NCBI RefSeq assembly: GCF_037042905.1
Contig: NW_026974140.1
Span: 10,540,001-10,604,000 of the forward strand
DNA from: Lytechinus pictus
Lineage: Eukaryota
Length of the DNA stretch: 64,000 bases
Reading direction: 5' to 3'
The notes under the pieces are model-generated. The model was given only the letters and a program-made list of their open reading frames with translations. It was not told the DNA's origin and made no database searches. A program made the translations under genes and the position numbers. How positions within the stretch are numbered: position 1 is the stretch's first letter; every line of letters starts with the position of its first letter. Positions 1 through 64,000 of the stretch are shown here, piece by piece.

Positions 1-1704
1 CCAGGAAAACATCACTTAGGTTCAAATTGATGGTCCTTCTGGTCAACCCCCTTGGAAAAAAAGCTAGATCCGTCCCTGGATATCATACAATATTTTGCCC
101 AATTTCAGGACATAATACGACTTTAAGATATATTTCGTCATGTGTTTTATATCCACATTTTGTGATTAAATAAAATTGGAAATATTCGCAATTATCTATT
201 TTCAACACAAATCACTTTTCTGTTTTCCCACGAGACTGGCGGCATTAATATGCATTTCGTTGTCACTCCACCCTTTTTACGATTTAATTTAAACACTTTG
301 AATATATTAATTTTCTGGTGGGGTTCACTAACTTTTGAGCACCGGCCACTGTGGGGGGCAATGGGCAATTTCTTACCAACAAGAAGTCATATTGGGGAGG
401 GGTGGTCAATGTTGTTTTTATATCAACCAAAATGGGAACAAAATCTGGATACCCGCCCCCATTTAAATCATAGATCCACCACTGCACTAGACCCTAATTT
501 GAGAGTACAGAGTACATTTCCCATTAGACAGAAAAATCTTTTTCAGTCAGGATATGTTCCAATTAGATTTTTCTATCACTCTAGCTTCACAGCATCAAAA
601 CTGAAAAAAAAAAATTTAATCTCTACAAACAGACAAATTTTCCAATATGTTTTCTCATAGAACACAATCAAACCACATTCACACATCATGGTACAATCTT
701 CAGCTATATTTGATTTCTTTCTTCATTTACATAATTCACAATTTTTCAATGTTGTTGTACAGTAGTATATCATACACAATATAATCATACAGTTTAACAT
801 ATGCTACTTAGAGAACATATTCACCCTTAAAACATTAATATTCACCATAAATTAAAAACATTAATATGGGATAGATGTTATTCTAAAGGTATGATACAAA
901 TGTAATGTGCAACTTGATTCAACAACATAGCACCTCAGACAAGCACAAACACAAACTTAAAGAATTAATCTTGCTATCAAAACATTCAAAACATTGCACA
1001 ATGACTACCCATCCCAGAGGTACACAGCTTTCATAAGGCAAAAAATTATTCTTCTAATGCTCCATAAATTGGCAAAAATCCATAATTTCCTATTCGTTTT
1101 CATACTTAGAAAATAGATTAATGAGTCAAAATAATAGAAGACCAAATTTACTGAAAAGTTGCCAATTTGCATATTTAAACAGTGATTTTGTTGTTTTCAT
1201 CCCATTGCCAATTTGGAATGTGTGACGTACGTAATCTTGTTGATGATAATGCAGTGGGGCCATCCCCTGGGCAAGATCAAATTAATGCCTTGATGCATTA
1301 TTTGTGAACAAGCCATCATTTTTCTTAAATTTAACCTCCATTAAAAAAATGTCTAATTGTACTATGGATTTTAATCTCTTTGCCAGAGATTTTGATCCTG
1401 TATCTCTTAAAATTCAGTAAATTTGTATAAAAAAAATATAATAATAATAATAGCATAATAGCAAGCAATTTTGCACATTTGGGTTAAAAAAGTTATTAAT
1501 AAAGTAAACCTACCACAAATATACAAGCACACATTCAATAACATCTATCTAACGGGAACCTGCTGCAATTAGAAGCACGTTTTCATAAGCATACAAATCA
1601 TGGCATGAGCCAGGTTTTTCCAACATACTCTGTAACAGCAGTAATATTATATGGTAACTTCAAGTCATTTTAAAAACTCTTGAGGTGTCAGCTTTCATGG
1701 GGAA

Positions 1705-2250
1705 ATTGACACCATACAGTGTGTTTACCTGTTAACATCGAGTTTGTCACCATACAGTGTGTTTACCTTTAACATTGAGTTTGACACCATACAGTGTGTT
1801 TACCTTTAACATTGAGTTTGACACCATAGTGTGTTCACCTGTTAACATTGAGTTTGACACCATAGTGTGTTTACATGTTAACATTGAGTTTGACACCACA
1901 GTGTGTTTACCTGTTAACATTGAGTTTGACACCATAGTGTGTTTACATGTTAACATTTAGTTTGACACCACAGTGTGTTTACCTGTTAACATTGAGTTTG
2001 ACACCATGCATGGTGTTTAAAAGTTAACATTGAGTTTGACACTATACAGTTTGTTTACCTTTAACATTGAGTTTGACACTATACAGTGTGTTTACCTGTT
2101 AACATTGAGTTTGACACCATACAGTGTTTACCTGTTAACATTGAGTTTGACATCATGAATGGTGTTTACCTGTTAACATTGAGTTTGACACCATACAGTG
2201 TGTTCACTTTAACATTGAGTTTGACACCATGCATGGTGTTTACCTGTAAA
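1705..2250. repeat. Tandem minisatellite with a unit of about 36-38 bp, about 15 copies
   Basis: Unit ttaacattgagtttgacaccat(ac)agtgtgtttacct(g). Confidence 0.95.
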
Positions 2251-4154
2251 CAGGTGGTTCATGTATACAGGGGTGTTGCCAATCACACAGATTGGAATAC
2301 AAGCACAGACTCCAATTAAGTCTGTGTTTTTCTATATACAATTAATAAAACATAACAGCTTTGAATTGAGCCTATATGTAGCTCGATCAGACTGAATGCA
2401 AGCAGATAATACACAAAAACATACATTGTAATCTTAAAAGAAGTTGTTTTAGCAATCATGAGCACTATACATATTACAAATGTCTGCACCTAAAAGACTA
2501 TGATTATCATACACAGATTATATGACATTTTTACATATAAATGATATCTACCTACATAACTCAGCAATTTCTACCAAAATACAGTGACTATATATGCGTG
2601 AAATTCTACAAATGATATTCACATTGATCAATACAAAACACTAAACATGTACTAAGCGAGTGAAACATCCATTTTGCATAGACAATAATAACCAGAACAT
2701 CAAAGAATGTTCCTTTGGTGCATGTGGAAGTAACATACATTTCTTAATAAAATATATTTACTCAAAATATAAAAAGAATTTATTACCACACAAAATGCAG
2801 GACACAGCAAGATAGATGTAAAGGAATATCTAAAATGGTTGCGGTACATGAATGGATTCTGATATAGAGTGATAAAAAGTGAACAAAAATGTAGTTAATG
2901 TCTTTGAACAAATCCCAAATTTAAAGATTGCCAAGACATGAGAACATCCAAGTCAAACCAAACTGCACCTCCCAACAATTTAGGTATCGAAATGACTTTT
3001 TTTATGTCCTGCTTCCAAATTTAAAGAAACCAAGGCATGTACAATCAGTGCTGAAAATTTGAAAGAAAATAGAAAGATAACTCACACCAGCAGGTTGAAT
3101 GTGTAAAGTTCATCTTCACAGAGAATAATTTTCCTGGTATCGCATAGCACTCAATCTGCTCTTCTTTCAAAAATCACTACACAAATAGTCTAGCAGATTT
3201 TTACACAGGTCTGTACAGAACTTAGTTGAGACATGACAGTCATCTCTTCTTACAAAAATGCCAATCAAATTTGGTAAGAAAAATTATTCCCTGCCAAGTG
3301 TGACATTTTTCATCATTAAATACTGGAAGTCATGGACAAAAGTATAATGTTGGTTCCTAGAATATCCTCGTACCAATTATAAATATCATTAACACTTCAT
3401 AATACAGAACACACAAGAGTTTATCCACAACAATAATCTAACATTGATTCGACTAACACACTCTTCTGGCTAGATTCTACTACAAAATAAAACTACTTCA
3501 ATGATTTACCCTATGCTATCTAATCTTAAAATACAGTGGCACAGTAACTGGTAGACATATTTTGGAAAGCAAAAGGCAAAATATTTTGACACAGATTTTA
3601 AGATTCCCCCTTCTTTACTGAACATGTATCAATACATCTAGTCTAGGTAAAGCCAAGTCTAAAATAACTACTTGCATTCATTTACCAGCTCCACATGTTG
3701 TGTTTTCTTCTGTGAAAATCATGATTTTTCAATGATTTTTCAATTCACATTCCAGCCACGTCATTAGCACACAACAACAGTTTGCATTATTGTCCTACCA
3801 AAATATTGACAGTTTGACACCCTGTTATTGCATAGTATAAGGATAAAGGATCTGAAAAGTTCTACACTAACAACAATACAATATAAATCAGCTGAAATTT
3901 AAATACTCTGACTCGTTTAATTAATTTAACCATGGCTGAAATCCAAGGTTGTGTAGTAAAGTCCAAATCAATCCAATAAAAATGGCATATGCTTGACATG
4001 TTTCACTATCATATTCCTTCCATTTACTGGATTGTCTTGTCTTGTGTTTTCATAGAAAATAAAATCACAGTATAATAACAGAGTACTAGTAATAAACCAT
4101 GCCAGGTATTTCTTATTTTAAGGTTTTGACTCACAACTTTTGAGAACACTCAAA

Positions 4155-4355
4155 GGCCGGTATTCTGAAGTTGGGTTTGATTTAAACTCTGGTCTAAAGT
4201 TGTGATTTAAATATAGACAGCCAAAAGTTGCAAAGTTCCCTAAAAGTAGATGTTCAATGTATCAGCTCATTTGACTCTGAAATAATTCTTAACTGTTTGT
4301 GAAGGATAAGAATTAGACCATGGTCTACGTAAAACATGACTTCAGAATACCGGCC
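4155..4355. mobile_element. Small Harbinger-like MITE
   Basis: TIR ggccggtattctgaagt / acttcagaataccggcc; aaa on both flanks. Confidence 0.7.
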
Positions 4356-5635
4356 AAAGTGTTTGATACCCATAGTTCAAAGACATATTTACCTGTAAAC
4401 AGCAGTTGAGGCTGAAACCTGCAACTTCTTGGTAAAACCAGGTACTCATACTTCTCAACCAGTAATTTTTACAGACAGTTGAAAAAAAAGTAAAAAGATA
4501 TCATAACCACAATCTCCTCATTTTGGGAAGTTACAGGAAGCAAGTGACACAGGTTAAATTTACTTCTAGCCTAAAACATGTCAGTCATTTCCACCTACGC
4601 CTTTTTTCTTCAAATAATTCATATGACATATATCCTTAAACAGGAAGAACACATTAATAGCTACAATGTAAAAATCAATAACACTGACATAGATGTCATG
4701 TTTATTGTTTCCCCTTTATATAGTCAAATCAAATTATATGCATGGCATAAATATATACACATTGATATATATGTTCTTGCAAAAAATGTGCTTAAAATGA
4801 ATAATAGTGAATTCAGGAAAATATCATATGATCATAAACATGTAACAATTACATAACATTTTGTTTTTATTTGATGCAATGGATTATACACTTGTGTGCC
4901 AAGCTGCAGATGTTTGCCATAAGAAAAGCCTGGCAATATATTTACAAGATCATGGGAATAGACATTCTACACCAAGCCAAATAAAAAAATACTCATTGAA
5001 TATCTTTCAGATTTTTACAATGAATACTCCAAAGGTTACAGAAATATTGTTATTATTATTGACATGAACATCAGATTCAAGAACAGACACCCACTACATA
5101 TCTCAGCACATGGTGTGTCATAAAAAAAGCTTTACATGATTTTGAGAGAGGAATGTTAAACAAATAGATACATAACTTTCTTTTGTTAGTTATAAACAAA
5201 AGAAGGTGATGAATTAGATGAACCCCAAATCCAAGTACATGGATAGTAAAGGCTCTCTCAGTCATACACTGCATAACAATAGGATGCATACCACGGTTCT
5301 CTGTTTGACAGGTGAGAAACACTAACCCATGTAATAATAATATTATAATGATGTACATACTTTAAATGGCATGTACGTGTAAAGGGGGACCATGTCTAAC
5401 CATGTCTAAACTTCTCAACACTTAAAAACATCGCTAAGATTTGTCTTGCAATATCTGAATGAGGCCAATGGGTAAGAAACAATACATTTCTATAAAAAGG
5501 AATGGCAAACTTTTGTTACTACAGTCATACTTGTGTTTTAAGGCCATCCAAGGGAAATAGAAAAGTGGCCACTGCAGATATTTTGCCTTTATAAACAGGT
5601 TCTATAACACACATTGAACAAATATAATAATAGCA

Positions 5636-5902
5636 ATAATAATAGCTGGATTTATAAAGCATTTTTGCCTGAGGATACAAAGCGCTGCTATTATTACCCC
5701 GGCTTGAGCTCGAGCTACCATCACCGGCGCTCAGTGCATTCAAGGAATTGATCTTGCCGGGTACTCATTCACCTCACCTGGGTCGAGTGCAGCACAGTGT
5801 GGATATATTTCTTGCTGAAGGAAAACATGCCATGGCTAGGATTCGAACCCACAACCCTCTGTTTGAAAGGCGAGAGTCAGAACCACTCGACCACGATGCA
5901 CC
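5636..5902 (-). mobile_element. tRNA-derived SINE, near full length
   Basis: Minus strand has A-box (gtggtcgagtgg) and B-box (ggttcgaatcc) motifs, the core acccaggtgaggtgaatgagtacc and a (tat)n tail. Confidence 0.8.
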
Positions 5903-8248
5903 CGTACGGTCACCAGAGGAGGTGATTGGAACTATGGTTTCCAAAGTGACACCGGAATGCGACTATTTTCCTGAGGGGCACAGCACCAAAGAAAAATAGT
6001 TGCATTCGCGTCACTGAGGGATAGTTAGTTTATAGATAGATAGCTTTGAACTAATGTGATGTCTGGATTCATGGCATTTTTGCCAATTTCGTGACATTGA
6101 TTGGAACTATCTTTGGGGAAAATGACAGGTTCAGACCAATCATGTTTTCAGATTATTATTATGACGGATAAAATCCTTTCTATTGTGAGACAATTTTGTA
6201 TTAACTATTATAGACAGAGGATTGCTATGACAGGTTTGACTGTATTTTGGTCCTGATAAAGGGAATAGCTTTTGGAGGGATGAAAATTGAATGAATGAAA
6301 TTAGATTATAATAAAAAAAAGTTTTTAAAAAGCAGTGTTAGTGGCAGTTGAGAATATTAAAGGCAAGAAATTATAAAATTGCACTTTGAAAGGTATATAC
6401 AGCAAACAAATAAACTGTTTGTGAAAGAAATACAAAAGGTATCATTACTTTCTTATTAACAGTCATGATATTTTACATATGAGTTGAGAACTAAAACCTC
6501 GCTTAAACACTTTACAGCCATGTGGAAACATTGCACATTTGATATAAAAAAGATTAACTTTCTGTTTCCAAATATACTTCATATCTTGCCAATGAAAAAA
6601 ATCAAATATGTCTTCTCATTTATAGTTCTTGTTCAAATACATGTATGCATGCACAGCAGCCCAATAGTACAGAAGCAGTCTGCCAATTAAATATGGTGCA
6701 TTTAAGGCTTGGCTAAAGCTTTAAGAGGTTCTATGATGTTTATTCCTGGGACAATTGCTCCTACTGAAAATGCACACATTGAGCCAAACATAAACCTGAG
6801 CTTCAAACCTTACCTTAACATCAAAATCTTAATCTTCACATGATTCTGAGCTGAAAACCCTATCACAACCATTAACCATCACCTTTTTATCTTCAGAGAA
6901 ATTAGCGGAGGAGCAATTCTCGTAAGAGCAAATATCACCTTATCAAGTAAGAACCAACTAACATTCCCATATACAGTTAAACATTAGTGGAGTGACCATG
7001 TTTTTCATCTGCTAACCCTTCGTAAAAATTGAAATTTAACTTTGATAATATATACATCTAGTGCACTTTCTCTCTTGTTTTATTTTTAAAAGAGCGATTT
7101 GCACACTTATCTCACAAATTTTGTGACTGAATTTTCAGACCATTCCAGGCTTAGAAATCGTTTTAACTCAATAAGAAAAAAAAATGCAGCTACATGTACA
7201 ACATGTATTTTTACTGTTGTTTTTACAATTTATTTTGATCCCACCAAAATAAATTGTCATGTAAAAATGTAATATCATGAAATATGTAGCAACTAAAATA
7301 TGTCATTCCAACCATCCACACAGTCTTAGAACGTATAGGTTCATTTAATATATACGGTAGTAATAAACTGGAACTGAATAAACTCTCTAAAACGGCTTTA
7401 AAAACCTCCCAGAACCAATTCAGCCTTTGCAAAAGTCCTGATGCAAATTCTTTAAAAGTTGCCCGAGATATTAGGGAATTTTAAGGGCAGCAAGATTGGG
7501 GTGGGCACCACCCCATCTTCCAAAGATTTAAGACTGATCCATCCCAAACTATAGAAAGCTAGCAATCCCAACATCTAAAATGCATATACATGTATCTCTG
7601 TCAAACACAACATTGATGGCTTTCCATAGTTGGTGTTGATTGGATCAATCAACTCTTTGCAAGAGGGGGCCCTGATCATCTATGCAGCGCCTTCTTCACA
7701 AGTCATTAATCATCATCACCAAGCCTCTCAGACATGTGACTTTTGACAGAATACTGAGACACAGGTTACATTTGATACAGTTGTTATGTTTGAACATGAC
7801 TATAAAGACTTTTCAGATAAACATAATATTGCAGTATTGCAGATTGCACATAATTTTATAGGCAGTGGAGTTTTAATGATAAATCTTTTAATACATGGCA
7901 AGAAAATCTATTGCAAATTATTGAATGCAGATACTTCAATACTTTTTGTTTCATAACAATATCATTTGATTAGATAATACTTATACTGACAAGTTAACCC
8001 CCAAAATACTTGTTCAAAGAGTTCTACAATGAAAGTCATTTTACTGATGAAAAATTGATTTTTTTTTAAAATCAATATTGATGACTTCATGGACCTCAAG
8101 TTGAACTAAAAGGTGGAGAGAAATATTTAAAGATCTATAGTTGAGACGATGATTAACTATTGGAGTGCATAATTATATGTTGTACTTGCATATTTTACAG
8201 CTTAACTACATGCTAAATTAACACCACATGAAAGGAATACTTTCAATA

Positions 8249-9190
8249 AACAAGTGGAATGCCTCTGGCCGTCTCACCTGCATCACGCGATTCAATATAG
8301 CAGCAGTGCTGATTTTGAAAACTACTATAACTCGCACAAGATGTTCAGTGATACTTGGTTACTCTTATTTCCACGTTTTATGAACTAGACCCATACACTT
8401 ATAGAGATATGATGGTAATTCAACAAATACCCCCAACGTGGCCAAAGTTCATTGACCTTACATGACCTTTGACCTTGATCATGTGACCTGAAACTCGCAC
8501 AGGATGTTCAGTGATACTTGATTACTCTTATGTCCAAGTTTCAAGAGAAAGATCCATCAACTTTCCAAGTTATGATGGTAATTCAACAGATACCCCCATT
8601 ATGGCCAAAGTTCATTGACCTTTGACCTTGGTCATGTGACCTAAAATGCGCAAAGGATGTTCAGTGATACTTCATTACTCTTATGTCCAAGTTTTATGAA
8701 CTAGACCAACACACTTTCAAAGTTATGGCGGTAATTCAACAAATACCCCAATTTGACCAAAGTTCATTGACCCTAAATGACCTTTGACCTTGGTCATGTG
8801 ACGTGAAACTCATGCAGGATGTTCAGTGATACTTGATTAACCTTATGTATAAGTTTCATGAACTAGGTCCATATATTTTCTAAGTTATGATGACATTTCA
8901 AAAACTTAACCTTAGGTTAAGATTTTGATGTTGATTCCCCCAACATGGTCTAAGTTCATTGACCCTAAATGACCATTGACCATGGTCATGTGACATGAAA
9001 CTCAAGCAGGATGTTCAGTAATACTTGATTAACCTTATGGCCAAGTTTCATGAACTAGGTCCATATACTTTCTAAGTTATGCTGTCATTTCAAAAACTTA
9101 ACCTCAGGTTAAGATTTGGTGTTGACGCCGCCGCCGCCGTCGGAAAAGCGGCGCCTATAGTCTCACTCTGCTATGCAGGTGAGACAAAAA
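8249..9190. mobile_element. Helentron/HINE (DINE-1-like) non-autonomous element with about 5 internal units of 155-190 bp
   Basis: Subterminal IR gtctcacctgcat / atgcaggtgagac, terminal hairpin, tgaccttgacc-rich tandem cores; a second family member lies at 56691-57232. The class assignment is an inference. Confidence 0.7.
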
Positions 9191-9209
9191 TCGGGCTGGA
9201 TTAATTGGA

Positions 9210-9770
9210 GTTCGATTTGATGGTATCATCAGAGATAGTAGTTTTGATGACATCCATATTCAAAGGTAGTGTGATGATAACATCAGTAATGCCAACCTTT
9301 GCAGCATGTACAGTCAGCCGGAGTCTATGATGATATCATTACAGAAGTCAGCCTTTAAACAAGTACTGACTACAGAAGTGCCTCTTGTGATATCATCAAA
9401 GAGGCCAACCCTACTCTGGCGTAGTCTCTCTGATATCATCAAAAGAGCCAACCCTACCCTTGAACTGCCTGGCATATCGTCTTTGATGATATCAAAAGAG
9501 GCCAACCCTATCGCTGTACAGCCTGGCGTAGTGTCTTTGATGATATAATCAGAGAGGCCAACCCTACCCTTGAACAGCTTGGCACAGTGTCTTTGATGAT
9601 ATCATCAGAGTTTAACTGGGACTTAATACAGTGCTTCAGAATATCTGATGATACAATCGTAGATATTTGTAATACACAGATGAACGAACCTGATACCATC
9701 ACATAGTTCAACTACATGTTGATATTGACGAAGTGCCTTTAATGGCGTCATCAGATCTTACCATTATGAA
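9210..9770 (-). repeat. Decayed tandem array (units about 45-60 bp) related to the RAB30 terminal codons
   Basis: Recurrent (t)tgatgatatc core, four ggccaaccct-type motifs, and copies of aaaggctgact / acatgctgcaaagg on the mRNA strand. Confidence 0.75.
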
Positions 9771-9819
9771 GTTGAAGAAACAAATTAACAAGAAGCATTT
9801 TACAACAGGATAGGAAGAG

Positions 9820-10061
9820 TCAGCCTTTACAGCATGTTGAGACTGAAGTAGTATCTTTGATGATATCTTCATGATCATCATGTCTGATCTCACCATTTCT
9901 TACATTATTGGTTAATTCAACTGCAATGTCCAGGAAGAGGCGATCCACATTGTCAGACTCTTTGGCTGATGTCTCCAGGAAACGCATCGAGTGGGAATCT
10001 GCAAAGCTTTGTCCATCTTCTTCGTTCACCTCTCGATCCTTGGCAAGGTCAATCTTATTAC
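9820..10061 (-). CDS. RAB30: RAB30 last coding exon
   Basis: aag|GT AAT AAG gives GNKID and ETSAK; ends TCCKG-TGA. Confidence 0.93.
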
Positions 10062-13000
10062 CTTCACATCAAAAAGAAAAAGAAAATAAATAATGACATG
10101 TTTTACCAGGGTCCTAGCAAGCCCTGCTTAACATGATAATGTTATTATCACCCAGCTTTAGTACGGCTACCTTGATCGGGCACTCAAGCATTCAAGGATT
10201 TTTCTTCCTACCGGGTACCCATTCACCTCACCTGGCGTGAGCACAGCACAATATGGGTACATTTCTTGCTGAAGGAAAAGACACCATGGCTTAGGATCAG
10301 ACCCACGTCCCTCAGATTGACAGTTGAGAGTCATTACCACTAGCCGCCATTTCATTACGCACATTAATACATTTAAAACACAGAGAAAGTCAGAGTCAGA
10401 GTTTTCAACACATTGAGTGGTATTCTGATAACTAAACCCAAGTTTGAACTCAAGACTAAACACACACTTCAGTTCCACATTTCTATGGAATACTACTTTT
10501 TTTTTTTTATTCAGACAAAGTGATTTTACCCCCAAAAGTTTAAATTGATTATATACTCATATGATGTTTGTACCTGGTGACATTGATGGAAAATTGCATT
10601 CCAGGTGGGTGTTTCATAAAGCTGTTTGTAAGATAGGAATGACTTTACGCTGACTGGTGATCCTTTCTTGTACTATGTGATATCCCTATGTAATCGAGTT
10701 ATGACCTAAGAACATGTTACAGCAGGCGCGTAGCCAGGGGGGGGGCGGTCGCCCCCCCCCCCCCAAACGTCCCCAAAAAGAAAAAAAAAAGGGAAAAAAG
10801 AGAGGAGAAAAGGAAAAGGGAAGGGAGGAAAGGGAAGAAAGGTAGCTTTTTTTTTTTTATTCTTTATTTTTTTTCTCAAAAGAGAAACTCCTTCACTCAT
10901 GCTCTAAATTTATATATGAATTTTGCTTCCGCGCTGCGAGCGGTTAAATGACAATATTGAAGTTCTCCATTGTTTTCCCCACCCTTTCTCTAACCCTGTT
11001 TTTCCACCTCAGCTATATGTGTTAATTGCCAGTTATATTTCAAATGTACACATTAGGGCATGGAATTTGAGTAAGATTAGGCCGAACTATATGAAGTTAT
11101 CTTTTTTTTTTTATTGATCGTGCAACTTCTGGTCAGGTCGGCTCCGGGCGGGTAAAATCTTTATATCAATTTCTGCCGTCACCTCCATAAAGTCAACTTT
11201 TCCCGCTTTTCAGCTCATTACTAAACAACCATAATTTGGGGGCAAACAGGTTCCTAATTTAAAAAGAGGAAGGGATAAAATTTGTGTCGTATTAAACAAA
11301 AAAGTAAATTTTTATCAAATTCTATTAAACTTCAGATCATTTCCCTGCACATTCATCTCCTGTCCTGTTTTGCGCTCTCAGTTTGAAATTTTGAATGACA
11401 CTTGAGTTTCTTTATAGTTCAAAATGAAGCGCTTCAGGATAAGTCAAAGAAATTAGGCATCCTTTTTTATATAATTTCAATAAATCACAGAAGTTTCAAC
11501 TTTTTGCGCACTATTTTCCTTGTAAGTTCAATAATCTTATAAAATCAATTGAATTAGAGCCGATGGGGTATTAGAGATATCTGCATTTGATGAAACGTCC
11601 GCCCTTTGAAATTTCAGAGTTTCATTGCTCTGCGCGGGGAGGAATATCTTCCTCCCGGCATATACACTTCTTCTCCTCTGTTTTGCGAGTTAAAGATATG
11701 CACTGTCGCTAAATTGTTTGTAATGAAATCTGATCTTTCCAAGGGAAATATTCAATGTATCTTTGAGAATACCCTTTTCTCGGGACCCTTTTCATGGCAA
11801 AAAATTGATAACACACTTTAGCTTCCGCGCTTCGCGCAGGTTTATTATTATTTCAATTTCCTCCATTGTATTCCTTTTTTGTGCGTTCACAATCACTTTT
11901 GAAAACAACGTTCATGAAAACAAGGTTAAAAATCACAATATAGTCAACTGAATTGGAGCTGATATAAGTACGAGAGACAAGAGAGACGGCTCCTTTTCAT
12001 TTTAATTTATGAAACACCAAAAGCTTCGCGCTTCGCACAGGAGGGGGAAACTCCCCCTCCCTGCACCCACCCACTAGAGAGCGCGCTCTGTAAGTGTTGG
12101 CACGCTTCGCATGCATTTACCGCCCCCTCCAAAATGAAATCCTGGCTACGCGGTTGTGTTACAGTCATGAGTAAAGCAACTTTATGAACAGCTTTATGAA
12201 ACACCCAACTAGAATATCATTTGCTATCACTGTTACATTCACCAAGTACATCCTATGGTGAAAATTTTATTAAACATTATTGTTATAAAATAAGAATAAC
12301 ACATTTGATGATATGAATAATTATATAATCAAAGTGGCCTGTAAAAGATCACCTGGTGACTGGTCTATCTAAACAATTGCTCTGAGAATACCTTGTTTTC
12401 ACCTCCTGAACTGTACATGTACATGTAGCAAGGTATTTCCTTTATTAAAGGTTACCATACATCAGGTCAAATGGAAGGGGGAAAATATCAGTTTATTTTT
12501 AACAATGGGGATAATGTCTGAGTTTTACATTCTCATCTCACTAATTTATAGCAGGTTAAGGCAGGTACTGAAATATAGTCATGCAAAATAACTCCCGCAC
12601 TTGACACTCTTGCTCATCCCACCTATCCCTACATCACACCTTTCCAATATTCTCATAATTCACAATCATGATGATCTCACATTGAGTCACGGTTCCCTGC
12701 CTAAAATCTCATGCAGCACTGGTCTTTGAATTCGGCATCTCTGGAAATTACAGAAGACTCTGCATAAGTTGAATAATCGCCAAACAGAACAGATTAAGCA
12801 GAACTAACATAAGATCTTCTTTTCACATTTCATCCAAGTTAAACAGATTTCCATGGTTCCAAGAGATTTTTGGCAGAGTCACCTGTATAGTGAGGCATAG
12901 ATTTTACAAATAATTTGAAAGGTGGTCTTAAAATCGGAAGAGCATTTTCTTCGGTTGCTCCACGTCATTGGAATTCTCTACCAATCCAATCTACTCATCT

Positions 13001-16000
13001 ATTTGAACCGAAGACCCATCTTTTCACCCAACTGAGTGAATGTGAGACATCTTGTTGGAGCCAGCGCCTTCGAATGTTTCTCACCAACAAATAGTGCTAT
13101 ACAAATGCTGTTCATCATCATCATCATCATTGAAGTGACTTACCTACTAAAACTGATATGACCTTAGGACTTGCATACTGCTCTACCTCTCTCAACCAGC
13201 TTGGTAGGGCATTGAAACTTTCTTTTGACGTCACATCAAAGACTAGTACCAGTGCATCTGCACTGTGATAATAGCTCTGAGTGATCGAACGAAACCTCTC
13301 CTGACCTGCAGTATCCCATATTTGTAACTAACAGGGAAGAGAAGGAAAAAAGTTTATAAACCACTATCACTGATAGACAACAAATAAAACACCCAAGTGA
13401 TCAGCCACTTCTAAACCAACAATCAGTCACTCAAAATGAATTTTTAGATTACAAAATCACATTCTCAGCTTTCCACTGATACACAGTGCGTATCAAAAAA
13501 AAGTTTACACTTTGAAAAGGCCCTGGGAATTAAAAAATATACAACATATGGGTATTTTTTTTCACATATAATCTTGGGTTTGGGTCTCATCTATCCAATG
13601 GAAGTAAAAGTTTTGATAGAATGTTACACTTGAGTGAGCACTGTCCATTTTTGTAAAGCTCGCAGAAATGCTTGTTTTCACGCTGTGTCAAGGGGGAAGG
13701 GCGAAATCAAACTTACCCTGCGAAATATTTCTCATACATTTCCTTTGCACTTTTAGTCAATTGAAATAAAACGGATACATTCAAGCATTTTGTAACAATT
13801 TTGCCACCCAAATTGAAATTTCAACACTTAGTACATGTAAGCACAACCTTTACCCTTTTTGTGCCAGCTGGATCTGAGGACATAACTGAATCTGAACAAA
13901 AGTTTATATCAGACTTCTCCAGCATTTTTTCACTAAGTTTTTATCATTTAAAGTGGGTTTACATTTCATTTTTCATTTAATACTTGTTTCTCCACACTTT
14001 TCCCAAGCTTGACAATGATTAACAAAATAAAATCAAGCCTAAGCCATTTCATGTAAATCACAGCTCAGTGTAAAGCAAATATCGTCACGATGGCCTCGGT
14101 GTGTGAGGGAGTGGGGTGGGGCGCAATGCACTCTTTGAAGTGTTTTGGGCAAGGAAACAAGTTAAAAAGGTAAGAGATATCTTCAAATCAATTTTACTAG
14201 CTAAATTCCACGTGTTCTTCATGATTAAGGTCTACTTTTATTCGCATAACTATTTCAAAGTTCTGCGCAAATCATTTTTCACTCACTTTTCATAAGTAAG
14301 TGGTGCTCACTCAAGCGGAAATATTTTTCGACAGATTTATCATCATTTGCTTAAATGGATCTGTACCAATATTAAAATGTGGAAAAATCTTCAGAATATT
14401 ACAAATGTATAATTTCACAGGATTTTTTCTAAGTGTAAACTTTTTTTGATACGCACTGTATAACATGTCAAAATAAATCAATAATAACCTGCACAAATAC
14501 TTCATCAAATGCAGAACAAATTCAGTGAGAGCTTCAAAGAATAAGGAGAAAATAATGTTTGTACACAGTGCAATCTCAGTGAAAATTCCAAGCAGTCCAC
14601 AAAACCACGAGTCAAAAAAACTCTTGTATCTTGTTTTCTATTCAACTTCACAACGTGAAATTAGAACAGTATGAAGGAGAAGGATTACTCTTTCAGATAA
14701 TTTTTTTACTTTTTGAAGACCAAATTACTGTTTGGCTATTTACAGAGAACCTTCCTGGGCGACTTATTGTTGGTTTTGAGGTGACCGATCACATGAATGC
14801 CTAGAACTGCAATTATTATGGTATATTAACAAGTTCAACGAAATACTGTTAGGGTTAAAAACAATGCATCGTGTGAACATTTTAGTTTTTTTCTTTGAGA
14901 ATATTGATTACTTACTACTAATCATCAATGTGCAGATTCATTGGATGTCTATATACGTTTCTTTTTTGCTGAATAGTGAACCCAGAGGGCCCGTATACTA
15001 ATTGCCAAACATAAGCCAGGTGTAATACATTCACACTGAATCAATGAGTAACATATTGTCAAACAAATGTTTCATCTCTGATATGGTAGGGGAATAAAAT
15101 GTTTTTGTTCAGAATATTAGTTGTACTAGGACTATTAACACATGTTTGTCTCATGTTTCAACTTGGTCTCAGCCAATTCTGGGATACAAATGTCTGTCTC
15201 CGAAATCATTGTCTTGGTCTTTTCAGAGACTTTCTCGAACATAACAGTCTCAGTGATATATTTCATGTGAAATATCTCTGCTCTTAATTATACATCAATT
15301 ATACTCTGGCTGTTCACATATATATAAATCTTTTTTCAACAAAATGTCACTATTCACAGAGGGGGAAATAATGGAACAATTGAAAAAAGATATGTTTCCG
15401 ATTGTGGGAGCTTTCCTGAGTAATGATTCACAGGCATAATCACCCAGCTTACCTTGACCTTTTCCCCACCGATCTCTATCGTCTTTATCATGAAATCAAC
15501 ACCTATAGTAGCACCCTGTCCAGGTGGAAATAAGCCCTGAAATAACAAAAAGCAACAAAATCTCAAAATAAATTGTTTTCAAGAACCATCCATCTTGCAA
15601 TATCCAATTTAAGAAATACTCACTTTACTCCACCACAATGATTGTTCATCTAAAGTGAAACAATACCAGGGTAGTATTTCATGAAGTATCTTGTGAGTAA
15701 TTTTCACTTGTAAATCTGTTCTGCACCGATCAGATGCAAGAGTTCACTAGCTCATAACAAATAGTCATTGAAATCACTGACTACAATATTTACTTCATGG
15801 AATGCTCCCCTGTAAAGACAAAGACAAGTGTCTTTGTCTTTACAGGGGTTTAGTGTTAAAAAAAGGAAAAAATAAAAGTAAAAATATGTTGCAACATAGG
15901 GATTTTTTTTATTAGAAAAGAAAGCAGGTAGCGACACATAGGATAGAGAATGAAAATGTTATATGAGGGTGGACTCAATATACTTAGAGCACTGCCAGAA

Positions 16001-16387
16001 TCTTAGAAGCAAAACGGCTTACCAAAATAAAGTGATCTCTACTTGTTTTGCATGATCTATAAGGATTTGAGGAAAACCTATATCCATTTCTTTGTTGGGG
16101 GAAAAATATGAGGTAAATGTCTAAAACTTTTGGGACTGCAGAAATTTGCTGAACCTCAGAAAGAAAAATACTTCCTTCATTTTCTGGTATGAATAATTGC
16201 ACTGACTTTAAAATGGTACCTTAACCAATTATGGAAGTTAAACTAATTTAATAATGCAGATCCCTTTAAAACTACACTCAATCAATCAATCAATGCTCAC
16301 CTGTGTGAAACGCCTAACAAGACATGTTTTGCCGACCCCAGCATTGCCAATCAGAACAACTTTAAATAGATACTTGTAATCCTCCAT
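9820..16387 (-). CDS. RAB30: Ras-related protein Rab-30, spliced CDS join(16301..16387, 15453..15536, 13144..13327, 9820..10061), 198 aa
   Basis: Manual splicing at GT-AG boundaries with consistent phases gives [29 protein letters not shown]|[28 protein letters not shown]|[20 protein letters not shown]...VISVLVG|NKIDL...[10 protein letters not shown]...STCCKG*. G1-G5 motifs are present, along with the Rab30-typical [15 protein letters not shown] and a C-terminal CC prenylation motif. Confidence 0.96.
10135..10350 (-). mobile_element. SINE copy, same family
   Basis: Shares gcattcaagga ... ccgggtacccattcacctcacctgg ... tttcttgctgaaggaaaa with the 5636 copy. Confidence 0.75.
10606..12207. mobile_element. 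Small Harbinger-like MITE interrupted by the 10723-12156 element
   Basis: TIR tgggtgtttcataaagctgtt / aacagctttatgaaacaccca. Confidence 0.7.
10723..12156. mobile_element. hAT-like MITE in the last RAB30 intron, nested in a small MITE
   Basis: TIR caggcgcgtagccagg / cctggctacgcggttg, perfect 8-bp TSD tgttacag. Confidence 0.85.
12870..13130 (+). mobile_element. L2-like LINE 3' remnant
   Basis: Encodes [15 protein letters not shown] ... KTHLF-like residues, then gctatacaaatg and a (cat)n tail. Confidence 0.55.
13144..13327 (-). CDS. RAB30: RAB30 coding exon 3
   Basis: 184 nt, tag|TTA ... G|gtaagt; encodes the WDTAGQERF switch II motif. Confidence 0.95.
13484..14458. mobile_element. Tc1/mariner-like MITE
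   Basis: TIR cagtgcgtatcaaaaaaaagtttacactt / aagtgtaaactttttttgatacgcactg; TA on the right flank. Confidence 0.8.
15453..15536 (-). CDS. RAB30: RAB30 coding exon 2
   Basis: tttcag|GGC ... AAG|gtaag; encodes [28 protein letters not shown]. Confidence 0.95.
16301..16387 (-). CDS. RAB30: RAB30 coding exon 1 (exon extends 5' to the acceptor, about 16443)
   Basis: ATG in strong context (gtcATGg), P-loop GNAGVGKT, donor CAG|gtgag. Confidence 0.95.
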
Positions 16388-17481
16388 GACCAAAGATGAT
16401 CTTCATCAAAAGCAGGAAAGGAATATGCTTCAAGACTGATGATCTGTAGACAAGAACAAAAAACAAATTAGGTTCTTTTCAGGTAAAATCACATGGGAAA
16501 GGTGGAAACGTATAAGGGGGTGAAAAGTGTCATGCCACTGTGAGTTAATCATGGTTAGTTGTGCTGATTATGGAATTCCATAGGAATTGTGTATCATGCA
16601 CTGCTGTCTCAGTCAATCCAACGCAAATAAAAACTTGTTTCTTGAGAACTAGAAAAATCAGACAAGTTGATACATGTAGATGACAGTTTTAACAATATCA
16701 GACAAACAATAAGAAAGTTATGAATTTTTAAAAGTTGTAAGTATTAGTAATCACTATACACATGAAGACTCATATTGGCTGCATATGTGATGTACATGTA
16801 AGGCAAGGACTACTCTTACATGTACTCCAATACATAAAATGGCTAAAATGTCATTCTATTCAAAAGTTGTACTTCAAATTATATTTTTCTTTCATGAGGA
16901 CATAAAACAATTACTACCTGGGCTATATTTAGATTACTGCCCCAGGGGAATAGGTACTTAATTACAAAACCACAAATCCCTGATGCATGGCTTATGGGAA
17001 AGTTGTCCTTGCCCCTTGCCCAGTTGCCAATTTGAAATCTACAGTCTTAGGGATCTCAATTTTAAAACAGCCATTACTTTCTTATTGCTTGTCTGATTTC
17101 TTTCAAACTGTCACCACTCTGTCTTATTTATTTTTCTCCATTCCAACACATATTATGACCAAGGCTGGATTCCCCTTTCACAAATTAATCACAACGCTAT
17201 TATGGATGTATCTGACCTTTATCTTTAGGTCCATTTCAATTGGCGCTGCAGTTACATGGTAAATAACCTCTTACTTTGCTCAGAAATATCACTCAAAAGT
17301 AATTATTAGTACAGAAATCAGAAATAAATATATATCATTACCAACAAGGATATTGTATTATAATAACATCTTGCCCCCCCCCCAAAAAAAAAAAACATGC
17401 AAATATTTATGCATCAATCACAAACTTTACACATGTAATACACGTACACAGATATTCAATAAAGAGCTATGAAAATGTTAA

Positions 17482-18336
17482 AGCTAAATTACAGTAGTTG
17501 CAGTAAAACACTGATTTCGTGAGAAAGTCTGTAAAACCAAGGTTAAGTATGACTATATCATCGTGGATCTAGATCTGGTACAGTTACATAAACTGAACTT
17601 TGTGAAATCATAAAATCTAAGCTGAAATACGATCACACTGAAGATCGCCAACACAGATAGGCACACGTAGGACAGTGTATTATTATTGCTGGAATAAAGA
17701 CCCGAAGGAAGTGACCGAATCCGCGCTTATTTTGCTTATTTCTCAGCAATTACACAATTTCTTCCAGAATCCTTTGGCACATATTTTTTATTCATACAAA
17801 CAGACACTTGGGTGGTCATTATATTAGATTCTGTAAAAAGTCATTTTGAGATCGTTACCAAAACTGGAATTTACCTTTAACTTTCAGACATTTCTCGCAA
17901 GGGTGCCAAAATACTGTCTCAAATCCACGATAATGCCAAATGTTTAAAGGTAAAAGACAGTAGTTGCAGCAAACAATTATTTCATGAGAAAGTCTTTAAA
18001 ATCAAGGCTAATTGCCACAATATTATCATAGATCTAAATCTGGTACATTGAAATAAACTTATCTTTGTGAATTCTTGATATTTTAGCTGAAAACCGATAA
18101 TTCTGATGATCACCAACACAGGAAAGCATATGTGGGACAGTGTATCATTGCTCGGAAAAATACCTGAAATTTGATGGAATTCCGTGCTTATTTTGCTCAT
18201 TTCTCAGCGATTATGCATTTTCTTTTCACTTGGCACATATTTTTCATTCATACAAGTATACAAACACTTTAGTGGTAATTTCATTGGATTCTGTTCGAAC
18301 TCATTTTGCGCTCGTAACCAAAACTGGTATTTATCT
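17482..18336. mobile_element. Two adjacent related TTAA-flanked MITEs (17482-17876, 17948-18336)
   Basis: Both start ttaaag..aaa..acagtagttgcag and end aaaactgg.attta.cttt; collinear similarity throughout. Confidence 0.7.
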
Positions 18337-18412
18337 TTGATATTCAGTCCAACTTCAGCTTATGCCCCCGCCACCCTTCCATTGGATTCTGGATTATTCT
18401 CACATTCGCATG

Positions 18413-19343
18413 CAGGGGCATCGATCCAATTTTCAGATTGGAGGGGCAAAATCATGAATCAACGTTCCAAAGGCGCTCGATCACACAAAACGAACAAACT
18501 CACCCACACACACCCTATACACCCCCACAAACATAGGCCTATATTATATATGCATATATATACATATATATATATATTTATTTATATATATATATATATA
18601 TGACTCATGAGAAAGGGACATAAATCTCATCCTCACCAACAAATTAATGTGAGCGCGAAGCGCGAGCTGAAATTTTTTAGTACACTGACATGAAAACAGG
18701 AAAAAGGTTCCTGTTTAGGACTGTTTGTAGTAACTCATGAGGGGGATAGATACATGTATCTCACTGCACAGATGTGAGTGCCGATAGCGAGCTGAAATTT
18801 CTTTATATTCTGACCTGAAAGCTTGTTATTCTAAGTATTTTGGGTACCATGATTAAGATGGGTATCTAGAAGAACAATAGATGCGAGCGCGAAGCGCGAA
18901 CTGAAAATTTTGATATTTCGATCTGAAAAAATGACAGTTTAATGGACGATTTTTAATAAAGAACAAGATATATATCCAACAAAAGATTATTGCAAATCGA
19001 AGCGGGAGTTCTTTTGAGGTTTAGAACTAAAAACGGGACATTCTATTCACCTATTTAATCATTAAAGTATGGGTTTTTGCTTCAGAAATGATGCGAGCGC
19101 GAAGTGCGAGCTGAAATTTTTTATATTCCAATCTGAAAAGCGGACATTTTGAGCACGATTTAAAATAAAGAACTAGTTGGTATCTCGATCTCGCTTGCTG
19201 ATTTCCGTGTAACATTACAATCTCATTTTATTTTTAGTTGCACATGCGGAATTATTGGGGGGGCAAAATGATATGTTTGCCCCCCAATATTTTCATTGGT
19301 GGGGCAATCACCCCCCCCTGCCCCCCCAGGATCGACGCCTCTG
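18413..19343. mobile_element. hAT-like MITE with internal gcgagcgcgaagcgcgagctgaaa subrepeats
   Basis: TIR caggggcatcgatcc / ggatcgacgcctctg; 8-bp TSD ttcgcatg / ctcgcatg (7 of 8 match). Confidence 0.75.
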
Positions 19344-21099
19344 CTCGCATGTCAGCCACACAAACAGCTGATTTGCTCAGACATATCCCAGGAGGCTCCT
19401 GGAGATTAAAGTCATACCACTGACGTGCTTAATCTCCATGGAGCCAGGGACAAGATGCCATTGCACGACACGCACCGTCTATTTTCCCAAAATTAACCTT
19501 AGCCAAAATTATAACTTATAAATATAACTTTTCTTTACAATTACGGTTTTGAGCCCAAACTTATTATGTAAATGGGCTACAAATACAAGTATATTTACCC
19601 CCACAAGCACTAATGGTGCGTGATTCAAATAAAGTTAGAAATGACACATGATTTTTAGTCCTACCCAACAACATACGTCAAGATCAAGGGCACTAGCATT
19701 GATTTACCTGCTAGTAGCAGGTCAATCAATCAAGGTCGGAGTGAAGTCAGTGAACCACTCATCATGCTCATCCAAATCTAAAGTAAAACTACAGGTAAGT
19801 ACATCTAAAACATTATAGAAAGTGTTCTATCAAATATGTATTAGTGTTAAAGCAAATATTGTACCATAGAGTGTAGACCAAAAGCTTCAGTCTCTGTATT
19901 TTGGTTGTTCCGCTGAACTACGTTGGCTCCACTCACCAATACATAGACTGAAGAGTTGTTGGCCCGTGGCTATAGACAACGTATAAGTGAACTAACGTTT
20001 TACAGGTCGAGATTTAAAACTGTTTTTAAGCAAAATTTACAGTTTCATGGTTTCCATTATCAGGGAAATATAAATAACTTAACTAATTGCGTATCTTGGA
20101 CCGGAGTTATTGAAAAATTTCTCTGGATGATTGAGAAATCTTTCATCTAAGACATTTTCACCTATTTTTTTATATATTCAAGACAGTAGTTAGGTAGTTT
20201 CTAAATCCTTAGACTGTAAATTCGATTAAAAAAAAAAAATTAAAATCTGGATAGTTAGTCGGCGAATTGGTGGAAGTGATACTGATAACACTAACAGTAA
20301 CACATCACTCAGTCATCATGCTAACCCAGGGAGCTCCCGCCCGCTGTGCGGGCGGGAGCCCAGGGGCTTACCGTGTATTTGACCATACTCACGGGACTAG
20401 GGTGATTTATGGTCTAAATATTTCTCCAAATGAATTGTGAAAACAGAAATTATGCACTTACCACGATTATATGGATGAAGGTCTAAGGAGTGGCAGTTTC
20501 CTGACATCTGGGCCCTGTTGCAAAAAAGTTTATGTATTGATTTATGTCATGATTTATGTTACGATTCATGTCATACAGCATAAATCATGACATAAACACA
20601 ACTCTTGACATAAATCCGTTGCATAAAGCTTTATGTCATAAATCACGACATAAAATCATGACATAAATCCCTTTGAATGACATAAATTTATGTCGTGATT
20701 AAAATCAAGACATAAACGGCGGCTTTCCACAAGAAGTGACTTAAGGGTAATTTTACGATTATTTTTTATAATTATGCCCTCTGTAATTTGAAGATATTTT
20801 GAGTTTTACTTGGAGTTTTGAAATAATTTTTTTGTCATTGGATAGCGTATGATGTATTCTTTCAATATTTGAAAAACTAACAATCATAAATCTTTCCCTT
20901 ATTTTTATAAGCAAAACTAGGCCTAAGCATAATAGTTAATTTGTTTACTTCGTTATGGATAGGACATTTTCCTTAGAATAATATCATAATTTATATCAAC
21001 GTCACATATTTTTCAAGCACCACCCCTCCCTCCCGAAATAATGATGATAAATTTGACTTTCAGTCTAGAATCGCCCCTTTTGTGCTTAATTCAGATGTG

Positions 21100-21750
21100 A
21101 TTAAACAAGAAATATGGTACACACATCAATTGGATGACTTCAAGTCCGGTGTTGGCGTTGGTTGGAATGGCGATTGCTTCCCCTAGCTCCAAAACCTATT
21201 TTGTGTGTTAGAAATCATGTTGCCATGGTAACGGCATATTATATGACAACAAAATTGTAAAATACTTTCAGTTTTAATTTCTTCATCAATTTTCAACCAA
21301 TTCTCTTGAAATTTGGTTCACACATTAAGAGGTAAAGGTGTGAGAGACACATATTTTGTGTGTGTCGGAAGTTGTGTTGCCATGGTTACAACATATTATA
21401 AGCCCCAAATTGGGTAAAAATCTATTGGTTCCAACTACTTGATTAGTTTTCAACCAATTCTCATGAAATTTGGCTCACGCATTGGTCTCGAGGTAAAGAT
21501 ATATACAGGACATTTTTTTGCATGTGTCGGAAATCGTGTTGCCTTGGTAACATTATATAATATGTCAAAAATTAGGCAAAAATTTTGTGGTTCAAACTAC
21601 TTCATCAGTAATTCTCATGATTTGCTCACACATACATGTAGGTCTTGGGTAAAGATGGACAAGACATATTTTTCCCCATGTGTTGGAAACTTTTGCCATG
21701 GTAACGGCGTAGGGCAGGGGTATTAATCACCTTCATTGATAGTTCTAGTT
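21100..21750. repeat. Interspersed repeat with tandem gttgccatggtaac cores, nested in the Harbinger element
   Basis: Four ttgccatggtaac-like units about 160 bp apart; ends ...ttctagttt. Confidence 0.5.
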
Positions 21751-24700
21751 TAATTTACCCAAAAGTTTTGCTCGCTCGCAGTTTTTAGAAATTTTTGCCC
21801 TTTACGCCATATCTGCCCCATAGAAATTTAAATTTCTAAAGCCATCCCCTAAACTAAAAGAAAAATCCTTCACGGAGAACAATATTTGTCAGTCAATTCC
21901 AAACCATGAACACCGATATTGACAACCATGCATATATCCCTGTAATAATTTTTTCATTATTTTGTATTTCTTTATAATTTCAATTGTCTATTTTATAAGC
22001 GTGTCATGGAACCCTCTTGCCAGTGCAGTTTAGGCGAGGGTAACGAAATTGGAAGCACAATGGAGCAATTTCGTCAAGAAAATATTGGACAGAAAAAATA
22101 AATAAATAGGCCTAAATAAAAATGTTCCTCATTTCCGACCAAAGGTCTAATCAGATGGTTTGGGTTTTTTGCCAAGATAGAATAAAAAAAGGGGTTTTTC
22201 TTGCCCAAAACTGGCAATTGGAGATAGAGCGAGTTAGGGGGGGGGGGGGGACTTTAAAAAAATGCCCACTTATTGTCCAAATTCCAAGAGGAGTGAACAT
22301 GAGGGACCACTACTCATCAAAGCTTTGTCCCTAAATTGGGGCACGTTCATGCCACCTATATCCCTTGATCCATACCTCTGTCACCCATCATTTATATTTT
22401 TTCATCTTTGAGCACCTGGCCATTTTCTTTCTATCTCTCTCTCATCAAATGTAATCCCCCCCCCAAAAAAAATGCTTTATCCTCTTTTCCCCTTTCATTA
22501 TCATCCTCCCTCCGAGATTGGCCCACTATCATTCTCGGAACTTATCTCTCCAATTCTCAATATATCTATCTCTGTTAATGACTCCTTCACATTCATAGTT
22601 TTTTTTTCTTTCCCTTTTCCCATTCTAATTCACCTCGCCCCCCCTTTCTCTCTCATTATTCCTTATACAGTATAATCTTTGCATCTCTGGATCTTTCTCA
22701 CTTTTATATGAAATTTCCTTTTAATTTCTCGCCCTTGCTACTTCAAATCTTCATCTCAATCAATTATTTTCCTAATTTGACAATTTATGGGACAATATTC
22801 AGAGTTCATAAAAAAACAATCATACAATTTTCTACAAATATTAATTACTATTTCTAGTAGGGAAACAAGTGTGTTCTGAGGGGCAAATCATATTTTAACC
22901 ACACCCCACCCCCTCCCGATTCAATAAAAAAACGAACAAAGAGATGAAACAAAAAGAATGACATTTTATGTAAATTTATTACTTTTAAAATAAATACACA
23001 GTAAAATTTGTAAAACAATGCAATTTTGTTACCTTTCCCATGTCCTTTAATCATGACTGTATAAATATGATTTAAAGAGGTACATGGATTCAAATAAAAC
23101 ATAGTTATATCATAAATGAATACAATACATGTACCTCAATCAAGTGTACAACTACAAACATGATACATAATAATACATCTTAAAAAACAAGAATAACTAA
23201 ATCCTATTTTTATGCTTAATAAATATTTCCATTTAAAAGAGACAAAAATTTATGTAATATCATGAAGAGGAACTCACAGTGATGTTATTTATTCTTCTTC
23301 TCCTTTTCTCCTCTTCCACCCCTCCTCTTCTTTTTCTTCTTCATCTTCTTCTTTTCCTCCTCCTTTTTGGTTGTCTTCTTTTCTACTTATTATTCATTTG
23401 TATTATTATGACCTATCATCATTAACATAATAATTTTATGATAACAATCATAAAAAGATATCCACAATGTCAATATAATGATTATTATCTCTGAAAAAAT
23501 GAAAATTAGTACTTTTGATAATTTTCAAATCTTAAAGAGAATACTTCAGGGTACAGCCAGATAGTTCACTTGCCATGTGCAACCAGGTCCATGACGTCAC
23601 GTCTTCAACAGTCTTGACTCTTGAACAATCTGAAATAAGAAGATTCAGTGAAAACAACTTTAGCAACTCAACTTGATAATAGTAGAGTGTTCACATACAT
23701 GTACATGCATGATGTATATCTTCAAGATTATGAAAGAGCCTTTTGAGATTGCAATCCCAGGCTTAAATAAAAAATATATATAAAGTAAAATAAAAAATGG
23801 GTTAATAGTCTCCGAATATTATTTTTTATACCCTTACATGGTTGTAAGAATATATTTCATTTCAATCAAGTCATTGGAGAAAATGTTCATATGTGGCGAA
23901 AAAATACAACACAAAATTGAGGTCAAGGTCATGTTTATTTATCAACTTGCCACCTCTCCCTTCTACTCCTACCACTATTTTATTCTTAAATGCACTTATA
24001 TTGTGTTTATGCTTGTAAGCTCACATTGTTAGTCTCTTTGTTGAGATTCTAATAAAAAATATAAATCAACTGAATCTGAATCTCTTGCAAAAGTTAAGTG
24101 GATAATAATTGTTACAATAGTATGGATCCAATAGTCTTCCTACATTTTGTTTTAATTTTGACGTGTTACATTGTTTTTGCTCTTACATATTTTTGAGAAT
24201 GCATTCCATAATTATATTGTCATTAATTGAAATATTAAGAGAGCTCAGTTGTCAATTGAAACTTGACTTTCTAAAAAAAAATCATGAGATTGATACCATC
24301 CATTTTTGTGAGTAAATTTAAGATGAAATTATTACAAGATGTGGATGAATTGTAAAAGAGATTCATATTTGTAAATTAATAATATATAACAGTACATCGC
24401 ATTTACAACCGCTCTTAAGAACAATAAAATAAATTAGAATAAATATTACCGTACAGTATACTTGTATTTACAAGTAGAATATTTAATAAACACAACTTTA
24501 TATAAAAACTCACCTTCATACTAAAAGAGATTTCTTGTTCAATGGCACACATTGGCAGAGTTTGTGGACTTCCATCTCCTTCCAGTTGCAATCCCCCTCT
24601 TTATTTCTACCTCTTCTCACCGTTTGTGTGGTTCAACTGTTAGGAAAGTGAATACCAAATTTTTAATAGTAACAGATGAGATGAATTCATATTTACATTA

Positions 24701-26974
24701 TGTATAAACAACTGAAGTCCCTTCTTTAAAAAATATTTTAATCATTACAGATTTTGTCAAATATAATTTGACAGGGGTGTTGGGAGAGTTTCACTGGCTA
24801 TTTTCAGAACTGTGTAAAAATGAATTATATCCATGAGTGCATTGAGAATACAAATCAAAGGCAAATAAGGAGTCATTCAACCTTGAAATGGTTTGATGAA
24901 AACACTAAGAAGGTTCAAATTTGAACCTTAGGGGTTGGTACAATAAGGAGTACCAATAAGAGCAATTATGCTCATTTGTGCACCTTTATGGGTGTAGCAG
25001 ATTTGAACCATGTAATTAAGGTTAAAAGATTTGAACATTTTTAATGTTTAAGTAATACTATTATGCACCTTAAAAGGTAAAATGTTGCCCCTTTTATTGT
25101 GCAAACAAACATTTCTGGGTGCAAACAATAATGACATGGTCAATTTTTGCACCTTTTATCACTTAGGGTGCAATATTGCAAGGAGAGTACAAGTGTTTCA
25201 TTTAGGCTTCAAATTCCTTTTTTCTGTTAGAAAAATATGTTAGAAAATTAATTTACACACGCAATATATGAATACTTCTAATGAAGATAGGTTTTGATAG
25301 GTAAGAAAATTGTAGGCCTTATAATTTTATTATTTATGCAAAAATTAGGGATTTAAAAAAATTCAAATTGCCAATGTTTTTTTTTCAAAAAAAAAAGCAC
25401 CCCTTTAATGATTTATCCTCTTTAGAGTAAATAGGTAAAAGAAATAGAATATAGTACAAAAAATTATTGATAACAGTCACCAAGAGAATTTCAATTATCA
25501 TGGTTATTTTATCCACAGATCAGAAACCAAATCTTGTAGTTACCGGTAATGGAAAGGACTTTTCTCCAAGCATATTACTTGTGCATTGGTTTAAAATTAA
25601 TAGAAAAGGCATTTGATAAGGTTTTTAACCTGTTAAACAAATCAAAGAACTAAAATGTGCACTTTATCCTCAGAAGTGTTTTAAACTTATCAAACAGGTA
25701 GCTTGTCTACATGCCAGCAGCCAGCTCGCAGAGAATATATTCAAATCAGACAACACAGAGGATACATACATGTAGATCTATTTTTTGTTGTTGACTGCAT
25801 GTTTAACTTATTGCTTTTGTTAAAAATTGGAAGTCTAAAATATCAATCGAAGATGTACATTAATATCTATATTAGATATCAACATACAATGTAGTCATCA
25901 GTCTCATCAGACAAGTTTTTTGTGTGAAATTACATGTCTTTTCAGTTTAGTGTTTAACTTAATTAGTTCAGGGTGTAATTCTCCCCCCCCCCCTTTCTTT
26001 CCCTTCCTGTTCAGTAGTCTCCAGTCTTTAACAGAGGGTGACCCAGGGTTTTCTAGATTATTTTATCACCTTTATTACACACCAATCACTTTTTTTTTCT
26101 TAACGGAGAGGACCCCCCCCCCCCCAACTCGCTCATAGGGTCTTATACTCTACATGTTATTGCAGTGCACATCTACCAACTGATGAATCTTGACTAGATT
26201 TAGGCCTCTACCCCTGGCATTAGAAAACAATATTAGAGCTAGACTACCCTATTCCATAGCTCTATCAAAAACCCAGGGGGCTCCACCACCTTAGCGTACG
26301 CAGTGGAGGCCCCGCCTCCCAAAGGTCTAAGTTAGAACCTCGGTACTAGACTATTTGAATTTTGATATCAGAGTTAAGAAGCCAGGCTAAAGATTAGACA
26401 TAGAATGGATCTACAGTAACATTTGTAGTTCTAGTAGATCTATAATGTTAGATAATCTATGATAGATAGGCCCTACAAATGATTAGCTTACTAATGATGT
26501 AAAGACAGTTTCAATTTTGGGCCCTAGAATATACAAATAAATTACAAGCGATCGCTCGTTCTGTATGAGCTAGATCTATTTCAGATCTCTTGTATTGCTA
26601 AACTAGATTGGGTACCGAATTAGGTCTCGATTTTGATTTATAATAAAAGCATGAATGGAAGGAACCCAGGCCAGACCCGGTCCAGGGCTGCACCACCTCA
26701 TTCCCTGGCCAGAACCAAGGCCCAAACCGGGGTAGGCCTACATGTAGATCTAGTAAAGTAGTAATACAATGGTAGGGCCAGCTCAGCTCACCAAGACAAA
26801 TTTAAATTTCTTCGATCTAGATCTAGACCTGGGAGGTCTAGTGACTAGTCTAAGTCTAACTTAGACCCTAGATAGAAAACTAGATCAGAATAGATCTACT
26901 GACTACTGCAGATCTAGACTAGAACTTAAAAGGGGCCAAGCTAATATAGCTAATATAGCTAGGGCCTGGCCCTG

Positions 26975-27126
26975 CCTACCTCAGGCGAGGGCTCGTATAT
27001 AGGCTCGAATACACTTCACTACCGCTACCCTCCGCTCCACCTATCTGATACTAGTGGAGCGGACGGTAGCGGTAGTGAAGTATACTATCTATAGTGGAGC
27101 CTATACGAACCCTCGCTTGAGGTAGG
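26975..27126. repeat. Hairpin/inverted repeat of about 150 bp (mini-MITE-like)
   Basis: cctacctcaggcgaggg ... acttcactaccgctacc.tccgctccac / gtggagcgga.ggtagcggtagtgaagt ... ccctcgcttgaggtagg. Confidence 0.75.
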
Positions 27127-27514
27127 CCATACCTACTAGGCTCTACTCTCTAGCCTAATTTTTTTTAAATCTCCTAACATAGGCTCTGTTATAACTTATA
27201 TAGGTCTGGGCTAGGCCCTAACTTATTCTTACTTAGTTTGTCTTACTCTTAGTACTCTTAGTTACTAACAGTAACACTAACTGACTGAGGGCTAGAAAGT
27301 CTAGACTAGGGCCTGGCTCTGACGCGACGGTCAGTGAGTGACAGAGCTGGATAGACTCTAGGCCCTAACTAGAGGGTCTAGTCTAGTCGAATCTAATGCT
27401 AGGCCTAGACTAGATCTAACTTGTTAAGGTTAAAATTAAGACTCTAGAAAGACTACTGACTAGATTTAGAATTTTCCAGAAAGGGCGGGGGTGCTCTAAA
27501 AAAAACCCTTAAAA

Positions 27515-27716
27515 TCAATGTCCAAAAGGCAAAACTCCAATATGTCGTGAAGATGAATTAAAACTGTTTTCTGTCGGTGTTCATTCCACGCATTATTCAT
27601 GTCCATCCGACACAAGAACCTTAAAAACAATGTCCAATGTCGTGAAGATTACTTAAAACTGTTTTCTGACGGTGTTGATTCCATGCATTTTTTGTCTGCG
27701 TCAGACGACGGAACCT
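27515..27716. repeat. Two-copy direct repeat of about 100 bp inside the Harbinger element
   Basis: atgtcgtgaagat...ttaaaactgttttctg.cggtgtt.attcca.gcatt occurs at about 27542 and 27637. Confidence 0.8.
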
Positions 27717-29232
27717 CCGGCTAGCACTGCCGGCGTTGTACGGCTAAAAGCAGCCGGAGAGTTTACAAGCAATCATTGCATAAAATTGACGGCGATGATA
27801 ATTCATTTAAGATATCTCTTAATACTTAGAAACTTTAATTTTTAGTCAGAACGTGAGATATATCTATTATCTATGATATATAACAGTGAAAATTAGATAC
27901 ATACCAAAATATGCCTCTATCCCGTCAAAATGGGAAGCCGATGACCCTTTTTCGCAAGAACTTGCTGCGGCTGAATAATGACGACTTATGCAAAGTTTAT
28001 GTCAACAGGCTCGTTCATGACTATTCAGTTTATGTAATGATGATTAATTCACGTCATAAGCTAAAACAATACATAAATATTTTTATGCAACGAAATTTAT
28101 GTCAACGGCATAAGCTATGCATGATTTTATGTCATGATCAAAATTTATGTCATTATGACATAAATTTTTATGCAACAGGGCCCTGGGCACAGACTGGAAC
28201 CTCAAAAAAACGAAAAGTTCTCTCCTTCTACCCCAGACCCAGTCTCGATCGGCCATTTTGTTACAATTCATAACAAAAATGGCCGATCGAGACGGGGGTA
28301 GAAGGAGAGAACTTTTCGTTTTTTGAGGTTCCAGTCTGTGCCCAGATGTCAGGAAACTGCCACTCGTTAGACCTTCATCCATATAATCGTGGTAAGTGCA
28401 TAATTTCTGTTTTCACAATTCATTTGGAGAAATATTTAGACCATAAATCACCCTAGTCCCGTGAGTATGGTCAAATACACGCTAAGCCCCTGGGCTCCCG
28501 CCCGCTGGGCAGGCGGGAGCTCCCTGACACTGGGTTATCAATATCATCATGCGAGCTCACGTCGTCACGAGTCACAGTCACACTAACTAACTACCATCGG
28601 TGAACATGGTGAATGAATGGGGATTATAGTGAAATGTTAGAAATTGTTAAGGAAATCCCCAGAAACGACGGTTATTCCTGTCTACATAAAGTGGTGATCA
28701 AAAGTTCATTGTTTATATCAATGTTTCAACTTCGAATTCTGACGTTAATCTGACGGGACTAAACACTCAAATAGCTAACAAAATTATAAACATGTGGGAC
28801 TGAAATGAACTTGTCTGACGGGATTGCACAAATCATTTGATATCAATTAGGCCTATCATAAAAAAAATCATGCCAGCATAATTACGGTATAGGCCCCTAT
28901 CAGTAAAATTAATTAGAGGGGGGCTACCTCATACAACTTTTAAAGATACTAAGAAAATAAGCAAACTATGAGAAATGTTCATACCAACGTAGATCCAGGT
29001 AGAAAAAAAAGAAGGGATCGCCAGTCCGTCCCTATTCTCGGCAGATCCCAGAATCTGATATTATGCGAGCAGCGCAAGCGAGCGAGATATGGGCGGGGGC
29101 GGGGCGCCTAATAAAGCGAAAGCGGTTGCAGGAAGGGGGTGAGCAAGATCTCTGGCCCCAATCATTTATAAAATATAAAACTAAGTTAAGTATAACTGTG
29201 TTTTATGTTCTTATATTTCCAATTTACTCTTC

Positions 29233-29670
29233 GGGGGGGGGGGGGGGCAGTCAAATATATCGCTGTACACACGCGTGACCAAGTAATTTCCAATAAACGC
29301 CCCCTAAAAAAGTTTTTCTCTGTGTGCAAAATAACCCCCTAAACAAGTTTTTCGCTGGGTTTGTTTACACATTTTGGCCCCTAAGCAAGTTGTCTCCAAA
29401 ATATCACCTCAGGGAAAAAGCTTGCATGGGAAAACACACGTTTGACTATTCTATTAAAAACATACCCTAAATACGTTGACCCCGCGATTAACCATTGACC
29501 AGTCTTTCAAAACCACCCTTTTTCTTGAAAATCAGTGTTTTTGATACCCTTAACGAGTCCACGTGCGGGCCGCGTCCAAAACTGAAAAAACATCCCTTTA
29601 AACACGTTTTTTTGGTCACGCATGTGTACAGCAATATATTTGACTGCCCCCCCCCCCCCCCCCCCCCCCC
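29233..29670. mobile_element. MITE with polyG/polyC-tipped TIRs
   Basis: G-run gcagtcaaatatat.gctgtacaca.gcgtgaccaa is inverted at ttggtcacgcatgtgtacagcaatatatttgactgc followed by a C-run. Confidence 0.75.
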
Positions 29671-32600
29671 GGCTACTGTTTTCCATTTTCATCAAAACGT
29701 TTCTAGACTTGATCTGCATCAGCTCCAGCCCCCGTTGCTCCAGCCCGGCCCCTAAACCCCACTCTTTCATCCTCTCTCTCTTTTGTCCCTTTCCCTTGTT
29801 TTCTACATTGTTTAGGGGAAATCCGTCAGTTTTCCACAAGTATTTACTTAATCAGGACAATTCAACCTTACAATTGTGTGAAAAGGAAACTATAATTTTT
29901 TTTTGTAAATATATATTTAAAAATAGAAAATGAAGAGGAATAAGAAACTTGAGATCATAATCAATCTCAAAATCACAATTTGGTGAACAAATTATCAAGA
30001 GTGGATGGGATTTTTCTGAATACTCTCCACTTTGTCATGAATGTTAAAAGGATTGTGGTTTTCTCAAGAAATATTTCCCTCAAGATGATACTAAAACAAA
30101 TAGCATATTGTTAAATATCCTCGTCAAAGAAAAATATTATTCTGAGTAAAAATTCTGAATAGGTGCTACTTTACGCAATTTTGTATTTTGGAGGATTTGA
30201 AGCAATTAACAAACCAAGGAAGAGTCTCGACCTATGCAACATTATGTAGCCAATATCCAAAATCACCTATTTAATAAATCAAAACTTTTCAAAATGTTTG
30301 TTTTTTCATCTCTATCTTTCCTGTTTTCCCTTATCAAAGCAACTTTCCATTTGGGTTGAATCCCCCTGGATACATCAGCATCAATTTATTCAATAATAAT
30401 ACACAACCATTTTTAATTACAAAATAAATTTAATCAGTTTCTCATTTGTAAACTCCATATGATCATTGAACATTAAGAAATTGTATCAAACAAATTATTC
30501 TTAATAAACAAAGACAACACAGAGTGTGACAATTTTATCTTGCAATGGAAGTGATTCAATATTTCTTCATTTTCTTGCATTTGCCAGTGAAACATTTTCT
30601 TAAAATGTTTGATACTACCCACCACCATATATCACAATAGTATTGTAGAATATTTATTTTTTAAATGCATAAGATTGCACTAATTGAAAAAAAAGCTACA
30701 TAAAAGTCAAATAACACATACCCTATATTTGGTGTGAGATTGTACATGTAAAATAGTGTTTTTCAACCCTAGACGTTTACTTTCAGTTATCTAGTTTTCG
30801 GGTTGAAAATCACCAGATATGAGTGTTTTCAAAATGATACTCAATACACATAAGCCCTATCAGTCAAACATCAGAAACAATAAAACTATACTCTCATTCA
30901 AAATGAATCACCAATAAATATGGTTTAATTACTTCTTTTTTTTTAGATTACAAATACTATACCAACAAGCTCTGCTTTTACCTTTGGCTCCCCATATCCA
31001 CACCTCTCATTTTCTTTGTCATTATATTACAACCATTTACAAGAATACATTATAGTACTTTTTTTTTTTATTGTTATATTAAGTATACATTTCATATTTT
31101 ACGATATTTATTTATGCCTACCTATGATAATTTATATTGTATAATATTGTTTATATTGTATAATATTATTGTTTGTACTGAGTTGTTGATTTTGTTGAAA
31201 ATGTGAAATGTTGATATGAATAAACCTTGAAACCTTGAATTTTATTTATAATTTGCACAGAAAAATATCATTGGAAATATTTATGAAGTATTAATGGGAT
31301 TGAAAACTATAATAGCTCTAGACCATATTTTTGTGACAGTTCTTTGTTCGCTTCTTTATTATCATTTGTTTGGTGTCACCTGTGCCTGGGAGGCGAAAAG
31401 CGAACTGAATCACTATGACCCGCAGGTCTCTCCTCCCGATATAACTGATTGGGGGAGTGCAGGTGGACCACTACACCGGGGTTTCCCCCTACTCTTATAC
31501 GAATAGTGCAGAGGGTTCTTAACGTGCAAAGGTGGTGACTCTCCTCTCCTCTCCTTTATTTGGTTATGGATCCTAGGTCAGACAAATCTTATACATATGG
31601 TCTGAACAACAATATAAAATTGACCAAAGACATTGATCTGTAGGTTTCAATGTTATCTTTTCCTGCAAATTGTCTCTTGAGATTTTTAATTCATTAACAG
31701 GAAAATATTGGAATATTTGCACTTTTCTACATTAAAAGAAACAAATTCACAATTCAGTTCACATTTATAGATAACATCATAGTATGGACACATCAGGCTG
31801 GTACATCAGGCTGGTGGGAACATGGTAATAGGGTGTAACATTTAACTCCAAAGTGTCAAAATAGAAGAAAAAAAATAAATGATTTTTGTCCTTGTTTTTG
31901 TCAAACATAGGTTTAATTAAGAGGAAAAAATAAAAAAGATTCGGTTTGACCCCTCTGTTGTGAAAGCACAGACAATATTTTATGAAAATGATAACACTAG
32001 AGCTTAACAAAATAGCTGAGGAAATTCTTTTGTGTCCATTTTGGCTCCAATAGACCATGATATATCAGTATGGAAGACATAAGTCTCTGACAATAAAATA
32101 TACTAAAATCTAATAAACTAATTATATTGCAACTTGACTAAACATACTAAAATTTTATAAATATGCAATCTCTCTTGTATGTCACAATTCTAAATTTCAA
32201 ACATACATGAAGGAATATCAGGACTAAAAGTCCTTTGGAAATCTTAAATCAAAGTTGAGAAATACACTAGATGCACAATATCTTTCATGATATTTTCAAT
32301 TCTTTACATGAAACATATCTGATCATGGCAGCATCACCAATATTGAAGTTGCATTCAAACGCAGCTCCAGAAATCAAAAGCGAATTGATTTTTAACCAAT
32401 CACAAGCACATATTTTTTACTATTGTGCAAGATTTTTGGAATTGTGTTTGAACGCAACTTTTGTGCAACAGGCACTAGAGCCCTGTAACGAAAATTCATC
32501 AATGTATCTTAAAGTTTATTTATATGATGGACAGCACATGATGACCTGTATAATCAATTACAAAATCAACCCTACAATCAATCACTAACTTCCATGTTAC

Positions 32601-34194
32601 GAGGCATGGGGGGCTGTTTCACAAAGAGTTGATCTGAACGTTAAACCATCCATAATTGCAAATTAGGACATGGAATCAATACATCATCTACTATTGCATG
32701 TCCTATCAGCATGAATCTATCATTTGATGATGTGGTGATGTTGTACTATATATAGCACATACATATAACTAAACTGAATCATCAATCTGTTAAAATGCGA
32801 GAGTAAACACATTTTTCATCAATATCATCTAAATGATTTACAAGAAACGACCCAACAGAAGTGACATAGTATACATGTAGATAAAACAAAGAGAAATATA
32901 AGAAATAGGCCTAAGAAGAATATATATATCTTTGTTGTATGGGAATGATTCAGCCGATCCAAATGGTATTGCACACTACTTGTGATGGTAATTTTCTTTC
33001 CACTCATGTACATAGTTGCACTTGTTGGAACAGAATTTTCTCTCAAACAAATTTTTAGTCACACTCCCTCACCACACTAAACTATTAGTCTACAGGTACA
33101 GACCCTGATTGAATCTTTTTATATCAACAAGCAAATCTTGGAACAAGTCTTGCACATAAATGTCACAATTTAATTCATACCCTGGTAGGCTTGGAATTCA
33201 GAACATTTTGTTTTAATAAAAAATAAATAAAAGGGGTGGTGCCTTCATGCCACTCAACTATAAAATTTAAGATATGATGTAGTTGTAAGACTATATTCCA
33301 TTAAATTCATTTAAAGTGCTTAGAGCCTAATGGAAAAAACGCAGTATAAGTAATAATAATATTCATCAGAGAAAACAATTATCTTCAGATAATCATTAGG
33401 AATACAAATACAAAGTACTACATCATGACAATACTCACATTTTTTAAAATTATTGTATCAATGTAAAACTTCAAATTCAATGATTCATAAGATATATCAC
33501 TAGGACAATAATCAAGGTTTCAAATGAGTAGAGAGCTCTGAGCAATAACCTTTCTTTACCATTAATCATGAGGGTTTTAAATATCAGCATTAATTCACAA
33601 AGTGTAGACCTTACTTGTACATTCATTAGCCAAGCAACAAAAATAGAATGTAAACATGTCATGCAAAGCACGAATCATGTTTGACTCCTATTTAGACATT
33701 CCTTGTTTAAATCATAACTATTTCCACTTAATTTGCATAATATTGGAATAGAATCAAATTATCACAGGTGAACATGTATATTTTTCCAAGCTGTATGATT
33801 GAGACAAGATTCTATGATCAAATATCGAAGAAGTCTTCGATGCCCCAACCCCCACCACCCTACAAATGTAATAGGCCATTTCAGTGTAAGCAAAGGTTGT
33901 AGTTAACTGTATCATCATTGGTACTATAAGACGATATCATAGTTTAATAGACATTTATAGTGGGTTGTATTTGATAAGTAGATGGTCTGATGCTTAGACC
34001 ATCAGACACCATCAAAGCTACATGTAAGTCCACTTGGTCTACTACTGTTTGTTTGAATTAACCAATAATTGATCACTTGGTTGATCTGTAATTCAGTCTA
34101 TTTCCCAGATACCACAATATAATTTTGCACCAAGTGGGAATTCAATATTACAGTAAACAAAAATTGTAGTTAGCTGTCTTGTAGCTTGCATAAG

Positions 34195-34435
34195 TTAATA
34201 ATAGATATAACACAGTTCTTGTATAGCACAGATTACATTATGATATAAACTTCCTATGCACTTCCAAAAGACCAGGATATTATTAGCCTGGCTTTCGCAC
34301 CGCAGCCTTTTACAGTGCGGAAGCATTACTTTCAAGAAATAAATTTGTGCCAGGTTCTCATTTACCTCACCTGGGTTGAGTGCAGCACAGTGTGGATGAG
34401 TTTCTTGCCAAAGAAACTGATCCATGGCTGGGATT
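34195..34435 (-). mobile_element. SINE copy, same family
   Basis: acctcacctgggttgagtgcagcacagtgtggat core and tail. Confidence 0.7.
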
Positions 34436-34548
34436 CTTAGGAGGGTGTAAGAAAAGAAACTAGGCTAGTTCGTCAATGGGAGAGGATATCCTAGTTCAAC
34501 AGCTAAGCATATTATAGTTCAGTTTGTATAGATGGTTTGATTCAATGG

Positions 34549-37500
34549 GTAATTGTGGTAAGCCTAGGTCGTAGAATGTTGTATCATCACTTGTATAAAA
34601 TGACATCATAGTTTAATAGATCATTGTGGTAAGCCTAGGTCATAGAATGCTGTATCATCACTTGTATAAGATGACATCATAGTTTAATAGATCATTGTGG
34701 TAAGCCTAGGTTGTACTATGCTGTATTATCACTTGTACAAGATGACATCATAGTTTAATACATCATTGTGGTAAGCCTAGATTGTACTACGCTGTATTAT
34801 CATTTGTATAAGATCACATCATAGTTTAATACATCATTGTGGTAAGCCTAGGTTGTACTATGCTGTATCATCACTTGTACAAGATGACATCATAGTTTAA
34901 TAGATCATTGTGGTAAGCCTAGGTTGTACTACGCCGTATTATCACTTGTATAAGATCACATCATAGTTTAATAGATCATTGTGGTAAGCCTAGGTTGTAC
35001 TACACTGTATCATCACTTGTACAAGATGACATCATAGTTTAATAGATCATTGTGGTAAGCCTAGGTTGTACTACGCTGTATTATCACTTGTACAAGATGA
35101 CATCATAGTTTAATAGATCATTGTGGTAAGCCTAGGTTGTACTATGCTGTATTATCATTTGTACAAGATGACATCATAGTTTAATAGATCATTGTGGTAA
35201 GCCTAGGTTGTACTATGCTGTATTATCATTTGTACAAGATGACATCATAGTTTAATAGATCATTGTGGTAAGCCTAGGTTGTACTATGCTGTATTATCAT
35301 TTGTACAAGATGACATCATAGTTTAATAGATCATTGTGGTAAGCCTAGGTTGTACTATGCTGTATTATCATTTGTACAAGATGACATCATAGTTTAATAG
35401 ATCATTGTGGTAAGCCTAGGTTGTACTATGCTGTATTATCACTTGTACAAGATGACATCATAGTTTAATAGATCATTGTGGTAAGCCTAGGTTGTACTAT
35501 GCTGTATTATCATTTGTACAAGATGACATCATAGTTTAATAGATCATTGTGGTAAGCCTAGGTTGTACTATGCTGTATTATCATTTGTACAAGATGACAT
35601 CATAGTTTAATAGATCATTGTGGTAAGCCTAGGTTGTACTATGCTGTATTATCATTTGTACAAGATGACATCATAGTTTAATAGATCATTGTGGTAAGCC
35701 TAGGTTGTACTATGCTGTATTATCACTTGTACAAGATGACATCATAGTTTAATAGATCATTGTGGTAAGCCTAGGTTGTACTATGCTGTATTATTATTTG
35801 TACAAGATGACATCATAGTTTAATAGATCATTGTGGTAAGCCTAGGTTGTACTATGCTGTATTATCATTTGTTCAAGATGACATCATAGTTTAATAGATC
35901 ATTGTGGTAAGCCTAGGTTGTACTATGCTGTATCATCACTTGTACAAGATGACATCATAGTTTAATAGATCATTGTGGTAAGCCTAGGTTGTACTACGCT
36001 GTATCATCACTTGTATAAGATGACATCATAGTTTAATAGATCATTGTGGTAAGCCTAGGTTGTACTATGCTGTATCATCACTTGTACAAGATGACATCAT
36101 AGTTTAATAGATCATTGTGGTAAGCCTAGGTTGTACTATGCTGTATTATCATTTGTATAAGATCACATCATAGTTTAATAGATCATTGTGGTAAGCCTAG
36201 GTTGTACTATGCTGTATCATCACTTTTACAAGATGACATCATAGTTTAATAGATCATTGTGGTAAGCCTAGGTTGTACTATGCTGTATTATCATTTGTAT
36301 AAGATCACATCATAGTTTAATAGATCATTGTGGTAAGCCTAGGTTGTACTATGCTGTATCATCACTTGTACAAGATGACATCATAGTTTAATAGATCATT
36401 GTGGTAAGCCTAGGTTGTACTACGCTGTATTATCACTTGTATAAGATGACATCATAGTTTAATAGATCATTGTGGTAAGCCTTGGTTGTACTATGCTGTA
36501 TCATCACTTGTATAAGATCACATCATAGTTTAATAGATCATTGTGGTAAGCCTAGGTTGTACTATGCTGTATTATCACTTGTATAAGATGACATCATAGT
36601 TTAATAGATCATTGTGGTAAGCCTTGGTTGTACTATGCTGTATTATCATTTGTATAAGATCACATCATAGTTTAATAGATCATTGTGGTAAGCCTAGGTT
36701 GTACTATGCTGTATTATCACTTGTATAAGATGACATCATAGTTTAATAGATCATTGTGGTAAGCCTAGGTTGTACTACGCTGTATTATCACTTGTATAAG
36801 ATGACATCATAGTTTAATAGATCATTGTGGTAAGCCTTGGTTGTACTATGCTGTATCATCACTTGTATAAGATCACATCATAGTTTAATAGATCATTGTG
36901 GTAAGCCTAGGTTGTACTATGCTGTATTATCACTTGTATAAGATGACATCATAGTTTAATAGATCATTGTGGTAAGCCTAGGTTGTACTATGCTGTATTA
37001 TCACTTGTATAAGATGACATCATAGTTTAATAGATCATTGTGGTAAGCCTTGGTTGTACTATGCTGTATCATCACTTGTATAAGATCACATCATAGTTTA
37101 ATAGATCATTGTGGTAAGCCTAGGTTGTACTATGCTGTATTATCATTTGTACAAGATGACATCATAGTTTAATAGATCATTGTGGTAAGCCTTGGTTGTA
37201 CTATGCTGTATCATCACTTGTACAAGATGACATCATCGTTTAATAGATCATTGTGGTAAGCCTAGGTTGTACTATGCTGTATCATCAATTGTACAAGATG
37301 ACATCATAGTTTAATAGATCAATGTGGTAAGCCTAGGTTGTACTACGCTGTATTATCATTTGTACAAGATGACATCATAGTTTAATAGATCATTGTGGTA
37401 AGCCTAGGTTGTACTATGCTGTATCATCACTTGTACAAGATGACATCATAGTTTAATAGATCATTGTGGTAAGCCTAGGTTGTACTATGCTGTATTATCA

Positions 37501-37660
37501 TTTGTACAAGATGACATCATAGTTTAATAGATCATTGTGGTAAGCCTAGGTTGTACTATGCTGTATTATCACTTGTACAAGATGACATCATAGTTTAATA
37601 GATCATTGTGGTAAGCCTAGGTTGTAGAATGCTGTATCATCACTATATAACTAAGATTAG
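34549..37660. repeat. 71-bp tandem minisatellite, about 44 copies, directly downstream of the UFSP2 stop
   Basis: Unit gatcattgtggtaagcctaggttgtactatgctgtattatcacttgtacaagatgacatcatagtttaata. The tcattgtgg anchor at 34621 and 37603 is exactly 42 x 71 bp apart. Confidence 0.98.
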
Positions 37661-37666
37661 ATATTC

Positions 37667-37753
37667 TCATAGTTCAATTGGTCTTTGTGGTAAGCATAGG
37701 TTGTAATACGCTGTCTTGTCCCAGAAATCAATGCCTTTCCAACCGCACCATCC
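37667..37753 (-). CDS. UFSP2: UFSP2 last coding exon ([28 protein letters not shown])
   Basis: catcag|GGA ... TGA; conserved UFSP2 C-terminus. Confidence 0.96.
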
Positions 37754-40700
37754 CTGATGAAAAAATGAAAATATAAATAAATGCTTTTTATTTCTTGACC
37801 ATTTCATAATCATAGATTATCAAACACTTCCTAAATTTAATAAAATGCATTCTCAAAATCTATACTTGGAGCTAATATCATATCCTTGAACTTTGTGTGA
37901 CAAATAGTAGGAAAAATCATTAAAACTATTGATGAAGATTTGAGGGAAATCAAATCTTCAGTATATCAATAGACAAATTATTTCACATTCGCTCTTGAAA
38001 GAAAGAAAAATAAGTCATCACGAACCATGAAAACTTTGAAATTTCTGCACTTTATATCACAAAACATATATGGCAGCTGCTCGTACATGACGTCACATAT
38101 CAAAAATTTAAAATTCTAATAACTTTCTTCATATTTGATGGATTCTGGTCAAACCTTCATCAATATTTTCTATCAATTTTTATTCTATTTTTTACAACTA
38201 AATTTTTGTCTGGGTGAACTTCCCCTCTAATCCTTTGAACCCGAAAAGACGGAATACAAGCTTCACCATAAACGTGCATATACCCGAAAAGCAAGAATAC
38301 TGGCTTCAAGTCATGTGATTTGAAAAGCAAGGGTTTTAGATATCAGGTGACATTTAAAAATGACATAATTTTTGATGATATTCAGTCGATAATTTCAGTT
38401 TATGATTTTGTCGACAATTGGGTTTCATTTATGAGATTTTAGCATAAAAAATGACCAAATTATACTACCCTACCAAGGAGGCTTGTTCGATAATACATAG
38501 CGAGTTGTATACGGACTATGCGAAAGCTATTGTTGAATTTTACTTCCATCAAAGCAGTGATTTTGAGACAAAATTTGTGATTATCATTAGTACGGGAAGC
38601 TAAACAACATCAGCCGGGCCAGGCCGGGTATCAGCGGAGTAAGGTGCCGCTGACATGGCTGGGCTCAAATCATGACAATACTAGATCATTTATTTCAAAT
38701 GTCATGTATTCCTTCATTTTGCCAATAATCTTTATATCTGTAAATAATTCAGGGTGAGGGTCACGACCGTCCAAATTAATTCAGGGTTCAAAGGGTTAAA
38801 CCAGAGTTAAGAATAATGGTTTATACCTTGTCTTGTATAGTCTTGATATCCTCACCACCTGTATAATGAGGATCTAAAATGAGAAACTTGAGATCTCCGG
38901 AATTCTCGCTGAAATCCACTCCTAAAATAGTGTGGGCAAGAACTCCACCTCCTGAAGGGAAATGAGATTGAAGTAAAAATTAATAACATGATATTAATAG
39001 ATGATACTTGAAGGTTTGCATGGTGGGATGAACAATTACGCAAGTAGTAGCTTTCAAACTCCTTCTAGTTTACTCCGAAAGATACTCCATTTCCTAACTT
39101 CCACATTCTCGCCTCTCCATTGCAATTCCACTCCACCTCTATTCACTTTCATCTCAGTCCTTCCCAGGACTTTGCACATGATGTACCATAAACAATTAAA
39201 TAATGATAGTAACAACGACAACAATTACAATAATAATTATTATGATTATAATAATAATCATCATTATCATTGTTATAATGACAACATAAAGGGTAATTAA
39301 TAGGGATGTTTCATAGTGTGGGTGGCATATAATATCCTGTTGTATTTTTACTACAACAGGATAAGAAGAAAACGGAAAGAAGAAAAATATTCCTTGTTGA
39401 ATCTAAGGTCCTCATTTTGTGTTCTTCGATGACATGCATAAAATAAATGATAAAGCAAAATTTGGTAAATAATGAAAATCTCTGATAAATGCAAATTTTG
39501 ATTTTCCAGGCACTGAAGAACTCAGATAAATCTTGGCAAACACAAACTAATACTATGCATCGGTTTGATCAGCAGATATACCTCTGATGTACTGTATTGT
39601 TTATTTGCTGTGATATTCATGGCCGTAACTAAATTTTTCTTTCTTTTTTATCGAGGGGGGAACGTGAAAAATTTCATTTTATGTGAAATTCTATAAATGA
39701 ATTCTTTGTTCTTCTTGAACTCCACATTCTTCTTGGAATTTTCTGTTTTCCATATTGTGGAAAACTGGGAATTTTAGTTGAATTGCATGTTGATTAGATT
39801 TCAATTGGAGTTTATCATACCTATCATTACTGGAGTACCTTGAGTCTGGAAGTGAGCTGCTAATTCCCTTCCTTTCATAGCCATCTCCTCACCGTTTGGA
39901 ATAAACATTATCTTAGATGTGATCTGTTCCAATAAACATAAGTTTTAAAGAGAAAAGACCGGTATATCACTACTGAAGAAAATCACTTGATGTGTCTGAT
40001 GATCTATTAAATGCATTATTAGAATCATTCTATATTTACTTCTAAAATGGCTGTAGTTAATATAATTTATATCATGTGATTCATCTGATGCATGGGAGAG
40101 CTGGCTGCAAATGACATCACAAATATAAAGTCTTAAAAATCCATAACTCTCTTTGATTTTCTTTGCCAAATCTTCATTTATATATATCATCTGTTTTCTT
40201 GTTTTTATCAAAATCACCTTTAGGTAAAAATAAACCCTTCTAAAAAATGAAGCCACAATGCCACAATAAAGGGATACCAGGGGCCATTTCAAACTAGCTG
40301 TTAAAACATTATGCGTGACTATACCAACAACTTTGGAGCATTCATCCACATTTTTGTCTGACAACTTGTCAGATATGACGACTTTCCTTGATATTGATTG
40401 GCTGAGACTTTGGTAACTGTCAGATAAAACAGAATGTGTAAAGAATTTTTTTTGATAAGTCCTTTCATGAAATGTTCCGCGGTGACCCTTTCTTGTGCTA
40501 AAGGAGATACCCTAGATTGTCTGATTTGATATGATGGGAGTGCATTTCAATCATAATCAAATTCTTGAATATTGAATTACCGAGGTAATAATGAGGATCT
40601 TACCCCTAGGAGTTGATTTAAGACTGTGCTGACTTCTATTGATCCAATCCATTGCCTTGATCCAACAAACTTGGCTTGCTTGTCACCAACATCAACTAGT

Positions 40701-43700
40701 GCTTGCTGAATCTCCTTATGACTCGGAATGGAGCAATCCACATAACCCTATAAATGAGATACATGCTGTATTATAAAACTGTTTCCTCATTTCCGGAAGA
40801 ATGGCCATATAAATTACTTTTAAAATACAATGTTTTACAACCCATTTTTTATGCTTTTTCATTAAACTTGTGTCCCTTCCTATCCTTCTCCTTCCTTCAT
40901 TCTTTGTGTTCTTCATCTTTAATACTTCTCCTTCTTTCTTCTTGTTTTTCTCTTCCTTCTCCTCTTTCTCGATCCTCCTTCTCTTCCTCTTTCCTTTGTT
41001 GTCTTTCTTCCTCTTCTCCTCCTCTTCCTCCTTGTTCTTCTTTTCCATTATTCTCCTTATTCCTCCTCCAACTTTCCTTCCTATTTTCATTCAGTATCAT
41101 TTCTCACACTTTCCCTCTAATATGCAAATGTTTATTTGCTCATGCAGCCCGTTTTATGGAGCAGACTCCAAATTTCCCTGAAAACAATTGATTCTGTTGA
41201 AAAATTCAAAAAACTTAAAACCTACTTATTCAAATTGTACCTTAACTCAACAAAGTGAACTCACCAACACATCATTTTCTTCCCTATATTTTCATAAGCA
41301 AATAGAGACATATTTGTTCTGTGTTATGTGCTCTATTATTATTATTATTATCATTATTATTATTATAAAAATACAAAAATTAGATAATAGAACCTACTGA
41401 TTACCTGTAATTTGAACCATGAGCAGAGAGTTTGTAATGACCTGTATGCACATCCCCATTGATCATCATTAAACCTATCTTGCATATAATGATGATATGT
41501 ATAATTGCCTTGCACGAGAGATTGCTTCCCTCCTGGTACTGTCACAGAGATACAAGAGAACAAAATATATTCAAAGTCATCTGGGCCTTATATTTTATGG
41601 AGACTGGATTATTAAAGGGGAATCAAACCTTGGTCATAAAATGTGTGAGAGAGGGTGAAAATAAGAAAATACAGAATGGTGAAAGTTTGAAATAAATCAG
41701 ACAAGGGACAAGAAAAATATGGTTGTTTTAATATTGAGATCCCTAAGGCTATATAGATTTCAAATTGGCAACTGGGTAAGTAAATTATGACAAGGGGCAA
41801 GGACAACTTTTCCATAGGCCATGTACTTCAGGGATTTGCGGTTTTCTCCTATCCCACTGAGGCAGTAATTATTATATACCATATTTTCTAATGTCCTCAT
41901 GAAGAAAAATTACAATTTGAAGTAAAACCTGAAAAAACATTTTGTATGTTGGAGTAAATAAAGAGAAGTCATTGCCTTACATGTACATCACTATGACATC
42001 ATCAGTGCGGCTAATTTGAAGTATCAATAGGTATAGTGATTACCAATTTCTACAACTTAAAAATTCGTATTTCTTCCTTATTGTTTGTCCGATACAATTC
42101 ACCATCTATCTGAGTTTTCTTTTTGCTCTACAAACAACTTTTTAGTTATGTTGGGTTCACCTCTAACTGTTTACCCCATACTTTGTTTAAAGCACTGGAA
42201 AGACTGTAATAGAGACTTCTTTGAAGGACAGCAAATATAGGTGTAGCACCTGTGAGAAATACTTTGGTCAAACATGCTTAGCCTCAGACAAAGGCCAGAT
42301 AAAGTGAGGTAATGACTTTACTACAAGCCAATGGTTGGAGGGAGCTTCCAGTCATTGGCATTCATTCATTATGTTTATTACTCATATATTCCATTCTACT
42401 CTTGGTTATTGACAGCAACTTTTGTAAGAGTCAAATTTCCAATCAACATGTTTCTATTATCAATTCTTTCTACTGCAAATATGATGTCTCAATAGTAGAG
42501 GACAATATTTCGTACACTCATGTCTACAATAAATCTTCAGAATACACTATTATTTTCAGTACCAAAGCACCATGACTAAGTAATGTCGCGCCTGGAATCA
42601 AGCTGCATATGGACATTACTAACAGGTTCCCGAAGACAGAGGTTCAAGCCCTGATTCACATCTCTCAGATGGTAACATCAAGGGTCAGTCAGATTATGTG
42701 TTAACCCTAAAAGGACTGCCCCCCCCCTCAACGATTCATGCGATATTTCCAAAATGCAAAAAGATAGCGCCGCAAAATTTATTGACTTATTTCTTTAAAG
42801 TCTCGCACAACTTTTGAGACCAAATTCGTTCGCGACATACGGGTACAGCATCGCGAAGCGGCGTGACTTTTTACAAGACAATGTTATGCCGTACGAAGTC
42901 TATGGGAGATGAAATTTCTAAAAGGGTGATTATTTTCTGTTTTAGTTGGTCTCCTTAATTAATTTAGGGTTTAATTTAGTTGTTAAATAGTCTGTAATAA
43001 TTTCCATTAAAAAAAAAAGAAAAACAAAAGATGAAAAAACAGGGAAATACATAAGCTTTCACAATTTTTGTTCGTGGAAACCTTTAAAGTAGATTATACA
43101 GATGATATCTGGAAAAAAAGAAGAAAATTTGAAGCAAAATTGGGTGTTAAATATGCAAATAATATTTTTGCGGGGATAAATTTGTATATTTTAGTCATAA
43201 TAAATAAAAAATTCTTATTTTCAGAACTTTTTTTCATAGTGGCTTGTAGTTTATGTGGTAAGAATGTGCGGGCCAAATTTCGGCGTGAATGCGCGAACGG
43301 CGGCTGAGATTAGAAGGGGGGCCATCATGGCCCCACCCCCCAGTCCTCAATACATCTCACATGGCCCAATCCTTTTAGGGTTAAATTACAGATACAACGT
43401 TGGCATTTCAGCATGACTCTCAAGTCATACTTAACTCTATGTGAACCAAGTCTTCCAGAGGGTCCTGCATAACATACCCTCCTCCACTTTGATATACAGT
43501 GCACCTCGCTAGATGGTGAGATTCCATTATACTCAGCCGGGGATCTAACCTACAACCTCCTGTTCATGAGGCTCTAACACTGGGCCACCAAGCCCAAACA
43601 AAAATGCACACACAAACTGAAATGCAAATCATGCAACATAAATATAATGCTATCAATTATTAATCATATATAAAATATGGAAGGCACTTCAGTCACCTAC

Positions 43701-46700
43701 TCAATAGAAATTCAAGTTTCTCAATCAAAGTGGGAAGCTCTACAGAACTCATTTACTAATCAAGACTTACCTCCAGAGGGCAGTAGACCAATATGTGTGT
43801 TCATGAGATAGACATGTTTCTTCTTCTCCTCAGGAAACAAGTATGTATTCAATCTTCTAAGGAGTGGTCTATCCTGGGGGAGGATGAATTGCTGATGAAG
43901 TGATTGCCTTGTCGATTCTGAATGGAAAACAAAAGCAACATATATACTTCAAGAAGATACTATTTAGTAGAGTCCCCAGTCTTGATACACTTAGGGTACA
44001 AAATTTTCATTTTTTTTAGGAAATGACATATTCACGATACGTGGGAAGCTGCTGGCACATGACGTCACACAAAATCAAAAAGAACAAATTTTAATAACTT
44101 TTCAAATCTTATGGATTTTCCTCACACCTTCCCCAATATTTTTTATTATTTTTTCTTCTATTTTTTTACGATAAACTTTTTGCCAGGGTGAACTTTCCAT
44201 TTGAGTGATGGTACATGTACTGCTGACATAAGCGAAAGTGTTCCAGTCTTGGATGACCCTTTGGCTAAACAAATAATTCCAGACATCAAATCTCATGTGT
44301 TGTTTATCAAATTGGCCTCATTTTTACTTTGTCTATTAACATCTCACCACAAGCAAAAATTCAAGCGGTGACCCATTTGTTCAGGGGGGGATAAACTATT
44401 GTTTCATCCCTCCCCCCACACTTGAATAGTATGACGTCATGTAATTACTCCCATGATCTTACCCAAATCATGATCACTGACTCCAGAAGGATATACAACA
44501 GTCAATAAATGATGCAGTCCCATCGGTTTGAAATGGTGTGCTTCAGGCTTGCATATATCATGTTTCTATAAGGCAGAAAAAATTAAGAGATTCAGCTTTC
44601 AATTTTGGAAGAAATATACTTTATTCTTAAAATATGAGATATTCAAGTTCATACAAAGAAGAACACAAAATAATATTTTTTCTTACCAGTATACAGATGA
44701 TCCCCATCACTTGATCTATATCAGGCCTGAGAGTGGCCCTTTTAAAAAATATCTGTTTTTTGAGAACGTAGGGAGCGAAGTGACCAGAGTCTCGCACCTA
44801 ACGGCCGAGACCAGGGGCAACGCCCCGGAGGGGGTCTCCACAGACTCCCTTTTTAATTAGAAAAAACAAATATTTTATTTCAAGAATTCAATTTAGTTTT
44901 AGGCCAAGGCATATTTTGTAATGAAATAATTGTGTAGTAAAATCTGACTGAACCAAAAAAATCAAACATTTATCCATTCTATCAAGAGAAAAAACAGGCA
45001 AACATTGACAATCTTATTCATGCAATTTCACCACACAGTGGTTTCTAATTGAGGACAAGGTTATATCATATTCATAACCTTGTAGTTGTACATTGGATAA
45101 GTGAGGCTAGATCAGTCTAAACTATATCTAATTGATAATTGATACATGTTTTTATTATCTAGATCTAGATTATGATTTTTATTTAGATTCGGCCATGTGT
45201 TGCTTGATCATGCTCCAGCCGCCATTCGCGTACATGACTTCCTTATTACACCACGTACAGTATAGCTTTACTGGGTTTCTCAATTTTCCGTATGCACCGG
45301 GGTATGCACTCACTTGCCACCCTTCCATCCATTGATTTTTCAACCCACTTCCAAGTCCATTTCTCACGAACTGAAGCGTCAATCCCTTTCACCCTCGCCT
45401 CTTCACCTCAATCAAGAAATTTCCGTTGAAAAGCCATAATTTTTCACAATCTTTTCTTGTTTTTTTTTCGCTCGCACGGAAGAACTCCCGAATCGACAAA
45501 TCACCGTAATCATGGCTAGCGCTAACCCAGGGAGCTCCCGCCGCGCCCCCATAGCTTCGCGGGCCAGAGTTCCCTGGGTTATCCTAGCGCCTGCATGCAT
45601 GAATTGAATGCAGCCATCGCGCGCGCACGGAGTGCACGCTGTTTCCTCCACTGCAACGTACGCGTGAACGGTCTGGTGGGTAATACAAAATGGCAGCGCC
45701 CATGATCATTACCGACCGTGTGCGATTAAACTTCAAATAGCCGTTGAAGAATCAAGTTTTCGAATGCATGACGGCAATTTTCATAAAAATGAACGACAGC
45801 AAGTTGCCAGAACTTATAATTTTGTGTGAATTTGGGCGCAATGTGCCCTTCATTTTCTAGCAATTTTTGCGAATAAGGCATTGAAAATAGACACCCTAAC
45901 CCCCCTTAATTTTATACCGGATTTACATCGATCTCAAAGACCACCTATGTTGGTGAAAAAATGTCGGGAACCCGATAAATATCGGGGAAATCTCAGGCCT
46001 GATCTATATAATATTAAAAAACAATACATTTCATTTGTCTATTCAAGAATGAATATGAGTTTGTTGTGGTATACTATGGTTGTTCCTTCACTTGAAATCA
46101 ATACGTTGTAGATAATGAGAATACATAAATCTACTAATAGCTAAAACATTTATGCTCTGTAAACCCTTATTATTTCTGAATGAAATTCATACAAAAGTAA
46201 TATTCTGAGATAAAAAACGATCTACACCCACAGGATACAGATGTCTTTTTGAGTGCTGCAAGACACTTACATGTATGTCCAATCCAAATCAAGTTAATAT
46301 GTCACAATAATGAAGTGCAAGTCTTTTCATTTCTATAACAAGCTCACTATCAGCCAATCAGATTGAAAGATTTCTGTAGATTTTATCTGTTATTGTAAAT
46401 TTGTTATTATAACAAGTTTTATGGAACAGGCCCCAGATTTGCAACTGTACCCATGTATCCCAAAACACATCCACAGGACTACATTACTCACTTCAAAATG
46501 TCTTGCTATGCATATCTCCATAGCGCGTAGTTGCCTGCAGACTCCTTCAATGAAGAGAGAGGATAGGTGTGAGAGCGATGATGATGCGGGTGCCATGACA
46601 ACCACATCTAGAGGCAGGTTCATAGCAAGATGGTGCATCTCAGTGGGGTCTAACAAGAAACATGATAAGAGAATGGAAGTCAATGTAAAAACCTAGAACT

Positions 46701-49700
46701 CGCTCAGATATTGAAATAATAAATAATAATATGGGTTTTGTATAGCGCAAGTATCCACCTTGTTAGATGCTCAAGGTGCTCCTATATTAGCCCAGCTAAA
46801 CTAGTCTACCATTTCCGGTGCTCACAGCTCTTTAAAGGTCAAGTCCACCCCAGGGAAATGTTGATTTGAATAAATAGAGAAAAATCAAACTAGCATAACG
46901 CTGAAAATTTCATCAAAATCGGATGTAAAACAAGAAAGTTATGGCATTTTAAAGTTTCGCTTATTTTTCACAAACCAGAGATATGCACAACTCAGTGACA
47001 TACAAATGAGTCAGTCGGTGATGTCCATTACTCACTATTTCTTTTGTTTTTTTCATTTTTTGAATTATACAATATTTCATTTTTTTCCAAATTTGACAAT
47101 TGGACCAACTTGACTGAACCATATAGTATTCAACAATGCCAATTCCACATGTTCAGGGAGGAATTAATCGTTGTTTCACTCGATAATGAGGAGAAAATTA
47201 GAATATTTCATTTTTCATATAAAAAACAAAAGAAATAGTGAGTGGATGATGTCATCAGTCTCCTCATTTGCATACCGACCAGGATGTGCATATAACTGTT
47301 TTGTGAAATTAAGTGAAAATTTAAAATGTCGTAACTTTCTTACTTTACATCCGATTTTTTTAAAGGAAATTTTCAGTGTTGTGCTTGTTGGATTTTTTTC
47401 TTTTTATTCAAATCAACATTTTCCTGGGGTGGACTTGTCCTTTAAGAAATTACTTCCTGCCAATGCCCATTTACCTTTATAATACCTGGGTTGAGTGCAG
47501 CACAATACGGTACTAATAGTTACATTTATATAGCGCTTGATACATTCTGTTTCTAGGCGCTTTACATAGCATTTATTATTACCCCTTTCATCAGATCCTG
47601 GCATGCCTACACAAAATGTATACACTTTCTCCACTCCCTGGGGAGCACCATATTCCACATGGTGATAAATGCAATAACATGTCCTTTTTCTATCATACAC
47701 GTAATACAAGGAGGAACATATATAGGGACAGTGATTTTCCGTTTCAAAAAATTGCCTTTTCCGTTTCAGAAAATCTCAAATTCCGTTTCAGCATGTCAGA
47801 AAACGGAAATTCTGTTTCCCCATAGACTTTGTACACACGGAAAAGTGACATTTCCGTTTACACATTGAATAGCAAAATTTGTATCTGCTACTGTACCAAC
47901 AACACAATAGAATCCGTTCGAATCGGATCTATGCAGGTGCATAAAATATATTTACGAACCCATTTAGCATGCATACATCCTCACCTTTCACATTATTAGC
48001 ATTATTTCACGGTGAAATGATATTTTATCGATAATTTTGGGGTTTTTTGGACATCGTTATCATCAGTCAACGGCTTTTGCCAATCCACCATCTTGGATTT
48101 TAAGACCACGATATCGTGCTGTTACATTTTCAAACGTAGAGGGCAGCAACACACGACCGTGTAGTTGAACGATATGTGTGCATGTACTATGTGAAGCCCA
48201 ACCCGGCCGGCCGGGTGCGGGGTACAATCGAGTGTGCTGATGTCGAGTGCAGTCACGATGTGTGAATTGTCATGATAGTAGCGAAGTGAGATCGTGTTTT
48301 CTGGGGTTTTGTGGCCATTTAATATTCTCATTTTGTTGTGATTTTGGAGTAATATCTGTTGCTATTCTGTGTATTTTGAGGGAAAATACGTTTTCCGTGA
48401 TTTTCCGTTTGAAATGCCACTTTCCGTTTCAAAAGGCCCTTTCCGTGAATTCCGTCCATTTTCCGCGATCGCGGAAAATCACTGTCCCTACATATATCTC
48501 ACATATCTCATAAATGTTTTGATCATTGAAAATCAAGAATTTAAGAAGACAGCTTGGGAGAGAAATTTCTTTGTATTGTCGTAAACGGGAGAAAGAGAGA
48601 ATGAATATCACAAGAGATGCAAAACTTACAATCATTGTAGAAAACAACAGGGATGTGTGTGTCTTCTTCTGTTGTTTGTGCAGAGCCTGTCTTGAAAAGA
48701 ATCTTCACATCAAGAACCTGTTCACACACACAAATATAAACAAATCTTAACATATTTCAAACTAATAAGTATAGTACAATAGCTATTCTTTGAATATTTT
48801 AAGAACAGATTCAAATAAACAACTAAGATTATGTCCTGCTTTATACAAGGAATCTGCTTATTAAAGAGGAAGTTCACCCTGACCAAAAGTTTGTTGTAAA
48901 ATAGCAAAAAAATGATTTAAAAATTGGTGAAGGCTTGAGAAACATCCAACAAAGATAAAGAAAGTTTTTAGAATTTTAGGTTTTTGATTTGTGACGTATG
49001 TCATATACAAGCAGCTGCCCCATATGTTATGTAGTGTCAAATGCATAAATTTCAATTTTGTTAATGGTTCATGATGACTATTTTATTTTTTCTTTTTCAG
49101 GAGTGGATGTGAAATAATTTGTCTATTGATATACTGAAGTTGAAATAAAAAATCAGTCTCAATTTTCAGAGAAAATGACATTTGATGAATTTTTACCATA
49201 GATATGTAAAAAAGCTGCGCGCATATGACATCACAAATCCAATAATTGGAATTCTAGTGGTCAACTTCTTTAATCTTTGATAGATTTTCTAAAAACCTTA
49301 GCCAATATTTTTTAATTATTTTTTCTTCTACCAGTACTTTTACAATGAACTTTTTGCCAGGGTGAACTTCCCATTAAGGGTATTCCTCCATTTTTATGTT
49401 TATATGTACTGTGCCATTACTGTATTACATTTAAAATGTACGCTGGTATTCTAGAGATGAAAAAATAAAATTGAAATTAAGATTCTCAACGAAGAACCTA
49501 ATTACAGTGACAGCTCTGATAAATTTTCCTGTCAAAAATCTATTCACACAAACAATATAAACTGATCTTCATGTAATTTTACACAAAATGAATATATCAT
49601 TCACATTTCATTACTATACCTGACCATCTAGTTTAGTTTTTTTCTTCTTCTTCTTTTCACCAGCCACTCCAAACCCATCATCTTCTTCATCATCCTGAAG

Positions 49701-52700
49701 ATGCTGTAGAACATCTTGGATACAGTTGCTAGGAGATAGTGGTCCCATGACATTGGAAGATGAGGATGAATCGGGTAGACCACCGATTAGAATACTTGTC
49801 TGCTGGATGTGGTAGAGGGTCGATGAGGACTGAAGCTGGTTCTTGAGAAAGTTATACTGAAGCAGAAATACATTGGGTAACTCTGCCAAAAGAAATAGTG
49901 AGAGAAATCTGAAGATGGTCATGGGGTTGATTGTGAAAGAAACTTTCTTAGATTAATTGGGAAAGATTGTTATGATAGATAATGCACACAAAAATTGGTG
50001 TTTGCAAACACTAATTCTTGTGTGCATTATAATAATATTAAGCAACATTTGTATAGCGCTTAATACAAATGTTTCTAAGCACTGCATACTATTACCCAGG
50101 CGTTAGCACAGCTACCATGATTGGACGCTCAAGCATTCAAGGAATTCCTTCCTACCGGGTACCCATTTATTACACCTGGGTGGAGAGTGACAAATGGAGA
50201 TAAACGCCTTGCAAAAGGATGCGAGTGCTACGGTGGGATTCGAACCCAGACCTTGTGGCTCAAAGTCTGGAGACTTATCCACTGAGCCACACCACCTCTA
50301 CATTATAACAGTCTTAAATGATGTTGAGTCTCTGGAACATCAGTAATTTCTATCAAATTCCTAGCTCAACAGATGATCTTTAAGGAGTCACACTCACCGG
50401 ACTTATTCTTGTATGAGCATTTCATGCTGAGTTCCGATCTAATTCTGAAAATCAAGACACTCTGCTCCCAGCTTGTACAATCTGATACGACTCTCAGATC
50501 ACATGACGTACGCTGACCAGTCTCAAGCTCGTATAAAACTGCCTTCTCCTCTAATTTCTCTTCCTCTTCGTTTGTGAACAAAAGCACCACTCTGCCAGAT
50601 GGGAAGAGTTTCTGGGGTAATAAAAATGACAGATTGAAATAGCAATGGTGAAATTGGGTTTTAGATTTTCTTTTCTTGATAGATGTCTTTCAATGACTAA
50701 AATTTGTATGGAATGGTCCCATGTGATTGCATGCTTGCCTTGGCTGAACAGTACAAAGGTGGTTGGTATGAACTTGGCAAAAATATGTGATATGTACTAT
50801 TGATTGAGTGCATGTCTGATTTGACTTATTTGACTACCCCCCCCCCAAAAAAAAAGGTCTTTTCACAATCCCGGGTTAAGAAAATTACAACCCATTTCCC
50901 ATAGAATCTGACGGTAACATGTTTTTAATGATTTATACTGTATACCGTACGCTTATGATAACATGTCTCCAATAATTTCTTTATTAGTGGTCAGGTATTT
51001 TTAAAAATCCCATTTCTTTTCACAATTCTGGGTTCAGAAAATTACAATCCACTTCCCATATAATCTCATAATAATTATGTTTTTAATAATTTCTATTATT
51101 AGCAGTCAGATAACCCCAACAAAAGCCTTCAATGGGTCACTGATTCACAAAGACCCCATGTTATGTTCACAAAAAATACAATACAAAAAGTATATACAAG
51201 TTGGAGCAAGCCATCTGAGGAACAAGTTTAACAATTAAAAAACAAGCTCTACATGTATATTATTAGGCACTGATTCTAGGCCATGTTGCAAAAATAGTTG
51301 CAATCAAAAGCAACTCTTAAAACCAAAGACAACTTGATTTTCTACCATTCTGCAGAGTGTTCCATCCCTGTTTGTAATCTTATAGATTCTTAGATTTAAC
51401 CTGATATCCAAAAATACCAATGACACTGTTTATAATTATGTGACTGTGGATGAGGTTAATTACCTTACAATATGTTCCGTTCATTAAAATGTTATGACAT
51501 GTTCTATTCATTATTTTTGTCTTTAAGTTCAGTTTAGGTAACATCACTACATGTAGATTGTGCTCATCAAATGTTAGTGAACCCCACCACAAAATGCATT
51601 CCGTCATGCTGAGTGTTGTAGTGAATGTAGACAAGAACACAATGTCTAGCAAGCCAAGAGCAACAAATTTTGTTTTATCACCTGACTTCACAATTAAATA
51701 TCTCAAACATTAAAGAACTTTAACACTTTTATCTAAACTTTTTAGCATCACTGTAGATCTAGAATAATGTGCTAACTTTGGTTTTACAGACTTTCTAATG
51801 AAACCTGTTTTTCCTGCAACTACTTTCATTTATATGAAACTCTTTCTGCACTTCCTGTCAAAAATGAATATTCTAGTGCCTCACCTTGGCAATTTCTCCT
51901 GTGATCATTTCTGTAACATAGCTTGAAAGAGGAGTTCCAGAAGATTGTGGAAGAAATAAACCGCATACATTCACCCCTGAAATGGAAAAAAAACATTATT
52001 TGTGCATGACACTTGAAAGAAGAAAGAACATTAACGTCCAGATATATTTCAATTTCTAATCGTAAATTCTCTAATAATTAAAATGATACCAAAGTATTGA
52101 ATGATGGGTGAAAATAATTCAAAGAATTCCAACAAAACCATATTTTTTTCACGATTGAAACTTTCTCTACATTCTCATAAAAATGTACCACTGACATCTG
52201 AAGAGTTTTAAAGATGAAATGGATAAATTGACGTATTAAAGAAGGATTGAATGATAAATTTACTACTCACCTGCTGGGAGGTATGAGTTGATGATGATGG
52301 CTTCTTCAGACAGATCTCTCCCTTCTCCAAGCTGAGAGCAGCTCAAAATTTTCTCGTTTTCTCCATCACATGATGAACCAATCAAAACTAATGTCTTGGC
52401 AAAGTTGAAACTCTGGATTTGCTATAAAAGAATATGAAATAAAAGCCTTACATTTAGATAAGGTGTATTCATTGTCCAAAAAAATAAATAGTAATAATTG
52501 TAGAAATAATAATGGAAAAATACTTGTGTAGGGATTGATTTTGTAACTTATATTTCTTTCCACTCTTATTCAGGAATCATCCCTTTTTTCTAATAGAACA
52601 TCCCTCATTTATATTCACCCTTTTCATCCTAACTTCCAATTCTTCATGTACAGCTCTCTCTTACACATTGACTGCTGTACACTCCTCACACAAGATTCTT

Positions 52701-55700
52701 TTGTATTAAATCACTCGACCATCCTTCATACAGCTTTCTTCACTCCTCTCTCTCTCTCTTACTCTCCCTCTCCTTCCACCTCTCTCCTGATTGGTTATAA
52801 TTTTAAGTTGATGCACTAAAGCTTAGATAATAATTTGCATATAGTTTGAATAGTCAATATATATCTTTTGTTTGTATATTTGAATTTTCAGATATACTTT
52901 GTGATATTAATTTGCATTTATATGAATATTGATATGCCATAACTAATTTGCATGGAATGTTACCAAGAATGCAACAAGGCTTTGAGTCCTTAAAAACTGG
53001 GAGTTGGCCAGTAAGTTCTCAACATGATAACTTGTCTGCTGGGCTGCCTCTGTTGAAGAGTACAAGGAATGTGAAATTGTTAGAACCCCATACTACACTT
53101 GCACTAAACTAAGGGTAGATCTGTAAACTTCGACTTCATTCACTGAAAAAGTGACACAGACCTACATGTACACTCAACGTTCTCGCCAGGTTCACTCTGA
53201 CGCTTGGCGGCGCAAAGCGACGCAAGCCGCGCAGCGGCCTCGGTGCATGCGAAGCACGCACGGGGGGGGGGGGGGGGTTCGGGAGCTATCGAAAATATCA
53301 ATATCAACGAGCTTAGATTGCTGCTAAATGCACCACATTTTATGTCTATTTAATGCTTCTCCGGCCACACAGCCGTAACAGTTGCGCGAATTGCGATTGA
53401 AGCAGAAAAGCAATTACTGATAACTTAAAAACGTCAAAGGAAATGGCTTTTGAAGTCAATCTCATTTTATACTTACAGTTTATAGATTATTTACATCGAT
53501 AAATTAACTCCATACTTTCCAATGTTCAGATCGATATCGCTACATCCTTAGAAAGTGTGATTAATTTTGTGAATGCGTGTTGTTTCTTATGTTAATGACC
53601 GACTGCATCTACGGACCGCATGCGTAGCCCTTTGAGCTTGCGCTGCGTCACGCCCTTACTAAATCCAAAGATTGTTCCGACTTTATACCTCGGTCACATT
53701 TGTTCTATGGCGGCCGTACGGCGAGTCGAAAACAGCCGTTTTAACATTTTTTGTACCAGCTGAATATAGGTGGTTTGAATAAAAATGAATAAAACGGCTG
53801 TTTTCGACTCGCCGTAGAGCAAATGTGACCAAGGTATTATTTGGAAGCCTCGGAAGTTTTCTTCTGAGGCTTCCAAATAATGGGCATCGGTATTCATGAG
53901 ACGGGGTCCCCAACTTATATAATTTGCATGGTTTTTTGTTTGGTTTATTCGATACTCACTGAAACTATAACTCTCATAAGACTTCTGTTGATGATGTTTA
54001 TACTAATAATTTCCAATCGAGATTCTTTTATCACTGTCAATTATTGCTGTGTTCAGTTGTATTGTTCGTTACTCACCTATAAAATAATGAATGTGCTGTG
54101 CTCATCACGAGCGTGAGAAATATTTTTAGTCATTCATAATACTCTAATATTACGATTTTGTTGTTCTTAACTGCCATTTAAAATGTTTTGAAAGTATAGG
54201 TTAATTGACAGGAAATAAGATTTCTATTTTTACATAATACATTATGTAGGCCTACAAATACAGCGTGTGTGAAAGAGAGGAAGAGGGGTGGGGTTGTAGG
54301 ATGGTCGAAGGGAGAGAGCGATAGGGGAGGGGTCGTGGCGTGGACAATGACAAGGGGATGTTGAGATTGTGTGTGTGGGATTGGTGAAGAAGTCAATATT
54401 CGAAGCGAATACATTTTTATAGACGTGTCTATACTTCTACCGATGATGACGGCCGAATAATCTTTCTTTACATGTATATTTTGGTGAATTTAAAAAACAT
54501 TTTCTTGCACCATGAGTGGGATGATCGAGGTACGTGATTCAATAAATTGCATCACAATATCACTATAGGTGTAATTTGAAAATCACGAACAGTTTATTAA
54601 AAATGAATAAAAGAGAAAGATCTTCTTAATTTTATAGCCCCCATCCAGCGTAAACACCATGAAGAGTTTTTGAGGTCACGAAATCAGCTGATTCGCACTC
54701 AAACATCAGGTTAACAGGTCACACACGTGGGACACATTCCAAGTGCGGGAATTCGGGGAAACCCGTTTTCAAGCACAATGATTGGCTCAACCCAGAAAGT
54801 GAATACTAATTAGATCACGTGCCATCGGCTTTGGGGCATCTCGTTCACATTCCAACAACTCATTTCATAAATATCATCCACTCGCAGTATAATTAGGCTA
54901 ACGACGTTGTCAAGATATAACTCATATATTAAAAGCACAATTCCGATATAAAACATAAAGACATAAGTGAACTTGAAAAATTCATCCAACGATATTCAAA
55001 TTATACTAGCAACTCATTGTGGGCGTGAAAAATCGATATACATATCCGATATCCTCTAAAACGTTCACACATATCAACTTCAATAATTCGTACTTGAAAC
55101 GAATATCTGTGAATGAATTGCCAATTCCACTTTGTTGAATGTGTACTTCTATCGAAATCTATTGAATAACGTACCCCTCCCGACCCAAGGTGGATTTTCC
55201 AATCGCCATAAAGATTATGCAGCCACAATCACAGTAGACACATCCATAAATGAATATCAATTTCATTCGCTACGAACAATCCCCTCCCCACAAAGTCACA
55301 AACATCCCATCATTTTCATCTACATTGCCCACGGCCACCCCCCATTATTCTCTTTTTTTCCTTTACACATATTAATTTCAAATGATATTTTATTTTAAAT
55401 CGTAGTTAAGCAATTGTACAACAAATTCATAAAGCATTCACTGTGATGACTAAAAACATTTCTCAGGCCCGTGACAGGTGCGCTCATTATTTATTTGGCT
55501 GGCAAAGCGTAATAAAGAACAATACAAATGAAAATACACTGTACGTATAACTCACATTCAAAAATGAGTCGTAATGATAAAAAATGTGAATAATATTAAT
55601 AAAGATTATTAATTATGAAAATTATAACAGATTCAATGAATATATGAAAAAAATCAAATTAAATTAGTTTTGGATCCCATCTAATGTTGGAAGACTATCG

Positions 55701-58700
55701 GAACCCCGGATCAAGGATTTTGATGCCATGTGCGATTTGTATTATGAATGTGACCGTTGCGAGCGCAAGTGCAGTGGCACAGAACTTGGTAGACACGCCG
55801 TCGCGAAATTAACAGTTTCAAAAGATCGATGTAGAGATCAAGACTTTGGAAATAATGAAGTAAAATCGGAATCTAAATGTGAATAAATTATTTTGATGTA
55901 AGTAAATGAGTTGGACATTATATAAATCCATTCCATTGGCTTTGTCATTATTAACGTGATCTTTGAATAGTTTTCTCAATTCGCTCTACGGCAGTGTCAT
56001 CAGAAATGCATTAAATGAATTCATGTAGGTGTAGCTATAAAGGCTGGGGCCTGGGACGAGATGAAACTATATTTTGATTGAATTTTGATAGTAATTTTGA
56101 CACACTTTATTTTTGACAAAACAAGTGACAATATCAACTGAAATTCGTAATAATCTAAATTACATTGCCCAAGCCAGTAACCCATGATACCCCTCTCCCT
56201 TTACTTGTTTTTGAGCGTATTTACTACCATTTTAAAGACGTAAATAATGTGAGCAATGCGAGGTAAACATCTTCACGCTTTTCACAAAAGAGATTGGGCC
56301 TCGAGTCGAGGTCGTATCGTATATAGCGCACTAGTAGTAGTGAGTCAAAGAAATCCCGGGAAGAAATCGTGGAAGAAATAATCGACAAGTTTATTTTAGG
56401 ATCTGAAAAGCAGATTGTTTTTTTAATATATTTTTCAGTTTTTGTGTAGATCTAGGCCTGCTTTACAGTTGTTGGCCACGGTTGTCTGGGAAATTCACGG
56501 TTGGCGGATTTGCCCTGAAAATTTTCAGGGTTGGCAGCGCCCGCCAACCGTGACGCGTGGTAGCGAGAACGTTGTGCACTCTGTGATGATGCACTTAAGT
56601 TGACAGAACAGAAATGATGGCAAGCATATGCAATTCTTTTCTTTTAATTTAAAAGCAGAAATTTTATGTAAATTTTGAATTGTAATACTTAACAAGTGGA
56701 ACGTGTCTGGCAGTCTCGCCTGCATTATGCATTCGATATAGCAGCAGTGCTGCCTTTAAAATAGCTAATGAATAATTATTCATCTATAGAAGAAAATACT
56801 AATGTAAATAAAATATTATGTCCATTGACCCAAAATGACCTTTGACCATGATCATGTGACCTAAGACACCTAAGACATGTGCAAAACAAGCATTCATACT
56901 TGATTACCCTTATGTCAATGTTTCATGAGCTAGATTCATAAACTTATAAAGTTATGATGACAAATCCAAAAATACCCCAACATTACCAAAGTTTGTTGAC
57001 TCTAAATTACCTTTGTGACCTTAATCATGTGACCTGAAACTCAGGCAGAATCTTCAGTCATACACTATTACCCTTATGTCTAAGTTTTATGAACTAGGTC
57101 CATATACTTTCGAAGTTATGATGACATTTGAAAAACTTAACCTTGGTTAAGATTTCAATGTTGACGACGCCACCGCCGCCGTCGCAAAAGCGGCGCCTAT
57201 AGTCTCGCTTTGCTATGCAGGCGAGACAAAAATTACATTTTTATTTTCATCTAACATTTGATAAAAGCAAAAAAAAAATCTAGAATGAGATCTAAGGATA
57301 GTTTCAAAATACTTAATTTGATTTTTTTTTTAAATGGCACACAGACACACACTATTAGGCTGAATAACCACTCACACTAATAAAAAAATGAACTGTGGCA
57401 TGGGATTATCAAATAGTCACAAAACAGAAGTAATCTGTGGCAACTACAGTGCGTCCCAAAAAAAACTATACACTTTTGAAATGGCTGCCAAATAAAAAGT
57501 ATATCACTTTGGGGGGAAAGACTTATACATATGGAAAGCCGATAAAGTCATCTTTCAAATGACACCAAAATGTTGGAAAACTATTCATGCTTGAGTGAGC
57601 ACTACCCGCTTAAACAAAGGGTATGAAAATTAGGGTGGGCAGGAATTAGCCTTTCGGTTTCTTTCAGTTTTTGAGAGGCGAGTCCCTTGGAACTTGCAAA
57701 CTTGAGGGTGTTCTGATGAATTGATGGTCATTCATTATCAATTTAAATTGTTAGAGCAAATTTCATGAATTATCAAATTGAAATTCCATGCATGAGTGAG
57801 CATGAATTGCAATCTTTAGTGAAGCATTTTAACTTACAATGTGGGTCTCAGCAGTGTGTTCATTGGAGTCAGGAGAATAGGGGTAAGAAATGACTTCAGT
57901 GTGTGAAGTAAGCTGATGGGAAAAGGGTCAACAGAACGTTTAGCCTCCCTCCTACAGGTCCGTCCCTCCCCCCTCCTGTTGAGATTGAGACTGATTGCTA
58001 TTACATGTACGCATTAAGTGCAAAGCGGACTGTCAATTTGATAATAAATTCTGAAAATTAGATCATCAACTTTTATCTATCAATCATTCAATCAACAATC
58101 TGTTAGTAAATAAACTCAATCAATGTCATCAATCAAATATTCACCTTTTTCAATAAATTATCAATCAAACATTCAGCTTTTTCAATAAATGATTTCATAA
58201 ATTATCACAATTAGTCAAGTTCTTAATAAATCATTCAATGGAAAAGAAAGACCCATCAACCATCAGTCACTTGGCATTTTAAGTTTTAAATACCAACCAA
58301 GAGAAAGAAAGGGGTGGAGGGCGGGGGTGAGTACATGACATGTAATTTGTAAGAGAACACAAAGAAGAATGCCCCTTTAACCCAGTCTTACCCTATCTCA
58401 TCCCCTTGCATGTAACAGGTACCATCACATTACTCTGACTCTCACAAGCACACTTGCTAAGATCCACATAATAAACGAAAAATGCTACACTAAAATTACA
58501 ATTCCTGTTTACTCATGCATTACATTTCAATTTAGTAACTCGTGAAATTTGCTTAAAGAAACCAAAACGGATCTCCATTTATCAGTAATTTAGCATAACA
58601 CCCTTAACTTTGCAAGTTCCAAAGGACTCACCTAAAAAAAAATGGAATTAAGGCTAATTCCTGCTCACCCTAGCAAAGGCTAGTCTCTCAGGAGGGGTGA

Positions 58701-61700
58701 AAGGGGTAGAGAGAGAGGGGGGGGGGGGTTAAGTGTTCTGTTGACCCATATCCCGTCAACCTACTTCCCCCACCTAAGTCCTATCCCTATTCTGACTTCC
58801 ATGAACACATTGCTGAGATCCACTTAAAAAGTGAAAAATTGTATTTCATGTTCACTCATACATTAAATTTCAATTTAATAATTCTTAAAATTTGCTCTAA
58901 AAACCTAAATTGATAATGCTTGATCATTGATTTATCAAAACATCCTCAACTTTGCAAGTTCCAAGGGACTCGCATCTCAAAAACTGAAAGAAATTGGAAG
59001 GCTAATTCCTGCCCACCCTAATTTTCATACCCTTTGTTTTAGTGGGCAGTGCTCGCTCAAGCATGAAAAGTTTTCCAACTTGTTGGTGTCTTTTTAAAGT
59101 TGACTTTATAGGCTTCCATGTATGTAAGTGTTTTTCTCCAAAGTGATATATTTTTTATTTGGCAGCCATTTCAAAAGTGTATAGTTCTTTTTGGGACGCA
59201 CTGTATAGCTTTGAATTATGCAATATAATTCTTAAGTATAATAATATTCTTAAAAGTATTCAATTCTATTTTTTAATCATAAAAAGATTAAAATATAGCT
59301 CAACACAGCCTGGACAATGGCTTCTGATAAGATTGAACTTTTTCTTCCAGGGTTTCCTATGTCATGTAGTGGCGCTGATTAAATTCAAAACCTTAATTCA
59401 GCCCATCAGCAATTATTTGACTTTATCCAAATTTGTCATATGCGCAATTCTTTGAGTATTTGATCAATGATGAACTATAAAGGATGAATTGATAATGCGC
59501 TGTACCTTCAAACAAGACCTCACAATTTATAATCGCTAATGGCACTACTTACTTATGTATGGAAATATTTTTAATAGCAAAAAAAAAACCATAATATGCT
59601 TTGCCCTTGAACAAAACAAGGAGATCTAGGCCTACAAGCTTTCTTCATGAACAGTGATATGAATACAAATTGTATCCCTTCTATTGGCCAAAATGTCGGT
59701 CTCCTTATCGCTACAGCCCACCTCCACTTGAACTCAAGAGCGGCCAAATAAATGGGGGGGGGGGGACATATATGTAACTTAGTTTGTTATGCAACTCTGT
59801 CTTTTTTCTTCCTTATTTTTTTTGCTTATATTTTCTGTATGGTTGCCAATTGATGCAAAAACTAAGTAAAAATTTCACATTTGGGTGAGTAACTTTCCAA
59901 CTCATTTGCCTGCAATATTGGCGGGTAACCTTCCAAATCATTTGCCTGCAACACACCACAATGTTTCCACTTCTCCCCAAATTCAGAATCAGGAAATTCC
60001 ACAAAGTTTTTTTTTTCCATGAAGGATTTGGGAAATGAAAACATTACAGGAAATAACAAAAAATTACAATTGAATAGATTAGATGTCGCAACTTTCAATA
60101 TTCATGTTATACAGCGCGTCCCAAAAAAATGTCCCTCTGATACGCGGCTGAATTACTTCAAAAAATAAAAATTATTCTCAATGAAATGTATGGAACTAGT
60201 AAGCTCATATCATGTTCTAACTTCTATAAAAATTTCATTGGTCTCACTTCAGTGGTTTTTAATAGTCTATTATGTAACAGTGGTGCTTTTCAGCCCATTC
60301 CAAGTCTGCATGCATGCAACACTGCTGTGTGACAATGATTTGACAATTTTATTTCTTTGACGGCCCCTCCTGGGGGCATAGAAGAAATATAACAACTTAC
60401 AACAATGGCAATAATAGGCATAAGAAAAAAATACCAAGGTAACAAAAACAAAAAAAATAGATTAATAAAAAGAAAGAAAAAAAAAATCAAACATGATGAT
60501 AATAAACATATGTACAATACAAGAGCAGTAATAGAAATAGAAACGGGCACAAATTAACCCACCCACTCCCGACATGCCAGAGAGAATCTGGAGACCGGTA
60601 CCCCACTGAGCATGTGCAGGTACGTGCAATCCAACAAAATCTGAAATCATGCCCTAATACGAGAAAGTAATCAAGACAGCAACTACACTTAAGATATTAA
60701 AATTTTGACATAATGAATTTACAAAATCTTGACAGATTTTTCAAGTCTTTTGTATTTCTCATATTAAACAGCTTGTGCATTTTAATCACGTTTGGTCTGA
60801 CAAAATAATACCCTCTAATTAAAGCTTTCCTTTCACTTTCACAAGCAGGACAATTAAACACATAATGAAACTCGTCACCTGGCTCATGCGAGTCACATAG
60901 AGTACAAGTTTGCAAACCTTGATTAGGCAGGTAACGACCATTAGCAATTGGCAATCTATGATTTCCACAACGATATTTACAGAGTTCAATCCTATCTGCA
61001 AAATCTAATTTCACTAAATAGTTCTCAAACCCAAAATCTTGTTTGAATATCCTATAATTCATGCACAAACGGTTTCTATTAATTTCAGTATTCAATTCCT
61101 GTTTAGCAATATCATCCAATCTGAGACTCACAGTTGACTTAACCCACTTAACGTCCAAGACCATATTCTCAACACTCCACAGATTAGACATCCCACATCT
61201 ATCCAAAATGTCTTTCACTTTTACTATCCATGGTGACTTATAAAGGTCCCTATCATGAAGTTGACGCAAAAGCCTATAAATCATACTTGACAATTTAGAT
61301 TTTCCATTTACACTTTGACGAATCCTTGCCCAAAAATTTATCATACGTTTTTCAATAATATAAAGCAGACTGACTCTTCCCAATTCGCCATATGCCATAC
61401 AATTCGCAGACCCTCGACTAAGTCCAAGGAGGCTTTTTATAAACTTCTTATGAAACATTTCAATACTTTCTAGCATATCAACCCCCTTTGAACATTCTTA
61501 CCAAGAATTTCCCTGCTCTGACCAGGAAAATCTCCATGACCTACCCAGGCTCATCAAATCACAACATTGAGCATGTTCAGAAGGGCAAAAACAATATTTG
61601 ACAGTTCATTTCATGTTTGATAACAGGAGATGCACAATGATTATGACAACTGGTTATGTCTGTTTAATGCTTAATTCATGCCTAATATTCTGCATTTTTT

Positions 61701-63224
61701 GTTTTCATTACTTTTTCCAAGTTAATAAGCTACTGTGGTTAACTTAATTCAATGTAACTTTTTAAAAGAAAAAAAGTAAAAAATTTCTCTAGTAAAGTTC
61801 CTTTTCGCAAAGGGTGATTAACTTGCGGTTTCCCCTTTATTTTTCAGCTTATTTTACTCATCCATCATTCACATTTTCTTTCCAAGTTGGTGCACTGATT
61901 CCCCTTGATCAATCATGAAACAAACTTAATTCTTATGTTTCTTGTCCTTCCGAACATGCCCAAGTTTATGATTTGATGAACCTGGATATGATTAGGGAAA
62001 TGTCCCTGCTCAGATCCTAGATGTAAAACTGGGGGTTAATAATATGCCATAGACAATGCAAAAATGCATCAATGCTGCAAACTTGGAACATTTGGGCTAA
62101 AATGCACCACTGTTAGTGTTAGGTAACAGTGTTTATACAAAACCGCTAAAGCGTGACCAATGCAATTTTCATAGAAGCTAGATCATGAAACGAGCTTTCT
62201 ACTCATGAACATTTATTTGAGAATTGCGGCTCATTGTACTTTTGTAGCAGATCAATGCAGCCGGAAAGGCGTAACGGAAAATATACTAACATTAAAGTTA
62301 TGCTTTGGCAGTAGAGGCGCACGGCCAATATTGGAGACTGTCTCCAATGTGGGAGATTATCTCCAATATCAGAGACTTTTGTAAAGAATTTGGGTATCCA
62401 ATTTCAGAGACAGTCTCCAGTTTTGGAGTCCAATTTCCTTTGTTTACATTTGCTGCAAAAGGATTAACTTGGCGGCAAATAAAAATGTGATAAGCAGATT
62501 CCTCATGAAAAATTACCCCTTTTCACCGTCTACTTTAAAAATTCACCGTCTACTTTTGTTTTGATAAGGATTTTTGTTGTCAATCACACACAAAACAAAT
62601 GGGCTTCTGACCTCAGTGAGACAAAATTTTGGGTGGAAAAAATCATGCTTTTGTTGGTGTTGTTTCTTTTGTCCTTTTGCAAAGCAAGTCTCCAATGTGG
62701 GAGATTGTCTCCCCTATTGGAGAGAGTCTCCCATATTGGCCGTGCGCCTCTAGGCTCTACTGTTTGGAGCGGCTTTCTTTGACTTTGTTCTTTTTCTCAA
62801 TAAGGCAAAAATGCTATGCCTTGCAACAGAAATTTGAGTGTAAAAATGGGGGTCCCCTCCGCGGCACATACCCACTATGCATTATATACTGAGTGCCCCC
62901 CCCCCCCCCCCGTTTTGGATCTGTGGAAACACTTATAGGCCTAGGCCTACACCATTTGCTATGGGTGGGACTGGAGACTCGGTTGAGCTGAAACAGCACG
63001 CAGTGCATACTAATTACTACATACGATTGTGCTCGGTCATTGTCATTGTAAAGCTGTTTTTTTTCCAAAAGACAAATCATCACAAGCCGGATTTCAACAT
63101 CCTCTCAAATTTTAACATCAGATCTGCAAGACTACAAAAATACCTTCAGAGCTCCAGAAAAGGCTTCCACCGAAATCACGTCCATGACCATGTCCATGTC
63201 ACCAGCTGGTATATTTGACTGCAT
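37667..63224 (-). CDS. UFSP2: UFM1-specific protease 2 (UfSP2/ODR-8-like, peptidase family C78), spliced gene of about 629 aa including the tentative first exon
   Basis: Thirteen exons from 52421 to 37667 join in frame at GT-AG boundaries. Motifs include [20 protein letters not shown] (catalytic Cys), [32 protein letters not shown] (Asp-Pro-His box) and GWCGWKG..FW...[11 protein letters not shown]. The first exon is less certain. Confidence 0.92.
38231..38795. mobile_element. Degenerate piggyBac-like MITE
   Basis: cctttgaaccc ... gggttcaaaggg|ttaa. Confidence 0.5.
38827..38951 (-). CDS. UFSP2: UFSP2 exon with DPH box ([11 protein letters not shown]...[10 protein letters not shown])
   Basis: 125 nt with GT-AG boundaries. 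Confidence 0.96.
39821..39923 (-). CDS. UFSP2: UFSP2 exon (ITSKIMF...[11 protein letters not shown])
   Basis: 103 nt with GT-AG boundaries. Confidence 0.95.
40604..40747 (-). CDS. UFSP2: UFSP2 exon ([18 protein letters not shown]...GSRQWIGS...NQLLG)
   Basis: 144 nt with GT-AG boundaries. Confidence 0.95.
40875..41085. repeat. Polypyrimidine (CT-rich) low-complexity tract
   Basis: Almost exclusively C/T; similar tracts at about 23290-23390 and a purine-rich one at 63775-64000. Confidence 0.85.
41405..41538 (-). CDS. UFSP2: UFSP2 exon with catalytic Cys (GWGC-type motif, here [11 protein letters not shown])
   Basis: 134 nt with GT-AG boundaries; [37 protein letters not shown]. Confidence 0.96.
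41616..42165. mobile_element. TTAA-type MITE; an inverted-orientation relative lies at about 16610-17180
   Basis: Starts ttaaaggggaatcaaaccttggtcataa; internal sequence matches the reverse complement of 16987-17180. Confidence 0.6.
42705..43380. mobile_element. piggyBac-like MITE
   Basis: ttaa|ccctaaaagga ... tccttttaggg|ttaa. Confidence 0.75.
43771..43917 (-). CDS. UFSP2: UFSP2 exon ([16 protein letters not shown]...YLMNTH)
   Basis: 147 nt with GT-AG boundaries; LH..F.LP.DRP motif. Confidence 0.92.
44463..44565 (-). CDS. UFSP2: UFSP2 exon ([12 protein letters not shown]...LTVVYPSG)
   Basis: 103 nt with GT-AG boundaries; PE..HF and T..YPSG motifs. Confidence 0.9.
44722..46001. mobile_element. 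hAT-like non-autonomous element with a decayed Zn-finger transposase fragment
   Basis: TIR caggcctgaga / tctcaggcctg, perfect 8-bp TSD atctatat, internal ORF 45179-45382(-) containing [22 protein letters not shown]. Confidence 0.85.
46492..46649 (-). CDS. UFSP2: UFSP2 exon (MNLPLDVVV...QLRAMEICI)
   Basis: 158 nt with GT-AG boundaries; resembles MTLPVDAV...QLTDMEKCI of vertebrate UFSP2. Confidence 0.9.
46715..47510 (-). mobile_element. SINE copy split by the 46836-47441 MITE
   Basis: Tail portion at 46715-46831; the core resumes after 47445 (cctgggttgagtgcagcaca). Confidence 0.6.
46836..47441. mobile_element. TTAA-flanked MITE (Kolobok-like AG termini) inserted in a SINE
   Basis: ttaa|aggtcaagtccaccccagg ... 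cctggggtggacttgtcct|ttaa. Confidence 0.8.
47724..48489. mobile_element. hAT-like MITE
   Basis: TIR (t)agggacagtgattttccg / cggaaaatcactgtccct(a); flanking direct repeat acatatat; subterminal ttccgt repeats. Confidence 0.8.
48630..48717 (-). CDS. UFSP2: UFSP2 exon (VLDVKILF...PVVFYND)
   Basis: 88 nt, cag|GTT ... T|gtaagt; phases bridge the neighbouring exons. Confidence 0.85.
48865..49373. mobile_element. TTAA-flanked MITE; related partial copies at about 37900-38230 and 44000-44140
   Basis: ttaa|agaggaagttcaccctg ... cagggtgaacttccca|ttaa. Confidence 0.75.
49620..49882 (-). CDS. UFSP2: UFSP2 exon (ELPNVF...[11 protein letters not shown])
   Basis: 263 nt with GT-AG boundaries; acidic then Lys-rich stretch as in UFSP2. 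Confidence 0.87.
50030..50300 (-). mobile_element. tRNA-derived SINE copy
   Basis: B-box gggttcgaatccc, A-box gtggctcagtgg, shared core, L2-like tail. Confidence 0.8.
50398..50611 (-). CDS. UFSP2: UFSP2 exon ([12 protein letters not shown]...[19 protein letters not shown])
   Basis: 214 nt with GT-AG boundaries; LIFRIR aligns with the ILFRIR near the vertebrate UFSP2 N-terminus. Confidence 0.87.
51885..51976 (-). CDS. UFSP2: UFSP2 exon (VNVCGLFLP...EIAK)
   Basis: tttcag|GG ... AAG|gtgag; 92 nt; phases consistent. Confidence 0.8.
52271..52421 (-). CDS. UFSP2: UFSP2 exon (QIQSF...INSYLPAG)
   Basis: tttatag|CAA ... GCA G|gtgagt; open 151 nt; phase fits the next exon. Confidence 0.8.
56691..57232. 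mobile_element. Second, shorter copy of the HINE-like element
   Basis: Same ends, aacaagtggaa ... gcggcgcctatagtctc ... gagacaaaaa, with fewer internal units. Confidence 0.7.
57447..59203. mobile_element. Tc1/mariner-like non-autonomous element with long TIRs (about 400 bp)
   Basis: TA|cagtgcgtccc ... gggacgcactg|TA; the arms align over several hundred bp; an extra partial arm copy lies at about 58440-58670. Confidence 0.85.
60346..61478 (-). mobile_element. 5'-truncated non-LTR retrotransposon (LINE): ORF2 C-terminus 60697-61476 plus 3' UTR
   Basis: Uninterrupted 259-aa ORF with post-RT motifs (YGELGR, INFWAR, YRIFK..F..E.YL, NHRLPI..GR) and a CxxC..GDEFH....C Zn knuckle; the 3' end has a short GC hairpin followed by aataaa. 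Clade (RTE-X or CR1-group) not resolved. Confidence 0.88.
62312..62752. mobile_element. MITE with TIR tagaggcgcacggccaatat
   Basis: Inverted ends tagaggcgcacggccaatat / atattggccgtgcgcctcta with ggagac/gtctcc subterminal repeats; no clear TSD. Confidence 0.7.
63144..63224 (-). CDS. UFSP2: Candidate UFSP2 first coding exon ([27 protein letters not shown])
   Basis: Several in-frame ATGs after an upstream TGA, ending AAG|gtattt in phase 0 as required by the exon at 52421. No homology support; implies a 10.7-kb intron. Confidence 0.45.
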
Positions 63225-64000
63225 GCATCATAGACATCTCTACTATATATACTCTAAAGATCTATGGACTGCACTGCAGCATGCACTGCGCATAAGCTAG
63301 CCGATTTTTTCTTTCTTAAACCTCCTTTTTCTTTTTGTGTTTTTCGTCACATGCACATAACAGTACAAAAACGATAATCATAATTGATGATGATAATAAT
63401 ATATTGAACTTATTCTGCGCCAAATTCACTCTGTAGAAATGGGCTTTTCACAAAGAAATGATAAATAAGGGAAATTAAGAATCGAAATTATTTTGCCTTT
63501 AGGTGTTCTTTGTTTGAAGAAGTTTATAGGATGAAATATGAATGGACAAATGATCCCCCCTCCCCGTTTTGGAAACTGGGGTAATGAGAGAATTGGAAGT
63601 GGAGGAACATGAGGACATTGAAGGGGTGAAGCTTTTAATTAATAATAAATAATATCCAAGTCCTTTGGAAGCGCATAGAGACATTATTCATAATTGTGAT
63701 ATGCGCTATACAAGAACTGTTTATTATTATTAAGGAAATTATTGATTATGATGCATGAATTTGAAGTTCAAAGAAGAGGAAAAGGAAAAAAAATACAGGA
63801 GTAAGGAAAGATAAATATGGAGGAAAAAGAGGAGTGATCGAGGGAGAGAAAGATCGAACAAATAAAGGCGAACAACATGGAAAGGGAGGAGTAGGAGTTG
63901 GGAGACAAATTTATGAAGAAAACAAAGAGAGAGAGAGAGAGGAAGAATAAAACAAAAAGCAGAGAAATTAAGAGGAAGAATTCAACAAGAAGTAAAAGCA

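What the first reader, a model, noticed from the sequence alone, without database searches (positions are those of the whole stretch)
34549..37714. 3.1-kb minisatellite made from UFSP2's own last 15 codons and stop codon
Seen in the sequence: on the mRNA strand the CDS ends ACA GCG TAT TAC AAC CTA TGC TTA CCA CAA AGA CCA ATT GAA CTA TGA, and the 71-bp unit contains ACA GCA TAG TAC AAC CTA GGC TTA CCA CAA TGA TCT ATT AAA CTA TGA (41/48 identical). The coding end is therefore effectively the first member of an array of about 44 copies starting right after the stop. The copies carry two new stops (TAG, TGA) in the former reading frame. Inference: a satellite born from a stop-codon-spanning duplication, probably within the 3' UTR. 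It could multiply RNA-binding or small-RNA sites, be a length-polymorphic VNTR, or exchange sequence with the conserved C-terminus by gene conversion.
Basis: partly seen in the sequence, partly recalled or inferred. Interest (0 to 1): 0.78.

Follow-up and report, generated by a model that had tools for sequence, protein, structure and literature searches.

The report
UFSP2 coding-tail minisatellite in 3'UTR
The last 15 codons, the stop codon and the first 31 bases of the 3' untranslated region of a sea-urchin UFSP2 gene have been copied head to tail about 44 times just behind the gene; the copies are transcribed as part of the messenger's tail, and this is a large example of a tolerated repeat type this scan has met repeatedly in this genome, with no sign of a special function.

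Summary
On the minus strand, 34552-37714 is a 71-bp x 44.4 tandem array with 95% matches and no indels. Its unit is homologous over its whole length to the 79 bp formed by the last 48 nt of the UFSP2 CDS plus the first 31 nt after the stop (41/48 ungapped). The C-terminus matches mouse UfSP2 residue for residue, so the coding copy is the parent.

New here:
- An RNA contig runs without a difference from the last exon through the stop into unit 1.
- Stranded RNA reads on the array are all in the UFSP2 sense.
- Array-to-exon depth in one RNA run is about 45, against 44 assembled copies.
- A second species has the same stop-spacer-unit junction and only 5-24 copy-equivalents of the unit. The array is therefore older than that species split and is not an abundant dispersed satellite there.
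- The edge units keep older states, and a decayed tail split by a transposon runs to 33869.

No frame is open, no Rfam family matches and the RNA fold is unremarkable. The poly(A) site, length polymorphism, gene conversion and any regulatory role remain untested. The scan found the same kind on other DNA of this genome (CEP162, SHCBP1, RGP1, RAB30). Verdict: a real, transcribed 3'UTR minisatellite and a new member of a known kind.

The parts
38827..38951 (-). Penultimate coding exon of UFSP2 (Peptidase_C78 domain, ...[19 protein letters not shown])
   Evidence: Pfam PF07910 E 1e-9. AG acceptor and GT donor read. RNA contig depth of 20.9 here, against 0 in the unique part of the intron.
37667..37753 (-). 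Coding part of the last UFSP2 exon ([28 protein letters not shown], stop TGA at 37669-37667)
   Evidence: Aligns to mouse UfSP2 3oqc residues 454-479 at E 1.1e-11. Covered without a difference by X5 contig record 9.
37667..37714 (-). Parent segment ('unit 0', coding part): the last 15 codons plus the stop
   Evidence: 41/48 identical to the consensus unit and 40/48 to unit 1. Found as the 45th match of the unit core.
37636..37666 (-). 31-nt post-stop spacer, the start of the 3' UTR and the parent of the 23-nt non-coding part of the unit
   Evidence: Global alignment gives 20/23 with 8 nt of gaps; 8 of 2000 shuffles reach the score. It lies inside the exact-match RNA contig.
34583..37635 (-). 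43 units of exactly 71 bp. Units 25-36 are nearly identical, units 6-22 show a weak two-unit periodicity, and unit 1 and unit 43 carry the older TTC state.
   Evidence: The first 3.3 units (37400-37635), the only part laid, carry stranded RNA reads and RNA contigs.
34512..34582 (-). Unit 44, diverged (31/71 differences). It keeps the old frame open (TTFYDLGLPQLPIE) and the CDS-like ATTGAA.
34446..34511 (-). Degenerate further unit (decayed tail of the array)
   Evidence: Aligns to the relic units beyond the insertion.
34010..34445 (.). Dispersed repeat (transposon-like) inserted in the decayed tail
   Evidence: Partial copies at 74-81% identity at 5739-5844, 63648-63733, 10211-10291 and 47441-47504.
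33869..34009 (-). Relic of about 1.5-2 old units beyond the insertion
   Evidence: blastn of the unit gives 76% identity over 89 nt at E 3e-11. Alignments.

Best explanation
This is a locus-specific minisatellite inside the 3' untranslated region of UFSP2.

Origin (inferred). A 79-bp segment made of the last 15 codons, the stop codon and the first 31 nt of the 3' UTR was duplicated in tandem, by replication slippage or unequal exchange. An 8-nt shorter copy of 71 bp was then amplified.

Maintenance (inferred). Unequal exchange and conversion among units keep the core homogeneous and let it expand. The edge units are left out of that exchange and keep older states. The far end has decayed and has taken up a transposon.

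Consequences for the protein. The true stop codon comes first, and every unit has stops in all frames, so the protein is unchanged.

Transcription (shown). The array is transcribed in the sense direction as part of the mRNA, giving a 3' UTR of at least about 3.2 kb.

Function (inferred). It is most likely a tolerated passenger with no function of its own.

Age (shown). It predates the split from a second species, organism B, which is probably a congener.
For: The array and its register with the coding end are shown.

Homology covers the whole unit, including the non-coding part.

The parent C-terminus is conserved with mouse UfSP2, and the gene is confirmed by Peptidase_C78 hits.

RNA evidence:
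- X5 contig record 9 (1926 nt, depth 20.9) matches 37597-37752 with 0 differences, and the upstream exon has the same depth.
- The unique intron stretch 37778-37885 has depth 0 in X1, X5 and X21.
- X21 raw reads on the array reach depth 10-21, all with the first mate on the plus strand, and the spacer has depth 1.3.
- X5 depth is 946 at 37485 against 20.9 on the exon, about 45 copies. The variant with A at unit position 64 has depth 401.5, about 19 copies. The assembly holds 44 copies in all and 16 of that variant.

Organism B DNA:
- Contig record 16 spans 37568-37949, which covers the exon, the stop, the spacer and unit 1.
- Unit-like words sum to 200-980 against about 42 for single-copy sequence.

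Age structure:
- The near-identical core contrasts with diverged edges, and a TTC state is shared by unit 1, units 43-44 and organism B's CDS.
- The decayed tail and the relic are split by a dispersed repeat.

No sign of another role: no open frame, no Rfam family, and an RNA fold z-score of -0.42.

The same kind was noted at other genes of this genome (unchecked notes).
Against: No read or contig was shown to cross the whole array, and the poly(A) site was not found. The reads tool could be used only once and was laid on 37400-39000, so the far junction was not examined.

Exon depth in the raw-read run X21 was 0. This may be low sampling or the tool's filter for conserved genes, so the raw reads alone do not tie the array RNA to UFSP2.

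In run X1 the array-to-exon depth ratio is about 90-150, above the 44 expected. That could mean a longer array in that animal, 3' bias, separate or more stable array RNA, or other expressed copies.

No DNA run of organism A was laid, so copy number and locus specificity in this genome rest on the assembly, on the RNA ratio, and on the absence of other copies in this 64-kb window.

Neutrality is inferred from the lack of signals, not demonstrated.
Confidence: 0.78

Rival explanations
1. The array is a working 3'UTR module. It would multiply a short element about 44-fold: the ATTAAA poly(A)-signal-like hexamer present once per unit, or a protein or small-RNA binding site. That could tune mRNA 3' end choice, stability, localisation or translation of UFSP2.
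For: Each unit carries ATTAAA where the coding copy has ATTGAA, and the next AATAAA on this strand lies about 2 kb beyond the array. The array is kept in two species and is transcribed in the sense direction. The array-to-exon RNA ratio differs between runs: about 45 in X5 and about 90-150 in X1.
Against: No read ends or poly(A) loose ends were reported in the first three units (tables 6 and 7). In X5 the depth fits the whole array being present at the same level as the exons, so most transcripts there are not cut early. There is no RNA structure signal and no Rfam hit. Homogeneity with decayed edges is what concerted evolution gives without selection. Similar arrays sit behind several unrelated genes of this genome.
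Confidence: 0.1
2. The array and the coding end exchange sequence by gene conversion, so the array speeds or steers change in the UFSP2 C-terminus. This could hold in addition to the main reading.
For: Between organisms A and B, five differences were listed in the 48 nt that are homologous to the unit: GCG/GAG, TAT/TTC (two adjacent bases), CAA/CAG and CCA/CCT. No listed difference falls in the other 39 coding nt of the exon. At each of the five sites, one species carries the unit's state.
Against: The same pattern is expected if the unit simply keeps the ancestral states. Only 12 of the 21 differences of that contig were listed, so the clustering is not established. The longest exact runs shared by the CDS end and the unit are about 11 nt. 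There is no outgroup to give polarity. Conversion from a core unit would bring in a stop codon and would be selected against.
Confidence: 0.1
3. The 71-bp unit belongs to a dispersed satellite or a transposon-borne array that happens to lie, or was captured, next to UFSP2.
For: The genome is rich in repeats and minisatellites. The X1 RNA ratio above 44 could reflect other expressed copies.
Against: There is no other copy in the 64-kb window apart from the adjoining relic. The array is in register with, and homologous along its whole unit to, the gene's own end and post-stop sequence. In organism B DNA the unit has only 5-24 copy-equivalents, whereas the truly dispersed repeat in the intron reaches roughly 30-1600 copy-equivalents in the same table. 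A sequence look-up in the scan's notes was blank.
Confidence: 0.03
4. The array is real but its length of 44 units is an assembly artefact.
For: Near-identical units in the core (0.5-0.8 differences per 71 nt) are hard to assemble. No long read was examined.
Against: RNA depth in X5 gives about 45 copy-equivalents in total and about 19 for one variant, close to the 44 and 16 assembled. There are no N runs in the window. The units carry an ordered pattern of variants and are not one unit repeated.
Confidence: 0.06

Closest known systems
[quoted passage not shown]
   Same: A gene-feature boundary with its signal is copied head to tail next to the authentic copy. The authentic copy at the edge of the array is the one used. 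Units fall in the same size range (10-160 bp). Concerted evolution acts in the core while the boundary units are excluded from homogenisation, which matches here.
   Different: The boundary copied here is the stop codon, where the CDS meets the 3' UTR inside one exon. It is not a splice junction, so no decoy splice sites are made and the copies end up in the mature mRNA instead of an intron. With 44 units it is also much longer than the 3-6 units reported for the globin cases.
Stop-codon-spanning 3'UTR repeats noted by this scan in the same genome (CEP162, SHCBP1, RGP1, RAB30, two unnamed genes; notes s1-311635, s1-327708, s1-324914, s1-320201, s1-294537, s1-320132)
   Same: The same construction: the last codons plus the stop are re-copied in tandem into the transcribed 3' UTR. 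The follow-ups that exist judged them tolerated minisatellites. The RAB30-like case is in this very window, and I saw it myself.
   Different: This one has by far the most copies (44, against 1-12) and the youngest, most homogeneous core. The notes on the others are unchecked AI notes.
Ordinary 3'UTR minisatellites (VNTRs) such as the 40-bp repeat in the human dopamine transporter gene SLC6A3 (from my own knowledge, not tested here)
   Same: A tandem array of tens-of-bp units inside a 3' UTR, transcribed with the mRNA.
   Different: Those are not known to derive from the gene's own coding end. Length polymorphism, the defining use of a VNTR, was not measured here.

Membership tests
Minisatellite | Head-to-tail copies of a unit of about 10-100 bp forming an array of 0.5 kb to tens of kb | tested here: met
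   Period 71, 44.4 copies, 3163 bp, 95% matches, no indels. Spacing is exactly 71.
Minisatellite | Single locus, not a high-copy dispersed or centromeric satellite | tested here: inconclusive
   There is no other copy in the window. Organism B DNA holds 5-24 copy-equivalents, against roughly 30-1600 for the intronic dispersed repeat. The genome of organism A itself could not be searched.
Minisatellite (VNTR) | Length or sequence polymorphism among individuals | tested here: inconclusive
   Only hints. In X21, 22 of 22 reads carry G at unit position 64 where the assembly's unit 2 has A, while X5 and X1 hold the A variant. The array-to-exon ratio differs between X5 and X1. No lengths were measured.
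Mirage minisatellite (exon-intron boundary repeats) | The repeat unit spans an exon-intron boundary and carries its splice signal (PMC3087553) | tested here: not met
   The unit spans the stop codon inside the last exon. The acceptor of that exon is at 37754-37755, outside the repeated segment, which starts at 37714.
Mirage minisatellite (exon-intron boundary repeats) | The authentic copy sits at the array edge and is the one used; the core is homogenised and the boundary units are excluded | tested here: met
   The real stop is the first copy. The core units differ by 0.5-0.8 per 71 nt, and the edge units differ by 2-31 and share older states.
3'UTR element of UFSP2 mRNA | Transcribed on the gene's strand, contiguous with the spliced coding exons | tested here: met
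   The X5 contig is exact across the exon, the stop, the spacer and unit 1, and the intron is absent from it. X21 reads are strand-specific. The depth ratio is about 45. Continuity through the whole array and the poly(A) site were not shown.
UFSP2 (Ufm1-specific protease 2, Peptidase_C78) | C78 protease domain with the conserved C-terminal ...GWCGWK...[10 protein letters not shown] motif | tested here: met
   Five exon pieces hit PF07910 in order along the profile, with E-values from 9e-16 to 0.02; the three strongest pass Pfam's cut-off. The last 26 residues align to mouse UfSP2 3oqc at E 1e-11. The N-terminal part of the gene was not assembled.

The most novel reading that the evidence does not exclude
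The array is not neutral. It would act as a dosage-like 3'UTR device: 44 ATTAAA-bearing units giving graded 3' end choice, or a reservoir of binding sites, with abundance relative to the coding part that varies between samples. It would also trade sequence with the coding end, driving the unusually changeable last 15 codons of an otherwise conserved protease (Ala/Glu and Tyr/Phe differences between two close species).
Probability: 0.08. Interest if true: 0.55.

Novelty: new member of a known kind. Interest (0 to 1): 0.3.

Why it matters
As it stands, this is a clean and unusually large example of how a minisatellite is born from unique sequence. The parent copy is still in place and still functional. 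The whole unit can be traced to it. The edge units and a sister species preserve intermediate states.

That makes it a good teaching or model case for dating repeat birth and concerted evolution. It also adds to a pattern in this urchin genome of tandem arrays that copy gene-feature boundaries, both splice sites and stop codons.

The practical consequences are modest. The UFSP2 3' UTR is at least 3.2 kb of repeat, which will confuse short-read quantification, 3' end annotation and primer design. It is also a likely length-polymorphic marker. No effect on the UFSP2 protein is expected, because the true stop codon comes first.

Tried and rejected
1. Outgroup comparison. A word search of the protein collection with the last-exon ORF returned only two short fragments, and these are not from urchins (C-termini ...QRPKSI and ...QRPKTI). 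Their contigs (L001, L002) were fetched but not read, compared or used. Their origin is unknown, and I left them aside. Full-length urchin UFSP2 could not be queried, because that would have required typing a long spliced protein.

2. Locus specificity in this genome. The scan's sequence look-up was blank. No tool here searches a eukaryotic assembly.

3. Coding potential. All six frames of the unit have stops, and the longest ORFs are 34-40 aa on the antisense strand. I rejected this reading.

4. Known RNA family or structured RNA. There was no Rfam match at E up to 1, and three units fold no better than shuffles (z -0.42). I rejected this reading.

5. The bacterial-type promoter and terminator scan is irrelevant to an animal genome and was ignored.

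6. Literature on stop-codon-spanning minisatellites. Two full-text searches gave nothing specific beyond the 'mirage' concept.

7. The reads tool. I laid only 37400-39000. The far junction and the whole-array span were therefore not examined.

8. Clustering of A/B differences in the repeat-homologous 48 nt. It is not a valid test, because only 12 of the contig's 21 differences were listed.
Full report
**What is there**

Tandem Repeats Finder reports one dominant array in the window: 34552-37714, period 71, 44.4 copies, 95% matches, no indels, score 5547. A 26-nt core of the unit occurs 45 times on the minus strand with up to 3 mismatches, against none in 100 shuffles. Forty-four of these are spaced exactly 71 bp. 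The 45th lies 79 bp upstream of unit 1, inside a coding exon. The window has no N.

**The gene**

Minus-strand exon pieces lie at 41587-41366, 40747-40580, 39944-39804, 38951-38827 and 37753-37667. They hit Pfam Peptidase_C78 in order along the profile (splice sites read). The last exon encodes [28 protein letters not shown] followed by a stop. Its first 26 residues align to mouse Ufm1-specific protease 2 (PDB 3oqc, residues 454-479) at E 1.1e-11, with [11 protein letters not shown] identical. The coding copy is therefore ancestral, and the repeat derives from it, not the reverse.

**Homology of the unit to the gene's end**

- The 48-nt CDS end (37714-37667) matches the consensus unit at 41/48 ungapped positions. 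Outside the array, no other 48-mer in the window on either strand reaches 30/48.
- Homology does not stop at the stop codon. The 31 nt that follow it align to the remaining 23 nt of the unit at 20/23 with 8 nt of gaps, and only 8 of 2000 shuffles reach that score.
- The parent segment is thus 79 bp, made of 15 codons, the stop and the first 31 nt of the 3' UTR. The amplified unit is a 71-bp derivative of it.
All six frames of the unit carry stops.

**Internal history of the array**

- Units 25-36 differ from each other by 0.5-0.8 positions per 71, which marks a young expansion.
- Units 6-22 show a weak two-unit periodicity.
- The edges are older. Unit 1 and units 43-44 have TTC where the core has TAG.
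- Unit 44 (34582-34512) differs from the consensus at 31 positions. It keeps the old frame open (TTFYDLGLPQLPIE) and keeps the CDS-like ATTGAA where the core has ATTAAA.
- Beyond unit 44 lies one more degenerate unit, down to about 34446.
- Next comes a 436-bp stretch (34010-34445) with partial copies at four other places in the window, so it is a dispersed repeat.
- Last come about 1.5-2 relic units at 34009-33869 (76% identity over 89 nt, E 3e-11).

The array therefore once reached at least to 33869. Its tail has decayed and has been hit by a transposon. A homogenised core with excluded, older boundary units is the standard signature of tandem-repeat turnover, as described for the amphioxus 'mirage' repeats (PMC3087553).

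**Transcription**

I therefore laid four runs on 37400-39000, which covers the penultimate exon, the intron, the last exon, the spacer and the first 3.3 units.

- Contig continuity. In run X5 a 1926-nt contig (depth 20.9) matches 37597-37752 with no difference. That covers the last exon, the stop, the spacer and 39 nt of unit 1. The penultimate exon has the same depth, and the unique part of the intron (37778-37885) has depth 0 in X1, X5 and X21. X1 and X5 therefore behave as RNA runs, and the spliced mRNA runs into the array. The contig presumably ends at 37597 because the assembly graph branches in the repeat.
- Strand. In the raw, stranded, rRNA-depleted run X21, the array bins have depth 10-21, all with the first mate on the plus strand and none on the minus strand. 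For the usual library type this means minus-strand RNA, which is the UFSP2 sense. The unique spacer bin has depth 1.3. That is what the array depth predicts if reads from 44 units pile onto 3.3 units.
- Stoichiometry. In X5 the summed depth at 37485 is 946, about 45 times the exon depth. The contigs carrying A at unit position 64 (place 37501) sum to 401.5, about 19 exon-equivalents. The assembly has 44 units, 16 of them with that variant. The tool warns that summed contig depth is a poor measure. Even so, the agreement suggests that in X5 the whole array is present in RNA at the same level as the exons.
- Ends. No read ends or poly(A) loose ends were reported in the first three units.

Caveats on the RNA evidence:
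- X21 shows depth 0 on both exons. This may be low sampling (6% of the run was read) or the tool's filter for conserved genes.
- In X1 the array-to-exon ratio is about 90-150, above the 44 expected.
- No molecule was shown to span the array, and the poly(A) site is unknown.
- ATTAAA occurs once per unit. The next AATAAA on this strand is at 32515.

**A second species**

Runs of organism B hold 5-9% of the sampled words.

- A 394-nt DNA contig of X9 (depth 41.6) spans 37568-37949 with 21 differences and 5 gaps. It covers the last exon, the stop, the spacer and nearly all of unit 1.
- Unit-like words sum to 200-980, which is 5-24 single-copy equivalents. The dispersed repeat in the intron reaches about 1,400-67,000 in the same table, roughly 30-1600 copy-equivalents.
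- The array therefore exists at the same place in organism B and predates the split. In B the unit is not an abundant dispersed satellite.
- B's coding end reads [15 protein letters not shown]. Its TTC and CCT states match the units, while A's C at position 5 and A at position 30 match the units. This fits a unit copied from the common ancestor's coding end.
- B's unit 1 carries two states (37632 C>T and 37623 T>C) that in A are found in the last unit. This again points to old unit types surviving at the edges.

**Species identity**

Run organisms are coded. Earlier notes of this scan call the genome Lytechinus pictus. I did not verify that.

**What it most likely is and does**

- Shown: a real array; its derivation from the gene's own end; sense transcription contiguous with the spliced mRNA; presence in a second species.
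- Inferred: birth by tandem duplication (slippage or unequal exchange); maintenance by unequal exchange and conversion; no function of its own.
- Nothing suggests a product or a structure. There is no open frame, no Rfam hit at E up to 1, and folding no better than shuffles (z -0.42).
- The protein is unaffected, because the authentic stop comes first.

**Rival readings**

- A regulatory role is possible through 44 ATTAAA hexamers or other short sites. It has no positive evidence beyond conservation in two close species and a variable RNA ratio.
- Gene conversion with the coding end is suggested only by five A/B differences listed inside the 48 homologous nt and none listed in the other 39 coding nt. 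That list is incomplete and there is no outgroup.
- An origin as a dispersed satellite is unlikely, and so is an assembly artefact.

**Comparison with what is known**

The closest described class is the 'mirage' minisatellite, which spans exon-intron boundaries. This array behaves like one. It fails the defining feature, however, because it spans the stop codon within one exon and carries no splice signal.

The scan has already noted the same stop-spanning construction at CEP162, SHCBP1, RGP1, two unnamed genes and the RAB30-like gene of this same window. I saw the RAB30-like case myself: the last exon ends ...[17 protein letters not shown], and DIIKDT-like segments recur in the 3' flank.

This finding is therefore a new and unusually large member of a known kind. 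Two full-text searches found no paper specifically on stop-codon-spanning minisatellites.

The two non-urchin fragments and their contigs were not examined further.

Noticed in passing
window 9317-10068, minus strand: A RAB30-like last exon (10068-9823, ending ...[17 protein letters not shown], then a stop) is followed in its 3' flank by several decayed copies of the same C-terminal segment (DIIKDT-like pieces in ORFs at 9711-9511 and 9601-9317). This is a second stop-spanning repeat in the same window, as note s1-320201 says.
   Followed up: partly
window 37940-38800 (last intron of UFSP2): A high-copy dispersed repeat. Summed contig depth in organism B DNA is about 1,400-67,000 against about 42 for single-copy sequence. 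It is also abundant on both strands in RNA runs, with many contigs diverging at its edges.
   Followed up: no
window 34010-34445: A transposon-like insertion in the decayed tail of the array. Partial copies at 74-81% identity lie at 5739-5844, 63648-63733, 10211-10291 and 47441-47504. The family was not identified.
   Followed up: partly
window 37501 (unit 2, unit position 64): All 22 raw RNA reads of run X21 carry G (minus strand) where the assembly has A. RNA contigs of X5 and X1 hold the A variant at about 42% and 25% of local depth. This is probably individual variation in array composition.
   Followed up: no
window 1706-2252 and 8329-9125: Two further tandem arrays: 36/74-bp units x 15 (87% matches) and 153-192-bp units x 2-3.5 (78-92% matches). 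The second lies just downstream of the RAB30-like repeats.
   Followed up: no
window 62325-62377 and 62687-62739: Two short 19-bp tandem runs whose consensus units look like reverse complements of each other by eye (not checked with a tool), about 360 bp apart. This may be the repeated arms of a small foldback or MITE-like element.
   Followed up: no
window 40716-41191, both strands (UFSP2 intron): A purine-rich low-complexity stretch gives long Lys/Glu/Arg-rich ORFs on both strands (124 and 145 aa). It looks like simple sequence, not a gene.
   Followed up: no
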